Shown: positions 1 to 64,000, numbered from the stretch's first letter. The stretch is DNA of 64,000 nucleotides from Alphaproteobacteria bacterium (GCA_965261735.1 OZ253470.1:4800001-4864000); one strand, 5' to 3'. Numbers and translations are program-made. Notes: generated by a model from the sequence alone, not told the origin.

Positions 1-2
1 GC

Positions 3-602
3 GTCAACGGCATCCTCGTGCCGGGCGGCTTCGGCGAGCGCGGCGCCGAGGGTAAGATCGCCGCGGTCACGTACGCGCGCGAGCGCCAGGTTCCCTACTT
101 CGGCATTTGCTTTGGGATGCAGCTCGCCGTCCTCGAGGCCGCGCGCAATCTCGCGCGCATCGACGGCGCCGGATCGACCGAGTTCGGCCCCTGCGCAGTG
201 CCCGTGGTCGGATTGATGACTGAGTGGATGCGCGGCAACGAGCAGGTGCCGCGACCCGGAGACGGCGACCTCGGCGGGACCATGCGGCTCGGCGCCTACG
301 ACTGCGATCTTTTGCCGGGCAGCAAGGCGTGGAAGATCTACGACGAGGCCGGCAGCATCAGCGAGCGTCATCGCCACCGCTACGAGGTCAACATCAACAT
401 GAGGGAGCAGCTCGAGCAGGTCGGCCTGGTCTTCTCGGGCCTGTCGCCGGACGGCCTGTTGCCCGAGATCATGGAACTTTCCGACCACCCGTGGTTCGTC
501 GGCGTGCAGTTCCATCCGGAGCTCAAGTCGCTCCCCTTTGCGCCACACCCGCTGTTCGAATCGTTCGTACGCGCGGCGGTCGAACAGTCGCGGCTGGTAT
601 GA
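3..602 (+). CDS. pyrG: CTP synthase, C-terminal glutamine amidotransferase domain (5' end outside the window)
   Basis: [23 protein letters not shown] and QFHPE motifs; upstream of kdsA-eno as in Alphaproteobacteria. Confidence 0.97.
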
Positions 603-618
603 TCACGGTCGTGCCGCC

Positions 619-2756
<2,138 letters not shown>

Positions 2757-2789
2757 AGTCTCGCCATCGACCGCGCGGTCAAATTCCTG

Positions 2790-2821
2790 TTGACGTTGCC
2801 GAATCGCATGTGATTCGATTC
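2790..2821 (+). promoter_or_regulatory. Putative ftsB promoter with TTGACG -35 element and three GANTC (CcrM) sites
   Basis: TTGACG 2790-2795; GAATC 2801-2805; GATTC 2812-2816 and 2817-2821. Confidence 0.4.
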
Positions 2822-2841
2822 CGTCGTGGGGACGGTAGCAC

Positions 2842-3276
2842 TTGAGACATAACGGCCGTTGGCGACACGCGGTGACGCCGGTGCTGTGCGTGGCGGCGGT
2901 CGTCTATTTCGGCTACCACGCGATTCAAGGTGACCGCGGGCTGTTGGCCTGGCTCCACCTGACCCAGCAGATCACCCGCGCCGAGGCTATCGTCAACACC
3001 GCCGCCGCCGAGCGCCATCGTCTCGAGCGCATGACGCGGCGACTACGGCCCGAAAGCCTCGATGCCGATCTCCTCGACGAGCGCGCCCGCCGCACCCTCG
3101 GGTTGGCCAAACCGGCCGAGGTGATCATTCCTTGCCTATCCGGTTTACACCCACACCCACTAGGGCTAGAATGGGCGCAACCCGGATATAGGGGAGCGCG
3201 CCATGGATGTTCTCGACCGCGCCGATCTCCCATTCCCGCATTCGCTACCCGAGTTCCAGCGACTTTTCCCCGATGA
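2842..3276 (+). CDS. ftsB: Septum formation initiator FtsB/DivIC; last codons replaced by IS read-through
   Basis: TM helix then YHAIQGDRGL and LDADLLDERARRTLG; lies between eno and pdhA; removing the IS restores ...EVIILLP*. Confidence 0.88.
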   Translation: MRHNGRWRHAVTPVLCVAAVVYFGYHAIQGDRGLLAWLHLTQQITRAEAIVNTAAAERHRLERMTRRLRPESLDADLLDERARRTLGLAKPAEVIIPCLSGLHPHPLGLEWAQPGYRGARHGCSRPRRSPIPAFATRVPATFPR

Positions 3277-4235
3277 TGCGGCCTGCGCCGCCTACCTGGA
3301 GAAAGCCCGCTGGGGAGACGGCTTTGCCTGCCCGCACTGCGGCACGGCGGGAGAGCCGTTCCACTTTGAAAACCGCCCTGGCGTCCTGCGCTGCCGCAAG
3401 TGCCGCCAGAACACCGGGCTGACGGTGGGAACAGTGATGGAGCGTAGCCACACTCCGCTGAACGTCTGGTTCTGGGCCGCTTATCTGGTCGCCAGTTAGA
3501 CGCCCGGCATGTCCGCCGTGCAGTTTCAGCGGCAACTTGGTCTTTCGCGCTACGAGACGGCCTTTCAAATTCTCCACAAGCTCCGCTCGGGCATGGTGCG
3601 GCCCAACCAAGACAGGATCGGTGGACAGCCCAAGAACCATGTTGAGGTGGACGAAACCTGGGTTGGCGGGCGAACGCGTAGGGAAGGCCGTGGTGTTCAC
3701 CACAAGGTTCCCGTCTCCTGTGCCATCGAGGTGCGTCATCGAAAGCCGGGCACCAAGCTCGACAACCGGAAAGACGGACGCTATGCCGGACGCGTTCGGC
3801 TCGCCGTCGTGCTCGACCGTAGCGCCGAGTCGCTCTGTGGGTTCGTCGAGAGCACCGTCGCGCCGGGATCGCTGATCGTTACTGACGATTGGAGCGGCTA
3901 CGCTGGCCTCGGTAAGCGCGGCTATGAGCACTTCGCTGTTGCCGAGTGTGGTGATCCAGAGGTTGCCGAGCAATACCTGCCGATCATCCATCTGGTTTTC
4001 GCCAACCTGAAGACGTGGCTGATCGGTATCCACCACGGCGTTAGCCACCAGCACCTACAAGCCTACCTCAACGAGTTCACCTTCCGCTTCAACAGGCGGT
4101 TCTACCCGTTCAACGCCTTCCGCTCATTGCTCGGCATCGCGGGCGACACCTCTGCTCCAACTTATGCCGAGCTTTACTCGGGAGAGTGGCGGCACCCTAC
4201 ATGTAGCGGTCATGGGCGTTAACCGGATAGGCAAG
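3131..4235 (+). mobile_element. IS1595 family (ISSod11-like group) element, copy 1, 1105 bp
   Basis: Terminal IR CTTGCCTATCCGGTT / AACCGGATAGGCAAG; 8-bp target duplication GATCATTC at 3123-3130 and 4236-4243. Confidence 0.95.
3203..4222 (+). pseudogene. IS1595 transposase with premature TAG at 3497-3499
   Basis: Zn ribbon [30 protein letters not shown]; copy 2 has CAG at this codon. Confidence 0.92.
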
Positions 4236-4447
4236 GATCATTCTTTTGCCGTGAGCGCCGTGCGCGGCACCACCGGAAATTAACGCGATATCAATTAAAC
4301 TGTTCTTTTGTGATAAGAATCAAGCTTCTAACGCAATAATCTGCAAAGCAATAGGGATCGCCTCAAGGGCTGCGTCGGCGTATCATCGGCGGCCGAAGAG
4401 GCGGTCGTACCGCCCGTCAAGGGAGCGGCGCCGGGGGAGAGGGGACC

Positions 4448-5473
4448 ATGGCGACAGCGAAACGAAAGCGCAAGCTGAACGCAGGCGAGCCGGAGCCTGC
4501 GGTGGCGGCCGAGGACGGCGCCTGGCTTCTCGGGGCCTACCGGATGATGCTGCTGATCCGCCGCTTCGAGGAGAAGGCGGGGCAGCTCTACGGCACCGGC
4601 GCGATCGGCGGGTTTTGCCATCTCTACATCGGCCAGGAAGCGGTCGTGGTCGGCATGCAGGCATCGATCACCGACGGCGATACGGTGATCACCGGCTACC
4701 GCGATCACGGCCATATGCTCGCCTGCGGTATGGCGCCGCGCGGCGTCATGGCGGAGTTGACGGGGCGCGCCACCGGCTACTCCAGGGGCAAGGGCGGGTC
4801 GATGCACATGTTCTCGCGCGAGAGGAATTTCTACGGCGGGCACGGCATTGTCGGCTCGATGGTGCCGCTCGGTACCGGTATCGCGCTCGCCCACCGCTAC
4901 CGCGGCGCGCGCCAGGTTTCGCTGACCTACTTTGGCGACGGCGCGACCAACCAGGGGCAGGTTTACGAGGCCTTCAACATGGCCGCCCTATGGAAGCTGC
5001 CGATCATCTACATCATCGAGAACAACAAGTACGCCATGGGCACCTCGCTCGAGCGCTCCGCGGCCCAAACCGACCTCTATCGGCGCGGCGAGAGCATGGG
5101 CATTGCCGGTAAGCGCATCGACGGCATGGACGTGCGCGCGGTCAAAGCGGCGGGCGAGCAAGCTCTGGCTCACTGCCGTTCAGGCAAGGGCCCGGCGCTC
5201 CTGGAGATGCAGACCTACCGCTACCGCGGCCACTCGATGTCCGATCCGGCGAAGTACCGTACCCGGGCCGAGGTCGACCAGATCCGCCACGAGAGGGATC
5301 CGATCGACCACGCCAAGGCACTGCTCCTCGATTCCGACCTCTCCAGCGAGGCCGACCTCAAGGCCATCGACAAAGAGATCAAGGACGTCATCGCCGAGGC
5401 CGCCGATTTCGCCCAAACGAGCCCCGAACCGGATCCTTCCGAGCTCTACACCGACATCTATGCCGCAGCTTGA
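4448..5473 (+). CDS. pdhA: Pyruvate dehydrogenase E1 alpha
   Basis: GFCHLYIGQEA, GKGGSMH, TPP motif GDGA..N, YRYRGHSMSDP. Confidence 0.97.
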   Translation: MATAKRKRKLNAGEPEPAVAAEDGAWLLGAYRMMLLIRRFEEKAGQLYGTGAIGGFCHLYIGQEAVVVGMQASITDGDTVITGYRDHGHMLACGMAPRGVMAELTGRATGYSRGKGGSMHMFSRERNFYGGHGIVGSMVPLGTGIALAHRYRGARQVSLTYFGDGATNQGQVYEAFNMAALWKLPIIYIIENNKYAMGTSLERSAAQTDLYRRGESMGIAGKRIDGMDVRAVKAAGEQALAHCRSGKGPALLEMQTYRYRGHSMSDPAKYRTRAEVDQIRHERDPIDHAKALLLDSDLSSEADLKAIDKEIKDVIAEAADFAQTSPEPDPSELYTDIYAAA

Positions 5474-5502
5474 TCCCGCGCCCGCGTAGCATGGAGTGAG
5501 GC

Positions 5503-6885
5503 ATGGCTATTTCAATCCTGATGCCCGCGCTGTCCCCGACCATGACGGAGGGGACCCTCGCGAGGTGGCTCAAGGGGGAGGGCGACCCGGTCGCCGCCGG
5601 CGATGTCATCGCCGAGATCGAAACCGACAAGGCGACGATGGAGATCGAGGCCGCCGACGAGGGGGTCTTGGGGCGTATCGTCGTTGCCGAGGGCACAGAG
5701 TCGGTGCCGGTCAACACCGTGATCGCGCTGCTGGTGGAGGAGGGCGAGGACGCCTCGTCCATCGAGGCACCGGCCACGCCGGCGGCCGCCGCGAGCGCGC
5801 CGCCGCCCGAGCCGCAAGCCGAGGCGCCACCAGCGGTTGCCGCTCCGCCGCCGCCCGCGCCCGCCGCCGTCACCGACAGCGCCATACCGGTGGGCACGGA
5901 GATGGCGACAATGACCGTACGCGAGGCGTTGCGCGACGCCATGGCCGAGGAAATGCGTCGCGATCCGGACGTGCTGCTGATCGGCGAGGAGGTTGCCGAA
6001 TACCAGGGCGCCTACAAGGTGAGCCAAGGGTTACTCGAGGAGTTCGGCGATCGGCGGGTCGTTGACACGCCGATCAGCGAGCAGGGCTTTGCCGGCATCG
6101 GTGTCGGCGCCGCTTTTGTTGGCCTCAAGCCCGTGGTCGAGTTCATGACCTTCAATTTCGCCATGCAGGCGGTCGACCAGATCGTCAATTCGGCGGCCAA
6201 GACGCGCTACATGTCGGGCGGGCAGCTCGATTGCCCGATAGTGTTTCGTGGCCCCAACGGTGCGGCCTCGCGAGTCGGCGCCCAGCATTCCCAGGCCTAC
6301 GGGAGCTGGTATGCCCAAGTTCCCGGACTCAAAGTCGTCGCACCCTATTCCGCGGCCGACGCTAAGGGGCTGCTGAAGTCCGCGATCCGAGATCCCAATC
6401 CGGTCATTTTCCTCGAAAACGAGATTCTCTACGGCCAATCCTTCGAGGTGCCGGTGCTCGACGACTACACGGTACCGCTCGGCAAGGCCCACGTCGTCCG
6501 GCCTGGTTCCGACGCGACCCTCGTTACCTTCTCGATCAGCGTCGGCGTAGCACTCGCGGCGGCGCAGCAGCTCGCGGGCGAGAACATCGACGTCGAGGTC
6601 ATCGACCTTAGGACATTGCGCCCGCTCGACATCGAAACGGTACTCGTCTCGCTGCGGAAGACGAACCGCGTGGTGGTGCTCGAGGAGGGCTGGCCCATTT
6701 GCAGCATCAGCTCCGAGGTCTCGGCCCAGCTCATGGAGCAAGGCTTCGACGATCTCGATGCGCCGGTGCAGCGGATCACCAGCAAGGACGTGCCGATGCC
6801 CTATGCCGCCAACCTCGAGTTGCTGGCGTTGCCGAGCCTGGAAGACGTGATCGCGGCGGTGCGCGCGGTCTGTTATCGGAACTAG
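5503..6885 (+). CDS. pdhB: Pyruvate dehydrogenase E1 beta with N-terminal lipoyl domain
   Basis: Lipoyl IETDKA; [26 protein letters not shown]. Confidence 0.97.
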
Positions 6886-6912
6886 CCGTTTCCGGCGCCA
6901 AGGGGAGACGCC

Positions 6913-8214
6913 ATGCCGATACCGATCACCATGCCGGCGCTGTCGCCGACCATGACCGAGGGCAATCTCGCCAAGTGGGTGAAGGCCGAGGGCGACACGG
7001 TCTCGGCAGGCGACGTGATCGCCGAAATCGAGACCGACAAGGCCACAATGGAGGTCGAGGCCGTGGACGAGGGCAAGCTCGCCAAGATCCTCGTCCCCGA
7101 GGGCAGTGAAAGCGTTGCCGTGAATACCGTCATTGGGCTGCTGCTCGAGGAAGACGAGGACGAATCGTCGCTCGGCGACTATCAGGCAGCGGCGCCCGCG
7201 GCGGCTGCGGCGGCGGCACCTGCCCCGCAACCGAGTGAGCCCGCACCGACCGCGCAAGCCGTGCCACCGTCGGCGGCGCCGGCGGTGCCGGCGGCCGCAG
7301 CGGCACCGCCACCACCGGCGCCGCAGCCGTCCGCGGCCGGCGAACGGATCAAGGCGAGCCCGTTAGCCCGGCGCATGGCGCAGCAGGCCGGCCTCGACAT
7401 TGCCCCGCTGACGGGCACCGGCCCGCACGGCCGTATCGTCAAAGCCGACATCGACGCGGCGCTGGGCAAGGCCGCGCTCGCCCCTCCCGCCGCGCCGGCC
7501 CCGGCGCCCGCGGCTGCGGTTGCCGAGGCGGCGACCGAGGTTCCGCACAATGCGATGCGCAAGGTCATCGCACGCCGGCTCGTCGAAGCCAAGCAGACGA
7601 TCCCGCACATCTATCTCACGATCGATTGCGAGATCGACGAGCTGCTCAAGCTGCGCAAGACCCTCAACGACCGGGCCGCCGACGGCGCCTACAAGCTCTC
7701 GGTCAACGATTTCATCGTCCGCGCGGCCGCGCTGGCGCTGCGCAAGGTGCCGCGGGTCAATGCCTCGTGGACCGACACCGCGATCCTCCTTCATGACAGC
7801 GCGGACGTCGCGATCGCCGTCGCCCTCGAGGACGGGCTCATCACCCCGATCATCCGCAATGCCGACGGCAAGGGCCTGGCCGCGATCTCGAACGAGACCA
7901 AGGAGCTGGCGGGCCGCGCGCGATCCGGCAAGCTCATGCCCGACGAATATCAGGGCGGCACGTTCTCGGTGTCCAATCTCGGCATGTTTGGGACGAAGTC
8001 CTTCAGCGCCGTGATCAACCCGCCGCACGCCGCGATCCTGGCGGTCGGCGTAGGCGCCCAACAGGCGGTGGTGAAGGACGGCGCGCTCGCCGTGGCGACG
8101 GTCATGAGCTGCACCATCAGCGCCGACCATCGGGTCATCGACGGCGCCGTGGCGGCCGAGTTCCTGGCCGTCTTCAAGAGCCTGATCGACGACCCCTTGA
8201 GCATGTTGCTGTAA
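6913..8214 (+). CDS. pdhC: Pyruvate dehydrogenase E2 dihydrolipoamide acetyltransferase
   Basis: Lipoyl IETDKA, E3-binding [15 protein letters not shown], catalytic DHRVIDG. Confidence 0.96.
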
Positions 8215-9620
<1,406 letters not shown>

Positions 9621-9623
9621 CTC

Positions 9624-10541
9624 ATGACGGACGCCGCCACGCTTCGCCCGCCGGCGGGCCTGCGCAAGCCCGACTGGATCCGCGTCCGGGCGCCGACCTC
9701 GGCCGGTTATCGCGCGACGCAAGCGCTGATGCGCGACCTCAGCCTCAACACCGTGTGCGAGGAGGCGGCCTGTCCCAACATCGGCGAATGCTGGTCCCAG
9801 GGCCACGCCACGGTGATGATCCTGGGCAGCGTGTGCACACGCGCCTGCGCCTTTTGCAACGTGGCCACCGGGCGGCCCGATCGGGTCGACCCACACGAGC
9901 CCGCGCACCTCGCCCTCGCCATCGCCTCGCTCGGGCTCTCCCACGTGGTCGTCACATCCGTCGATCGCGACGATTTGGACGACGGCGGCGCCGGCCAATT
10001 CGCGGCCTGTATTGCGCGCCTGCGCGAGACCTCGCCCGAGACCACGATCGAGGTCCTGACGCCGGACTTCCTGCGCAAGGACGGCGCGATCGAGACGGTC
10101 GTCGCGGCGCGGCCCGACGTCTACAACCACAATCTCGAGACCGTGCCCCGGCTTTATGCCGAGATTCGCCCCGGCGCCCGCTACTACCATTCGCTGCGGC
10201 TGCTCGACCGGGTCAAGCAGCTCGATCCCACGCAATTCACGAAATCTGGGCTCATGGTCGGGCTCGGCGAGGAGCGGCGCGAGGTGCTGCAGGTGATGGA
10301 TGATCTGCGCTCGGCCGACGTCGATTTCCTCACCATAGGCCAGTACCTGCAGCCGACGCCAAAGCACGCGCCGGTCGACCGGTTCGTCACACCCGAGGAG
10401 TTCGACGGCTACGCCAAGGCGGCCCGCGCCAAGGGCTTCCTGCTCGTCTCGGCATCGCCGCTCACGCGCTCTTCGTATCACGCGGGCGATGACTTCGAGA
10501 GGCTGCGCGAGGCGCGCGTGGCGCACGTCGCGGCGAGCTAG
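9624..10541 (+). CDS. lipA: Lipoyl synthase
   Basis: [12 protein letters not shown], radical [17 protein letters not shown]. Confidence 0.97.
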
Positions 10542-10549
10542 CGCCACCC

Positions 10550-11032
10550 ATGCCGACGCACGCCGAGCAGCGCAGGCTGCCGTATACGCCGGAGGAGCTG
10601 TTCGACCTCGTCGCCGACATCGAGCGCTACCCCGAGTTCCTGCCCTGGTGCGTGGGCGCCCGCATCAAGGAGCGAGACGGCGATGTCATCATCGCCGACC
10701 TGGTCATCGGCATCAGGATGCTGCGCGAGCGCTTCACCTCGAGGGTGACGCTCGATCGTGCGCGTCGCATCGACGTCGAATATGCCGACGGCCCGTTCCA
10801 CCATCTCGACAATCACTGGGTGTTCCTGCCGGCCGAGGACGGCGGCTGCATCATCGACTTCTACGTCGATTTCGCTTTTCGCTCGCGCCTGTTTCAAGTG
10901 CTGATCACGACGCTCTTTCACGAGGCGATACGGCGCATGGTGAGGGCGTTCGAGTTGCGCGCCCGAGCCCTCTACGGCGAGCGCAATCCGCTCGCCGGCA
11001 CGCCGCCCGGCGCGGCCGCGGACCGGGCCTAG
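10550..11032 (+). CDS. ratA: RatA/Coq10 START-domain protein
   Basis: LFDLVADIERYPEFLPWC, GPFHHLDNHW, AFELRA; conserved position after lipA. Confidence 0.85.
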   Translation: MPTHAEQRRLPYTPEELFDLVADIERYPEFLPWCVGARIKERDGDVIIADLVIGIRMLRERFTSRVTLDRARRIDVEYADGPFHHLDNHWVFLPAEDGGCIIDFYVDFAFRSRLFQVLITTLFHEAIRRMVRAFELRARALYGERNPLAGTPPGAAADRA

Positions 11033-11057
11033 GGCTATAAGTTACAGGAATAAATAA

Positions 11058-11309
11058 ATGCGGTTGGGTTTGAAAAACGTCCGCTGCTTTCACAGCGTTA
11101 GACCTCGTTTACATCGCGCCTCTTACAACCTTAGTCGGCGAAAATAGCACGGGAAAGTCTTCATTTCTCGCGCTTCAAAGAATCGCTCTGGAATTAATTA
11201 CGGGAGACTGGGGTCCCAACTTCAACAAAGAACCCTTCTTTCTCGGCGCGTACGATCAAATAGCACATTTTCGCGCGGGTCGTTTTGGCCGCGCTAGTTC
11301 ATTTGAAAT
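11058..11309 (+). pseudogene. N-terminal remnant of an ABC/AAA_15-21-type ATPase, frameshifted near 11100 and truncated by IS
   Basis: MRLGLKNVRCF then, one base shifted, IAPLTTLVGENSTGKS (Walker A); AT-rich. Confidence 0.7.
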
Positions 11310-11370
11310 CGCGATTATCAACTTGACACGTCACGTCTCAATCCCCATATGCAGGGGACAGGAGGAAATA

Positions 11371-12225
11371 ATGACGACTTTCTACGATTTTCAGCAGCAG
11401 TTTCCCGATGACGAGGCGTGCCTTCACCACATAATGGTGAAGCGTTACGGCGGCACCGAGATTGACTGCCCGAAGTGCGGGGCGCATGGGAAGTTCTACC
11501 GCCTGGCACGTGATCGCGCGTATCTCTGCCAGCACTGCAAACACCACATTTATCCGTGCGCAGGCACATTCATGCACCGCACGCATCTGCCGCTTCACAA
11601 GTGGTTCTACGCCATATTCCTGTTCACCACATCGCGCCACGGCGTCCCCGCGAAGGAACTGGAGCGCCAACTTGACGTGTCCTATCCCACGGCTTGGCGC
11701 ATGGGTCATTTGATCCGCAAACACATGGCTAATACTGACGGAGAGTGGCCGCTGGACGGCGATATTGAAGCCGACGAGACCTATGTTGGTGGCCGTACGA
11801 CCGGTGGCAAGCGCGGTCGCGGCGCTCCGAACAAGACCGTGGTGTTCGGGATGCTGGAGCGCGACGGCGACGTGATGGCGAACGTTGTCCCGAACGTTCG
11901 AAAGCGGACTTTGCAGGCGTTTATCTCCGAGAACGTCGAGCCGGGTAGCACCGTTCATACTGACGAACTCAAGTCTTACAGCGGATTGGCGACGATTGGG
12001 TATACGCACCAGACCGTCAACCACAGCGCGGGCCAGTACGCGCGCGGCTCTAGCCATGTGAACTCGATTGAGGGCTTTTGGGCGCGGTTGAAGCTGTCGA
12101 TTCGCGGGACGCACGTTCATGTGTCCGGGAAGCACCTTCAGAAGTATGTGAAGGAGTTTGAGTATCGCTATAACCGCCGGAAGCGGCCTGGAACGATGTT
12201 TGGCGATCTGGTGGCCCGCTTCTAA
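11371..12225 (+). CDS. IS1595 transposase
   Basis: CPKC..CQHC, IEADETYVGG, VHTDE, HVNSIEGFW, KEFEYRYNRR; GGAGG RBS. Confidence 0.93.
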   Translation: MTTFYDFQQQFPDDEACLHHIMVKRYGGTEIDCPKCGAHGKFYRLARDRAYLCQHCKHHIYPCAGTFMHRTHLPLHKWFYAIFLFTTSRHGVPAKELERQLDVSYPTAWRMGHLIRKHMANTDGEWPLDGDIEADETYVGGRTTGGKRGRGAPNKTVVFGMLERDGDVMANVVPNVRKRTLQAFISENVEPGSTVHTDELKSYSGLATIGYTHQTVNHSAGQYARGSSHVNSIEGFWARLKLSIRGTHVHVSGKHLQKYVKEFEYRYNRRKRPGTMFGDLVARF

Positions 12226-12295
12226 GCATCCGGTCCAAGAGCGCATCGAAGCGTTGCCATGCGATCTCGGGCGGATAGGCATTGTCTTTATTCAC
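12050..12295 (-). CDS. Small IS passenger ORF overlapping the transposase 3' end
   Basis: GTG start overlaps the end of the upstream passenger (GTGAATAA); RFDALLDRML segment. Confidence 0.35.
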   Translation of the reverse strand: MNKDNAYPPEIAWQRFDALLDRMLRSGPPDRQTSFQAASGGYSDTQTPSHTSEGASRTHERASRESTASTAPKSPQSSSHG

Positions 12296-12803
12296 CGCCC
12301 GCCTCCGATTGCATCTTTCCCCATAGGCGCCGAGCGCCGCGTATGTTCCGAACTCTCGCTTCAGCACCAAGGCGGACGAGAAATCTGTGCCAGCCCGCAG
12401 TGATCCCCTTCCCTGTCACAGGTGGATGGGGAATACGTAATCCGTCTAAAGCTCTCGCTAGTTTGCGAACGTTTTCCTCATCACGCCCTTCTATTTCTAC
12501 CTGCCCAATTCGGCCGGGGTTCACATACCATTCAAGACTGACCCGCACGCTGGTGAATTCATCGGTCATACCTCCCAAGCGATTGGATGGGCGGAAAGGC
12601 TGGTGCAGATGCCAGCTCATATGAATGAACGCCACACTGAACATGGCAGTGAAGGCGGCATATTCCGGTGTGCTCAACTCCTTCAAGCCTCCGCCCCAAA
12701 TCCATGAGACGACGCTCCATACGAGACCTCCGAAGAACAACAACCAGCCCAGAAGCCGCACCACGTACAGGGCCTTGCCCAGGAGAATCTTGCTCTGGTC
12801 CAT
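12288..12803 (-). CDS. IS passenger, two-TM membrane protein of unknown function
   Basis: 171 aa inside the IRs; two N-terminal hydrophobic segments; lower GC. Confidence 0.6.
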   Translation of the reverse strand: MDQSKILLGKALYVVRLLGWLLFFGGLVWSVVSWIWGGGLKELSTPEYAAFTAMFSVAFIHMSWHLHQPFRPSNRLGGMTDEFTSVRVSLEWYVNPGRIGQVEIEGRDEENVRKLARALDGLRIPHPPVTGKGITAGWHRFLVRLGAEARVRNIRGARRLWGKMQSEAGGE

Positions 12804-12850
12804 GCCCGAAGCGTACTCGCCCGCCGTGACGTGTCAAGTTAATAATCGCG

Positions 12851-13261
12851 TTTTCTTTTCTGCTACCACAGGACCGCGACCTTCTATTGGAAATAGGGGT
12901 GACGGTTCGATATGCGAAGAAGGATCTCATCGTTGAAGAAGGCGATTCGAGGCAGGCGATATTCCTGATCAACGAGGGGCGAGTTCGGATCGAGCGCAAT
13001 CAAATGGGCAACCAGATTCGCGTCGCGACGCTCGGCCCCAACGAAGTCTTCGGCGAAATGGCCTTCGTTCAGCGCAAGCTGGCGTCGGCCACGGTCATTG
13101 CCGACACCGCCGTCAAGGCCGTCGTGATCGAGGCGCCCGACGTGTACGCCGTGCTGTCCTCGGTCCCCGGCTTCGCGACGCGCTTTTACCTGTGCCTAGC
13201 CAGAACCCTCGCGGAGCGGTTGGACGAGACCACCGCCGCGCTGATCCATAGCGGGCGCTAG
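12851..13261 (+). CDS. Cyclic nucleotide-binding (cNMP) domain protein, 5' end cut by IS
   Basis: FSFLLPQDRDLLL..IVEEGD..IFLINEGRVRI..GPNEVFGEMAF..ASATV; frame is open from the IS end, TTG at 12887. Confidence 0.8.
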   Translation, partial: FSFLLPQDRDLLLEIGVTVRYAKKDLIVEEGDSRQAIFLINEGRVRIERNQMGNQIRVATLGPNEVFGEMAFVQRKLASATVIADTAVKAVVIEAPDVYAVLSSVPGFATRFYLCLARTLAERLDETTAALIHSGR

Positions 13262-13312
13262 CGGCGCTCGCCGGTCCGGCTGCGGCTTCTCGAAGGCCCA
13301 ACCAAGAAGCGA

Positions 13313-13617
13313 TCAGGCCTCGGCGCCCAATACCCGGACCGGCGCCGGTGGTAGCAGCCGCACCGCGCCCGCGAGCATGGCGACCACGAAAACGAGGCTC
13401 TGCGGCAGGAGATAGGCCAGCGATGAAATCGCAGGTCCCGGGCAGAAGCCGACCATCCCCCAACCGACGCCGAACACGGCGGACCCGCCGATCAGCCGGA
13501 GATCGAGCGTGCGCGCACCCGCGAGGTCGAACCGCCCTTCCAGAACCGGAGGAGCGTTGCCGCGGCCCCGATGAGCGCGCCGCCGGCGAGCGCCGAATAG
13601 GGGGTGAATGATTCCAT
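13313..13617 (-). pseudogene. Deletion fusion of a YeeE/YedE sulfur-transporter N-terminus to the C-terminus of its partner gene
   Basis: MESFTPYSALAGGALIGAAATLL (ATG 13617, RBS) joined out of frame near 13550 to LDLRLIGGSAVFGVGWGMVGFCPGPAI. Confidence 0.75.
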
Positions 13618-13661
13618 GTCCACGTGCTCCCTTCAGGTTGAGCCGCTCGGAGCCGCGCGAG

Positions 13662-14054
13662 TCAACGGCCGCCGAGGTCGGCGACGCCCTCGATCTCGAG
13701 CAGCCACTCGGGGCTCGCCAAACCGGCCACGACGACGCCGGTCGACGCCCAATCCGTGTTCTTGAGGTAGCGCTTGCGAACCTTACGGAAGCCTTCGAGG
13801 TGGCGGCCGTCGGTGAGGTAGATGTTGAGCTTCACCAAGTCGCGGAAGCTGCCGCCAGCCTCCTTCAGGATCGCGCCGATGTTCTCGAAGACCTGCTCGG
13901 CCTGGGCGGTGATATCTGCGAGGCCGACGGTCTTGTCCTTCTTGTTCTTGGCCACTTGACCGGAGATGAAGAGGAGCCCGCCGCTCGTCAGTACGCCGTG
14001 GGTGTAGTTGTTGGTGGGGTGAACGGATTTAGGCTTGATCAGACGTTTTGCCAT
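13662..14054 (-). CDS. RidA/YjgF family protein
   Basis: LFISGQVA, QAEQVFENI, LVKLNIY, LLEIEGVA. Confidence 0.9.
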   Translation of the reverse strand: MAKRLIKPKSVHPTNNYTHGVLTSGGLLFISGQVAKNKKDKTVGLADITAQAEQVFENIGAILKEAGGSFRDLVKLNIYLTDGRHLEGFRKVRKRYLKNTDWASTGVVVAGLASPEWLLEIEGVADLGGR

Positions 14055-14138
14055 ATCGGGTTCTCCTGTCGCGGCCGGGCGAGCGTTACTTCTAACACAG
14101 CCGGGCGGGACCTGGCATGGCCGCGGTGACCGGCGCCA

Positions 14139-15254
14139 CTACGGGCCACCGCCGGAAGCGATGGTGCTGTAGCGGTCGAGTGCCACGGTCTTGATGAGCG
14201 CGTAGACCTCGCGGCCGGGCGCCACGCCGAGTTCATCGGCCGAGCGCCGGGTGATGCGCGCCCACAGCATGCAGCCGATGTCGATCAGGACATCCCTTTG
14301 CGGGCCGGTATCGCCCGTTACCTCGCGAACGGTCCCATGAAAGACATTCAGGGTGCTGATTCGGGTTGGCGCCTCGATGGCGATCGCTACGTCGCGGGCG
14401 AAGACGCGAACGCGCTGGCGCGTCCCCACCGGCACATTCAGCCGGGAGACCAACAGCGTGCCCCCGGCGAACGCTAGTTTTGTGAGCTCGTAGGTCGAGT
14501 CGTGGCCCGTCACCGTAACCGGCACCACCGCTCCGGCGTCGACGCCACCGGTCAGCTGGCCGAGATCGGGGCGCGCCATCATTTCCTCGACCGGGCCGAC
14601 GGCGACCGCGCGACCCTCGGCCACCAGCACGACCGTGTCCGCAAGGCGTATGATCTCGTCCGCGTTGTGGCTGACGTAAACGATCGGAATCCCGAGTTCG
14701 TCGCGTAGGCCCTCGATGAAGGGGAGTATTTCCGAACGCCGGGCCACGTCGATCCCGGCGAGCGGCTCGTCCATCAGCAGGAGACGAGGGCTCGTGAGCA
14801 GCGCACGGCCGATGGCCACGCGCTGCTTTTCACCGCCCGACAGATGATGGGGCCGGCGTTCGGTGAGGTGGCCGATGCCGAGGAGCTCGATGACCCGATC
14901 GCGATCGACACGTCGTTCGGCCGCGGGCAGCCGGCGCATGCCGTAGCTCAAATTGGCGCCGACGCTCAGGTGAGGGAAGAGACGGCTTTCCTGGAAGACG
15001 TAGCCGATGCGCCGCCGCTCGGGGCGCAGATCGACGCCGGCATCGGAGTCGAAGAGGATGCGACCGCCGACGGCGATCCGCCCTGCATTGGGTCGGGTCA
15101 GGCCCGCCATCATGTCGACGAGTGTGGTCTTGCCGGCGCCGGACGGGCCGAACAGGGCGGTCACGCCGCCGCGCTCGCTCGTGAAGGAGACTTCGAGGCT
15201 GAAGCCGGGGAACTCATGCCGGACGTCGACCTCGATGACCGTGCTGGGGATCAC
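14139..15254 (-). CDS. modC: Molybdate ABC transporter ATP-binding protein
   Basis: GPSGAGKT, LSGGEKQRVA, LLMDEP, C-terminal TOBE; GTGA overlap with modB. Confidence 0.95.
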   Translation of the reverse strand: MIPSTVIEVDVRHEFPGFSLEVSFTSERGGVTALFGPSGAGKTTLVDMMAGLTRPNAGRIAVGGRILFDSDAGVDLRPERRRIGYVFQESRLFPHLSVGANLSYGMRRLPAAERRVDRDRVIELLGIGHLTERRPHHLSGGEKQRVAIGRALLTSPRLLLMDEPLAGIDVARRSEILPFIEGLRDELGIPIVYVSHNADEIIRLADTVVLVAEGRAVAVGPVEEMMARPDLGQLTGGVDAGAVVPVTVTGHDSTYELTKLAFAGGTLLVSRLNVPVGTRQRVRVFARDVAIAIEAPTRISTLNVFHGTVREVTGDTGPQRDVLIDIGCMLWARITRRSADELGVAPGREVYALIKTVALDRYSTIASGGGP

Positions 15255-15946
15255 GTGGGGCCTCCGAGTCGCTTGGCCACGCGCCGGGCCAGATATTCGG
15301 ATGCGATCAGCGCCGTCAGCGCCAGGGCCAGCGAGATGACGACCAGGCGAAGGGCGCCGGCCTCGCCGCCGACCGTCTGCGTGAGGGAGTACAGGGCCAG
15401 CGGCAAGGTTCGCGTTTCGCCGGGGACGTTGGAGACAAAGGTGATGGTGGCCCCGAATTCCCCGAGCGAGCGAGCGAAGGCGAGCACGGCGCCGGTGAGT
15501 AGGCCGGACGCGATCAGCGGCAGGGTGACGGTCGCAAACGCCTCGAGAGGTCCCGCTCCGAGCGTACGCGCCGCGACCTCCAGGCGGCGGTCGACGCCCT
15601 CGAGCGACAGCCGGATCGCCCGCACCATGAGCGGAAACGCCATGATCGCCGATGCGATCGCGGCCCCCTGCCACGTGAACACGAGGGTGATATCGAACAC
15701 GTCGTGAAGCCATGCGCCGACAAAGCCGCGCCGGCCGAGCAGGAGGAGCAGGACGTAGCCGACGACGACCGGAGGCAGCACCAGCGGCAGGTGGACGAGC
15801 GCGTTGAGCAGGGTCTTGCCGGGAAAGTCGCGCCGCACCAGCAGCCAGGCGACGAGGAGCCCGAGCGGCAGGGTTACCAGGACGCACCAGAACGCAACCC
15901 TCAGCGACAGCAGGAGGGCCCCCAGTTCGGACGGGCTCAGCGCCAT
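15251..15946 (-). CDS. modB: Molybdate ABC transporter permease
   Basis: HLPLVLPPVVVGY, FARSLGEFGAT. Confidence 0.95.
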   Translation of the reverse strand: MALSPSELGALLLSLRVAFWCVLVTLPLGLLVAWLLVRRDFPGKTLLNALVHLPLVLPPVVVGYVLLLLLGRRGFVGAWLHDVFDITLVFTWQGAAIASAIMAFPLMVRAIRLSLEGVDRRLEVAARTLGAGPLEAFATVTLPLIASGLLTGAVLAFARSLGEFGATITFVSNVPGETRTLPLALYSLTQTVGGEAGALRLVVISLALALTALIASEYLARRVAKRLGGPT

Positions 15947-15947
15947 G

Positions 15948-16760
15948 TCAGGACCCGGACGGCGGGCTCGCGGCCAGCGTAAAGCCATGCCGACGAAACA
16001 CCTCGGCGGCCTGCGCCGAGCGCAGGAATTGGGCAAAGCGGCCGGCGAGCGAGCCGCTAGGGCCGGTGACCAGCGCGAAGGGGTAAGAGATCGGCGTGTG
16101 CGAATCGGGCGGGAACTCGGCCACGATCCGCACGCGCGGCTCGATCAGGGCGTCGGTCGCGTAGACGATGCCTGCCGGCGCCTCCCCGCGCGCGATGAGG
16201 AGCAGTGCCGCGCGCACGTCCTGGGTGCCGACGACCCGAGGCGCGACGGCCTCCCACACGCCGAGGCTCTCGAGCGCCTCGCGGGCGTACCTGCCGGCCG
16301 GTACATGGCTCGGATCACCGATGACGAGGCGGCCACCGCCGAGGGCGGCGGCGAGCGGGAACCCGGCTTCGATGGTGAGCGCCAGGGGGCTGTCGCCGGG
16401 CGCGATCAGAACCAGCGTGTTGGAGAGCAGGTCGATCCTGCTCGCGGCCTCGATCCTGCCGCGATCGACCAGATAGTCCATCCAATCCCGGTTCGCCGAC
16501 AGGTAGGCATCGGCGGGCGCACCCTGGGCGATCTGCTTGGCCAGGGTCGAGCTCGATGCGGCCGAAATTCGTATGGCGCCGTGCCCCCCTCGTCGGAAGA
16601 GGTCGCCGATCTCCTCGACCGCGGTGCCAGCGCTCGCCGCGACAAACACCATGGCGGCCCCCTCGGATCCCGCGAGCGACGGGCCGCCGAGCGCCAGCGC
16701 GAAGGTAAAGGCGCCAGCGCGCAGCGCGGCGGTCGCGCTGGCTCGCCTCGTCGCACCCAT
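15948..16760 (-). CDS. modA: Molybdate-binding periplasmic protein
   Basis: Signal peptide, AASSSTLAKQI, HVPAGRYA, GIVYATDA. Confidence 0.95.
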   Translation of the reverse strand: MGATRRASATAALRAGAFTFALALGGPSLAGSEGAAMVFVAASAGTAVEEIGDLFRRGGHGAIRISAASSSTLAKQIAQGAPADAYLSANRDWMDYLVDRGRIEAASRIDLLSNTLVLIAPGDSPLALTIEAGFPLAAALGGGRLVIGDPSHVPAGRYAREALESLGVWEAVAPRVVGTQDVRAALLLIARGEAPAGIVYATDALIEPRVRIVAEFPPDSHTPISYPFALVTGPSGSLAGRFAQFLRSAQAAEVFRRHGFTLAASPPSGS

Positions 16761-16783
16761 TAGCCGGCTCCCCGCCGCTTGCC

Positions 16784-16808
16784 CGTGTACCTCGGCATCT
16801 AAATAGCG
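16784..16808 (-). promoter_or_regulatory. Possible ModE/Mo-box upstream of modA
   Basis: Minus strand CGCTATTTA-GATGCC-GAGGTACACG; one good half-site, one poor. Confidence 0.3.
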
Positions 16809-16947
16809 CGCCGCATCCGATTGGACAGGCCGCCCGGGTCCTCCGGGAAACTGGCGGTCCTGCGCCCGTGATGCATAATGGCTGCCCGCCAAGGGCACTT
16901 GTTTCCCGCGCTGCCCGGGATACATGCCTCAGGGAAGGGAGGGGACC

Positions 16948-17250
16948 ATGCGCTACGTGGTGCGCGACGAGAATGGGAACATCATCACCGTGTTCGCAGA
17001 GCCCCACGACGATGCCGATCCCATCGCATCCGACGATCCCGAGCTCCTCGCCTTCGTGACCGGCGGCGAATCGGAGTCGGCCATGCGCGCCTACCTCGCC
17101 GGCAGCGACGCCGACCTGCTGCGTATCGCCGAGGATCTCGTTTCCGTGCTTATCGACCAGAATCTGATCCTGCTCACCGATTTTCCAGCGGGCGCCCAGC
17201 GCAAGCTGCTCCGTCGCCAGGGCATTCGCCAGAAACTTCAGGCGTTCTAA
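16948..17250 (+). CDS. Small conserved hypothetical protein
   Basis: Strong RBS; YVVRDENGNI..DADLLRIAEDLVSVLIDQNLILLTDFPAGAQRKL. Confidence 0.7.
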   Translation: MRYVVRDENGNIITVFAEPHDDADPIASDDPELLAFVTGGESESAMRAYLAGSDADLLRIAEDLVSVLIDQNLILLTDFPAGAQRKLLRRQGIRQKLQAF

Positions 17251-17289
17251 GGGGCAATACGCACCCGCGCTACCGGGTCGCTCGCGCCG

Positions 17290-17718
17290 CTACCCGGGGT
17301 ACAGCTCCTTCGGGTCAATCTCCACATCGGCGACGATCGCGAACTGGCCGTCGCGCACGGCGCGAAAGAAGCAGGATCGCCGCCCCGTGTGGCAGGCGAC
17401 GCCGGTTTGGTCGACGAGCAGAAGCACCGTATCGCCATCGCAATCGATGCGGAACTCGACGAGCCTTTGATGCTGCCCCGAGGTTTCGCCTTTGCGCCAC
17501 AAGGTGCCGCGCGAACGCGACCAATAGCATACGCGACCCGTGCGTAGCGTCTCGGTCACGGCCTCGCGATTCATCCACGCCGTCATCAGCACTTCGCCGC
17601 TGTCGTGCTGTTGGGCGATCGCGGTAACCAGCCCGCGCTCGTCAAAGACGACGGTATCGAGAACGTTAGCGACGACATCTTCGCCTGGCGCCGTGGATGC
17701 GGTCTTCCCTTTGCTCAT
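17290..17718 (-). CDS. hisI: Phosphoribosyl-AMP cyclohydrolase
   Basis: [30 protein letters not shown]. Confidence 0.96.
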
Positions 17719-17792
17719 GTGTCACCTTACCGACGAGCGGACTCGCGTGCCCGGCTCGCATCATAGCGCGCGCGCCGGGCGCCGCCAGCGCC

Positions 17793-18959
17793 CTAGTCGG
17801 TCGCGCGAAGGCGGGCGAAGCCCTGATCCAGGTCGACGATGAGGTCGTCCAGGTCCTCGAGCCCGGCGTGGATGCGCAGGCTCGGCCCGGGCGCGTCCCA
17901 GGCTGTCGCCGTCCGACTCGACGCCGGGTCGGTCGGCACCATGAGGCTCTCATAGCCACCCCACGAATATCCCAATCCGAACAGCTCGGACGCGTCGATC
18001 AAGGCCGTGCGCGCCGCCTGCGAGCAGGGTTCGAGAACGACGCCGAACAGCCCGGAGGCACCCGAGAAGTCCCGCTGCCACAGCGTGTGGCCCGGATCAT
18101 CGTCGAGCGCCGGATACATCACCCGGGCGACCTCCGGCCGGTCGATGAGCCATCTCGCCAAGCCGAGCGCGTTGGCGTGATGGCGTTCGAGGCGGACCGA
18201 GAGAGTGCGCAGCCCGCGTTGGGCGAGATAGAGATCGTCAGGCCCCGCGCATAGGCCGAGCGTCTGCGTCGTCTCCTGCAGCGCCGGCCAGCACTCGGTG
18301 GTGGTGGTAACCGTCCCGAGCATCGCGTCCGAGTGGCCAACGATGTATTTGGTCGCCGCCTGGATCGACACGTCGACGCCCTTGGCGAAGGGCTCGAAAT
18401 AGAGCGGCGAGGCCCAGGTGTTGTCCATCATCACGCACGCGCCGCGTTCGTGGACAGCCGCCGCGATGGCTGGGATGTCCTGCACCTCGAAGGTCAGCGA
18501 GCCCGGCGATTCGGTGAACACGACCGTGGTGTTGTCGCGCATGAGCGCGGCGATATCGCTCCCGACCAGGGGGTCGTAGTACGTGGTCTCGACGCCGAGG
18601 CGGGCGAGCATCGTGTCGCAGAATCGCCGGGTCGGGCCATAGACCGCGTCGGCGATGAGCACGTGGTCGCCCACTTTCACGAACGCGAGCAGGGCGGCGG
18701 TGATGGCGGCTAGGCCGGAAGGGTAGGTCGCGCAGGCGTGGCCGCCCTCGAGGGTCGCGACCGCCTCCTCCAGCGTCACCGAGGTCGGCGTGCCGCGGCG
18801 GCCATAGATGACGCCCTCGTCGGGGTTTTCGCGCGCCCGGTGTAGGGCTTCGACCGTGGGGAAGAGCACCGTCGAGGCATGGTAGACCGGCGGGTTGACG
18901 ATGCCGTGCTGGTCGAAGGGGTGGCGGCCGGAAATGACGACGGTCGTGTCTCGTTTCAT
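17793..18959 (-). CDS. metC: Cystathionine beta-lyase
   Basis: VNPPVYHAST, YGRRGTPT, DNTWAS, ATKYIVGHSD, GYSWGGYES. Confidence 0.93.
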   Translation of the reverse strand: MKRDTTVVISGRHPFDQHGIVNPPVYHASTVLFPTVEALHRARENPDEGVIYGRRGTPTSVTLEEAVATLEGGHACATYPSGLAAITAALLAFVKVGDHVLIADAVYGPTRRFCDTMLARLGVETTYYDPLVGSDIAALMRDNTTVVFTESPGSLTFEVQDIPAIAAAVHERGACVMMDNTWASPLYFEPFAKGVDVSIQAATKYIVGHSDAMLGTVTTTTECWPALQETTQTLGLCAGPDDLYLAQRGLRTLSVRLERHHANALGLARWLIDRPEVARVMYPALDDDPGHTLWQRDFSGASGLFGVVLEPCSQAARTALIDASELFGLGYSWGGYESLMVPTDPASSRTATAWDAPGPSLRIHAGLEDLDDLIVDLDQGFARLRATD

Positions 18960-19039
18960 GACGCTACGCTCGACATGGGAGCAGGGGCGGACCGGATCAT
19001 CGCATTCCCGGACCGCTCAAGCCAGGAGGCAGGACTAGG

Positions 19040-19911
19040 GATGTGGCGGATCGGGATCGGGGTCGACGTAGAGACCGTGCGCCGGTTGCGCGGAACGAAG
19101 CCCATGCGTTGGTAGAGGGACAGGGCGCGCGGGTGATCGAAGGTGTTGGTGTAGACGCGCAGCCGCGACGCCGTGACGCCCGAGCCGCAGGTGGTGACGA
19201 CGGCCCGGCCAAGGTCGCCGCGGCGGCCTCGAACGCAGCTCTCAGCGCGGCCTCGTCTCGGAGAAGTCCAGTCTCGGCGTCGATCAGGCGATCGAAGGGC
19301 AAGTTGAGGCTGCCGGGGATATGGCCCGCGCTTATCCCGGGCCTAATTTCCGGTGCGGTGCCCGCGAAGCGCTCGGCCGAGCGCGCGTCGAGTACCTGCT
19401 CGTGCCGGCCGTCGAGATTCGCGCGGATGTCCTCGAGGCCGCGTACCAGCGCCGGATTAAGGCTCGCCTCGAACTCGCGCGGCTCGATAACCGGCGTGCT
19501 GCCTTTGATCGGCCTTCGCTCCGCCCGCCATTTGGGGAGCCCACCGTCGAGCACGGCGACGTTTCCATGGCCAAAGGCGCGAAACGTCCACCAGACCCGC
19601 GCCGCGCTATACAGGCCGCTGCCGTCATAGACCACGACCTGATCGTCGTTTCCGATGCCGAGAGCCGAGACCTCGCGCGCGAACTGCGCGGCGTCGGGGA
19701 GCATGTGCGGGAGCGGATTGGCCGTGTCCTTGATCTCGTCGATATCGAAGAAGCGGGCGCCCGGAATGTGGCCGGCGGCAAACTCCTCGCGCGCGTTGCG
19801 TCCCGAGGCCGGCAGATACCAGGAGCCGTCCAGGACGCGAATGTGGGGATGCGCGAACCGCGACCCTAGCCAGTCGGTTGAAACGACCGTGGTATTGTCA
19901 TACGACATCAA
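19040..19911 (-). pseudogene. sseA: 3-mercaptopyruvate sulfurtransferase, frameshifted near 19220 and fused after the catalytic loop to a GNAT C-terminus
   Basis: GHIPGA, PHMLP, SAARVWW, DARSAERF; shifted frame gives TTCGSGVTA then RLRVYTNTFDHPRALSLYQRMGF; 3' end approximate. Confidence 0.82.
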
Positions 19912-19940
19912 TAAGCTCCCTTATCTCATTGATGTGATGG

Positions 19941-20657
19941 TTAAACAAAAGAAACAGTGACTCTTCGATTGCGCCGCCCCTTGCTCTCGATTTTGCTCAC
20001 GGCGACGGCGCCGATTTCCCCGGTTCGCGCCACATGAGTGCCGCCGCAAGCCTGGAGATCGAGGCCCTCGACGCGCACCAGCCGCACCTCGCCGGCGCCG
20101 GCCGGAGGCTTTACCGATAGGGTCTTAACCAGATCCGGCCGGCGCGCGAGATCCGCCTCGGCGATCAACTCGGCGCTGACCGCGGCGTCGTCGCCCACGA
20201 GCCTATTGAGTTCGGCCGTGATTGCCGCCTTGTCGAGCGCGGCGTCGGCCACGTCCAGGTCGAGGCGACCCTTGCCTTCACCGACCTGGCCGCCGGTGAC
20301 GGGATAGGGGAGCACCGCCGACAGCAGGTGAAGGCAGGTGTGCATGCGCATCAGCCTGTGGCGGCGCGACCAGTCGATCTCGGCCGTGACCGTATCGCCG
20401 GGCGCAAGACCCCGCCACGCGGAGTCCGTGGCGGCGAGATGCACGATCGTGCCGGGCTCCTCGCCCTTGACCGCGCTCTCGATGGCGACGTCGCCGTCGG
20501 CGAAGGTGAGCCGCCCGCTGTCTCCAGGCTGCCCGCCGCCGGTGGGATAGAACACCGTGCGGTCGAGTTCGATACGACCGTCGGCGACCGAGATCAGGCG
20601 GGCCTCGCAACGCTTGGCATAGGCATCGGCCTGGAACACGGCTTCGGTGCGCGCCAC
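19941..20657 (-). CDS. alaX: AlaX alanyl-tRNA editing protein
   Basis: FYPTGGGQPGD, MRMHTCLH, QACGGTH. Confidence 0.92.
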   Translation of the reverse strand: MARTEAVFQADAYAKRCEARLISVADGRIELDRTVFYPTGGGQPGDSGRLTFADGDVAIESAVKGEEPGTIVHLAATDSAWRGLAPGDTVTAEIDWSRRHRLMRMHTCLHLLSAVLPYPVTGGQVGEGKGRLDLDVADAALDKAAITAELNRLVGDDAAVSAELIAEADLARRPDLVKTLSVKPPAGAGEVRLVRVEGLDLQACGGTHVARTGEIGAVAVSKIESKGRRNRRVTVSFV

Positions 20658-20660
20658 GGC

Positions 20661-21665
20661 TCAGTCCTCCAGCCAGTCCGGCGTCGGCAGCCCCTTTTCG
20701 CGCAGGAACGCCGGGTTGAACAGCCTGCTTTGATAGCGGGTCCCGTAGTCGGCGAGGATCGTGACGATGGTGTGACCGGGCCCTAGCTCCCGGGCCATGC
20801 GTACGGCCCCGGCCACATTGATGCCCGTCGATCCGCCCAGGCACAGCCCCTCCTGGCGCAGTAGGTCGAAAATGTAGGGCAGCGCCTCCGTGTCCGGGAT
20901 CTGGAAGGCCGTGTCGACGGGTGCTCCTTGGAGATTCTCGGTAACGCGGCCCTGGCCGATGCCTTCGGTGATGGAGCTGCCCTCCGCCTTGAGCTCGCCG
21001 TGCGTATAGTAGTTGTACAGGGCGGCCCCCATCGGGTCGGCGAGCGCGATCGTCACATCGGGCTTGCGTTCCTTGAGTGCCATTCCGACGCCGGCAAGGG
21101 TCCCGCCGGTGCCGACCGAGGACACGAAAGCATCGATCTTGCCGTCAGTCTGGCGCCAGATTTCGGGGCCGGTGCCCTCGTAGTGGGCGCGCCGGTTGGC
21201 GACGTTGTCGAACTGATTGGCCCAGATCGCCCCATTGGGCTCCGAGCGCGCGAACTCCTCGGCGAGGCGTCCCGAGATCTTCACGTAGTTGTTGTCGTCG
21301 GCATAGGGCACCGCCGGCACCGGCCGCAGATCGGCTCCGCACAGGCGAAGCATGTCCATCTTCTCCTGGCTCTGCGTGTCGGGAATGACGATCACGCTGC
21401 GGTAGCCGCGCGCATTGCCGACGAGTGCGAGGCCAATACCGGTGTTGCCGGCCGTGCCCTCGACGATGACGCCGCCGGGTCGCAGCAGACCGCGCTCCTC
21501 GGCGTCGCGGATGATGTAGAGGGCGGCCCGGTCCTTGACCGAGTTCCCGGGGTTGAGAAACTCGGCCTTGCCGAGAATCTCGCAGCCGGTGGCCTCGGAG
21601 ACCCGATCCAGGCGAACGAGTGGCGTGTTGCCGATCAGGTCGATGAAGCCGTCTGCGAGTTGCAC
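20661..21665 (-). CDS. cysK: Cysteine synthase A family PLP enzyme
   Basis: IGNTPL, NPGNSVKDR, EGTAGNTG, GTGGT, TEGIG; GTG start 21665. Confidence 0.9.
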   Translation of the reverse strand: MQLADGFIDLIGNTPLVRLDRVSEATGCEILGKAEFLNPGNSVKDRAALYIIRDAEERGLLRPGGVIVEGTAGNTGIGLALVGNARGYRSVIVIPDTQSQEKMDMLRLCGADLRPVPAVPYADDNNYVKISGRLAEEFARSEPNGAIWANQFDNVANRRAHYEGTGPEIWRQTDGKIDAFVSSVGTGGTLAGVGMALKERKPDVTIALADPMGAALYNYYTHGELKAEGSSITEGIGQGRVTENLQGAPVDTAFQIPDTEALPYIFDLLRQEGLCLGGSTGINVAGAVRMARELGPGHTIVTILADYGTRYQSRLFNPAFLREKGLPTPDWLED

Positions 21666-21747
21666 GGTGGGGAAGGAGCTGGGGAGGCGAGGGCGGTGCA
21701 ATCTAGCGGTCCGCCGGGGCCCGTTCAAGGGCGAGCAAGCCCGGGAG

Positions 21748-22353
21748 CTAGCGCCAGCGCTGGTGAACGCTATCGTGATTGAGCGCGAGCCACTGCAGGC
21801 CAATGACGGCGGCCGCGGTGTTGATGCGACCGGACGCCACGGCTGCGAACGCCTCCTCGCTCGTCATGACCAGGGCGCGGATGTCCTCGTCCTCGTCGTC
21901 CTTGCCGTGGACGCCGCCCGCCGATTCGGCATCGACGCGGCCGAGGAACAGCGTGACGTATTCCGACGATCCGCCGGGGCTCGCAAAGAATCCGCCGATG
22001 GGTTCGAGCGCTTCGAGCGTGAGGCCAGTCTCCTCCTGGGTCTCCTGTCGCGCCACCTCCGCCGGCGCCTCGTCCGCTCCGACGATGCCCGCGACCAGCT
22101 CGATCGGCCGCAGCGGGCCGCCTCCCGCGTGGGAGGCGATGCGGACCTGTTCGATCAACACCACGCGGTCCCGCGCTGGATCGTAGAGCAGAATGGCCGC
22201 GGCGTGGCCGCGCTCGAACACCTCGCGCACCACCACGCGGCTCCAGCCGCCGTCGTAGAGCCGATGGCGAAATCGATATCGGTCGACGCGGAAGAAGCCC
22301 TTGAACGGCGTCTCGATTTCAAGAATTTCGAGGTCCGCGTCGGCACCGGTCAT
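21748..22353 (-). CDS. nudF: ADP-ribose pyrophosphatase (NUDIX)
   Basis: REVFERGHAAA, ELVAG..ARQETQEETG, SPGGSSE, DEDEDI. Confidence 0.88.
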   Translation of the reverse strand: MTGADADLEILEIETPFKGFFRVDRYRFRHRLYDGGWSRVVVREVFERGHAAAILLYDPARDRVVLIEQVRIASHAGGGPLRPIELVAGIVGADEAPAEVARQETQEETGLTLEALEPIGGFFASPGGSSEYVTLFLGRVDAESAGGVHGKDDEDEDIRALVMTSEEAFAAVASGRINTAAAVIGLQWLALNHDSVHQRWR

Positions 22354-22413
22354 GGCTCTAACGCGGGACAACGGCGCGACGCAAGACGAGCGTCGATGTG
22401 GCGCCCGCCTCGC

Positions 22414-23121
22414 CTAGTAGTAGCGCCAGACGTTGTACTGGTTGTAGTACATGTCGCCGGTGTGGAGCACGGCGAAGCGGACCTCGTCCTGGGTACGCGG
22501 GGTTGTGGCATAGCGCGCCATGGCCGTGGGTCCGAGCGTGCCATGCTCTTCCTCGACGTCCGAGGCGTGTACGGAGAACGACATCAGGCCCTCGTCAGAC
22601 AGGTCGTAGTGCTCGCGCAAGCCCTTTTCCAGCTTGCCGAACACCAGGGGGTTGATGCGCTCGGCCGCGAACGAGACCGACGATATCGACTCGACAAACG
22701 GGCGGTTGCGGATGACGACCTCGAACCAGTGCCGCAGCGCCCAGGACTCGATGCGGATCGGGTCCTGCGCCCGGCGCTCCTCATCCCAGCCGAGCTCGGT
22801 GAGTGAGGTTTCGATCAGCTTCATGTGACCCGCCGTCTGCGAGCTCTCGCCGTGCTCCTCCTCGAGCATGTTCTCGAGGATGCCCTCGCGCAGGTCGTCG
22901 TCGGGGCACTTCGCCCAGAGCACGCCAAACAGCTTGTTCGACGGGTCCGCCCACAGCGAGAACTGATGGAGCCAGCCGGCGATCTGGTCCTTGGTTGCTT
23001 CGCCCTTCTCGACCGCCGCCACGAAAGGATGCTCAAGCCGGTTGCGCACCGGATCGAACAGCCCGTGTTCGAGTTCCTTCAGGAGTTTGTCGTTGCTGGT
23101 CGGCTGTTGTGCGGCAGTCAT
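22414..23121 (-). CDS. Heme-oxygenase-like diiron protein (PqqC/CADD/TenA-like), paralog B
   Basis: HPF N-terminal motif; ENMLEEEHG..GH; ER; HASDVEEEH candidate metal ligands. Confidence 0.78.
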   Translation of the reverse strand: MTAAQQPTSNDKLLKELEHGLFDPVRNRLEHPFVAAVEKGEATKDQIAGWLHQFSLWADPSNKLFGVLWAKCPDDDLREGILENMLEEEHGESSQTAGHMKLIETSLTELGWDEERRAQDPIRIESWALRHWFEVVIRNRPFVESISSVSFAAERINPLVFGKLEKGLREHYDLSDEGLMSFSVHASDVEEEHGTLGPTAMARYATTPRTQDEVRFAVLHTGDMYYNQYNVWRYY

Positions 23122-23156
23122 GGGGTTCTCCGGTTCGCCGCGCCCGAACGGCGCGC

Positions 23157-23885
23157 CTAGTAGTGCTTCCAGACGTCGTACTGGCGGTAATACATCATCG
23201 CGGTGTGGTCGACGACGAAGCGGATTTGCTCCTGGTCGCGGGCCGTCGTCGCGTAGCGCTCGATCGCGATGGGGCCGAGCGTTGCATGCTCCTCCTCGAT
23301 GTGGGAGGCGTGGACGGAGACCGACATCATCGCCTTCTCGCTGAGGTCGTAATGGGCGAGCAGGCCCTTTTCGATCTTGCCGAACACGAAGGTGTTCATG
23401 CGCTCAGCCGTGAACGAGGTCGCGCAGATCGCCTCGACGAACGGGCGCTGGCGCATGATGACCTCGAGCCAGTGCCGGAAGGCCCAGGATTCGTACTGGG
23501 TGATGTCGGTCGCGCGGCGCTCTTCGCTCCAGCCGAGCTCCCGGATCGTGGCGTCGATCAGCCGCATGTGGCCGGCCGTCTCGGAGCTCTTGCCATACTC
23601 CTCTTCGAGCATGTTCTCGAGCAACCCCTCGCGCAGGTCGTCATCCGGGCAGTTCGACCACATGTCGCCGATGAACTTGTTGCACGGGTCGGCCCACAGC
23701 GAGAACTGATTGAGCCACCCAGCGATCTGATCCTTCGTCGCCGTGCCGTTGAGGACCGCGAGTACGAAGGGGTGTTCGAGGCGGTTGCGCCCGGGGCTGT
23801 CGACGATCCCCAAAAGCTCCTCAACGAACGCCTCGGTGCTCAGGGGTTGTGTTTGGGTTTCCTGCCGCTCCGCCGCAACTGACAT
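23157..23885 (-). CDS. Heme-oxygenase-like diiron protein (PqqC/CADD/TenA-like), paralog A
   Basis: HPF; ENMLEEEYG..GH; ER; HASHIEEEH; [10 protein letters not shown] before ATG 23885. Confidence 0.78.
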   Translation of the reverse strand: MSVAAERQETQTQPLSTEAFVEELLGIVDSPGRNRLEHPFVLAVLNGTATKDQIAGWLNQFSLWADPCNKFIGDMWSNCPDDDLREGLLENMLEEEYGKSSETAGHMRLIDATIRELGWSEERRATDITQYESWAFRHWLEVIMRQRPFVEAICATSFTAERMNTFVFGKIEKGLLAHYDLSEKAMMSVSVHASHIEEEHATLGPIAIERYATTARDQEQIRFVVDHTAMMYYRQYDVWKHY

Positions 23886-23978
23886 CGCATCATCCTCCTC
23901 TTGAAGGACCGCCATCCTACGCGCTCGCATCGCCGTAGCCAAGAGGATGGCGCGACGAATCGGCCAGTCAAGTGGCGG

Positions 23979-24335
23979 CTAATTGGTGCTGTGGCGGGCC
24001 ACGTAGGTGCCGCCCACGGCGGCGCTGAAAAAGCGCTGGAGATCGGGATAGCGTATCGGCTCGCCGCTGTCGTCCGAGTCGAGGTTGCGCTCGGCCACGT
24101 AGGTCCAGTGCGCCGCGTCGTGGACCAGCACGTGGTCCCACGGTCGATCCTTCGGCGGCCGGCTGCGGGCCATGCGCTCGTACCACTCGTCGGAGCCGCT
24201 GAACACCGAGTCGACGTCGACGACGACGCCGCGATAGCCGAATAGGCGGTGGCAAACGACCTGGCCGACGCCGAACTTGGCCTCGCCGCCGAGCGCTCCG
24301 CCATCACCACCGCCCGGTGTTTCCGTGCCTCCCAT
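23979..24335 (-). CDS. hspQ: HspQ/YccV-like protein
   Basis: AKFGVGQVVCHRLFGYRGVVVDVD, PPKDRPW, TYVAERNL. Confidence 0.9.
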   Translation of the reverse strand: MGGTETPGGGDGGALGGEAKFGVGQVVCHRLFGYRGVVVDVDSVFSGSDEWYERMARSRPPKDRPWDHVLVHDAAHWTYVAERNLDSDDSGEPIRYPDLQRFFSAAVGGTYVARHSTN

Positions 24336-24336
24336 C

Positions 24337-25161
24337 CTACGCTCCGGCGCCGTCGAGAAAGTCGATAACCGTGCGGTTGAACAGGTCGGGAACCTCCAGG
24401 TACGAGACGTGCCCGGCGTCGGGGATCGCGACAAGTTCGGCGCTCGCTATCTTCTCGCGGGCCCTGACGCCTATCGCCAGCGGGACCGCCGCGTCCTCCT
24501 CGCCCCAGATCAGGAGCAGCGGCTTGGAGGCGGCGAGATCGGCCAGGCGGTCGCCGATATTGTCCTCATCAATCCGCTCGGCGATGTAGTCGCCGAGGCT
24601 GTCGAACGCGGCGACCGCACCGGGCGAGTTGTTGATGCGGAACTCTTCGTCGATCAGCGCCTCGGTGATCAGCGCTTTCTTGGCGAAGACGAGCTGCAGC
24701 TTGCCCGCGATCCCCTCGCGGGTCGTGTTCTTCACGTTGTCGCGGACAATGGCGCTGGCCTCGGGGCCGATCGGGATGATGCCGACGCTGCCGACGAGCG
24801 CGACGGCACTCACGCGGTCGGGGTGGTCGCACGCGAACATGCCGCAAACGTGGCCGCCGAGCGAGGTGCCAACGACCGCCGCGCGGGCGAGGCCGGCCGC
24901 ATCGGCGAAGTCCTTGACGAAACCCGCGAACGCGGGCACGCCGTACGCATAGTCCGTGTTCTTGTCGGCGAATCCGTGACCGGGGAGGTCGATCGCGTAG
25001 CAGTGATAGCCGGCCGCCGCGATCGCTTCCAGGTTGGCGATCCAGCGGTCGGCGCGCGCGCCCAGGCCGTGGACGAAGATGACTGCCCGGTCGCCGCTCC
25101 CGGCCTCGATGACGCGCGTCAGCGCTTCGCCGGCGGCAAAGGGATAGCTGATGATGGCCAT
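24337..25161 (-). CDS. Alpha/beta hydrolase
   Basis: VHGLG, DLPGHG, nucleophile GTSLGG, WGEED, AGH. Confidence 0.9.
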   Translation of the reverse strand: MAIISYPFAAGEALTRVIEAGSGDRAVIFVHGLGARADRWIANLEAIAAAGYHCYAIDLPGHGFADKNTDYAYGVPAFAGFVKDFADAAGLARAAVVGTSLGGHVCGMFACDHPDRVSAVALVGSVGIIPIGPEASAIVRDNVKNTTREGIAGKLQLVFAKKALITEALIDEEFRINNSPGAVAAFDSLGDYIAERIDEDNIGDRLADLAASKPLLLIWGEEDAAVPLAIGVRAREKIASAELVAIPDAGHVSYLEVPDLFNRTVIDFLDGAGA

Positions 25162-25214
25162 GGTCTCTCCTCGTCTCGGTGGGCGATCACGTTGCGCGGA
25201 CCCCGATACGGAGG

Positions 25215-25300
25215 CTAACCGCCGAGGTAGGACCGCTGGACCTCGTCATTGTCGAGGAAGGTCCCGGCCCGGGCCTTCGAAGGCGATCTCGCCGGTCGAG
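25215..25300 (-). pseudogene. C-terminal stub of a LivF-type branched-chain ABC ATPase
   Basis: STGEIAFEGPGRDL / LDNDEVQRSYLGG* with an internal 1-nt shift. Confidence 0.65.
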
Positions 25301-25315
25301 AACCTCGCCGTCGTA

Positions 25316-26497
25316 CTACGAAAACTTACGCGGCCCAGGATCGCGCAGGATCTGCATGGTGCCGCAGTGCATGCCGCCGCCGAACCGGTTGTACTCGTCG
25401 TACTCGATCGGTATCACCTCGACGCCGGCGGCCCGCACGCGCTTGATCGTCTCCTTGGCCCCGGCGTGCATGATCACCAGGCCGGGCTCGATCGTGACCG
25501 CGTTGCACGCGCACGCCTCGACCTGTTCCTCCACCGGTGCCTCGATGATCTTGTAGCCGTTGCCCCACAGGAACCTGTTGGTATCGACGTCGAGCGCTGC
25601 CGGGTAGCAGATCACCTTGTCGACGTCGACCGGCGAGATGATCATGTCGGTGTGTGCGGAGATACCCGAGCCGTGGTCGAAATAGCCCATGCCCGGCGTG
25701 TAGATGCGCTGAATGTGGACGTCTTCGCCGCACGCCCTCTTGAGCACGGGAAGGAACTGCTCCATGCCGGCCTCGTTGGTCTCGACGCTGATGGCGTGGA
25801 CGTAGACGTCGTCGGCCAGGAACAGGCCCTGTACCCACACGGCCTTGCCGACGACGGTGAGCAAAGGCGCGATGCCGAGGTTCCAGAAGGCCCAGCGCGC
25901 GAGGTGCTCGGTCCGGCCGAAGCCCGACAGGGGCGCGAGCGCGTAGCCCTTCTTGGGGATGATCGAGCCCCCCGGCAGGATGGTCAGCTCGCCCGCTGAG
26001 TGCTGATTGGTCATCGGACCGAAGGCCGCCATCGGCCTTTCCGGATACTCGATCCAATAGATCTTGACGCCGCACGAGGTCAGTGCCTCCGCGTACATCA
26101 GCTGCTGCTCGCGCAGCTTGCCGATATCCATCTTGCGCTCTTCGAGCATGCCGTCGCGGACGATGTAGTCGGGGTCTTCCTTCATGTACGGGTGTTCGGC
26201 GTAGTTGTCGTCGTCGGAGACACGCACGAGGCCGACCTCGCGCAGCTTGCCGATCCCGGCCGAGCCGCATTTGCGGCCGAAGACCTCGTCGTAATAATTG
26301 AGGTAGTCATAATCGTGCCAGTCGAAGGGGTTCTGCTCGAGGCTCTTGCCCTTGCCCTTGTAGAAGGGGACGTCGTTGAGGGTCCAGTTGCGCCGGCGCT
26401 GGCGCTCCTGGTGCGCGTCGTACTCGGTCAGCGCGAACTCCTGACTCCGGCGCCCTTCGGGCAGCTGGGTCCCCTCCTTGCCGCTGATCTGGGTCAT
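25316..26497 (-). CDS. Pentein (amidinotransferase/arginine deiminase fold) protein, paralog 1
   Basis: GKLREVGL, AHTDM, CNAVTIEPG, GGGMHCGT..LRD. Confidence 0.82.
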   Translation of the reverse strand: MTQISGKEGTQLPEGRRSQEFALTEYDAHQERQRRRNWTLNDVPFYKGKGKSLEQNPFDWHDYDYLNYYDEVFGRKCGSAGIGKLREVGLVRVSDDDNYAEHPYMKEDPDYIVRDGMLEERKMDIGKLREQQLMYAEALTSCGVKIYWIEYPERPMAAFGPMTNQHSAGELTILPGGSIIPKKGYALAPLSGFGRTEHLARWAFWNLGIAPLLTVVGKAVWVQGLFLADDVYVHAISVETNEAGMEQFLPVLKRACGEDVHIQRIYTPGMGYFDHGSGISAHTDMIISPVDVDKVICYPAALDVDTNRFLWGNGYKIIEAPVEEQVEACACNAVTIEPGLVIMHAGAKETIKRVRAAGVEVIPIEYDEYNRFGGGMHCGTMQILRDPGPRKFS

Positions 26498-26534
26498 CTC
26501 AAAGGCCTTTCCCTGCTCTTCGGTGGGCGTCTTA

Positions 26535-27716
26535 TCAGCTGAACTTGCGCGGCCCGGGATCGCGCAATATCTGCATCGAGGCGCAATGTAGGCCGGCGCC
26601 GAACAGGTTGTACTCGTCGTAGTCGACAGCGATCACCTCGACGCCTGCCTGGCGCACCTTGTCGATCGTCTTGCGCGCGCCGGCGTGCATGATGACGCGC
26701 CCCGGCTCGAGCGGAATGAGGTTGCAGGCAAGGGCCCCCGACTGCTCCTCGGGCTCGGCCTCGATGACCTGGTAGCCGTTGTTCCACAGCCACCTGTTGG
26801 TATCGACGTCGATGCCGGGCGCGTGGACCAGCACCTTGTGCAGGTCGAGGGGGGCGATCACCATGTCGGTGTGGGCGCTGATCCCGGTGGCGCGGTCGAA
26901 ATAGTCGTGACCCGGCGTGTAGATGCGCTGGATGTGCAGGTCCTCGCCGACGACGCGGCGCATCACCGGCTCGACCTGGCTCATGCCCTCTTCGTTGGTT
27001 TCCACCGCCATGGTCTGGCAGTAGACGTCGTCAGCGAGAAACACCCCGGTCACCCACATGCCCGTCCCGACGACCGTAATCAGCGGCGGGATGCCGAGGT
27101 TCCAGAACGCCCATCGCGCCAAATACTCGGTCCGTCCGAAGCCCGAAGTCGGCGCCAGCGCATAGCCTTTCTTGGCGATGATCGAGCCGCCCGGCAACAC
27201 CGTAAGCTCGGCGGCTGACATCTGGTTGGTCATCGGCCCGAAGGCCGCCATTGGGCGCTCCGGGTACTTGATCCAGTAGACCTTGACCCCCTGTTCCTGG
27301 AGGACATCGGCATAGCGCGCTTGTTGGTCGCGCATTTTGGGGATGTCCATCTTCTTCTCGGCCAGGAAGCCGTCGCGGTCCATGTAGCCGGGGTCTTCCT
27401 TGACGTAGGGGTGCTCGGCGTAGTTGTCGTCCTCGCTGACCTCGAGGAGGCCGACCTCGCGCAGCTTGCCGATCCCGGCCGAGCCGCATTTGCGGCCGAA
27501 GACCTCGTCGTAATAGTTGAGGTAGTCGTAATCGTGCCAGTCGAAGGGGTTCTGCTCGAGGCTCTTGCCCTTGCCCTTGTAAAAGGGGACGTCGTTAAGG
27601 GTCCAGTTGCGCCGGCGTTGACGCTCCTGGTGCGCGTCGTACTCGGTGAGCGCGAACTCCTGGCTCCGGCGCCCTACCGGCAGCGGGGTCCCCTCTTTGC
27701 CGCTAATCTGTGTCAT
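26535..27716 (-). CDS. Pentein protein, paralog 2
   Basis: AHTDM, CNLIPLEPG, GAGLHCAS..LRD; 393 aa, same length as paralog 1. Confidence 0.82.
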   Translation of the reverse strand: MTQISGKEGTPLPVGRRSQEFALTEYDAHQERQRRRNWTLNDVPFYKGKGKSLEQNPFDWHDYDYLNYYDEVFGRKCGSAGIGKLREVGLLEVSEDDNYAEHPYVKEDPGYMDRDGFLAEKKMDIPKMRDQQARYADVLQEQGVKVYWIKYPERPMAAFGPMTNQMSAAELTVLPGGSIIAKKGYALAPTSGFGRTEYLARWAFWNLGIPPLITVVGTGMWVTGVFLADDVYCQTMAVETNEEGMSQVEPVMRRVVGEDLHIQRIYTPGHDYFDRATGISAHTDMVIAPLDLHKVLVHAPGIDVDTNRWLWNNGYQVIEAEPEEQSGALACNLIPLEPGRVIMHAGARKTIDKVRQAGVEVIAVDYDEYNLFGAGLHCASMQILRDPGPRKFS

Positions 27717-27826
27717 GTCTTTCCCTGTCAGGCGATAGATGGATCGCTGGAGTTGCGGCCGGCGACCGCGCTGCGCTGCCGCCCGCGCCGGTACCCGACC
27801 CCTGTCCTTAGGCTGCCAGAGCCGAT

Positions 27827-29005
27827 CTACGAGAACTTGCGCGGCCCTGGATCCCTGAGGATCAGCATGGTCGCGCAAGTAATGGCCGCCCCGTATTTGT
27901 TGTACTCGTCGTAATCAATGGAGACCACCTCGACGCCGGCCTTGCGCACCGCCGCGATCGTCTTTTCGGCGCGCGCGTGCATCATCACATGGCCTGGTTC
28001 GAGGTTGACGATGGCCGCGGCCGAATGCTGGATCTGCTCGTTTAGGTCGGCCTCGATCACCGTATAGCCGTTCTTGCGCAGCCAGACGTGGGTGTTGATG
28101 TCGACGCCCGCTGTGTGCACGAGCACCTTGTCCACGTCGAGCCCGCTGATGACCATGCCGCCGTGGGTGTTGGCGCCGGTGTACTTGTCAAAGTACTTCC
28201 ACCCGGGCGTCCTTATCGGCTGGATGTGGATGTCTTCGCCGCACACGTGCCTGAGCACCGGCGTGACCTGATTGAGGCCATCCCAATTCGTCTCGACTCC
28301 CATGCCCTGCATGTAGACGTCATCGGCGAGGAAGGTACCGGTGACCCATACGCCCTTGCCGGTGACGGTCAACAGGGGCGGGATGCCGAGGTTCCAGAAC
28401 GCCCAGCGCGCCAAGTATTCCGCTCGCCCGAGCCCCGCGGTCGGCGCCAGGGCGTAGCCTTTTTTGGGGATGATCGAGCCGCCCGGCCAGATTGCGAGTT
28501 CGGCCGCCGAATGCATGTTCATCATCGGCCCGAAGGCCGCCATGGGCTTTTCCGGGTACTCGACCCAGTACACCTTGACGCCGGCCTTCTCGAACGCTTC
28601 GGCGAACGCCTCGGCCTCGTCGTTGAGCCTGCTGACATCCACCTTGTCGCTCAGGAGGAAGAAGCCGTCTCGGTTCATGTACTCCTTGTCTTCGTGAAAG
28701 TAGGGGTGATTGGAGTACTCGTCGTCGGGGGTCGGGCGGACGATGCCGACTTCGCGCAGCTTGCCGATCCCGGCCGACCCGCACTTGCGGCCGTAGATCT
28801 TGTCGTAGGCCTCCATGTAGTCGTAGTTGGCCCAATCGAAGGGATCGTGTTCCTGGCCCTTGCCCTTGTAGAAGGGCACATCCTTGAGCTTCCAGTCGTG
28901 CTGGCGCAGCTTTTCCTGATGGAGGTCGTATTCGGTGACCGCGAAGCTCTGGCTCCGCCTCTTTTCCGGCAGAGGCTCGTTCTCGTCGCCCTTGATCTCT
29001 GCCAT
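27827..29005 (-). CDS. Pentein protein, paralog 3 (lacks the His-x-Asp aspartate)
   Basis: THGGM, GAAITCAT..LRD; GGAGG RBS 6 nt before ATG 29005. Confidence 0.8.
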   Translation of the reverse strand: MAEIKGDENEPLPEKRRSQSFAVTEYDLHQEKLRQHDWKLKDVPFYKGKGQEHDPFDWANYDYMEAYDKIYGRKCGSAGIGKLREVGIVRPTPDDEYSNHPYFHEDKEYMNRDGFFLLSDKVDVSRLNDEAEAFAEAFEKAGVKVYWVEYPEKPMAAFGPMMNMHSAAELAIWPGGSIIPKKGYALAPTAGLGRAEYLARWAFWNLGIPPLLTVTGKGVWVTGTFLADDVYMQGMGVETNWDGLNQVTPVLRHVCGEDIHIQPIRTPGWKYFDKYTGANTHGGMVISGLDVDKVLVHTAGVDINTHVWLRKNGYTVIEADLNEQIQHSAAAIVNLEPGHVMMHARAEKTIAAVRKAGVEVVSIDYDEYNKYGAAITCATMLILRDPGPRKFS

Positions 29006-29235
29006 CTTCATCCTCCCTAGGTACCACGATATTTGTTGGGCGAGATTATGGTACGCCCAGCCGCGGCGAGGCAACCGGAAACGGGCGGCGTCCGCGCACG
29101 CCGGGCGGCCGTGCCCCCGGCGCGCGGGGCACCATATTGAAATCGCTGGATTTCAGGTATGATGGGGATGTCGTGGGGTCCTCGGCGCAAAGGCTTGGTT
29201 CGCGTTCGGGGCGAAGCGGTTGAGGAGAAGCGGCA

Positions 29236-30250
29236 GTGAGCGAAACCCAGATTCACGACCTGACCGGCCCGCAAAAAGGCGGCGACCCTGATGCTCGCCC
29301 TGAGCGAGCAACAGTCGGCGGTGATGTTCGCCAAGATGGATGACGACGACATCCGCGAACTCTCCCAGGCGATGGCCAATCTCGGCGTGATGAACGCCTC
29401 TGCGGTCGAGCAGGTCTTCATCGAGTTCGCCAGCCAGATTGGCACGGGCGCGCTGCGCGGCAGCTTTGAGACGACCGAGCGGGCGCTGCTTGCCGGGGGA
29501 CTCGATGCCGAGCGCGTCGAGTACCTCATGGAGGAGATGCGCGGCCCGGCCGGGCGAACGCTTTGGGACAAGCTCGGCAATGTGAACGAGGAGACGCTCG
29601 CTACCTATCTCAAGAACGAATACCCGCAGACGGTCGCGGTGGTACTGTCGAAATTGCTGCCGGACAACGCTGCGCGGGTGCTGGGTGCGCTGCCCGAGGA
29701 CCTGGCGATGGAAGTCGTCACGCGCATGCTGGGCATGGAGCCGGTGCGTAAGGAGGTTCTGGAGAGCGTCGAGCAAACCTTGCGCAAGGAGTTCATGAGC
29801 AACCTGGCGCGTACCACTCAGCGTGACAGTCACGAGATGATGGCCGACATCTTCAACAACTTCGACCGTGCCACGGAGGGCCGTTTCATGGCGGCGCTCG
29901 ATGAGCGCGATCGCGACGGCGCCGAGCGCATCAAGGCGATGATGTTCACCTTCGAGGATTTGGTGAAGCTCGACCCAAACGGCGTGCAGGCTCTCTTGCG
30001 CGGCGTCGAAAAGACCAAGCTCGCGTTGGCCATAAAGGGCGCGTCAGAGACGCTGAGGGACCTGTTCTTCAGCAACATGTCCGAGCGCGCCGGCAAGATC
30101 CTGCGCGAGGACATGGACTCGATGGGGCCGGTACGGGTGAGCGACGTGGACGAGGCGCAGACCGCGATGGTGGCGGTCGCCAAGGAACTTGCCGACCGCG
30201 GCGAGATCATTCTCGCCGACTCCAAGGGCGCCGACGAGCTCATCTACTGA
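29236..30250 (+). pseudogene. fliG: Flagellar motor switch protein FliG with a +1 frameshift in the A5 run at 29273-29277; orphan
   Basis: GTG..LTGPQK / [40 protein letters not shown]. Confidence 0.8.
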
Positions 30251-30325
30251 CGTTGCGACGCGAGCGTGGCGTAGGGGGGCTGGACGGGCTGTCCGCCCCA
30301 CGCGTCTAGGATTGGCTCGGCGGGA

Positions 30326-30637
30326 TCACTCTATCGTGGGCGCGGCGTCCACGAGCACCGCACCCTCGGTGTTCGCACCGGCGAGGTTGGTCCGGTACAA
30401 ATCGGCATCCGTGAGATCGGCACCGCTCAGGTTGGTGGGCCACATCTGCCCGGTCTTTTTGCCGTCCGCATCTTTGAGTTCAACGGGTCCGAGATCGGCG
30501 TGGGCCAGCTTCGCGCCCTGTAAGTTGGCGTTGTTCAGGTTGACGCCCTTAAGGTCGGAATAGCTGAGATCGGCACCGGCCAGGTTTGAGTCATGAAGAT
30601 CGCACAGGACGAACCAGCCCGACGACAGGTTGGTACC
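30326..30637 (-). pseudogene. Pentapeptide repeat protein, C-terminal remnant
   Basis: Repeated A(D/N)Lxx units (SNLAGADLSYSDLKGVNLNNANLQGAKL); 5' part replaced by IS30 sequence. Confidence 0.8.
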
Positions 30638-31346
30638 GGTCGGATCTCGGCACCGGATGGAACGGTGATCGAGGGGCCACGCGTCGTCTGGAACGGTCGT
30701 CGGCATGGGCCGCGGCAGCGCAGGCGATGGGCCAGGGCCTGGAGTCCTGAGCAGATCGCGCACCGTCTTCGGATCGACTATCCTGGGGACGGGCCCGAGG
30801 ATCAAGCGATGCGGATCAGTCATGAGGCGATCTATCAGGCGCTCTACGTACAGGGCCGCGGCGCACTCCGTCGTGAGCTGACCGCCTGCCTTCGCACGGG
30901 AAGGGCACTGCGCGTGCCTCGGGCACGTAGCCGCCGGCGGGGAAAATCCTTCGTCACGCCTGAGATCATGATCAGTGAACGATCGGCGGAAGCAGCTGAT
31001 CGGGCCGTACCCGGACACTGGGAAGGTGACCTGATCATCGGCTTGGGCAGATCGGCGATCGGCACTCTGGTGGAACGCACCACGCGGTTCACAATGCTGC
31101 TGCATCTTCCCCGAATGGAAGGCCACGGCACCGTCCCGCGCGTGAAGAACGGGCCTGCGCTTGCCGGTCATGGGGCTGAAGCGGTTCGCGATGCCATCGC
31201 CCGGACGATCACGACATTGCCAGCGCAGCCGCTCGCTGACCTGGGACCAGGGAGCAGAGATGGCCAAGCATGCGGATCTGCGGATCGCAACCGGCCTTCC
31301 CGTCTACTTCTGCGAACCGCACAGCCCTTGGCAACGCGGAACGAAC
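30638..31346 (+). mobile_element. IS30 family transposase internal remnant
   Basis: [42 protein letters not shown] (after a shift near 31225), SPWQRGTN; both ends missing. Confidence 0.88.
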
Positions 31347-32451
31347 CTTGCCTATCCGGTTAACGCCCATGACCGCTACATGTAGGGTGCCGCCACTCTC
31401 CCGAGTAAAGCTCGGCATAGGTTGGAGCAGAGGTGTCGCCCGCGATGCCGAGCAATGAGCGGAAGGCGTTGAACGGGTAGAACCGCCTGTTGAAGCGGAA
31501 GGTGAACTCGTTGAGGTAGGCTTGTAGGTGCTGGTGGCTAACGCCGTGATGGATACCGATCAGCCACGTCTTCAGGTTGGCGAAAACCAGATGGATGATC
31601 GGCAGGTATTGCTCGGCAACCTCTGGATCACCACACTCGGCAACAGCGAAGTGCTCATAGCCGCGCTTACCGAGGCCAGCATAGCCGCTCCAATCGTCAG
31701 TAACGATCAGCGATCGCGGCGCGACGGTGCTCTCGACGAACCCACAGAGCGACTCGGCGCTACGGTCGAGCACGACGGCGAGCCGAACGCGTCCGGCATA
31801 GCGTCCGTCTTTCCGGTTGTCGAGCTTGGTGCCCGGCTTTCGATGACGCACCTCGATGGCACAGGAGACGGGAACCTTGTGGTGAACACCACGGCCTTCC
31901 CCACGCGTTCGCCCGCCAACCCAGGTTTCGTCCACCTCAACATGGTTCTTGGGCTGTCCACCGATCCTGTCTTGGTTGGGCCGCACCATGCCCGAGCGGA
32001 GCTTGTGGAGAATTTGAAAGGCCGTCTCGTAGCGCGAAAGACCAAGTTGCCGCTGAAACTGCACGGCGGACATGCCGGGCGTCTGACTGGCGACCAGATA
32101 AGCGGCCCAGAACCAGACGTTCAGCGGAGTGTGGCTACGCTCCATCACTGTTCCCACCGTCAGCCCGGTGTTCTGGCGGCACTTGCGGCAGCGCAGGACG
32201 CCAGGGCGGTTTTCAAAGTGGAACGGCTCTCCCGCCGTGCCGCAGTGCGGGCAGGCAAAGCCGTCTCCCCAGCGGGCTTTCTCCAGGTAGGCGGCGCAGG
32301 CCGCATCATCGGGGAAAAGTCGCTGGAACTCGGGTAGCGAATGCGGGAATGGGAGATCGGCGCGGTCGAGAACATCCATGGCGCGTTCCCCTATATCCGG
32401 TTTGCGCCCATTCTAGCCCTAGTGGGTGTGGGTGTAACCCGGATAGGCAAG
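31347..32451 (-). mobile_element. IS1595 family (ISSod11-like group) element, copy 2, 1105 bp, inverted relative to copy 1
   Basis: Near-identical to 3131-4235, with matching IRs; flanks GAACGAAC / GCTTGAAC are not duplicated. Confidence 0.95.
31360..32379 (-). CDS. IS1595 transposase, intact, 339 aa
   Basis: Uninterrupted ORF with Zn ribbon, DD-H-K motif and EFTFRFNRR. Confidence 0.93.
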
Positions 32452-32560
32452 GCTTGAACCATCAACAACAAGCGGCTTAACATCAATCCAAGATGAGCCA
32501 GATCCTCCCTTATGAAACAGACTCAACAGTCCCAAATGTTTTGACGACGGACAGGCGCCC

Positions 32561-33469
32561 CTATGTCCTCGCCATCTTCTCGAGCTTGGTCGCGCGGATG
32601 ACGTTTTGATCGAGGGCCGCGTCGGATTTCGCATCCATCCCGAAAGCGACGGCCATGAGCTGGCTGTAGAACACGACCGGAATGTTATGGTCGGTCCCGT
32701 ACTCCTTGTTGACCGCGTCCTGATACATCTCGACGTTCTGCTGGCACAGCGGGCAGGGCGTCGCGATCACATCGGCCTCGGCCGCCTTCGCCGCATCGAG
32801 GATCTGCTTGATGAGGTGGAGCGTCTTGTCGGGATTGATCACCGAAATGGCGCCGCCGCAGCACGAGGTCTTGACGTCGAAGTCGACGGCCTCGGCGCCG
32901 ACGGCCTTGGTGAAGTCGTCGAGGAAGTCGGGGTCGTCGTAGGTGTCGTAGTTGCCACCGGCGTCGGTGTTGGCGAACGGCCTGACCGTTTGGCAGCCGA
33001 CGTAGCCAGCCACCTTGAGGCCGTCCAAGGGGTTGGTCACCCGCTCCTTGATGGTGTCGATGCCGACGTCGTTGACGATCACCTCGCAGGCGTGGCGCAC
33101 GTTGAGGTCCTCGTCGTAGGCGAGATCGCCCTCGGCCAGCGCCTCGTTGACGTTGCGCCTGAGCCTTACGTCCTCCTTGATCTTCTCGTTGACCGAATGG
33201 GTGTTGATGTAGCAGGCGGCGCAGCCCGTCAGCACGTCCTTCGGGCCCTGCTTTTGGGCGAGCGCCAGGTTGCGCCCCGATAGCACGGTGTTGGGCAGAT
33301 AGCCGCTCTCGACGTGGCCGACCGACGCGCCGCAGCAATTCCAGTCATCGAGCTCCTCGAGCTCGACGCCGATTTCGGGCGCGATCGCGCGCAGGGACTT
33401 GTCGAGGTGCGAGGCACTGCCCTGCGAGCTACAGCCGGGGTAGTAGGTGTATTTCTTGGGCTCGGTCAT
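32561..33469 (-). CDS. hdrB: Heterodisulfide reductase subunit B-like (two CCG domains)
   Basis: YYPGCS, WNCCGA, CAAC, YVGC, CCGG, CPLCQ. Confidence 0.92.
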   Translation of the reverse strand: MTEPKKYTYYPGCSSQGSASHLDKSLRAIAPEIGVELEELDDWNCCGASVGHVESGYLPNTVLSGRNLALAQKQGPKDVLTGCAACYINTHSVNEKIKEDVRLRRNVNEALAEGDLAYDEDLNVRHACEVIVNDVGIDTIKERVTNPLDGLKVAGYVGCQTVRPFANTDAGGNYDTYDDPDFLDDFTKAVGAEAVDFDVKTSCCGGAISVINPDKTLHLIKQILDAAKAAEADVIATPCPLCQQNVEMYQDAVNKEYGTDHNIPVVFYSQLMAVAFGMDAKSDAALDQNVIRATKLEKMART

Positions 33470-34086
33470 GATCCCGCGTCTCCGCTTTCACGCGCCTCGA
33501 TCTCCTTGGCCTTGCGCATGATGGCTTTCAGGCCCTTGGTGTCCTTGATCTTCTTCGGCCTGCCAAAATGCATGCGCCCGGTACGGAGCATGTTGAGCGC
33601 GATTTTCATGTTCCGCAGACCCTTTCCGACGCCCTCCCTGAGGCCGCCCGAAAAATAGTATGCGGCGGTCACCAGCCGCTCGTCGGTGCGGCCGTAATTC
33701 AGCGTGCTCCACCAGAACGACTTGGCGAACCGTGCGTTCTCGGAGGCCGCCGCCTTCGCGTAGCCCTGCTCGACGGCCTTGGTCATCAGGTCTTGGAGGA
33801 TGTTGGCGACCGGAATGCCGCGCGGACATCGCACAACGCAGCGGTAGCACAGCACGCAGTTGTGCATGGTGTTCGACGTCATCACCGCCTCTTTCATGCC
33901 GGCGCGGATCATCATGAACAGCTTGCGCGGCCCATGGTCCATTTGCGTGCCAATAGGACAGGACCCCGAGCACACGCCGCACTGCATGCACATGCTGAGC
34001 TTGTCGCCGCCGTCGACGTTGTCGTAGACCCACCTCGCGAAGCCGAGGTCGTAGGTACCCTCCGCGGCGGCGGCGGTTTCGGTCAT
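33466..34086 (-). CDS. hdrC: Heterodisulfide reductase subunit C-like 2x[4Fe-4S] protein
   Basis: CMQCGVCSGSCP and CVLCYRCVVRCP; start and stop overlap qmoB and hdrB. Confidence 0.9.
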   Translation of the reverse strand: MTETAAAAEGTYDLGFARWVYDNVDGGDKLSMCMQCGVCSGSCPIGTQMDHGPRKLFMMIRAGMKEAVMTSNTMHNCVLCYRCVVRCPRGIPVANILQDLMTKAVEQGYAKAAASENARFAKSFWWSTLNYGRTDERLVTAAYYFSGGLREGVGKGLRNMKIALNMLRTGRMHFGRPKKIKDTKGLKAIMRKAKEIEARESGDAGS

Positions 34087-36359
34087 CAGTGGACGCCCTT
34101 GAACGGGTTCGGATCGAGCTCTCCGATCCGCGCGACGAAGTCGTCGATCACCTGGGGCACGCGAGCCGAATCGGCGATGGAAATCTCCTCGGCCGCGACC
34201 CGCGCCGCGTCGAGCGCCATCATGTCGAGCGTGTCCTTCATCTTGGTCGCGCGCTCCTCGGCGATCCGGCTGCCCTTGATGAAGTGGCACTGATAATCGT
34301 CGGTCGATTTGCAGCCCATCATCATGACGCCGTCGAAGCCCTCCGACAGGGCCTCGGTGATCCAGGACACGCTGACCGAGCCCAGGCACCTGACCGGGAC
34401 GATCCGGACGAACGGGCTAAAGGACGTGCGCGCGATGCCGGCCATGTCGAGCGCCGGGTAGGCGTCGTTCTCACATGCGAGGACCAGGACGCGAGGCTCG
34501 TTCGGTGCATCGACCGGCACGTGGACGGAGCGGATTATCTCCGTGACCATGTGCACGCTGTAATTGTCGAACTCGATGGTCGACACCGGGCAAGCCCCCA
34601 TGCAGACGCCGCAGCGCCGGCACCGCGTCTCGGCCACCGCGGGGTAGCGGTCGGCGCCGACCTCGATGGCGCCAAACGGGCACTCCATCGAGCACCGGCC
34701 GCATTGCGTGCACTTGTCGAGGCCGAACTTCGGGATCGACAGGTCGCCCACCCGCGGATGGACCGCTGCCCCCTCCGGGGCGTTGCGGATCGCCTGAACG
34801 GCCTTGAGAACGGCCCCGGCCGCGTCCTCGGCGGCCTCGGCCATGGCCATGGGCGTGCGCACGGGGCCGCAGGTGTAGATGCCGGTGCGCCGGGTCTCGT
34901 AAGGGAAGCACACGAAATGGGAGTCCGCGAAGCCGTCGGCCAAAGCGGGCAGGTGCGGCCCCTGCCGGTACTGCAGGTTAAGGATCGCCCCCCCCGCGGG
35001 CAGTTCCTCGTCGGCGCGCGGCCAGGGGTCGGCGGGCTCTCCGGCATAGCCGGCCAACTCGAGCGGCGTCACCGGATTGATGTCGGAGCGCAGCAGGTCT
35101 TCGCCGCGATCCAGCTCCGGCGCCTCGGGGTCGGTCGTGTTCGGCACCATTCCGGTCGCCAGGACGACGAGGTCGAGGCCGGCCATGGGGATCTCCTGGC
35201 CGAGAAACTCGTCATCGACCAACACCGTCAAATCCGAGTCGACGGACTTGACCTTGCCCTTCATGAAAATGACGCCCGCCTCCTGGGCCTGGCGGTAGAA
35301 CTCCTCGGCCGTCCCCGGCGTGCGCAGCTCCTCGTAGATGACGTAGACGTTGGCCGCGGGCTCGGCCTCGAGGATCTGCAGCGCCTGCTTGATAGAGGTA
35401 CCGCAACAGATCGACGAGCAGTAGGGCAGATGGTTGGGGTCGCGCGAGCCTGCGCACTGGATGAAGGCGACGGTGCCAACCGGCCCCTCGTCCGACCGGC
35501 GCGCGATCCGGCCGTGGGCCAGCATCTCCTCGAGCTCGATGTTGGTGACCACGTCGGGCGAGGCGCCGTAGCCGAGGTGCCCGAGCTTGGCCGGATCGTA
35601 CGGGCGCCACCCCGTGGCCACGACGATGGCGCCCACGCGGACGTGGTCGTCCCGACCCTGGTGCTTGAGGTCAACCTCGAACTTGCCCGGCATGCCATCG
35701 GTTTTGGCGACCACCGCCTCGGTCATCACCGTGACCAGGGGGTCGCCCAGGACCGCCGCGATCAGGTCGTCGATGTCGTTGGGCTGGGGGTCGCGGTAGG
35801 GGGGCCGGTGGGGCATGCGCCGGCTCCACTTGCGCGACCATCCGCCGAGCTCGGCCGCCCGCTCCACCAGCACGACCTCGTGACCGAGCTTCGCCGCCTC
35901 GCGCGCCGCCGTGAGGCCCGAGAGGCCGCCGCCCACGACCATCAGGCGCCGGCTGAAATCGCCCTCCGTCAACGGCTCCGGCGCCGTCGCGTTGGCCGCC
36001 TGGGCGATCGCCATGCGCAAGGAGTCGGCGGCCATCTCCTGCGTACGTGGGTCACCGGCCGGGTGGGTCCACACTACCTGCTCGCGAATGTTGGCGCGTA
36101 CGACGTCGGTACCGTCGAAGGTGAAGCGGTCCGCCATCACGCGGTGCGAGCAGGCGACGATGATGGCTTGATCGATGGCGCCGGCGCCAATGTCTTCGCG
36201 GATGGCGCTGACGCCCTCGTCGCTGCACAGGCAGTCGTGCTGGCGGCACAGCGGCATCGCGAACTCGCCCGTGGCCACGTCCTCGAGCGCGTCGACCGAG
36301 ACGGCCTCGCCGATGCCGCAGCCTTGGCACAGATAGACGCCGGGTTTCCTGGGCTCCAC
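34086..36359 (-). CDS. qmoB: QmoB (HdrA-like flavoprotein with ferredoxin and MvhD domains)
   Basis: YLCQGCGI, GGGLSGLTAA, QCAGSRD..YCSSICC, LNLQYRQG, CFPYETRRTG, ACENDAYPA, VRCLGS. Confidence 0.9.
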   Translation of the reverse strand: MEPRKPGVYLCQGCGIGEAVSVDALEDVATGEFAMPLCRQHDCLCSDEGVSAIREDIGAGAIDQAIIVACSHRVMADRFTFDGTDVVRANIREQVVWTHPAGDPRTQEMAADSLRMAIAQAANATAPEPLTEGDFSRRLMVVGGGLSGLTAAREAAKLGHEVVLVERAAELGGWSRKWSRRMPHRPPYRDPQPNDIDDLIAAVLGDPLVTVMTEAVVAKTDGMPGKFEVDLKHQGRDDHVRVGAIVVATGWRPYDPAKLGHLGYGASPDVVTNIELEEMLAHGRIARRSDEGPVGTVAFIQCAGSRDPNHLPYCSSICCGTSIKQALQILEAEPAANVYVIYEELRTPGTAEEFYRQAQEAGVIFMKGKVKSVDSDLTVLVDDEFLGQEIPMAGLDLVVLATGMVPNTTDPEAPELDRGEDLLRSDINPVTPLELAGYAGEPADPWPRADEELPAGGAILNLQYRQGPHLPALADGFADSHFVCFPYETRRTGIYTCGPVRTPMAMAEAAEDAAGAVLKAVQAIRNAPEGAAVHPRVGDLSIPKFGLDKCTQCGRCSMECPFGAIEVGADRYPAVAETRCRRCGVCMGACPVSTIEFDNYSVHMVTEIIRSVHVPVDAPNEPRVLVLACENDAYPALDMAGIARTSFSPFVRIVPVRCLGSVSVSWITEALSEGFDGVMMMGCKSTDDYQCHFIKGSRIAEERATKMKDTLDMMALDAARVAAEEISIADSARVPQVIDDFVARIGELDPNPFKGVH

Positions 36360-36373
36360 CTTGCCGTGCCCCG

Positions 36374-37648
36374 CTATCGGCTGGTGCCGCCGGCGACCGC
36401 CTGGACCGCGCGCAAGGCGGCTGCGGTCGCGGACTGGACCGAGGCGGCGACGTCGATGGGGCCACCCGCGACCCCGGCCGAGAACATGCCTTCCTCGCTC
36501 GCCATTCCCGGTACGATGAAGCCGTACTCGTCCGTCTCCAGCCTCATTTGCGGCGTGTGTTGGCCCGCTTCCGGCTCCATCCCGGTGGCCAGCACGACCA
36601 GATCGTAAGGCCTGGCGTAAACCTCGCGGGTGATGGTGTCCTCGCCGCAGACCACTGGCCTGCCGGTGTCGTCGGTGTCGATGTGGCCGGGCTTTGACTT
36701 GATGAAGCGGACCTGCGGATCGGAGCGGACGCGGTTGTAGAAGGCCTCGAGCTTTCCGTGGGCGCGGATGTCGATGTAGTAGATGTCGACCTCGGCGTCG
36801 GCGTAGCGGCCGCGCACATAGGCCGCGTGCTTGAGCGAGCCGAGACAACAGATGCCCGAGCAGTAGGGCAGGTAGTTGCGATCGCGCGAGCCGGCACACT
36901 GGATCAGCGCGACCCGCTTCGCCGGCTCGCCGTTCGAGGGCCTGACGATCGCGCCCGCCGTCGGTCCGCTCGGCGAGGCCAGCCGTTCCATCTCGACATT
37001 GGTGATAATGTCGGGGCTACGATCGTAGCCGTACGGTGTGATTTTCGCCGCATCGTACGGCCGCCACCCGGTCGCCCAGATGATCGCCCCGGCATTGATG
37101 TCGAATGTCGTCGGCTGTTCGTCGAGGTCGACGGCGCCGTATTTACAGGCCGCTTTGATGGTGTCGGCCTCGGGCGTACCGATGACGCGCGCGTCGATGA
37201 CGTAGCGCATGGGGAACGCCATCTGGTGCGGCAGGTAGGCTGCCCTGACCTTGCTCATACCGTAGTTGAAAGGGTCCGGGACCTCGGTTTCAGCCGCCCT
37301 GGCGCAATCGCCGCAGGCGGTGCATTTGGCGTTTACGTAGCGCGGCGTGGTCTGCACCGTGACCGTGTAGTCGCCGCGCGCGCCGGCGACGCTCGCCACG
37401 CTCGCCATCGTCACGAGCCTGATGCGCGGGTTTCTCCTGATGCGCTGGAAGTTGATTTCGAGCCCGCAGGTCGGCGGGCAAAGCTTGGGAAAGTATCGGT
37501 TGAGCTGGGCGACCCGGCCGCCGATCGTAGGACCGCGCTCGAGAAGGACCACGTCGCAGCCGACCTCGGCCGCCTCCACGGCGGCGGTGATGCCGGAGAT
37601 GCCGCCGCCGACGACGAGGATGGTCTGGCTCCTGGGTCCTTCGGCCAT
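36374..37648 (-). CDS. qmoA: QmoA (HdrA-like flavoprotein)
   Basis: GGGISGITAA, YFPKLCPPTCGLE, QCAGSRD..YCSGICC; 424 aa. Confidence 0.92.
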   Translation of the reverse strand: MAEGPRSQTILVVGGGISGITAAVEAAEVGCDVVLLERGPTIGGRVAQLNRYFPKLCPPTCGLEINFQRIRRNPRIRLVTMASVASVAGARGDYTVTVQTTPRYVNAKCTACGDCARAAETEVPDPFNYGMSKVRAAYLPHQMAFPMRYVIDARVIGTPEADTIKAACKYGAVDLDEQPTTFDINAGAIIWATGWRPYDAAKITPYGYDRSPDIITNVEMERLASPSGPTAGAIVRPSNGEPAKRVALIQCAGSRDRNYLPYCSGICCLGSLKHAAYVRGRYADAEVDIYYIDIRAHGKLEAFYNRVRSDPQVRFIKSKPGHIDTDDTGRPVVCGEDTITREVYARPYDLVVLATGMEPEAGQHTPQMRLETDEYGFIVPGMASEEGMFSAGVAGGPIDVAASVQSATAAALRAVQAVAGGTSR

Positions 37649-37841
37649 CGCCTCCCCATGCTCTTGTTATGGACTGTGCGGCCGGAGACTCCGTATGGCC
37701 CTCACCCCTCGCTACATACCAGCTTCGCGGACCCCTCGTAAGGATTGTTTTCGGCGGTTAAGTGTGCTTATCGCGCGCCTTCTTCCTGTAGGATCGCGAC
37801 GCGCCGCACCGGTGATATCGTTGTTCGATAAAGGCTAGGAC

Positions 37842-38345
37842 TTGGCCATCAGCGTGCATCGCTTCTTCGTACGCTCCCCCGACGGGCGCCTGATCGTCGG
37901 CTTCGACGACGTCGACGCGGCCAAGGCGGTGGCGCTGGAGTACGGCGAGGGCGCGCATCTCGTGGACACCAGGGCCCAGGCCTATCATCCAATCGCTCAG
38001 GAGGTCAGCGGCGGCGAGCTGGTCTACGTCGATATCGGCGGCTGGGGCGCCGGAAAGCTCTCCGACGAGCGCAATCTCATCGAGGCCATCAAGAAGGGCC
38101 ACGCCGCCATCGTCCACGCCTTCCTCGCCAAGGGGGCAGATGCGAGCGCGCGCGACGATCACGGCGGCCCCGCTCTACTGTGGGCGGTGGCCCGGAGCAA
38201 GGCGGACATCATCGCACTCTTGATAGCCCACGGTGCCGACGTCGACGCCCGGGACGCTAAGGGGAAGAGCGCCCTCGACCTCGCCAGAGCGCGCGAGCAG
38301 CCGGCCCTCGTCGACCTCCTTCAGCAGGCGTCTGGCGCGCAATAA
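37842..38345 (+). CDS. Ankyrin repeat protein with unknown N-terminal domain
   Basis: AIKKGH..GADASARD..GPALLWA..GADVDARDAKGKSALDLA. Confidence 0.8.
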   Translation: MAISVHRFFVRSPDGRLIVGFDDVDAAKAVALEYGEGAHLVDTRAQAYHPIAQEVSGGELVYVDIGGWGAGKLSDERNLIEAIKKGHAAIVHAFLAKGADASARDDHGGPALLWAVARSKADIIALLIAHGADVDARDAKGKSALDLARAREQPALVDLLQQASGAQ

Positions 38346-38357
38346 GGCCGTGGCTCG

Positions 38358-38714
38358 TCAGAGCTTGGTGTACTTGGCGGCACTACCGCGTGCCTTCTCG
38401 ACCGGATATTTGGCCGCGTTGGTTTCGATCTTCTCGTCCGCGGCGGCGCCGAGGTCGATGCCGGCACGCTCACAGATCAGCAACAGGTAAAGCAGCACGT
38501 CGGCGCACTCTTCGGCGATGCGCGCGCGGAACTCGGGCTCGGACAGCGCAGCCTCGACCGCGGCGTCGTCCTTCCACTGCGTCAACTCCAACAGCTCGGC
38601 GGCCTCGAGATTCGCCGACAGGATGAGGTTCTTGAGGCCGTGGAAGCGGCGCCAGTCGCGCAAGTCGCGAAACGCAATTAGGCGGTCGGTGAGCTCGTCG
38701 AAATTCGCGCTCAT
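38358..38714 (-). CDS. MazG-like nucleotide pyrophosphohydrolase
   Basis: FRDLRDWRRFH..KNL..EAAELLE..QW, EECADV, KYPVEKARG. Confidence 0.9.
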   Translation of the reverse strand: MSANFDELTDRLIAFRDLRDWRRFHGLKNLILSANLEAAELLELTQWKDDAAVEAALSEPEFRARIAEECADVLLYLLLICERAGIDLGAAADEKIETNAAKYPVEKARGSAAKYTKL

Positions 38715-38851
38715 GGGGCGATCATTTTCCTCAAGCGCCGGCGCGGCGCACCCTCGACACGGCGGCGGGCGCGCACTACCCTCGGCCCGCTTTCCATAGG
38801 ACAAGATGGCCGCGGCGACATCAACGCATTTTGCCGCCCGGGAGCGCAGAC

Positions 38852-39625
38852 GTGGCCAACGGCCGGATGGTCATCGCGCAGATTAGCGACACCCACATCC
38901 TTGCGCGCTCCTCCGGCGAGGCTGTTGGCGAACAACGCGCGTCCAACCTTGCGCGCTGCATCGCCGACATCAACGCGCAGCGGCCCGACGCCGTGGTCCA
39001 CACCGGCGATATCGTCCAGCACGGCCTGCCCGAGGAGTACGCGCACGTGCGCGAGATCCTGGCGCCGCTGGAGGCGCCCTTGTACCTCATTCCCGGCAAT
39101 CGCGACCGACGCGAGACCCTACGGGCGGCCTTCGGCGATCACGCCTACTTCCCCGACGACGGTGACTTCCTGCACTACACCGTCGAGGATTACCCGCTTC
39201 GCCTGGTCGCGCTCGACTCGATCGCTGCCGGTGAAAGGAAAGGGGTGTTCTGCGCCGAGCGCCAGGCCTGGCTCGACGACGTGCTCGGGCGCGCGCCGGA
39301 CGCACCGACCCTGCTGCTCCTGCACCATCCGCCCTTCGATATCGGCACCTTCTACGTCGGTGGCTACCGCCGCGCGGACGACGCAGAGGATCTGGCGTCG
39401 ATCGTGGCCCGCCACCCGCAGGTCGAGAGGCTGCTGTGCGGGCACGTCCACGTGCCCGTCCGCACCCGCTGGGCCGGTACCGTGGCCACGACGATGCCGA
39501 GCGTCGCGGTCGACGTGCGCAAGGCGGTCGACGCTTTCGATGCCGGGGACTCGCCGGCGTACCAGCTCCACGTGCTGTCGGAGGACACCGGCTTCGTCAG
39601 CCACACCCGGATCGCCAGCGCCTGA
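38852..39625 (+). CDS. Metallophosphoesterase (CpdA/GpdQ-like)
   Basis: SDTH, TGD, PGNRD, HHPP, GHVH. Confidence 0.88.
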   Translation: MANGRMVIAQISDTHILARSSGEAVGEQRASNLARCIADINAQRPDAVVHTGDIVQHGLPEEYAHVREILAPLEAPLYLIPGNRDRRETLRAAFGDHAYFPDDGDFLHYTVEDYPLRLVALDSIAAGERKGVFCAERQAWLDDVLGRAPDAPTLLLLHHPPFDIGTFYVGGYRRADDAEDLASIVARHPQVERLLCGHVHVPVRTRWAGTVATTMPSVAVDVRKAVDAFDAGDSPAYQLHVLSEDTGFVSHTRIASA

Positions 39626-39682
39626 CGCAGACGTCTTGCGCGGGCGTAGCCTGATTTGTTAAGCCGTTGAGTTCTCTACGCC

Positions 39683-39772
39683 GGATGGGTGGCCGAGCGG
39701 TCGAAGGCACCGGTCTTGAAAACCGGCAGGGGCGAGCGCTCCTCGTGGGTTCGAATCCCACCCCATCCGCCA
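39683..39772 (+). tRNA. tRNA-Ser(TGA)
   Basis: GGATGGG/CCCATCC acceptor stem, anticodon arm CCGGT-CTTGAAA-ACCGG, long variable arm, GGTTCGAATCC, encoded CCA. Confidence 0.96.
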
Positions 39773-39812
39773 GTTTGACCGGCACAGTGGGCGCCGGCCG
39801 CCGGCCGCCGGA

Positions 39813-40223
39813 TTACCCCGGCTGCTTCTCGATCTTGCGAACCGAGGCCAGGTCGTCGACCCAGTGTTGCTCCGAGCGCGACCATATCTGGACCTTGGGC
39901 ACAAGCTGATCGCGTTGTTGAATGGTGCCGACGCGCAGGCCGTGCACTTGCGCTGCATCGCCGTCCGGCGCGGCGTAGATCGGCGTGCCGCATTCCGGGC
40001 AAAACGCCTGCTGACGCTTCCTGCCGCTCTCGGCGGTCTTGACGTAGACCTTGGGCTCCCCCGACAGCAGCCGAAAGCTCCCCTCGGCGGTCGGGGCGAC
40101 GGTGCGATAAGACGAGCCCGACAGCGTCTGGCAATCGGTGCAGTGGCAGATCATCACCTTTTCCGGATCGACCTCCGCCTCGTAGGTGATGGCGCCGCAG
40201 TGGCAACGTCCGTAGACTTTCAT
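39813..40223 (-). CDS. GFA (glutathione-dependent formaldehyde-activating) family protein
   Basis: CHCG, CHCTDCQ, FCPECG; GGAG RBS. Confidence 0.9.
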   Translation of the reverse strand: MKVYGRCHCGAITYEAEVDPEKVMICHCTDCQTLSGSSYRTVAPTAEGSFRLLSGEPKVYVKTAESGRKRQQAFCPECGTPIYAAPDGDAAQVHGLRVGTIQQRDQLVPKVQIWSRSEQHWVDDLASVRKIEKQPG

Positions 40224-40341
40224 CGTGAGGCTCCTTTCGCCCGGCACATACGCTCTGGTCGGATCGTACCCAATCTGGGCCGGTTCGAACCGGGCCGCCA
40301 TCGATCAAGACGGCCCCCGCGGGGCTGCTCGCTGAACGAGC

Positions 40342-40758
40342 CTACACCGACGGCGTCGTGCACCGGCGCCAGATTTGGGGCTCCGCCGTCCCCTCGGGGT
40401 GTACTTGGATCATCAGGTCGTTCAATTGCTGCATCGTGGTGACGGTCCCGGGGCCGGGCTCGCCTTTTGGCACCGTGTAGGAGAAGGTGTGGCGGGTGTA
40501 GTTGCCCTCGATCCTGTTGCCGCCGGGGGTCACGATTTGCGGCCCCGCAATCGACATGTTGCGGCCGTCGTCAAAGCACCAATGGCCGTCTATCTGATCG
40601 GCGTGCGCCGCGGATGCGACCATCAGGAGCGCGAAGACGCTGCCGAACAGGACGGCGCCGCGGCGGCCGTGCCGCGCCACCGGCCGGGCCAACGGTTCGA
40701 AACGACGAGCGATAGGCCGGTGCTCCAGGCAGGCCATTATCGGTCTCCCAATCTGCAA
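40342..40758 (-). CDS. Secreted hypothetical protein (start uncertain)
   Basis: Signal peptide ending AHA-D; IDGHWC..GNYTRH..WRRC. Confidence 0.6.
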   Translation of the reverse strand: MQIGRPIMACLEHRPIARRFEPLARPVARHGRRGAVLFGSVFALLMVASAAHADQIDGHWCFDDGRNMSIAGPQIVTPGGNRIEGNYTRHTFSYTVPKGEPGPGTVTTMQQLNDLMIQVHPEGTAEPQIWRRCTTPSV

Positions 40759-40922
40759 CGACCGATTATGCGCGGGCTTCGGTCAGATGAGCAAGGTGGC
40801 GGCCCGCCGGGTGCGCTTGCGCCGTTCGCCGCCATGTGCCATCAGCCACCCGTGTGCCGCGGCTGTCGTCCGGGTTGCCCCGAGGCTCCATGCCGCGATC
40901 TGTTTTCGAGGGGGAGGGATAA

Positions 40923-41441
40923 ATGGCGAGATCGCTGAGACGTGTGGTGACCGACCGTGACGAGGCGGGCAAGTCCTTTGTCGTTTCGGACGGGCCGGCG
41001 CCGACGGCGGCTCCCGGCGTCCGCCAAGTCGTGCTGTGGGCTGCGGATGCCATGCCGGCGCCCGCGCGCGGCGCGGCGGAAGTCGACGCGGCGACCTACC
41101 CGCTTCAGCCCGCACCCAACGCCACCAAGTTGTTGTTTTTCGAAGTGCAACCGGAGGACGAGTCGGTGTCCAGTGAGGACCAGGAGCGCATGGCGGCGGA
41201 GATGTTCGAGCGGATGGGCGCGGCCGATAGCCGCGGGGATACAACGCGCCACCCCTTCATGCACACCACGCAAACGCTCGACTACGTCGTCCTCCTGTCG
41301 GGCCAGGTGACCCTGCTACTCGACGAGGGCGAGGTCACGCTCAATCCCTTCGACAGCGTCGTCCAGCAAACGACCAACCACGCCTGGGTCAATCGCGGTG
41401 ACGAGCCCGCCCTGTTGGTCGCCGTAATGATCGGCGCCTAG
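40923..41441 (+). CDS. Cupin domain protein
   Basis: LRRVVT, MHTTQTLDY, QQTTNHAWVN. Confidence 0.88.
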   Translation: MARSLRRVVTDRDEAGKSFVVSDGPAPTAAPGVRQVVLWAADAMPAPARGAAEVDAATYPLQPAPNATKLLFFEVQPEDESVSSEDQERMAAEMFERMGAADSRGDTTRHPFMHTTQTLDYVVLLSGQVTLLLDEGEVTLNPFDSVVQQTTNHAWVNRGDEPALLVAVMIGA

Positions 41442-41460
41442 TCCCGCTGAGCGGCGGCCG

Positions 41461-42600
41461 CTAGTCGAACAGCCGGTCGAGGTAGGCGTTGATGATGTGG
41501 TGCACGCACGATTCGAGGCTCGCCATCGGCCCCGGCGTGTAGCCCTTGATCGACATCGCATGTTGCAGCGACTGCACCATCTGCTTGTCCTCGCTCAACA
41601 CGTAGTCGAGGTACTCGTGGTACACGCGGGCGCGCTCGGCGAAGTCGTCTTCGGCGAAATACTCGGTGGGGAACAGGCTGTAGAGGATGCCGCGTGATTT
41701 GTCCGGCGCCAGCGGCCAGGTGATCAGCATGCGCACCTGGTCGCTGCGAGCGACGATGTAGGTATTGGGCTGCATGAAGCCCATGGTGGCGAAATTGTCG
41801 GGGCGGTCCTCGAGCCAGGGGAGCTTGCCGAACAGCGTCTTGCCGCCCGGTGTCAACGGTACCGAGAGGTAGTCGCTGCGCAGGGCCCCGCGCGCCATCA
41901 GCTTGACCTCGACGTCGTCGTAGGAGGTCTTGGCACCGAACGTCTGCGCGTGCAGCGTGCCGGCGTGGTACATGTCGAGGACGTTTTCGGCGAGCAGCTT
42001 CCAGTTGCAGTCGAAGTCGATGACGATGCGCCCCGACAGCCGGCAGCGTTCGGGATGGAGAAAGCCGAACTCGCGCATGAAGTCGGCGCCGAACTCCTCC
42101 AACGGGGCCGTGTCCGCATCGAAACAGACGAACACGAACCCGGCCCACTCGGCGACCCGCAGCGGCCGCAGCCGGCACGTGGCGGGATCGAACCCTTGGG
42201 TCGCGTTCATGAAGGCGGCGCCGATGAGCCTGCCGTCGAGGTCATAGCGCCAGCCGTGATAGGGGCAGCTGAACTCGCTCGCGTTGCCCGATCCCGTTGC
42301 CACCTCGACGCCGCGATGGGCGCACACGTTGGCGAAGGCGCCGAGCCCGCCGTCCTGATTGCGCGCGACCAGCACGGGCTCGTCGGCGATGCGCATCGCC
42401 ATATAATCGCCCGGATTCTCGACCTCCTCGACGCGGCCGACGCACAGCCAGTCCTTGAAGAACAGCTTCTGTTTCTCGAGTGCGTAGACCTCGGGCGATG
42501 AGTAGATGAAGCCGGGTGCGTGGCGCGCTCGATTGAGCGGGCTCCTGATCTCGTCAAGCCCGCCGCCTGTCGTCGGCTCGCTCCTCATCGCGATTGTCAT
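41461..42600 (-). CDS. Rieske non-heme iron oxygenase alpha subunit (choline monooxygenase/CntA-like)
   Basis: CAHRG..CPYHGW Rieske ligands; ENVLDMYH..LH; ED. Confidence 0.9.
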   Translation of the reverse strand: MTIAMRSEPTTGGGLDEIRSPLNRARHAPGFIYSSPEVYALEKQKLFFKDWLCVGRVEEVENPGDYMAMRIADEPVLVARNQDGGLGAFANVCAHRGVEVATGSGNASEFSCPYHGWRYDLDGRLIGAAFMNATQGFDPATCRLRPLRVAEWAGFVFVCFDADTAPLEEFGADFMREFGFLHPERCRLSGRIVIDFDCNWKLLAENVLDMYHAGTLHAQTFGAKTSYDDVEVKLMARGALRSDYLSVPLTPGGKTLFGKLPWLEDRPDNFATMGFMQPNTYIVARSDQVRMLITWPLAPDKSRGILYSLFPTEYFAEDDFAERARVYHEYLDYVLSEDKQMVQSLQHAMSIKGYTPGPMASLESCVHHIINAYLDRLFD

Positions 42601-42747
42601 GACCTCGCTCCCGCGCTGTAATCGCCCGTGGCCGGCATGCTAGGTCATTCGCCGCGCCATTCCAACACGTCGGCGCGCCGCCGACGTGGCGGTGGACTCG
42701 GCGCCGCGCAACCCCCATCTATCCGCTGAACCAAGAGCGGTGCCCGC

Positions 42748-43425
42748 ATGCGTGTTCTGGTCATCGAGGACGACGCCGAGGCGGCGGCCTACGTCGTCAA
42801 GGGGTTGACGGAGAGCGGCCATGTGGTCGATCGCGCGCACGACGGCGAGGATGGCCTTACGCTCGCGCGCCTGAGCGACTACGACGTGCTCGTGGTCGAC
42901 CGCATGCTGCCTAAGCGCGACGGGCTCGCGCTGGTCGCCCAGCTTCGGGCCGAGGGGAATGTGACGCCCGTGCTTTTCCTCAGCGCTCTCGGCGCGGTCG
43001 ACGATCGCGTGCGCGGACTCAGGGCGGGCGGCGACGATTATCTGGTCAAGCCCTTTGCCTTTGCCGAGCTCCTGGCCCGTATCGAGGCGGTGGCGCGGCG
43101 CCGCGATGCGGCGGCCGTGCAAACCCGCCTGAGGGTCGCCGACCTCGAACTCGACCTGCTCAGCCGTCGCGCCGAGCGGGCCGGCGTTAGCCTCGATCTC
43201 CAGCCGCGCGAATACACCCTGCTCGAGTGCCTCATGCGCAACGCCGGTCGGGTCTTCACCCGCACGATGCTGCTGGAGCGCGTGTGGGACTACCATTTCG
43301 ACCCCAAGACCAACGTCGTCGACGTCCATATCAGCCGTCTGCGCGCCAAGATCGACAAGGGCTTCGACCGGCCGTTGCTCCATACGGTCCGGGGCGCCGG
43401 GTACTGTCTCCGTGAACCCGACTAG
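42748..43425 (+). CDS. OmpR-family response regulator
   Basis: IEDD, VDRMLP, DYLVKPF, VDVHISRLRAKID. Confidence 0.95.
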   Translation: MRVLVIEDDAEAAAYVVKGLTESGHVVDRAHDGEDGLTLARLSDYDVLVVDRMLPKRDGLALVAQLRAEGNVTPVLFLSALGAVDDRVRGLRAGGDDYLVKPFAFAELLARIEAVARRRDAAAVQTRLRVADLELDLLSRRAERAGVSLDLQPREYTLLECLMRNAGRVFTRTMLLERVWDYHFDPKTNVVDVHISRLRAKIDKGFDRPLLHTVRGAGYCLREPD

Positions 43426-44773
43426 GCAGCTCCTGCGCACGACGACGTTCCGGCTGGCGCTGATCTACCTTGCGCTGTTCGGCGTTTCGGTTGCGGCCCT
43501 TCTCGGGTTTCTCTACTGGACCAGCGCCCGCATCTTCGTGCAACAGACCGACGAGACCATAGGCGCCGAGATTACCGGCCTAGCCGAGCAGTACGAGCGC
43601 CGCGGGCTCGGCGGCTTGCGCGCCATCGTTCAGGAGCGCGGCCGCGACCAGCGCCAGAGCTTGTACCTGCTGGTTGGCCCCGGCAGCGTACCGCTCGCCG
43701 GCAACCTCGATACCTGGCCGGCCGTCGCCACAGGCGCCGGAGGCTGGCTCGACTTCTTTTACCGACGGCCCATGGGGGCGCGCATCGAAACCCATCCTGC
43801 CCGGGGCCGCCACCTCCTGCTCGCCGGCGGGTTCGAGCTGCTGGTCGGGCGCGACGTCCACCAGCGTCGCGAGATCGAGAAGCTTGTAACTGATGCGCTG
43901 ATCTGGGCCGTGGGGCTCACGCTGGTGCTCGGCCTCGCCGGCGGAGTGATCATGAGCCGGGGCGTGTCGCGCCGCCTTCAAGCGATCAACCGGACGAGCC
44001 GGGACATCATGGCAGGCGACCTCAGTCGGCGCGTCGCGGTGCGCGGCGCCGACGACGAGCTCGACCGGCTCGCCCAAAACCTCAACGCCATGCTCGATCA
44101 AATCGAGCGCCTCATGACCGGCATGCGCGAGGTCACCGACAACATCGCCCACGACCTGCGGACCCCGCTCAACCGGCTGCTCGGCCGGCTCGACGTCGCG
44201 TTGAGGGACAAATCGGCGGCGCCCCAATTCCGAAAAACGCTCGAGGATATGACCGCGGAGGTTCAACAAATCCTGGCCACCTTCGATGCCGTGCTCAGCA
44301 TTGCCCGCGTCGAGTCGGGGGCGACGTACGAGATGGCGAGCGTCGATCTCAGTGCCCTCGGGCGCGACTCCGGCGAACTCTATGCACCAGCGGCCGAGGA
44401 CAAGGGCCTGCGTTTCGACGTCGCCGTCGAGGAGGGCCTCGCCGTGCGCGGCGAGCGCCACCTGCTTCAGCACGCGGCCGCCAACCTCCTCGACAACGCC
44501 ATCAAGTACACGCCGGCGGGGGGCGTTGTGACCCTGCGCGTGCGCCGAAGCGGCACCTTCAGCGAGCTCGAGGTCGCCGACAGTGGTCCTGGCATTCCGG
44601 CGGCCGATCGCGAGCGTGTGCTCGAGCGTTTCACACGCTTGGAGGCGAGCCGGAAAAGCCCCGGGGCGGGCCTCGGGCTCAGTCTCGTCAAGGCGGTGGC
44701 CGGCTTGCACGGCGCGGCGCTACGGCTCGAAGACAACGAACCGGGGCTGCGGGTGGTTCTGCGTTTCGGGTGA
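43412..44773 (+). CDS. HAMP-containing sensor histidine kinase
   Basis: Two TMs, IAHDLRTPL, NLLDNAIKY, DSGPGI, GLGLSLV. Confidence 0.95.
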   Translation: MNPTRQLLRTTTFRLALIYLALFGVSVAALLGFLYWTSARIFVQQTDETIGAEITGLAEQYERRGLGGLRAIVQERGRDQRQSLYLLVGPGSVPLAGNLDTWPAVATGAGGWLDFFYRRPMGARIETHPARGRHLLLAGGFELLVGRDVHQRREIEKLVTDALIWAVGLTLVLGLAGGVIMSRGVSRRLQAINRTSRDIMAGDLSRRVAVRGADDELDRLAQNLNAMLDQIERLMTGMREVTDNIAHDLRTPLNRLLGRLDVALRDKSAAPQFRKTLEDMTAEVQQILATFDAVLSIARVESGATYEMASVDLSALGRDSGELYAPAAEDKGLRFDVAVEEGLAVRGERHLLQHAAANLLDNAIKYTPAGGVVTLRVRRSGTFSELEVADSGPGIPAADRERVLERFTRLEASRKSPGAGLGLSLVKAVAGLHGAALRLEDNEPGLRVVLRFG

Positions 44774-44944
44774 CACTCGCGGCCTGCCCCGTGTGCCGAG
44801 CCACGAATGAAAAAATCGTAATCCTCCGGACAGCGCCCCGCCATCGCGGACGCTTACCTTTCTGTGCATGTGAGCGGCAGGAAGGGCGCGACGCGGAGTG
44901 CCGTCTCGCGACCCGCCGCCAGGAACGTGAACGGAGGCATTAGG

Positions 44945-46438
44945 ATGACCAAGCGTCCATCTATCGCAAGGCGCGTACCCAGGGTGCTCGGGGCGGCGCT
45001 CGGCGTCGCCGTGCTCGCCGGCGCCGTGACGACGTTCGTCGTGATCCAGTCGCCGAGCGCGAGCGTGGTGGCGACCGAGCGCGGGGCACCGTTCGCCATG
45101 GTGAACCTCGTCGACGTCATCGGGCGTGTCGGCCCCGCGGTGGTCAGCGTTCAGGTCTCGCGCAAGCCGGCCGCGATGCCCGCGCGAGCGGCCCCAGAAT
45201 TGCCCGAGGGAGCACGCGAGTTCTTCGAGCACTTCTTCGGCCGCGACATGCCGCGGAGCTTCGGCGAGACGCCTCGGCAACGGGACATGCCGCGGGCGAT
45301 GAGCGGCGTCGGCTCTGGATTTCTTATCGACAACCAGGGCCACATCGCCACCAACGATCACGTGGTGCGCGATGCAACCCGGATCACCGTCGTACTCCAG
45401 AACGGCGAGCGCCACGACGCCAAACTTGTGGGCCAAGACGCGCGGACCGACCTCGCGCTGCTCAAGATTGACCCGCCTCGGGATACGCCTCATCTCGCCT
45501 TCGGCGATTCCGACGGGCTGAAGATCGGCGAATGGGTGATCGCCTTGGGCAACCCCTTCGGGCTCGGTCACAGCGCAACGGCTGGGATCGTGTCCGCGCG
45601 CAGCCGCAACCTCGGCGCCGGATCCTACGACGACTTCCTGCAGATCGACGCGCGCATCAACCCCGGCAGTTCCGGCGGCCCCGTGTTCAACGCAGCGGGT
45701 GAAGTCGTCGGCGTCAGCACGGCGATCATCGCGCCGAATGGGGTCAACGTCGGCATCGGTTTTGCCATCCCCTCGGCACAGGCCATGCCCATCCTCGAGC
45801 AGCTTAGGGACGATGGCAGCGTGACCCGCGGCTGGCTCGGCGTCCAGATCCAACCGGTCGATCGCGACATCGCCGACAGCCTGGGCATGGGCGAGGCGAC
45901 CGGGGCCATCGTCGCCAAGGTGACGCCAGAAAGCCCGGCCGAACGTGCCGGCGTCGAGGCCGGCGACGTGATCCTGAAGGTCGGCAGCGAGCGCATCGCC
46001 CACATGCGCGGCCTGCCCTGGCTGATCGCGGGCCTGAAGCCGGGCGCGAAGGCCGAGCTGACGGTCTGGCGTCGGGATGCGGAAATGAAGCTAGCCGTCG
46101 AGATCGGTGACGTGCCGGACACCACCAAGATGGCGGCGCTGAGCGACGCCGATGTTCTCGGTATGCGGCTGGCCGCCAACGAGCCGCGGCCGTCGAGCAC
46201 CGCAGAAGCGGCGACAGGCGTGCTCATCACGGAGGTTCGGCCCGAGAGCGCGGCCGCTAAGACCGGACTTGTCGCCGGGGACATAGTCAATGCCGTCGGC
46301 TACGAGCGTGTCAACCGGCCCGCCGACGTCGTCGATGCCATCGAGGCGGCGCACCAACTGAACCGCAAAGCCGTGCTGCTGCTCGTCATGCGCGACGGGC
46401 AGGAGCGGTTCGTGGCCTTGCCACTGAGCGACGCCTGA
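44945..46438 (+). CDS. degP: DegP/DegQ periplasmic serine protease with two PDZ domains
   Basis: GSGF, TNDHVV, DLALL, INPGSSGGP, RGWLGVQIQ. Confidence 0.9.
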   Translation: MTKRPSIARRVPRVLGAALGVAVLAGAVTTFVVIQSPSASVVATERGAPFAMVNLVDVIGRVGPAVVSVQVSRKPAAMPARAAPELPEGAREFFEHFFGRDMPRSFGETPRQRDMPRAMSGVGSGFLIDNQGHIATNDHVVRDATRITVVLQNGERHDAKLVGQDARTDLALLKIDPPRDTPHLAFGDSDGLKIGEWVIALGNPFGLGHSATAGIVSARSRNLGAGSYDDFLQIDARINPGSSGGPVFNAAGEVVGVSTAIIAPNGVNVGIGFAIPSAQAMPILEQLRDDGSVTRGWLGVQIQPVDRDIADSLGMGEATGAIVAKVTPESPAERAGVEAGDVILKVGSERIAHMRGLPWLIAGLKPGAKAELTVWRRDAEMKLAVEIGDVPDTTKMAALSDADVLGMRLAANEPRPSSTAEAATGVLITEVRPESAAAKTGLVAGDIVNAVGYERVNRPADVVDAIEAAHQLNRKAVLLLVMRDGQERFVALPLSDA

Positions 46439-46456
46439 GCAAGGGAGCGAGGAGGA

Positions 46457-46490
46457 GCCGGCGTCCCCGCCGCGCGGCCGGGGCGCCGGC
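46457..46490. terminator. GC-rich hairpin between convergent genes
   Basis: GCCGGCGTCCCC...GGGGCGCCGGC; no clear U-tract. Confidence 0.35.
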
Positions 46491-46503
46491 CTACTTGTGC
46501 CTA

Positions 46504-47241
46504 TTAGAGATTTGCAACGCCGTCGCCGGGCAGCTCGAACAGTCCCTCGGGGAGCGTGGCGACGTAGGGTAGCACTTCGTTGCTGGCGACCACGTCGGCG
46601 TACTTGGCGTTCATGTCGAGCAGGTTGATCGCGTGCTCGACCACGGTCCGGTCGAAGCACGCGTCCTCCACGACGATACAGCGAAAGTTGTAGCTGAACG
46701 CATCGATCACCGCGGCGCGCACGCAGCCGCTCGTCGAGGTGCCGCAAACGAGCAGGCTGTCGACCTTGAGCTTGATCAGGTGATCGAGCAGCGCGGTGCC
46801 GTGGAAGGGGCTCGGCTTCTGCTTGCGGACGACGATGTCGCGCGGCGCCGGTGCGATCTCGGCAACGATCTCGTTGCCCTTGGCCTCGCGCTCGGGATCC
46901 TCGCTCATGCGCCCGTGCTTGTGGGCCCAGCCACCGAGATCGAAGCCGTCGCGGCGGAACTCGTTGGTCGAATAGATGACGGGAAGCCCCTTGCTACGGC
47001 ACGCCGCGAGCAGCTTTTGGATGACCTCGATGGCAATCCAGCCCTCCTCGCCGCAGGCGTTCGGCCAGCGTTTGATAGCGTCGAAGATCGGCTCGGGCCG
47101 GTCGCCGGCGAAGTTGTAACTCACATCGATAATGAACAAAGCCGGACGCCCCAGGAAGCCAGCGCGCTGGCCGTAGCCGGCAGCCTCGAGCACGTGCCTA
47201 TCGCGCTCGGACAGGAAGGGGTCCCAGATTCGCTCGCCCAT
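46504..47241 (-). CDS. Isochorismatase family hydrolase (maleamate amidohydrolase/N-carbamoylsarcosine amidase-like)
   Basis: PALFIID, KQKPSPF, GTSTSGCVRA. Confidence 0.88.
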   Translation of the reverse strand: MGERIWDPFLSERDRHVLEAAGYGQRAGFLGRPALFIIDVSYNFAGDRPEPIFDAIKRWPNACGEEGWIAIEVIQKLLAACRSKGLPVIYSTNEFRRDGFDLGGWAHKHGRMSEDPEREAKGNEIVAEIAPAPRDIVVRKQKPSPFHGTALLDHLIKLKVDSLLVCGTSTSGCVRAAVIDAFSYNFRCIVVEDACFDRTVVEHAINLLDMNAKYADVVASNEVLPYVATLPEGLFELPGDGVANL

Positions 47242-47368
47242 GACCGGCCTCCGTTCGCGGGTAGCACAAGGATAGACCGGCCCCAGCCGGTGTCCAGCGC
47301 GCGGTGACGGCAAAGCGTTTACCGGGGGCGATGATGCGCGTACTGTTTGCGCAACCCAGGGGGACGAC

Positions 47369-48835
47369 ATGGCGCTGGATTCAGCCCAGATTCGCGAACA
47401 GCTTGGCCACCCGGTCATCGACGGCGACGGCCATCTCATCGAAGTCGGCCCCGTGCTCCTCGACTATCTGAAGCAGGTCGGCGGCAAAGACCTCGCCGAG
47501 CGCTACGCCGGTGTGATCAGCAAGAAGGGCGGCGCGTTCTATCGCTGGTACCGGCTGACGCCCGAGGAGCGCCGGCACTATCGTGTCGGCCGCCCGCCGT
47601 TCTGGGTGGTGCCGACGGCCAATACGCCCGACCGCGCCGCAGCCATGATGCCGGCCCTGCTAAGCGAGCGGCTCGACGAGTTCGGTATCGATTTCTCGCT
47701 CCTTTATCCGACCGAGGGGTTGATCGTTATCCGGCTCGAGGACGCGGAGCTGCGCGCCGCGGCGGCGCGCGCCATCAACATGATGAACGCAGAGCTGTTC
47801 GCGCCGCACGGCGCGCGTCTTGCGCCGGCTGCGATCATCCCCATGCACACGCCCGAGGAGGCGATCGCCGAGCTCGACTTCGCCATCGGCGAGCTCGGCC
47901 TCAAGGTCGCGATGGTCTCGGGCACGGTGCGGCGCGGTTATCCCGATTCGAACGATGCCCGCGCCTACTGGATCGATGCGCTGGCGCTCGACGGTGCCCA
48001 CGACTACGACCCGGTGTGGCAGAAGTGCATCGATCTCGGCGTCGCGGCGACGACTCATGCCGTCAGCCTGGGATGGGTTACCCGCTCCTCGGTATCGAAC
48101 TACATGTACAACCACCTCGGTCACTTCGCCGCGGCCGGCGAGACCTTCTGCAAGGCGCTGTTCCTGGGCGGGGTGACGCGGCGCTTTCCGGCGCTCAAGT
48201 TCGGCTTCCTCGAGTGCGGCGTGGGCTGGGCCGCGAGCCTGTACAACGACCTCATCGGCCACTGGGAGAAGCGCAATTTGGGCGCGCTCAAGGCGAATCT
48301 GGACCCCGCGCTCGTCGACCGCGCCGCCTTCGCCGACCTCATTGTGCGCTACGGCGATGAGCGCGTGCGCGCCAAGCTCGAATACTTGCGCGAGCGCGAC
48401 GGCATCTTCCTCGACCAGGTGGCCGAGAACGAGGACGAGCTCGACGAGTGGGCGGCGTGCGCGATCGAGCGCGCGCAAGACATCCACGACCTCTTCGTGC
48501 CCAACTTCTACTTCGGCTGCGAGGCCGACGATCCGATGACGGCGGTCGCCTTCAACGCCCGGGTCAACCGCTTCGGTGCCCGGCTCAAGGCGATCATGAG
48601 CTCGGACATCGGCCACTGGGACGTGCCCGATGCGCGCGCCGTGCTCGTCGAGGCCTGGGAGCTCGTGGAGGACGGGGTGCTGAGCGAGGCCGACTTCCGC
48701 GACTTCACCTTCGCCAACCCGGCCGAGCTGCACAGCACGATGAACCCGGACTTCTTCGCCGGCACCGCGGTCGCCGACGCCGTCGCCAAGCTCCGGGCCG
48801 AGGCCCCCGGGGGCCTGCGCGCCGCCGGAGAGTGA
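47369..48835 (+). CDS. Amidohydrolase_2 family metal-dependent hydrolase
   Basis: IDGDGH, LYPTEG, YDPVW, FLECGVGW, GCEADD, SSDIGHWD. Confidence 0.85.
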   Translation: MALDSAQIREQLGHPVIDGDGHLIEVGPVLLDYLKQVGGKDLAERYAGVISKKGGAFYRWYRLTPEERRHYRVGRPPFWVVPTANTPDRAAAMMPALLSERLDEFGIDFSLLYPTEGLIVIRLEDAELRAAAARAINMMNAELFAPHGARLAPAAIIPMHTPEEAIAELDFAIGELGLKVAMVSGTVRRGYPDSNDARAYWIDALALDGAHDYDPVWQKCIDLGVAATTHAVSLGWVTRSSVSNYMYNHLGHFAAAGETFCKALFLGGVTRRFPALKFGFLECGVGWAASLYNDLIGHWEKRNLGALKANLDPALVDRAAFADLIVRYGDERVRAKLEYLRERDGIFLDQVAENEDELDEWAACAIERAQDIHDLFVPNFYFGCEADDPMTAVAFNARVNRFGARLKAIMSSDIGHWDVPDARAVLVEAWELVEDGVLSEADFRDFTFANPAELHSTMNPDFFAGTAVADAVAKLRAEAPGGLRAAGE

Positions 48836-48848
48836 GAAGCCGCCCGGC

Positions 48849-50090
48849 TCAGGCGCCGCGTATCGGGTCTACCGCCCGGGTCATCGGCGCCGCGATAAGC
48901 GCGGAGGCAAAGACGATGTAGCCGGCGCTCGCCGCCGCGATCGTCGCCATCGACACGTCGAGATCGATCAGCCAGCCGATAGCGCCGGGCGAGAGTGCGC
49001 TCGCGAAGACGGTCAGCGCCCAGGCCATCGAACGGATCGCGCCGAGGTGGACGACGCCGTATATCTCCGCCCACACCGCGCCGAGCACGGTCACGCTCAA
49101 GCCGCCGCCGATCCCGAAAAGAATGAGATAGAGAAGCACGGTCGCGGGGTGCGAGAGAGTCGCGATCAAGACCATGCCGAGCGCCATCGGTATCAGGAAG
49201 TACGGCAGCACTCGAAGGGCTCCGAAGCGGTCGACCAGGGGGCCAGCGGCGAGCAAGGTCGCCACCATGGCGGCCGCGAAGGCAACGAAACCGATCGCGA
49301 CCAGCGTCAGGCTCCACCCCTTGGACTGGGCGAGATGAACCTGGTGAAAGAAGAACGCGGTCATGATGAAGGGCTGCGCCATCACCGCCGGCAGGAGGCG
49401 ATAGAAGCGCCCGTCCCGTAACACCTCGGGCCGCGTCCATTCGTGATGCTCCGCGGTCCCGCGTGGCGTGTCGGCGGCGGCTCGTTGCTGGAAGCGGCGA
49501 TGGCGCTCCCCGTGGCCCTTGAGCGTCCACAGCACGAGGGGCACGACAAGGACACCGAGTCCAATGCCGATCACCGCCCATGCGCCACGCCATCCCACGA
49601 GTGCGATCAACGATACCGTCGCGAGGGGGAAGACCGCGTTGCCCAACGAATGGCCGAGCGAGGCGATGCTGAGGGCCTTGCCGCGGCCGCTATCGAAGTA
49701 GCGTGCCATGCTCGTCACCGAGGCGTGGCTCATGATCCCCTGTCCGGTAAGGCGCAGGCCGTAGATGGCGACGAACAGGACGACCGTCGAGGTCATACCC
49801 GCCATGAGTAGACAGGCAAGGGCGAGCCCGGCACACGCGAGAGCGCTGTACAGGCGCAGGTCGACGACGTCGATAAGGCGCCCGAGCCACACCAGGCTTG
49901 CGGCGCTGGCCAGGGTCGCGGCCGAATAGACGCCGCCGAATTCGCCGTGCGAGAGCGAAAAGGTGGCGCGTATTTCGGCACCGAACAGCGCGACGAAGTA
50001 GGTTTGGCCAAAGCTCGCAAAGAAGGCGAGCGACAGGCCGAAGGCGAGAAACCGACGGTTCTCGATAACGAACGCAAAGTAGCTCAGCAC
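48849..50090 (-). CDS. MFS transporter
   Basis: About 12 hydrophobic segments; SFGQTYF, GRLID, GPLVDRFG. Confidence 0.9.
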   Translation of the reverse strand: MLSYFAFVIENRRFLAFGLSLAFFASFGQTYFVALFGAEIRATFSLSHGEFGGVYSAATLASAASLVWLGRLIDVVDLRLYSALACAGLALACLLMAGMTSTVVLFVAIYGLRLTGQGIMSHASVTSMARYFDSGRGKALSIASLGHSLGNAVFPLATVSLIALVGWRGAWAVIGIGLGVLVVPLVLWTLKGHGERHRRFQQRAAADTPRGTAEHHEWTRPEVLRDGRFYRLLPAVMAQPFIMTAFFFHQVHLAQSKGWSLTLVAIGFVAFAAAMVATLLAAGPLVDRFGALRVLPYFLIPMALGMVLIATLSHPATVLLYLILFGIGGGLSVTVLGAVWAEIYGVVHLGAIRSMAWALTVFASALSPGAIGWLIDLDVSMATIAAASAGYIVFASALIAAPMTRAVDPIRGA

Positions 50091-50222
50091 CGAAATCTCC
50101 CGCCGGCGCGGCGCCGCGCTAGGATGTATAGCACGTGAAGTAGCGGCCCGATTGGTCGAGGAAAATGACGAAGATTCGCCAGTTCAACATCACCCACGTG
50201 CCAGAGGAGGACCGCCTGCTAC

Positions 50223-51656
50223 GATCGTGTCCCGCGGAGTGGTGTAAGAGCGTTGCGCTCTACGCGGCTCCCGGCGGGTAGGGCCGGGACGTTCAGGCTG
50301 CCACGGTGGGCAGCGTGATGGGGACACCATCGCTCAGCGGAGCGATGGATTCCAGCGTCATGTATCTCCTTGAGACGGCCCACTCGTCGTTCTGCTCGAG
50401 AAGGATGGCGCCGACGAGCCGTGTGATGGCGGCTTCGTTGGGAAAGATACCGACGACGTTGGTGCGACGCTTGACCTCGGCATGGAGCCGTTCGATCGGG
50501 TTTGTGGAGTGCAATTTCTGGCGGTGCTCCCTGGGGAAGCTCATGTAGGCGAGGACGTCGTGCTCGGCTTCGTCCATGAGAACTGCCAGCTTGGGCACCT
50601 TGGGCCTGAGCTGGTCGGCGACCTGGCGCCACTGGACCTTCGCGCTGTCGGCGTCCTCCTGGGCGAAGGCGGAGACGACGCGCCGGCCCTGGCGGCCGGC
50701 ATGGGCCAGCAGGTTGCGGGCGAAGTGCACGCGGCAGCGCTGCCATGTGGCGCCGAGGATCCGGGTCGCGGCGGCCTTCAGGCCCTTGTGGTCGTCGGAG
50801 ATCACCAGCTTCACGCCGCGCAGCCCGCGCCGGGCCAGCGAGCGCAGGAACTCGGTCCAGAAGGTCTCGGCCTCCGACGCGCCGATCGCCACGCCCAGGA
50901 CCTCGCGGCGGCCTTGGTCGTTGACGGCCACAGCCACGGTCACCGCGACCGAGACGATGCGTCCGGTCTGGCGCACCTTCACGTAGGTGGCGTCGAGCCA
51001 CAGATAGGGCCAGTCGCCCTCCAGCGGTCGATCGAGGAAGCCGGTGACCTTATCGTCGATCTCGCCGCACAGCCTGGAGACCTGGCTCTTGGAGGCGCCC
51101 GACATCCCCATCGCCTGAACCAGATCGTCGACCGAGCGGGTCGACACCCCCTGGATGTAGGCCTCCTGGATCACCGCAGCCAGCGCCTTCTCGGCCATCC
51201 GCCGCGGCTCCAGGAAGCCCGGGAAGTAGCTTCCCTTCCTCAGCTTCGGGATCTTCAGCTCGACCGTGCCGGCCCGCGTCTCCCAGGACCGGTCGCGGTA
51301 GCCGTTGCGATGGGTGATACGATCCGCCGAGCGCTCGCCGTGCCCGGCGCCGGTCAGGCCCTCAACCTCCAGTGCCATCAGCCGCTCGGCCGTGAAGCCG
51401 ATCATCTCGCAAAGCAGATCGGCATCGGAGCTCTTCTCCAAAAGCGCGCGCAGGGTCATCATGTCCTGGGTCATCGTGGTTCTCCTTCGGGTCAGGTTGG
51501 TTTGCACTAGCCCAACCCTAAACCGGAACCGCGATGGCCTCCGCTGTGGATAGCCGGCTTGCCTACGCCAGACTCTCGGCGGTCGCTACGGCAAGCCGCC
51601 TACCCACAGCTACCAGAGGCTCCAACAACTCCTACACCACGTCCTGGGACACGACC
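50223..51656 (-). mobile_element. IS256 family element A, 1434 bp
   Basis: IRs GATCGTGTCCCG..GTGGTGTA / TACACCAC..GGGACACGACC; TSD CCTGCTAC at 50215-50222 and 51657-51664. Confidence 0.95.
50293..51474 (-). CDS. IS256 transposase
   Basis: [42 protein letters not shown]. Confidence 0.93.
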
Positions 51657-52008
51657 CCTGCTACTGCGCCTGAACACGACCGATCGAAGCGAGTTCCGGC
51701 TGTGGCTGACGCGCCGCATGGCCAAGGTGCTCGGTGCGCGGCTCGGTGCGCTTGTCGCCGCGCACCCACAGGTGGCCCGCCAGGCCCATGCCGCCGCGCG
51801 CCAGGCGGTGGCCTCGTTTCAGCGCGAGAGCGCGGTCGCGCGGACCGACTTCTCACGGCCCTACGAGGAAGCCAAGCATGCGCGACCGCTCGGCGAAGAG
51901 CCGATTCTGGTGACGAAGGTTGGTGTCGCGACCGCGGACGACGGCACGCACAGGGTGACGTTTGCGCCGGCCAAGGGTCAGGAGATCACCCTCAACCTGA
52001 ATGCCCAA

Positions 52009-53403
52009 GGCTGTGTCTCGAAAGTGGTGGAAATTTGAGGATGGCGTAATCTCCGGGTGACAAGACAACCACCCAATCGGCGGCTAGCACCGCCAAGGAG
52101 ATCACGCCATGAAGAACACTACCGAGACTTCCGCGCTTTCGCTACTGGCCAATGACGCCGGCTATGATCCGTTCGAGGACCGGCTGCGGGAGAACATCAG
52201 ATCCACGATCGAGGCCGTTTTTGAGGAGGAACTTGCGCAGTTTCTCGGGCGCTGCCGATACGGTCGAGAGGACGCGCTTCGGCAAGGGTATCGGAACGGG
52301 CACCGGGAGCGGCAACTGACGGGGACATTCGGGACCGAGAGGGTGAGCGTGCCGCGTGCGCGGATCGTTGAGGAAGACGGTCGGGCGTCGGAATGGCGTT
52401 CGCGGGCGCTGCCGCGCTACCAGCGGCTGACCAGAAAGGCCGAGGCGCTGATCGCTTCGGTGTATCTGTCCGGAACCAACACGCGGCGGGTGAAACGCGC
52501 GCTGTTCGGGCTCTTCCGGGGTGCTGTGAGCAAGGACGTTGTGAGCCGGGCGTGGCGCAAGGTGAAGGTCGATTGGGACGCCTGGTGCAGCCGTGGCCTC
52601 GCGGATGAGGATATCGTTCGGCTGATCCTTGACGGCACTGTGATCAAGATCCGACTGGACCGCAAGGCCACCAACATCTCGGTTCTCGCGGCTATAGGGG
52701 TGCGCCGGGATGGCCAGAAGGTCTTGCTTTCGATCGGGAATATGGGCGGAGAAAGCCAGGCGGCGTGGCGCCAGTTCCTCGACGACCTTGATGCGCGTGG
52801 ACTGAAACGGCCCGGGTTTGTCATCGTCGATGGCGCGCCGGGACTGGAGGCGGCTCTGTCGGCGCTTTGGGGCGATGACCTTCCCGTTCAACGCTGCACC
52901 GTGCACAAGCACCGCAACCTTCTGGGTCATGCTCCCAAACACATGCATGACGAGCTGAGCGAAGATTACCGCGATATGATCTATGCTGACACTGCCTCCG
53001 AGGTGGAAACCCGCCGCAAGGCGTTTGTCCGCAAGTGGCGGCTGAAATGCAGGGCCGTCGCGGACAGCCTCGCAGAAGCGGGCGACAAGCTCTTTACCTT
53101 CAACGCGCCTGTCCAAGAGCCAATGGAAATCAGCCCGAACGACCAACGCCATTGAGCGTCTCAACGAGGAGTTCAAGCGCCGGATCAAAACACAGACCGT
53201 GCTGCCGTGTCCCGAAACAGTGCCGATGCTCCTCTGGGCGCTCCTCGCTTCCGGCCAAATCCAGATGCGCAAAGTCGATGGATGGGAAACCCTCGATCAG
53301 CTAATCGCCGACGAAACCCTTGACCGCGCGGCCTGACCGCCGCAAAACTCAACCCGCTCGGAGAGGCGCCAAAACCAATTTCCACCACTTTCGAGACACA
53401 ACC
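52009..53403 (+). mobile_element. IS256 family element B, 1395 bp
   Basis: 27-bp IR GGCTGTGTCTCGAAAGTGGTGGAAATT (1 mismatch); TSD ATGCCCAA at 52001-52008 and 53404-53411. Confidence 0.95.
52109..53336 (+). pseudogene. IS256 transposase with a +1 frameshift near 53102
   Basis: LILDGT, VDGAPG, QRCTVH; shifted frame continues SQWKSARTTNAIERLNEE. Confidence 0.85.
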
Positions 53404-53558
53404 ATGCCCAATACCTGCACTCGTTCTGCCACGTGCTTGCGAGTGCCGCGCGTCGCGCCGACTGGGACCTGAACCTCGAGTTGCGCCCGGCGATCTCACC
53501 CCAAGCGGCAGCGCCCGAACGGCTGATGTAGAGCGGTCACGCCGCGCGCCGGCGGTGC

Positions 53559-55067
53559 CTAGAAGATCCCATCATCGTTGGGCTCGCTCGGATTCAGCGT
53601 CGCCGCATCGACCTGGACGTTGAGCGCGCCGACGTCGTCTGGCGCCAGATCCGGCAGGCGCTGAGCGAGGTCGAGGAAGCGGGCGCTCTCGGCGGGCGTA
53701 ATCAGGCTCTCGGTCAGGGCCTGGAACTTGCCGACATACGCGTCGCGGCCGAAAGGGCGGGCGCCGAGCGGGTGCGCGTCGGCGACCGCGAGCTCCTCGG
53801 CGACCGTGCGGCCGTCGCGCATGCGTATTTCCGCCCGGCCGCCAAAGGCGCGCCGGCTCGGGTCGGTCTCGTGGTAGCGCCGCGTCCACTCGGCATCCTC
53901 GAGCGTGCGCACTTTGTGCCATAGCCGCACCGTGTCGGGCCGCGCCGCGCGCTCGGGCGCGTACGAATCGACGTGATGCCAGGTGCCGTCCTGCAGGGCG
54001 ACGGCGAAGATGTACATGAGGCTATGGTCGAGCGTCTCGCGGCTCGCCGCGGGGTCCATCTTCTGCGGGTCGTTGGCGCCGGTGCCGATGATCATGTGGG
54101 TGTGGTTACTCGTGTGGAGGCTGACGCCGTCGATCGCCTCGAGGTCGCCGACTTTGCCGCGCAACGCACGCGCGAGGTCGATGAAGGCCTGGGCCTGGAC
54201 CTCGGCCGAGTACTCCTTGGTGTAGGTCTCGAGGATCGCGCGCCGCGGCTCGCCGGGCTCGGGAAGCGGCACCTGGTATAGCGCGTCCAGGCCATCGAGC
54301 AGCCAGGCGATGAGGCTGTCGTCGCCCTCGTAGATGGGTGCCGGCGAGGTTTCGCCGCGCATGGCGCGGTCCACCGCCTCGACGGCGAGCTTGCCGACGT
54401 GGGCGGGCGCCGACGCCTTCCAGCTCGAGATCTCGCCCTTGCGCGACTGGCGCGTCGCGTTGGCCACGTGCACCGCGTGTTGCACCGCCTGCTGGATAAT
54501 CTCGGGCGCGAGGCCGAGGAGGGCGCCGATACCCGCCGTCGCCGAAGCGCCGAGGTGGGTCACATGATCGATCTTGTGGCTGTGCAGGTCGATCCCCTTG
54601 CATAGATCGACCTGGATCTCGTAGGCGGTGAGGATCCCGCGCAGGAGATCGGCACCGCTTCTGTTGCACTGCTGCGCCACGGCGATCAGCGGCGGGATGT
54701 TGTCGCCAGGATGGCCCATATCGATGGCCAGGAACGTATCGTGGAAATCGAGCTCGCGCACCGCCGTCCCGTTGGCCCAGGCCGCCCATTCGGCGCTGTA
54801 ACGGCGCTCGTTGGCGACACCGAACAGGGTGGCGCCGCCGGCGCGCGCATGGGCGAGGGCCTGGGCTCGTGCATTGGCCGGCGGGCGGCGATTGAGGGCG
54901 GCGGTCGCGACCGAGGCGTTGTCGATGATGCGGTTCGCCACCATGGCCGCCGCGGCATCGTCGATGGGCGCCGAATCGGCCGCGACCTCGGCGATCTTCC
55001 ACGCCAGCTGCTGCTCGCGGGGCAGCGCCGCGGCGGACGGGTAAACGCGTACTTCGTGGAGCTTCAT
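53559..55067 (-). CDS. prpD: MmgE/PrpD family protein (2-methylcitrate dehydratase-like)
   Basis: [38 protein letters not shown]. Confidence 0.85.
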
Positions 55068-55831
55068 GTCATCCCCCAGCTGCCGCCAGGCGCGCCGGCG
55101 AAGGCCTCTTCGATGGACTCCTGATCTGGCGCCGCGCCGCTTGGCGCTGTGTAGACAATACTACCGTATCGCAAGACATAAACATGATCCGCCACTTCCA
55201 CGCCTTTCTTCAAGTTCTTCTCAACGATGAGTCCAGACAGGCTACTGTCACGGTTAAGCGAGCGGATGACGGCGAATAGCTCATCCACAATGCGGCCCGA
55301 GAGTCCACGAGAGGGCTCATCGAGAAGGAGAAAACGCGGCCGGCCCATGAGGGCACGGGTGATCGATAGCATGCGCTGATCGCCGCCGCTGAGGTGTCCC
55401 GCGAGCCGCTCGCGCTGGAGCCTTAGCATGGGCACGAGATCGTACTGGCGCTCCATGTCGCGCTCGATCTCCCGCTTGTCGCCGCGCAAATAGGCCCCGA
55501 CGCGGAGGTTTTCCTCAACCGTGAATCGCGGCAGGACGGGTTCCTCGGCCGCCACTAAAAATATTCCGAGTTCGGGACGCGCGTGGACGGGCAGGCTCAC
55601 AAGATCGATCCATTGGGTGCCGTCGTGAAACTCGATCGTGCCGTCACGGATGCTGGTGAGCCCGGCGATCGAGGCCAATATGGTCGTCTTACCCGCGAGC
55701 CTCGGCCCCAATAGCACGACGATCTCCGCATCCCGCACCTCGAATGAAACGCCGTGCACGACCGGCTCTCGGCCATGGTCAACATGCAGGTTGGAAACCC
55801 GCAGCACCGGTTTGCCGACCGCGCGATCCAT
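55064..55831 (-). CDS. LivF-like ABC transporter ATP-binding protein, no permease nearby
   Basis: [24 protein letters not shown]; ATGA overlap with prpD. Confidence 0.8.
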
Positions 55832-56065
55832 CCGCTACATCCGCGCCCGCTTGGATCCTCCCCCGACACCGGAGGAGCGCCCCCCCTTGATGCCGCGCAC
55901 CTTGTTGACTACGTTTTCGGCGATCCCCGCTGCGCGGGGAGGGCTCGTTGATGCGCGGCCACGCGCAGTCTACACCGGCGGATCGGCGTGGCAATCGGCG
56001 CAGCTATCGATGTCTGCGGGCGGAAGCGGGGAGGCGATGACGCACGGCGGCGAGGGGTCCATTCG

Positions 56066-59000
56066 GTGAGGCCGGTGCTTGGACAGATCGCCGGTGTTGC
56101 ACTCCTGAGCGCGCTCCTCGCCGGTTGCGCGATCCTCACGCCGCTACCCCAAAGGGTCACGTTATCCGAGCGCTTGGCGGTTTTTCCAACGGTCGGCCTG
56201 CCACTGCGCCAGCCGGTCATCATTTACTGGGACGACCACCAAATCCCCTTCATCGAGGCCGCGCACGATGAGGACCTGGCCGTCGCCCTGGGGCTGGTGC
56301 ACGCTCATCTGCGTCTCGGCCAAATGGAGGCCCTGAGGCGGGTGTCGCAGGGCCGTATGGCCGAGGTCGTTGGGCCGCTCGCGACCGATATCGATCATGC
56401 CTTGCGTATCGTGAATTTCGGCGCCGCGGTCCCGGACATGATCGAAGCCCTGCCCGCCGAGACGCGTCTATGGCTCGAGGCGTTCGTGCGCGGGGTCAAC
56501 CACTATCAGGAGCGGATGGTACGGCGGCCGCACGAATTCGCGGTGCTCGCGATCAAACCGGAACCGTGGAGCGTGGCGGACCTACTGACGATAGGACGGC
56601 TCGCCTCGGCGGACGTGAACTGGCTCGTGTGGTTTCAGCTCCTGAAACCGCGCGAGCGCCGGGACTGGCCGCAGTTGTGGGCGCGACTGGTCGACGAGGG
56701 AACCGCGTCGGTGCCGAGCTATGTCGCTGCCGCGCCGTCCTCGCTGGCGCAGCTCAGCGAACTCCTCGCCGGGCTCAGCCGTTCGGGCAGCAATTCCCTC
56801 GCCGTCAACGGCGCCCGCAGCGCGAGCGGCGGCGCGCTGATGGCGAGCGATCCCCACCTCGGCATATCGCTCCCCAACCTGTGGCTCGTTGCCGGCTACA
56901 AATCGCCGTCCTACCACGCGGTCGGGCTCATGATCCCGGGCCTGCCGTTCGTAGCGGTCGGGCGCAATCCGTGGATTGCCTGGGGCGGTACGAATCTTCG
57001 CGCCGCCAGCAGCGATCTCTACGACGTGTCGTCCCTCCCGGCCGACGCCATTGAGGAGCGCCGCGAGCACATCGCCGTGCGCGGATGGTTCGACCGCGAC
57101 ATCACGGTGCGGGTGGCACCCCACGGGCCGATCGTGACCGATGCTCCGATGCTGGACTCGGGGCCGGGAACAGCGCTGGCGTTACGCTGGATCGGGCACC
57201 GGCCGAGCGACGAGATGACGGCGATGCTCAACGTCAACCGCGCCCGCGATTGGCCCCAGTTTCGCGCCTCGCTGGCCGGCTTCGCGATCTCGGGCCAGAA
57301 CATGCTGTATGCGGACGCCAACGGTCACGTCGGCCAGACCATGGCGGCGCATCTGCCGCGCCGCGCGCTCGGCAGGCCCGCCGACATGGTGCTCGAGCCC
57401 GACGCCACGGCGCATTGGAACGAGGTCGTCACGGGCCGGGAGCTGCCGGCGCGCTTCGACCCGGCGGCGGGCTATCTCGCGTCGGCCAACAATCGCGGCG
57501 CCCACGCGGAAGTCCCGGTGGGCTACTTCTTTTCTCCCAACGACCGCATCGAGCGGCTCTCCGAGCTGCTCGAGTCGCGGCAGTCCATTGGCGTCGACGA
57601 CCTGGCCCGCGTACAGCGCGATGTTTACATGGCTTCCGCCGTAGCCCTGCGCGACCGGTTCGTCGCACGCCTCGAGTCGCCCGGCCTTTCGGGCCGTCTC
57701 GATCCCGAACACAAACAGCTGGTAGCCCGCCTCGCGGCGTGGGATGGGCACTACTCGGAGGACTCGCAGGGCGCGCTCGCATTTGAGCTCTTGCTCCACC
57801 ATTTCGTGGAGGCCTACTACGACGAAACCGCGCTCGACGCCTATTCGGCGGCTGGCCGGATGCTGAAGTTGATCAGGGACGACGTCGCCGGGGCGGACGA
57901 ATCGGCGCTCGCTCCGGTGCTCGTCGCGGCGCTGGACAATGCCGCCGAAGCGGCCGAGGGATTTACGGGCTGGGGCGACATGCACCGACTCGGCCTGGCG
58001 CATCCTCTGAGTTTCCTCCCGCTCATCGGATCGCGCTATCGCTTCGCCGACCTTCCTGCGGCGGGTAGCCGTTCGACCGTGATGAAGACCGCGCACGCCC
58101 TCACCGGCGAGCGCCATTTCACGCGCTATGGCTCCAATGCCCGGCACATCTCGGACCTCTCCGACGACGACCGCAACTACTTCGTTCTGCTCGGAGGCCA
58201 GGACGGCTGGTTCGGCAGCACGACGTTCATGGACCAGGTGGCGCTGTGGCAGCGCGGTGACTATGTGGAAGTCCCGCTCCGGTTGGATACAGTGCGCGCG
58301 AAGTTCTCCTATCGAACCGAGCTGGCTCCGCAACCTGTAGGGTTTTCGACGCGGGGCGGGCCCGCGGTCGCGCCACCATTTGTCATGCTCGACGCCACGC
58401 CTCTCTTCAGGCTTTATGCGCGCCGGCGCCGGCGCGCGCTGGAGGCGCTCGACCCGGTGGCGGCGCAGGAGAGCGCGCTTCTCCGCCTCCTCGCACGGGC
58501 GAGCGACACTCGTTTCGGGCGGGACCACCATTTCGCGGCCATTTCCAGCGTGGCCGATTTCCAGGCCCGCGTGCCGCTGCGACGCTACGAGGACTTCTGG
58601 GAGGCGTACTGGCGGCGCCCGTTCCCTCGGCTCGTCGATGTTACCTGGCCCGGCCTCATCCCCCATTTCGCCGTGACCTCGGGCACGACCACGGGTGTCA
58701 CCAAGTTCATCCCCTGCTCGCACGAGGTGTTGCGCGCCAACCGGCAAGCCGGCGCCGACGTGCTCGCCTATCACGTAGCGCATCGGCCTGCGAGCCAGGT
58801 GCTCGCCGGCAAGTCCTTCATGCTCGGCGGCAGCACCGACCTGACGCAGCGCGCACCTGGCGTGCTCAGTGGCGATCTCAGCGGCATCGCCGCCCGCACG
58901 ACGCCCTGGTGGGCGCGCTCACGCACCTTTCCCCCGCCCCGGCTCGCGCTCATCGAGGACTGGGAGCGGAAGGTAGAGACTCTCGCGGCGCTGTCGCTGC

Positions 59001-59914
59001 GGCAGGATATCCGTTCGTTGAGCGGCACGCCGAGCTGGCTGCTCGTCTTTTTCGACAAGCTCGCCGCGCTCCGCCCGCAAGGGGGCCCGCGCATGATCGA
59101 TTTCTACCCTCGGCTCGAGCTTCTAGTGCACGGTGGTGTCCCATTCGCGCCCTACCGGCGGCGGTTCGAAACTCTGCTCGAAGGAAGTCGGGCCGACCTG
59201 CGCGAAGTCTACGCGGCGAGCGAAGGCTTCATCGCCATCGCCGACCGCGGCGCCGACGATGGGCTCAGGCTCGCCCTGGACAACGGGCTGTTCTTCGAGT
59301 TCGTTCCCGTCGGCGAACTCGACAACCCCAATCCCGTGCGCCACTGGCTGGCCACGGTCGAGCCGGAGGTGAATTACGCGCTCGTGCTGAGCAGCTGCGC
59401 CGGGCTGTGGGCTTACGTCGTCGGTGACACGGTGCGCTTCGTCGCGCGCCATCCGCCCCGCATCGTCGTAACCGGCCGCACGTCCTACACGCTGTCCGCC
59501 TTTGGCGAGCACCTCATCGCCGAGGAGGTCGAGGCGGCGGTCGCCGACGCGGCGGCCGAGACCGGCACAACTGTCGCGGACTACGCCGTGGGTGCCACTT
59601 TTCCGCAACACGTGGGCGAGCTCGGCGGCCACCTCTATGTCGTCGAGTTCGCCGATGGCCTCCCGACCATGGGCCAGCTCGCCGCCTTCGCGCGGGCGCT
59701 CGATGTACGGTTGTGCGAGACCAACGAGGACTACGCGGCCCACCGCGCCGGTGGATTCGGGCTCAATGCGCCCCGCGTTCAAGCGCTCTCCCGCGGCGGC
59801 TTCGCCGCATGGATGAAAAGCCGAGGTCAGCTCGGCGGTCAACACAAGGTGCCGCGCCTCATCAGCGATGAGGCGCTGTTCCGTGCCTTGAGGGAGTTTG
59901 CCGGCAGCGGCTGA
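56066..59914 (+). CDS. Penicillin acylase-family lipoprotein in one reading frame with a GH3 (acyl acid-amido synthetase-like) domain starting at ATG 58385
   Basis: LAGC lipobox, DHQIPFI, GSNSLAV Ntn nucleophile, SDPHL; then TSGTT..KFIP, YAASEGF, YVVGDTV, GGQHKVPR. Confidence 0.8.
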   Translation: MRPVLGQIAGVALLSALLAGCAILTPLPQRVTLSERLAVFPTVGLPLRQPVIIYWDDHQIPFIEAAHDEDLAVALGLVHAHLRLGQMEALRRVSQGRMAEVVGPLATDIDHALRIVNFGAAVPDMIEALPAETRLWLEAFVRGVNHYQERMVRRPHEFAVLAIKPEPWSVADLLTIGRLASADVNWLVWFQLLKPRERRDWPQLWARLVDEGTASVPSYVAAAPSSLAQLSELLAGLSRSGSNSLAVNGARSASGGALMASDPHLGISLPNLWLVAGYKSPSYHAVGLMIPGLPFVAVGRNPWIAWGGTNLRAASSDLYDVSSLPADAIEERREHIAVRGWFDRDITVRVAPHGPIVTDAPMLDSGPGTALALRWIGHRPSDEMTAMLNVNRARDWPQFRASLAGFAISGQNMLYADANGHVGQTMAAHLPRRALGRPADMVLEPDATAHWNEVVTGRELPARFDPAAGYLASANNRGAHAEVPVGYFFSPNDRIERLSELLESRQSIGVDDLARVQRDVYMASAVALRDRFVARLESPGLSGRLDPEHKQLVARLAAWDGHYSEDSQGALAFELLLHHFVEAYYDETALDAYSAAGRMLKLIRDDVAGADESALAPVLVAALDNAAEAAEGFTGWGDMHRLGLAHPLSFLPLIGSRYRFADLPAAGSRSTVMKTAHALTGERHFTRYGSNARHISDLSDDDRNYFVLLGGQDGWFGSTTFMDQVALWQRGDYVEVPLRLDTVRAKFSYRTELAPQPVGFSTRGGPAVAPPFVMLDATPLFRLYARRRRRALEALDPVAAQESALLRLLARASDTRFGRDHHFAAISSVADFQARVPLRRYEDFWEAYWRRPFPRLVDVTWPGLIPHFAVTSGTTTGVTKFIPCSHEVLRANRQAGADVLAYHVAHRPASQVLAGKSFMLGGSTDLTQRAPGVLSGDLSGIAARTTPWWARSRTFPPPRLALIEDWERKVETLAALSLRQDIRSLSGTPSWLLVFFDKLAALRPQGGPRMIDFYPRLELLVHGGVPFAPYRRRFETLLEGSRADLREVYAASEGFIAIADRGADDGLRLALDNGLFFEFVPVGELDNPNPVRHWLATVEPEVNYALVLSSCAGLWAYVVGDTVRFVARHPPRIVVTGRTSYTLSAFGEHLIAEEVEAAVADAAAETGTTVADYAVGATFPQHVGELGGHLYVVEFADGLPTMGQLAAFARALDVRLCETNEDYAAHRAGGFGLNAPRVQALSRGGFAAWMKSRGQLGGQHKVPRLISDEALFRALREFAGSG

Positions 59915-60003
59915 AGGGTGACCACGTTTTCCGTCGACAGCGATTGCGGCCTTCGCGCAAGATGCGCGCGCGTAGACGATCAAGAATATTACGGGAGGGC
60001 AAC

Positions 60004-60831
60004 ATGCGCATCAGCTTCACGGACGTCGATGGCGTCAACACTCGCTACTACCACGAGGGCGAGGGCTATCCGCTGGTGCTCGTGCATGGCGGCGGCGTCT
60101 CGGCGGACAACTGGGCTTCAAGCATCGATCGGCTGGCGAAGGATTTCGCCGTGTACGCGCCGGACATGTTGGGGAGCGGGTTCACCGATACGATCGACCT
60201 CAAGGGCGAGCCGCCGCAGCTTCACAACGTCGCGCACCTACGGAAGTTCCTCGACCAGCTGGGGATCGAGCGCTGCGCCATCGGCGGCAGCTCGTATGGC
60301 GCGCTGATCTCGGCGCTCACCTACTTCGATCGCCCGGAGCGCATTGAAAAGCTGATACTGATCGGTAGTGCGTCCGTGTTTCATCCGCCCGAGGAATTGA
60401 CGAGTTCCCTCGATGGCACCCGCAAGAACGCCACCTCGGCGCTCGGCAATCCAACGTTCGAGACCTGTCACGCCCGGCTCGGGCGCATCTTTTACGACAA
60501 GTCAAAGATACCCGACGACGTTATTCTCACTCAGCTCACGATCTACGCCCAACCCGATCGCCTGCCCTATTTCCAGCAGTTCCTCGACGGCATGGTGGCG
60601 TCGGTCAATTCTCCGGCGCATCGGGTCTTCGAGCGACTCGAGGAGATCAAGGTGCCGACGCTGACCATCCAGGGACGCGACGACATTCGTGCCAAGCTGC
60701 CGGTCATCCAGGAGCAGCACAAGCGCCTGCCCAACTCGAATCTCGTCATCGTCGACGAGTGCGGGCACATGCCGCACCTTGAGCACAACGACAGGTTCTG
60801 CCAGCTGGTAACCGACTTCGTTCGCGGCTAG
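60004..60831 (+). CDS. Alpha/beta hydrolase (BphD/MhpC-like)
   Basis: VHGGG, GSSYGA, QGRDD, CGHMPH; RBS GGGAGG. Confidence 0.88.
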   Translation: MRISFTDVDGVNTRYYHEGEGYPLVLVHGGGVSADNWASSIDRLAKDFAVYAPDMLGSGFTDTIDLKGEPPQLHNVAHLRKFLDQLGIERCAIGGSSYGALISALTYFDRPERIEKLILIGSASVFHPPEELTSSLDGTRKNATSALGNPTFETCHARLGRIFYDKSKIPDDVILTQLTIYAQPDRLPYFQQFLDGMVASVNSPAHRVFERLEEIKVPTLTIQGRDDIRAKLPVIQEQHKRLPNSNLVIVDECGHMPHLEHNDRFCQLVTDFVRG

Positions 60832-63134
60832 CCGCCGGCGGCGCGAATCGCCCGCCAGACCCGCTCCGGCGTTGCCGGCATGTCGACATGGGTGATGCCG
60901 AGCCCGGCGAGCGCGTCGACGACGGCGTTGACCACCGCGGGCGGCGCGCCGATGGCGCCGGCCTCGCCGGCACCCTTGACGCCGAGCGGGTTGGTGGGGC
61001 AGGGGACCTCGTTCCAATCGACGGCGATCGTGGGAATATCGCTCGCGCGCGGCAAGCCATAGTCCATAAAGCTGCCGGTGAGTAGCTGACCCGAACCTTC
61101 GTCGTAGACCGTATTCTCGATCAGCGCCTGGCCCACGCCCTGGACGACGCCGCCGTGTACCTGGCCGGCGAGCGTCAGCGGATTGACGACCCGGCCGAAG
61201 TCGTCGACCGCGGTAAAGTTGACGAGAGCGACCACGCCCGTGTCGGGATCGATCTCGACCTCGCAGACGTGGCAGCCGTTGGGAAAGGCGGAGGCTTCCG
61301 GCGTGAAGGTACCGCCGCCGATGAGGGCGCCGCCGTTGCCCTTGCGGGCCGCCGCGGCAACGCTGAGGAGGTCGGCCGAGCGGTCTGTGCCGGCCACGGT
61401 GAAGCGCCCATCGGCAAACTCGATGTCGCTCGCCGCCGCCTCGAGAAGTTCGGACGCGATCGGCTTGGCCTTGTCGATCAAGTCGTCGGCGGCGACCAAT
61501 ACGGCGCCGCCGCCGTCCATGATGGTGCGCGACCCGCCCGAGCCGTGGCCGCTCGGGGTATCGTCGGTGTCGCCCTCGCGAACGTTGATGGCGTCGAACG
61601 GGACGCCCAATCGATCGACGAGAATCTGGGCGAATGGCGTTTCGTGGCCCTGGCCGCTCGCTTGCGTGCCGACCATGGCGGTGAGGCTGTCGTCCTCTTC
61701 GAAGCGTAGGACGGCGTCCTCGCCGCCAATCAATGGACCGCCGGTGATGTCGATGTAGTAGGCCATGCCGATCCCGCGCAACAGGCCGCGGGAGCGCGCC
61801 GCTTCGCGGCGCTTCGCGAAATCCTTCCAGCCGGCGAGGGCCATCGCATCGTCCATGTTGCGGGCGAACTCGCCACTGTCGAAGGTCACCTTGAGGCAGG
61901 TCGTGTAGGGCATCGCGTCGGCGGGGATGTAGTTGCGCCGGCGAAGCTCCGCGCCGTCGATCGCCAGCTCGCGCGCGGCTACATCGATCAGGCGTTCGAT
62001 CAGGTAGATCGCCTCGGGCCGCCCGGCCCCGCGGTAGGCGTCGACCGGCACCGTATTGGTGTAGACGCCCTTGTAGGCAACATAGGCGGTCGGGATCGCA
62101 TAAACCCCGACCTGCATCCTTTTGTTGGGAACCGAGGGCGCGAAGTTGGAGAGATAGGCGCCCATGTTGGCGTAGGTCTGTGCGCGCACCGCGAGAAACT
62201 TGCCGTCCGCGTCGAGCGCGAGCTCGGCATGGGTGACGTGGTCGCGCCCCTGGGTGTCGCTGACGAACGCCTGGCTGCGGTCGCAGGTCCACTTGACCGG
62301 GCGGCCGACGCGGCGCGCGGCCCACAGGGTGAGCGCGTATTCGAGGTAAAGAAACAGCTTCATACCGAAACCGCCGCCCACGTCCGGGGTGACGACGCGC
62401 ACGCGCTCGGGCGCGACGTCGAGAATGCTCCCGGCGACGACGTCGCGGACGTAATGGCCGCCCTGGGTGGTCGTGTACAGCGTGTAGGAATCACCCGCCG
62501 GATCATGGCTGCCGACGGCGCCGCGCGGCTCCATCGAATTGATGATCACGCGGTTGTTGACGAAGTCGAGCCGCGTGACGTGGGTAGCCGCCGCGAAGGC
62601 CGCCTCGGTGGCGGCCTCGTCGCCCGTGCTCCAGTCGTAGACGATGTTGTTCGGGGCGTCGTCCCAGACCAGCGGCACATCGGGGCCCGCGGCCCGCGCG
62701 GTGTCGGTTACGACCGGCAGCGGGTCGTAATCGACGGCGACGAGTTCGGCCGCATCGCGCGCGGCGTCCAATGTTTCCGCGACGACCAGCGCGACCGCAT
62801 CACCCACGTGGCGCACGCGCTCGCGCTTCAGCAGGGGATTGGGTGGCACCGGGCTCTTGCTACCGTCGCGGTTCGTCACGGCAGCGATACAGGGGACGTC
62901 GCCTAGGCCGTCGGCCGCCACATCCTCTCCCGTCAGCACGCAAAGCACCTGGGCCGCGGCCTTGGCCTTCGACGTTTCGATGGAGCGGATGACCGCGTGC
63001 GCGTGCGGCGAGCGCAGGATGAAGGCATGCGCCTGACCCGGTAGGTTGATGTCGTCGGTATAACGACCCGTGCCGGTGAGGAAGCGCTGGTCCTCCTTGC
63101 GGGTCACCGGTTGACTCACTCCAAACTTCACCAT
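60828..63134 (-). CDS. Xanthine dehydrogenase family molybdopterin-binding subunit (form II CoxL-like)
   Basis: [45 protein letters not shown]. Confidence 0.9.
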
Positions 63135-63397
63135 CGGTCCCTCGTTCGTATCTTCGCCAGGGGCCGGACGGCCCGCACCCCGGGGAATATTCAAGCCGCC
63201 GCGGTGTTTACGCTTGCGGTGGTGCTGCGGAGGCTACCGTCCGTGGTGTCCGCTCGGCAAGTTGCTTTCAACTGACCAGCAGCCAGGGGTTCTGCCAGAA
63301 GGGTCTTCAGGGCGAGGTTCGAAGGGCCGCGGTTGCGGGGGCCCGGGTTTCGCGGTTGAATGGACCGCGCCCGCGTCCCGCAGATCCCGGAGCATAT

Positions 63398-63907
63398 GTG
63401 GACGACAAAGGCAGCCTTATCATCGAACAGATACCGCGGTTGCGGCGGTATGCGAGGGCGTTGACCGGCAACCAAACGCTCGCCGACGACCTGGTGCAGG
63501 ACTGTCTCGAGCGCGCCTGGAGCCGCTTCTATCTGTGGCGCCGGGGCAGCAACCTGAGGGCCTGGCTGTTTACGATCTTGCACAATCAATACGCCAACAT
63601 GGTGCGCCGCGAACGCCGGCGGCCCACGCTCGTCCCACTCAGCGACAGGGGTAGCGAGCGTGCCGTCGATCCGGCCCAGGAAGCGTACGTCGAGATCGGC
63701 AGCGTCGCGGTGGCGTTGCGCCAGCTGCCGGAGGAGCAGCGCGCCGTCATCCTCCTCGTCGGGCTCGAGGGCATGACATACGCGGAGGCCGCCAAGGTCT
63801 TGGAGGTACCGATAGGCACGGTGATGTCGCGCCTTGCGCGCGGGCGGGCCCGCCTGCGGCTGCTCGTTTCAGGCGTCGACCCGGCGCGGCGGAAAGAGGG
63901 AACATGA
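63398..63907 (+). CDS. ECF RNA polymerase sigma factor
   Basis: IPRLRRYARAL, ADDLVQD, AWLFTILHN, GTVMSRLARGR. Confidence 0.92.
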   Translation: MDDKGSLIIEQIPRLRRYARALTGNQTLADDLVQDCLERAWSRFYLWRRGSNLRAWLFTILHNQYANMVRRERRRPTLVPLSDRGSERAVDPAQEAYVEIGSVAVALRQLPEEQRAVILLVGLEGMTYAEAAKVLEVPIGTVMSRLARGRARLRLLVSGVDPARRKEGT

Positions 63908-64000
63908 CCAAGCGCCCGATTCCAGTCACCGAGGACGAGCTCCACGCTTACGTGGATGACAGCCTCGATGCGGCGGCGCGCGCGGCGGTCGAGGCCCACC
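63904..64000 (+). CDS. Anti-sigma factor, N-terminus (continues beyond the window)
   Basis: MTKRPIPVTEDELHAYVDDSLD..AVEAH; ATGA overlap with the sigma gene. Confidence 0.85.
   Translation, partial: MTKRPIPVTEDELHAYVDDSLDAAARAAVEAH

Follow-up and report, generated by a model that had tools for sequence, protein, structure and literature searches.

Three tandem genes (A, B and C) in an Alphaproteobacteria bacterium encode proteins that form part of a small, distinct clade within the NnhA-like branch of the penteins, the superfamily of guanidino-group modifying enzymes (GMEs). They are best explained, with a probability of about one half, as a hetero-oligomeric catabolic hydrolase acting on a compound other than arginine, probably a cationic amidine- or guanidine-like one. 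The reference enzyme of the branch, NnhA, is the 2-nitroimidazole nitrohydrolase of Mycobacterium sp. JS330 (PDB 9azg, 9azh, 9b01 and 9b02), a hexameric ring of three domain-swapped dimers with an N-terminal arm (PMC11659421). Coordinates refer to the window, i.e. the whole analysed stretch of 64,000 nt.

Table 1. Pentein genes and neighbouring features in the window.
Feature	Position	Strand	Remarks
Gene C	27827-29005	minus	392 aa, ATG start (MAEIKG); C-type NnhA-like pentein
Gene B	26535-27716	minus	393 aa, ATG start (MTQISG); partner-type NnhA-like pentein
Gene A	25316-26497	minus	393 aa, ATG start; second partner-type pentein
Sigma-70-like promoter match	29045-29074	minus	TTGCCT-18-CATAAT; ca. 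40 nt upstream of gene C start
Alpha/beta-fold hydrolase	24337-25161	minus	155 nt downstream of penteins; like meta-cleavage-product C-C hydrolases (HsaD/BphD, E 7e-30)
Haem-oxygenase-like (CADD/PqqC-like) iron enzyme, copy 1	23157-23942	minus	
Haem-oxygenase-like iron enzyme, copy 2	22414-23121	minus	64% identical to copy 1; 4-aminobenzoate synthase CADD, E 5e-8

A purine-rich Shine-Dalgarno-like stretch precedes each of the three starts, and the mechanical ORFs reach further upstream in gene B (to a TTG at 27878) and gene C (to 29074). The sigma-70-like promoter was the sole match in 22000-29400, and is counted as a consensus match only because 0.9 matches are expected by chance. The initial annotation of this region, made from the sequence, had described three tandem paralogs of about 393 aa ending in ILRDPGPRKFS, which was confirmed for the three minus-strand ORFs, with pairwise identities of 76% (A-B), 60% (A-C) and 62% (B-C), far above chance. 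The motifs were present as quoted, i.e. GGGMHCGT, GAGLHCAS and GAAITCAT around the Cys, AHTD, AHTD and THGG at the His, SAGE, SAAE and SAAE, and WVQG, WVTG and WVTG. The extended N-terminus is likewise real and aligns with the NnhA N-terminal arm up to the hinge (NnhA T54 = K76 of A; PMC11659421). The first 270 nt, which code for this arm, are 91-98% identical between A and B, and the remainder of the two genes 61-82%.

All three proteins passed the PF02274 (ADI) profile with 39.6 (A), 32.2 (B) and 26.1 (C) bits against a cut-off of 22.8, the match being confined to the last ca. 80 residues. The NCBIfam models of ADI, DDAH and ArgZ gave 13-37 bits against cut-offs of 300-1025, which bears out the earlier view of them as penteins distinct from the ordinary ADI or DDAH enzymes. 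In particular, arginine deiminase models TIGR01078 and NF002381 returned 22.8-36.7 bits (cut-offs 414-489; TIGR01078 alone 23-34 bits, cut-off 489), DDAH models NF045658, NF045659 and NF045660 returned 13-36 bits (cut-offs 300-450), and the ArgZ matches were weak (E 1e-6 to 0.07). NnhA was the top PDB match by HMMER for A (E 5.2e-56), B (E 3.6e-58) and C (E 1.6e-55), with an alignment to 9azg of ca. 357 residues (34-390). The AF2 models of A and C (pLDDT 91.8 and 90.1) also had 9azg as their top Foldseek match (TM 0.83/0.88, rmsd 2.1-2.2, 32-33% identity), followed by DDAH at TMq 0.54-0.55. Foldseek probability was 1.00 to NnhA, DDAH, ADI, amidinotransferases and ArgZ, and the models have the five-fold alpha/beta propeller of penteins, Pfam clan CL0197; all three proteins carry the NnhA fold including the N-terminal arm, by which NnhA becomes a domain-swapped dimer. 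The Cys and His of penteins are found as C378 and H282 in A and B and as C377 and H281 in C, corresponding to C357 and H260 of NnhA.

The family is rare, a search of 1.84 billion cluster representatives having given 413 matches at E ≤0.001, and the clade was seen only in MAG records titled Alphaproteobacteria, two of the titles naming lake samples. A search of the ESM Atlas returned generic ADI/DDAH-named clusters only, and the literature search found no paper on heteromeric penteins, Glu-less penteins or the A/B/C clade. The term "undescribed subfamily" used at first was nevertheless too strong, as the described relative NnhA matches residues 34-390 and its authors had already placed it within a cluster of uncharacterised GME proteins (PMC11659421).

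Residue equivalences were derived from sequence alignments, namely HMMER alignment to NnhA and a multiple sequence alignment with NnhA ortholog P0135, and the family profile was aligned to P. aeruginosa DDAH, which placed the family gvlEaG on GTVEAG and svAtN on SARTN. Between NnhA and A/B, the conserved positions are C357 = C378, H260 = H282, D262 = D284 and N311 = N332, and the changed ones W149 = E170, E197 = V222 and S216 = E239. Gene B has the whole of this set (E170, H282, D284, N332, C378, Val at the catalytic-Glu position, Glu239), and gene A keeps E170, D284, the conserved Asn, Cys and His, with Val at column 222. Gene C retains E169, H281 and C377; the aspartate of His-x-Asp is replaced by Gly, the conserved Asn by Ala and the catalytic Glu by Val, and its VETN motif carries the Glu.

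Judged from these alignments, the A/B/C clade has a catalytic His that lacks its partner Glu, together with a Glu gained at the position of the carboxylate-binding Arg of ADI and DDAH. Clade-wide, Val, Ile or Leu replaces the His-partner Glu of NnhA, ADI and DDAH, and the Glu of VETN occupies the pocket position of the Arg. Column 222, which is Val in A, B and C, is Glu in 111 of 155 family sequences; column 239 is Glu in 36 of the 155, none of which also has Glu at 222. Owing to the loss of the His-partner Glu, A, B and C could be poor hydrolases or non-hydrolases.

The initial annotation was right that all three proteins lack the EGGD-type Glu and that C is without the His-x-Asp aspartate; the conserved Asn is lost from C as well. 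Its proposal that the change from FTRD to SAGE/SAAE removes a clamp acid did not hold, for the Glu of this motif aligns with NnhA W149, where ADI and DDAH have the second Asp that binds the guanidinium (PMC11659421). A and B therefore appear to keep both canonical acids (E170 and D284), and C E169 only, in comparison with two clamp acids in ADI and one in DDAH. The guanidino motifs are accordingly altered at the EGGD-type Glu, but not at SAGE/SAAE, nor at the His-x-Asp aspartate of A and B. Acidic residues at the canonical guanidinium positions, which had been named as the result that would speak against altered binding, are thus present in A and B but only in part in C.

The binders of the arginine alpha-carboxylate and alpha-amine are replaced, with E239 at the Arg position and N164 at the Asp position (PMC11659421 and alignment). 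A non-arginine substrate, as first proposed, is very likely. The NnhA catalytic set is also incomplete: E197 has no counterpart in A, B or C, and A and B, unlike C, have the equivalents of D262 and N311. In the NnhA hydrophobic pocket (W149, F146, M168, F250), W149 is changed to Glu, F146 to Ser and F250 to Tyr, and the region matching M168 has a 3-residue insertion.

It is highly improbable that the three are ordinary ADI, DDAH or NnhA-type nitroimidazole nitrohydrolases which the sequence reader misread. Some sources do call relatives "N-dimethylarginine dimethylaminohydrolase", the Pfam ADI profile is passed and A/B keep both clamp acids. However, the NCBIfam scores fall far below their cut-offs, the arginine-end binders are exchanged as described, identity to NnhA is only 32-34%, and none of the NnhA pocket residues W149, E197, S216, F146, C352 and K356 is conserved. 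The authors of NnhA, to which only eight sequences are more than 50% identical, do not extend its activity below 50% identity (PMC11659421).

In the tree (120 rows), the Glu-less proteins comprised one clade of 41 rows (support 100), with NnhA ortholog P0135 outside the A/B/C clade. Within it, 16 rows grouped as the C-type clade (support 100) and 21 as the partner clade (support 99). In the C-type lineage, E170, the His and the Cys were kept in 16/16 sequences, and D284 and N332 in 0/16, with D284 replaced by Gly or Ala and the Asn by Ala. Eight related loci had a C-type gene, and when these and the window were counted together, a partner gene lay directly 3′ of the C-type gene in 10/10 cases. 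Four of the ten partners had Ser in place of the Cys, and one of these (in L001) also lacked the His, leaving the C-type protein as the sole Cys-bearing subunit in the four pairs. Paralog 3 is therefore not the oddity of one locus that it had seemed, and instead represents a conserved lineage and the constant member of every pair. Distances among C-type genes correlated with those among partners (r = 0.93, a value reached in 0/5000 permutations), as is expected for any linked genes. The two different pairs in L001 were each nearer to the same pair type elsewhere than to the other pair in their own genome.

This conserved pairing is best read as pointing to a hetero-oligomer, one of the two options raised initially, and gene order, co-inheritance and likeness to NnhA suggest that C probably associates physically with B or A. 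An arrangement with independent homo-oligomeric isoenzymes (NnhA-like homohexamers) for different members of one substrate class, the tandem reflecting duplication only, is rather unlikely. It would agree with the homo-oligomeric state of NnhA (PMC11659421), with the recent duplication of A/B at 76% identity, and with partner-like genes that have no adjoining C-type gene in L005 and L006, the latter on the same contig as the L002 pair and about 12 kb from it. The MAGs of L002/L006/L010 and of L004/L005/L009 moreover have five clade genes each in several places, as for diversifying specificities. Yet all ten C-type genes have their partner directly downstream, and solitary action is hard to reconcile with the retention of dead partners beside C-type genes.

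One subunit type might instead be a pseudoenzyme, with C, which lacks D284 and N332, serving as non-catalytic scaffold or regulator of catalytic A and B, which corresponds to the altered subunit first suggested. Gene C could be catalytically dead, since the D262N and N311D variants of NnhA are each inactive (PMC11659421) and both residues are absent in C. A scaffold role of C is nonetheless distinctly unlikely, for its Cys, His and E170 are kept throughout the C-type tree sequences and it is the sole nucleophile in four pairs, where any scaffold would be the partner.

Neighbouring genes point to catabolism rather than to a given compound, as the neighbours of the pair vary between loci and the substrate cannot be read from context. 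A Liv-type ABC importer was located downstream of the pair in 6/8 related C-type loci, adjoining it in L002, L003, L004, L007 and L008 and separated by two genes in L001. Its binding protein was closest to amino-acid binders (3ip5, E 3e-42; LivJ/K, E 1e-33). Among the 57 proteins scanned in the window, no Liv-type transporter was found. Other neighbours in the related loci encoded GbcA-like and LigXa-like Rieske proteins, alpha/beta hydrolases, amidase and amidohydrolases, the GbcA-like demethylase (Rieske oxygenase) being present in L004 and L007. Homologs of the window's alpha/beta hydrolase were 48% identical in L008 and 28-30% in L001, L009 and L010, and its membership in the same pathway as the penteins is uncertain. 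Scanned with Rfam at gathering thresholds, the whole window yielded one tRNA only and no riboswitch, and a permissive scan of 21500-30500 returned nothing, neither a guanidine nor another riboswitch.

Also uncertain is the link of the two haem-oxygenase-like iron enzymes to the penteins; a homolog of copy 1 lies directly upstream of the pair in L008 only. Their presence on the same strand, the missing general-base Glu of the hydrolytic step, and the occurrence of SxtG, HsvA, StrB1 and AGAT among the Foldseek matches would suit an amidinotransferase or other non-hydrolytic pentein, working with these oxidases to make a guanidino or imidazole natural product. Amidinotransferases (AGAT, StrB1, SxtG) are marked by a Cys-His-Asp triad and by transfer to an acceptor amine, and the matches to them were at the level of the fold. 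Such a role is very unlikely, as importers and degradative enzymes prevail in the related loci, TM (TMq) to the transferases was 0.53-0.59 vs 0.83 to NnhA, and the haem-oxygenase-like gene recurs in 1/8 related C-type loci, with no other biosynthetic enzymes.

The window includes sulfur genes, i.e. Hdr-like, rhodanese, cysteine synthase-like, and Cys/Met PLP enzymes. An ergothioneine or 2-thioimidazole substrate, considered on account of them and of the C2 chemistry of NnhA, was rejected, because an IS element or unrelated genes intervene and the sulfur genes do not recur in the related loci; the idea survives only within the more specific model given below.

In the preferred reading of a catabolic hetero-oligomer, the N-terminal arm would join C to B or to A, much as it joins the subunits of the NnhA dimer, and a ring may be built from such dimers. 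The reaction would proceed by covalent Cys catalysis and break a C-N (or C-X) bond on a carbon of amidine, guanidine or 2-substituted-azole type. The compound would be imported and would not be arginine, and in place of the arginine carboxylate it probably bears a group that is positive or donates hydrogen bonds. Two consecutive steps might be split between A/B, with their tight two-acid site, and C, with its opened site, or the two kinds of site might take differently substituted leaving groups; the role would be in nitrogen or carbon acquisition.

A more specific model is unlikely to be correct: a heteromeric pentein, previously unrecognised, whose two unlike sites share out C-N or C-X cleavages, consecutive or alternative, on a cationic substrate lacking a carboxylate at the VETN end. 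The partner site (A/B) would be a tight ADI-like two-acid clamp, and the C-type site would be opened on the leaving-group side as in DDAH, the clade having dropped the canonical His-Glu dyad and acquired the Glu of VETN at the pocket's far end, beside a Trp. Candidate substrates would be cyclic guanidines and imidazoles substituted at C2, among them amino-acid betaines of 2-amino- and 2-thio-imidazole; these would agree with the action of NnhA at imidazole C2, with the amino-acid-type importer and with the GbcA-like neighbours in L004 and L007.

In the textbook view, penteins are homo-oligomeric Cys enzymes with a single site, acting as hydrolases or transferases on guanidines. If the catabolic hetero-oligomer is true, the clade adds to them obligate pairs of unlike paralogs, some with a dead partner, an active site in which the conserved Glu partner of the His is gone, and a charge-reversed substrate end. 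Being rare, and found in alphaproteobacterial MAGs beside importers, the clade may mark an unrecognised route for the use of a natural organic nitrogen compound. For the uncharacterised GME proteins that cluster around NnhA, it also offers a defined point of entry.

Among known systems, NnhA, in which the pentein fold also performs aromatic substitution on imidazole, is the closest to A/B/C. Shared are the whole-length fold, the N-terminal dimerisation arm, the lid, the Cys nucleophile and the His, the Asp262 and Asn311 equivalents (in A and B, not in C), the lack of binders for the amino-acid end of arginine, and the rarity of a niche family. In A/B/C, by contrast, Glu197 is changed to Val, Trp149 to Glu (restoring an ADI/DDAH-type acid), Ser216 to Glu, Lys356 to His or Thr, Cys352 to Gly and Phe146 to Ser, and conserved pairs of unlike paralogs take the place of a single gene. 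These differences in pocket and gene pairing make nitroimidazole unlikely as the substrate.

DDAH (P. aeruginosa, 1h70/3bpb), the second-best structural match, shares the propeller core (TMt 0.80-0.83) and the Cys/His chemistry, but with ca. 255 residues has no N-terminal arm or lid, and where A/B/C have Val and Glu it retains the catalytic Glu of GTVEAG and the Arg of SARTN that binds the carboxylate. Its Lys, instead of Asp, at the NnhA D262 position leaves room for a substituted leaving group (PMC11659421), and is therefore a precedent for an open site in gene C. ADI (PF02274/TIGR01078) belongs to the same superfamily and resembles A/B in its two clamp acids, Cys and His, but A/B/C lack its catalytic Glu and its binders of the arginine alpha-carboxylate and alpha-amine; ADIs also have an extra alpha-helical domain that is absent from NnhA (PMC11659421). 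The AstB and ArgZ dihydrolases, which hydrolyse two C-N bonds of a single guanidino carbon in succession, are a functional analogy for a possible two-step division of labour, although both steps take place in the single active site of one polypeptide, unlike the split proposed here between C-type and partner subunits.

Genes A, B and C are three tandem pentein paralogs transcribed in the order C-B-A, and every motif quoted for them in the initial annotation was seen in the ORF list and the translations. Pairwise identities are 76% (A-B), 60% (A-C) and 62% (B-C). A purine-rich ribosome-binding stretch precedes each of the three starts, and a single sigma-70-like match, by consensus only and with 0.9 expected by chance in the scanned region, lies ~40 nt upstream of gene C. 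When A and B were compared in 90-nt blocks, the first three were 91%, 96% and 98% identical, synonymous sites included, and the other ten 61-82%. This 270-nt tract, which spans the region aligned with the N-terminal arm of 2-nitroimidazole nitrohydrolase (NnhA, Mycobacterium sp. JS330) up to the hinge and a few further residues, looks gene-conversion-like.

Features of the window and of three related loci in other genomes (L001, L008, L011); C-type and partner-type refer to the lineages of gene C and of genes A and B, respectively
Feature	Sequence	Coordinates	Strand	Description
Gene A	window	25316-26497	minus	393 aa (ORF list and translation)
Gene B	window	26535-27716	minus	393 aa; start is the ATG giving MTQISG
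Gene C	window	27827-29005	minus	392 aa; start is the ATG giving MAEIKG
High-identity 5' end of A	window	26228-26497		
High-identity 5' end of B	window	27447-27716		
Transposase gene	window	3203-4222		
Transposase gene	window	11323-12225		
Transposase gene	window	31360-32379		
Transposase gene	window	50293-51507		
Transposase gene	window	52109-53155		
Dihydrolipoamide dehydrogenase gene	window	8218-9620	plus	after E1/E2; split into 84 aa N-terminal and 383 aa ORFs, junction 8469-8472
Sulfur and amino-acid gene run	window	17793-21803	minus	Cys/Met PLP enzyme, two-domain rhodanese, AlaX-like tRNA-editing domain protein, PALP (cysteine synthase/CBS-like); then NUDIX hydrolase
FliG gene	window	29291-30250	plus	complete (N, M, C domains); between penteins and pentapeptide-repeat ORF
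Heterodisulfide-reductase-like set	window	32561-37648	minus	HdrB-like (CCG domains), HdrC-like ferredoxin, long HdrA-like flavoprotein with fused MvhD/FlpD, extra FAD oxidoreductase
Penicillin-amidase/GH3 ORF	window	55988-59914	plus	1308 aa; penicillin-amidase domain (residues 76-770) and complete GH3-family (N, M, C) set
Row of four NnhA-like genes	L001	739-5560		C-type and full partner, then C-type and partner lacking Cys and His
Partner-type gene	L008	10001-11146		internal stop at codon 237; His-to-Arg, Cys-to-Ser type
ORF	L011	10948-11976		343 aa; directly after a distant pentein homolog (Syntrophobacteraceae)

The Pfam arginine deiminase (ADI) model PF02274, a check proposed in the initial annotation, was passed by A, B and C, yet just over the last ~80 residues, and with the NCBIfam models of ADI, dimethylarginine dimethylaminohydrolase (DDAH) and ArgZ the three proteins scored 13-37 bits against cut-offs of 300-1025. 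In the PDB search, NnhA (9azg, 9b01) was matched over ~357 residues with E-values of 5.2e-56 (A), 3.6e-58 (B) and 1.6e-55 (C), when DDAH and ADI gave 1e-5 or weaker and were confined to the C-terminus. AF2 models of A (pLDDT 91.8, pTM 0.90) and C (pLDDT 90.1, pTM 0.88) likewise had NnhA as their top structural match (TM 0.83/0.88, rmsd 2.1-2.2, 32-33% identity, 367 columns), well above DDAH (TMq 0.54-0.55), which was followed by amidinotransferases and ADIs.

In the NnhA paper (PMC11659421), C357, H260 and E197 are the catalytic residues, and D262 and N311 are required, the variants D262N and N311D being inactive; W149 occupies the place of the second guanidinium-binding Asp of ADI/DDAH, S216 and M168 the places of the carboxylate-binding Args, and G143 that of the amine-binding Asp. 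Residue equivalences were obtained from pairwise HMMER alignments and from a 155-sequence MAFFT alignment including P0135, an NnhA ortholog (E 7e-242 to 9azg) whose own numbering is the native NnhA numbering; PDB chain numbering is native + 7, as confirmed on nine named residues in the alignment of A with NnhA.

Counterparts of NnhA residues in the three paralogs
NnhA	A and B	C
C357	C378	C377
H260	H282	H281
D262	D284	Gly
N311	N332	Ala
W149	E170	E169
E197	V222	Val
S216	E239	Glu
G143	N164	Asn
K356	H377	Thr
C352	G373	Gly

The initial annotation had taken SAGE/SAAE for an altered FTRD position. By alignment, the Glu there is the clamp acid itself, i.e. one of the acidic residues binding the guanidinium in ADI/DDAH, and A and B retain both. 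Of the guanidino-motif changes proposed, the missing His-x-Asp aspartate of C stood and was joined by a missing Asn, but the clamp acids of A and B are, by alignment, intact. The true loss in A, B and C is, on this mapping, that of the Glu partnering the catalytic His, to which C adds the loss of Asp and Asn. The pairwise HMMER alignment placed the E197 counterpart one residue earlier, at W221, and an acid is present in neither register. Against DDAH of P. aeruginosa, the family profile set gvlEaG on GTVEAG and svAtN on SARTN, a stretch weak by itself (i-Evalue about 12) and collinear with the significant C-terminal match.

Of 4092 candidates in a word-indexed search, 244 were relatives (the best 120 listed), and when 1.84 billion cluster representatives were searched exhaustively, 413 matches were returned at E 0.001, 120 at 1e-10 and 34 at 1e-30, so few that the family is considered rare. 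Among 155 family sequences, each of at least 330 aa, column 222 is Glu in 111, and column 239 is Glu in 36, all of which carry another residue at 222 (28 Val, 4 Ile, 2 Leu, 1 Thr, 1 Gly); other combinations occur in eight. The FastTree tree included 120 of the 155 rows, leaving out 35 (within P0043-P0124) with an active-site signature that two other rows already showed; many long branches lie outside the Glu-less clade, and conclusions were drawn from the strongly supported inner groups alone. The Glu-less proteins grouped in a single 41-row clade (support 100; stem length 0.45). Within it, the C-type clade (16 rows, support 100) has E170, His and Cys in 16/16 and D284 or N332 in 0/16, and the partner clade (21 rows, support 99) holds the A- and B-like proteins together with two degenerate offshoots of four rows each: in one, Ser takes the place of Cys and Asn that of D284; in the other, Arg takes the place of His and either Ala or Ser that of Cys. 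Four further rows are basal.

All the nearest relatives of A, B and C come from MAG records with Alphaproteobacteria in the title. A scan of genome contigs matched 83 stretches, 13 of them encoding a relative, and yielded 12 loci (L001-L012), by record title ten Alphaproteobacteria MAG, one Syntrophobacteraceae and one Euzebyaceae. Ten C-type genes were found: L001 has two, and the window, L002, L003, L004, L007, L008, L009 and L010 have one apiece. In all ten cases a partner-type gene follows directly; the C-B-A triple of the window is thus a C-plus-partner pair whose partner has been duplicated. Six of the ten partners are fully equipped, and four lack Cys (second pair of L001, L008, L009, L010). 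The gene row of L001 places two different pair types side by side in one genome. Lone partner-like genes occur in L005 and in L006, the latter overlapping the contig of L002 with its gene, by arithmetic from the ranges, about 12 kb from the L002 pair. The internal stop in the L008 partner gene may reflect either gene decay or misassembly. The ORF in L011, a candidate for a second, highly diverged pentein, had no Pfam match and in the alignment shared just 17-19% identity with A, B and C. C-type and partner distances correlated (r = 0.93, reached in 0/5000 permutations), as expected of linked genes whether or not the proteins touch, which shows only that pairs were inherited and duplicated as units. 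A hetero-oligomer of C-type and partner is suggested by the invariable pairing, by the retention of Cys-less partners, and by the architecture of NnhA, in which an N-terminal extension gives a domain-swapped dimer and three dimers a hexameric ring (PMC11659421).

A Liv-type ABC importer, in which a Peripla_BP_6 binding protein is combined with one or two ATPases and a fused permease of ~645 aa, directly follows the pair in L002, L003, L004, L007 and L008, and follows with two genes between in L001; in L009 and L010 the binding protein alone lies upstream. The L007 binding protein (11216-12406) is nearest to amino-acid binders (3ip5, E 2.6e-42; LivJ/K, about 1e-33); binding proteins linked in this way would be expected to recognise the compound on which the penteins act. 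Other neighbours differ between loci: two GbcA-like Rieske oxygenase subunits and an HpcH aldolase in L007; two Rieske ring-hydroxylating alpha subunits (assigned by Pfam alone) and an HpcH aldolase in L004; a LigXa-like protein (L001, L009) or a Rieske-domain protein (L010), each with an alpha/beta hydrolase; an amidase in L009; and a nitroreductase, a GntR-type FCD regulator fragment and a haem-oxygenase-like protein in L008. The distant relatives in L011 and L012 adjoin UbiD, LigB, CN-hydrolase and molybdenum hydroxylase. Taken together, the neighbourhoods point to the import and degradation of an organic nitrogen compound.

No Liv-type importer was present among the 57 window proteins scanned. 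The five transposases comprise three IS1595-type genes, the first of which is broken into separate zinc-ribbon and DDE ORFs, and two Mutator-family genes; the region looks heavily rearranged, and rearrangement may be the reason for this absence. Downstream of A, on the same strand, are a meta-cleavage-type alpha/beta hydrolase, an HspQ/YccV-like gene and two CADD/PqqC-like iron enzymes of 64% mutual identity. An IS1595 transposase and the lone FliG gene separate the penteins from the heterodisulfide-reductase-like set, and flagellar genes besides FliG were not seen among the window proteins scanned. The split of the dihydrolipoamide dehydrogenase gene is a frameshift or sequencing error, and the penicillin-amidase/GH3 fusion is unusual. 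The GC percentage of the window is 61-69, and it encodes a PhyR-type regulator, which is typical of Alphaproteobacteria.

The fold, the arm and the Cys/His pair argue for covalent catalysis of NnhA/ADI type, which would take place at an sp2 carbon flanked by nitrogens. Because both clamp acids are present, a guanidinium- or amidinium-like group, or an azole with two N-H, suits A and B better than a nitro compound. Glu at the Arg place and Asn at the Asp place speak against binding of arginine, or of any alpha-amino-acid end, in the pose adopted in ADI/DDAH, and favour a positive or hydrogen-bond-donor group of the substrate at that end. C has small residues at the D284 and N332 places and may take a substituted substrate or a neutral intermediate, because absence of the same Asp (NnhA D262) in DDAH makes room for the dimethylamino leaving group (PMC11659421). 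As for the lost partner of His, Glu239 could assume its role, water could be activated by another route, or the chemistry could be non-hydrolytic.

The interpretation of the initial annotation, an undescribed pentein subfamily with a non-arginine substrate, was partly supported: A, B and C did not qualify as NnhA proper, ADI or DDAH in the membership tests, though SAGE/SAAE is not a lost clamp acid. According to PMC11659421, NnhA lies at the tip of a cluster of GME proteins awaiting characterisation. A, B and C belong to this wider cluster and are most NnhA-like in their working, and their clade is one of Glu-less, charge-reversed penteins in paired paralogs.
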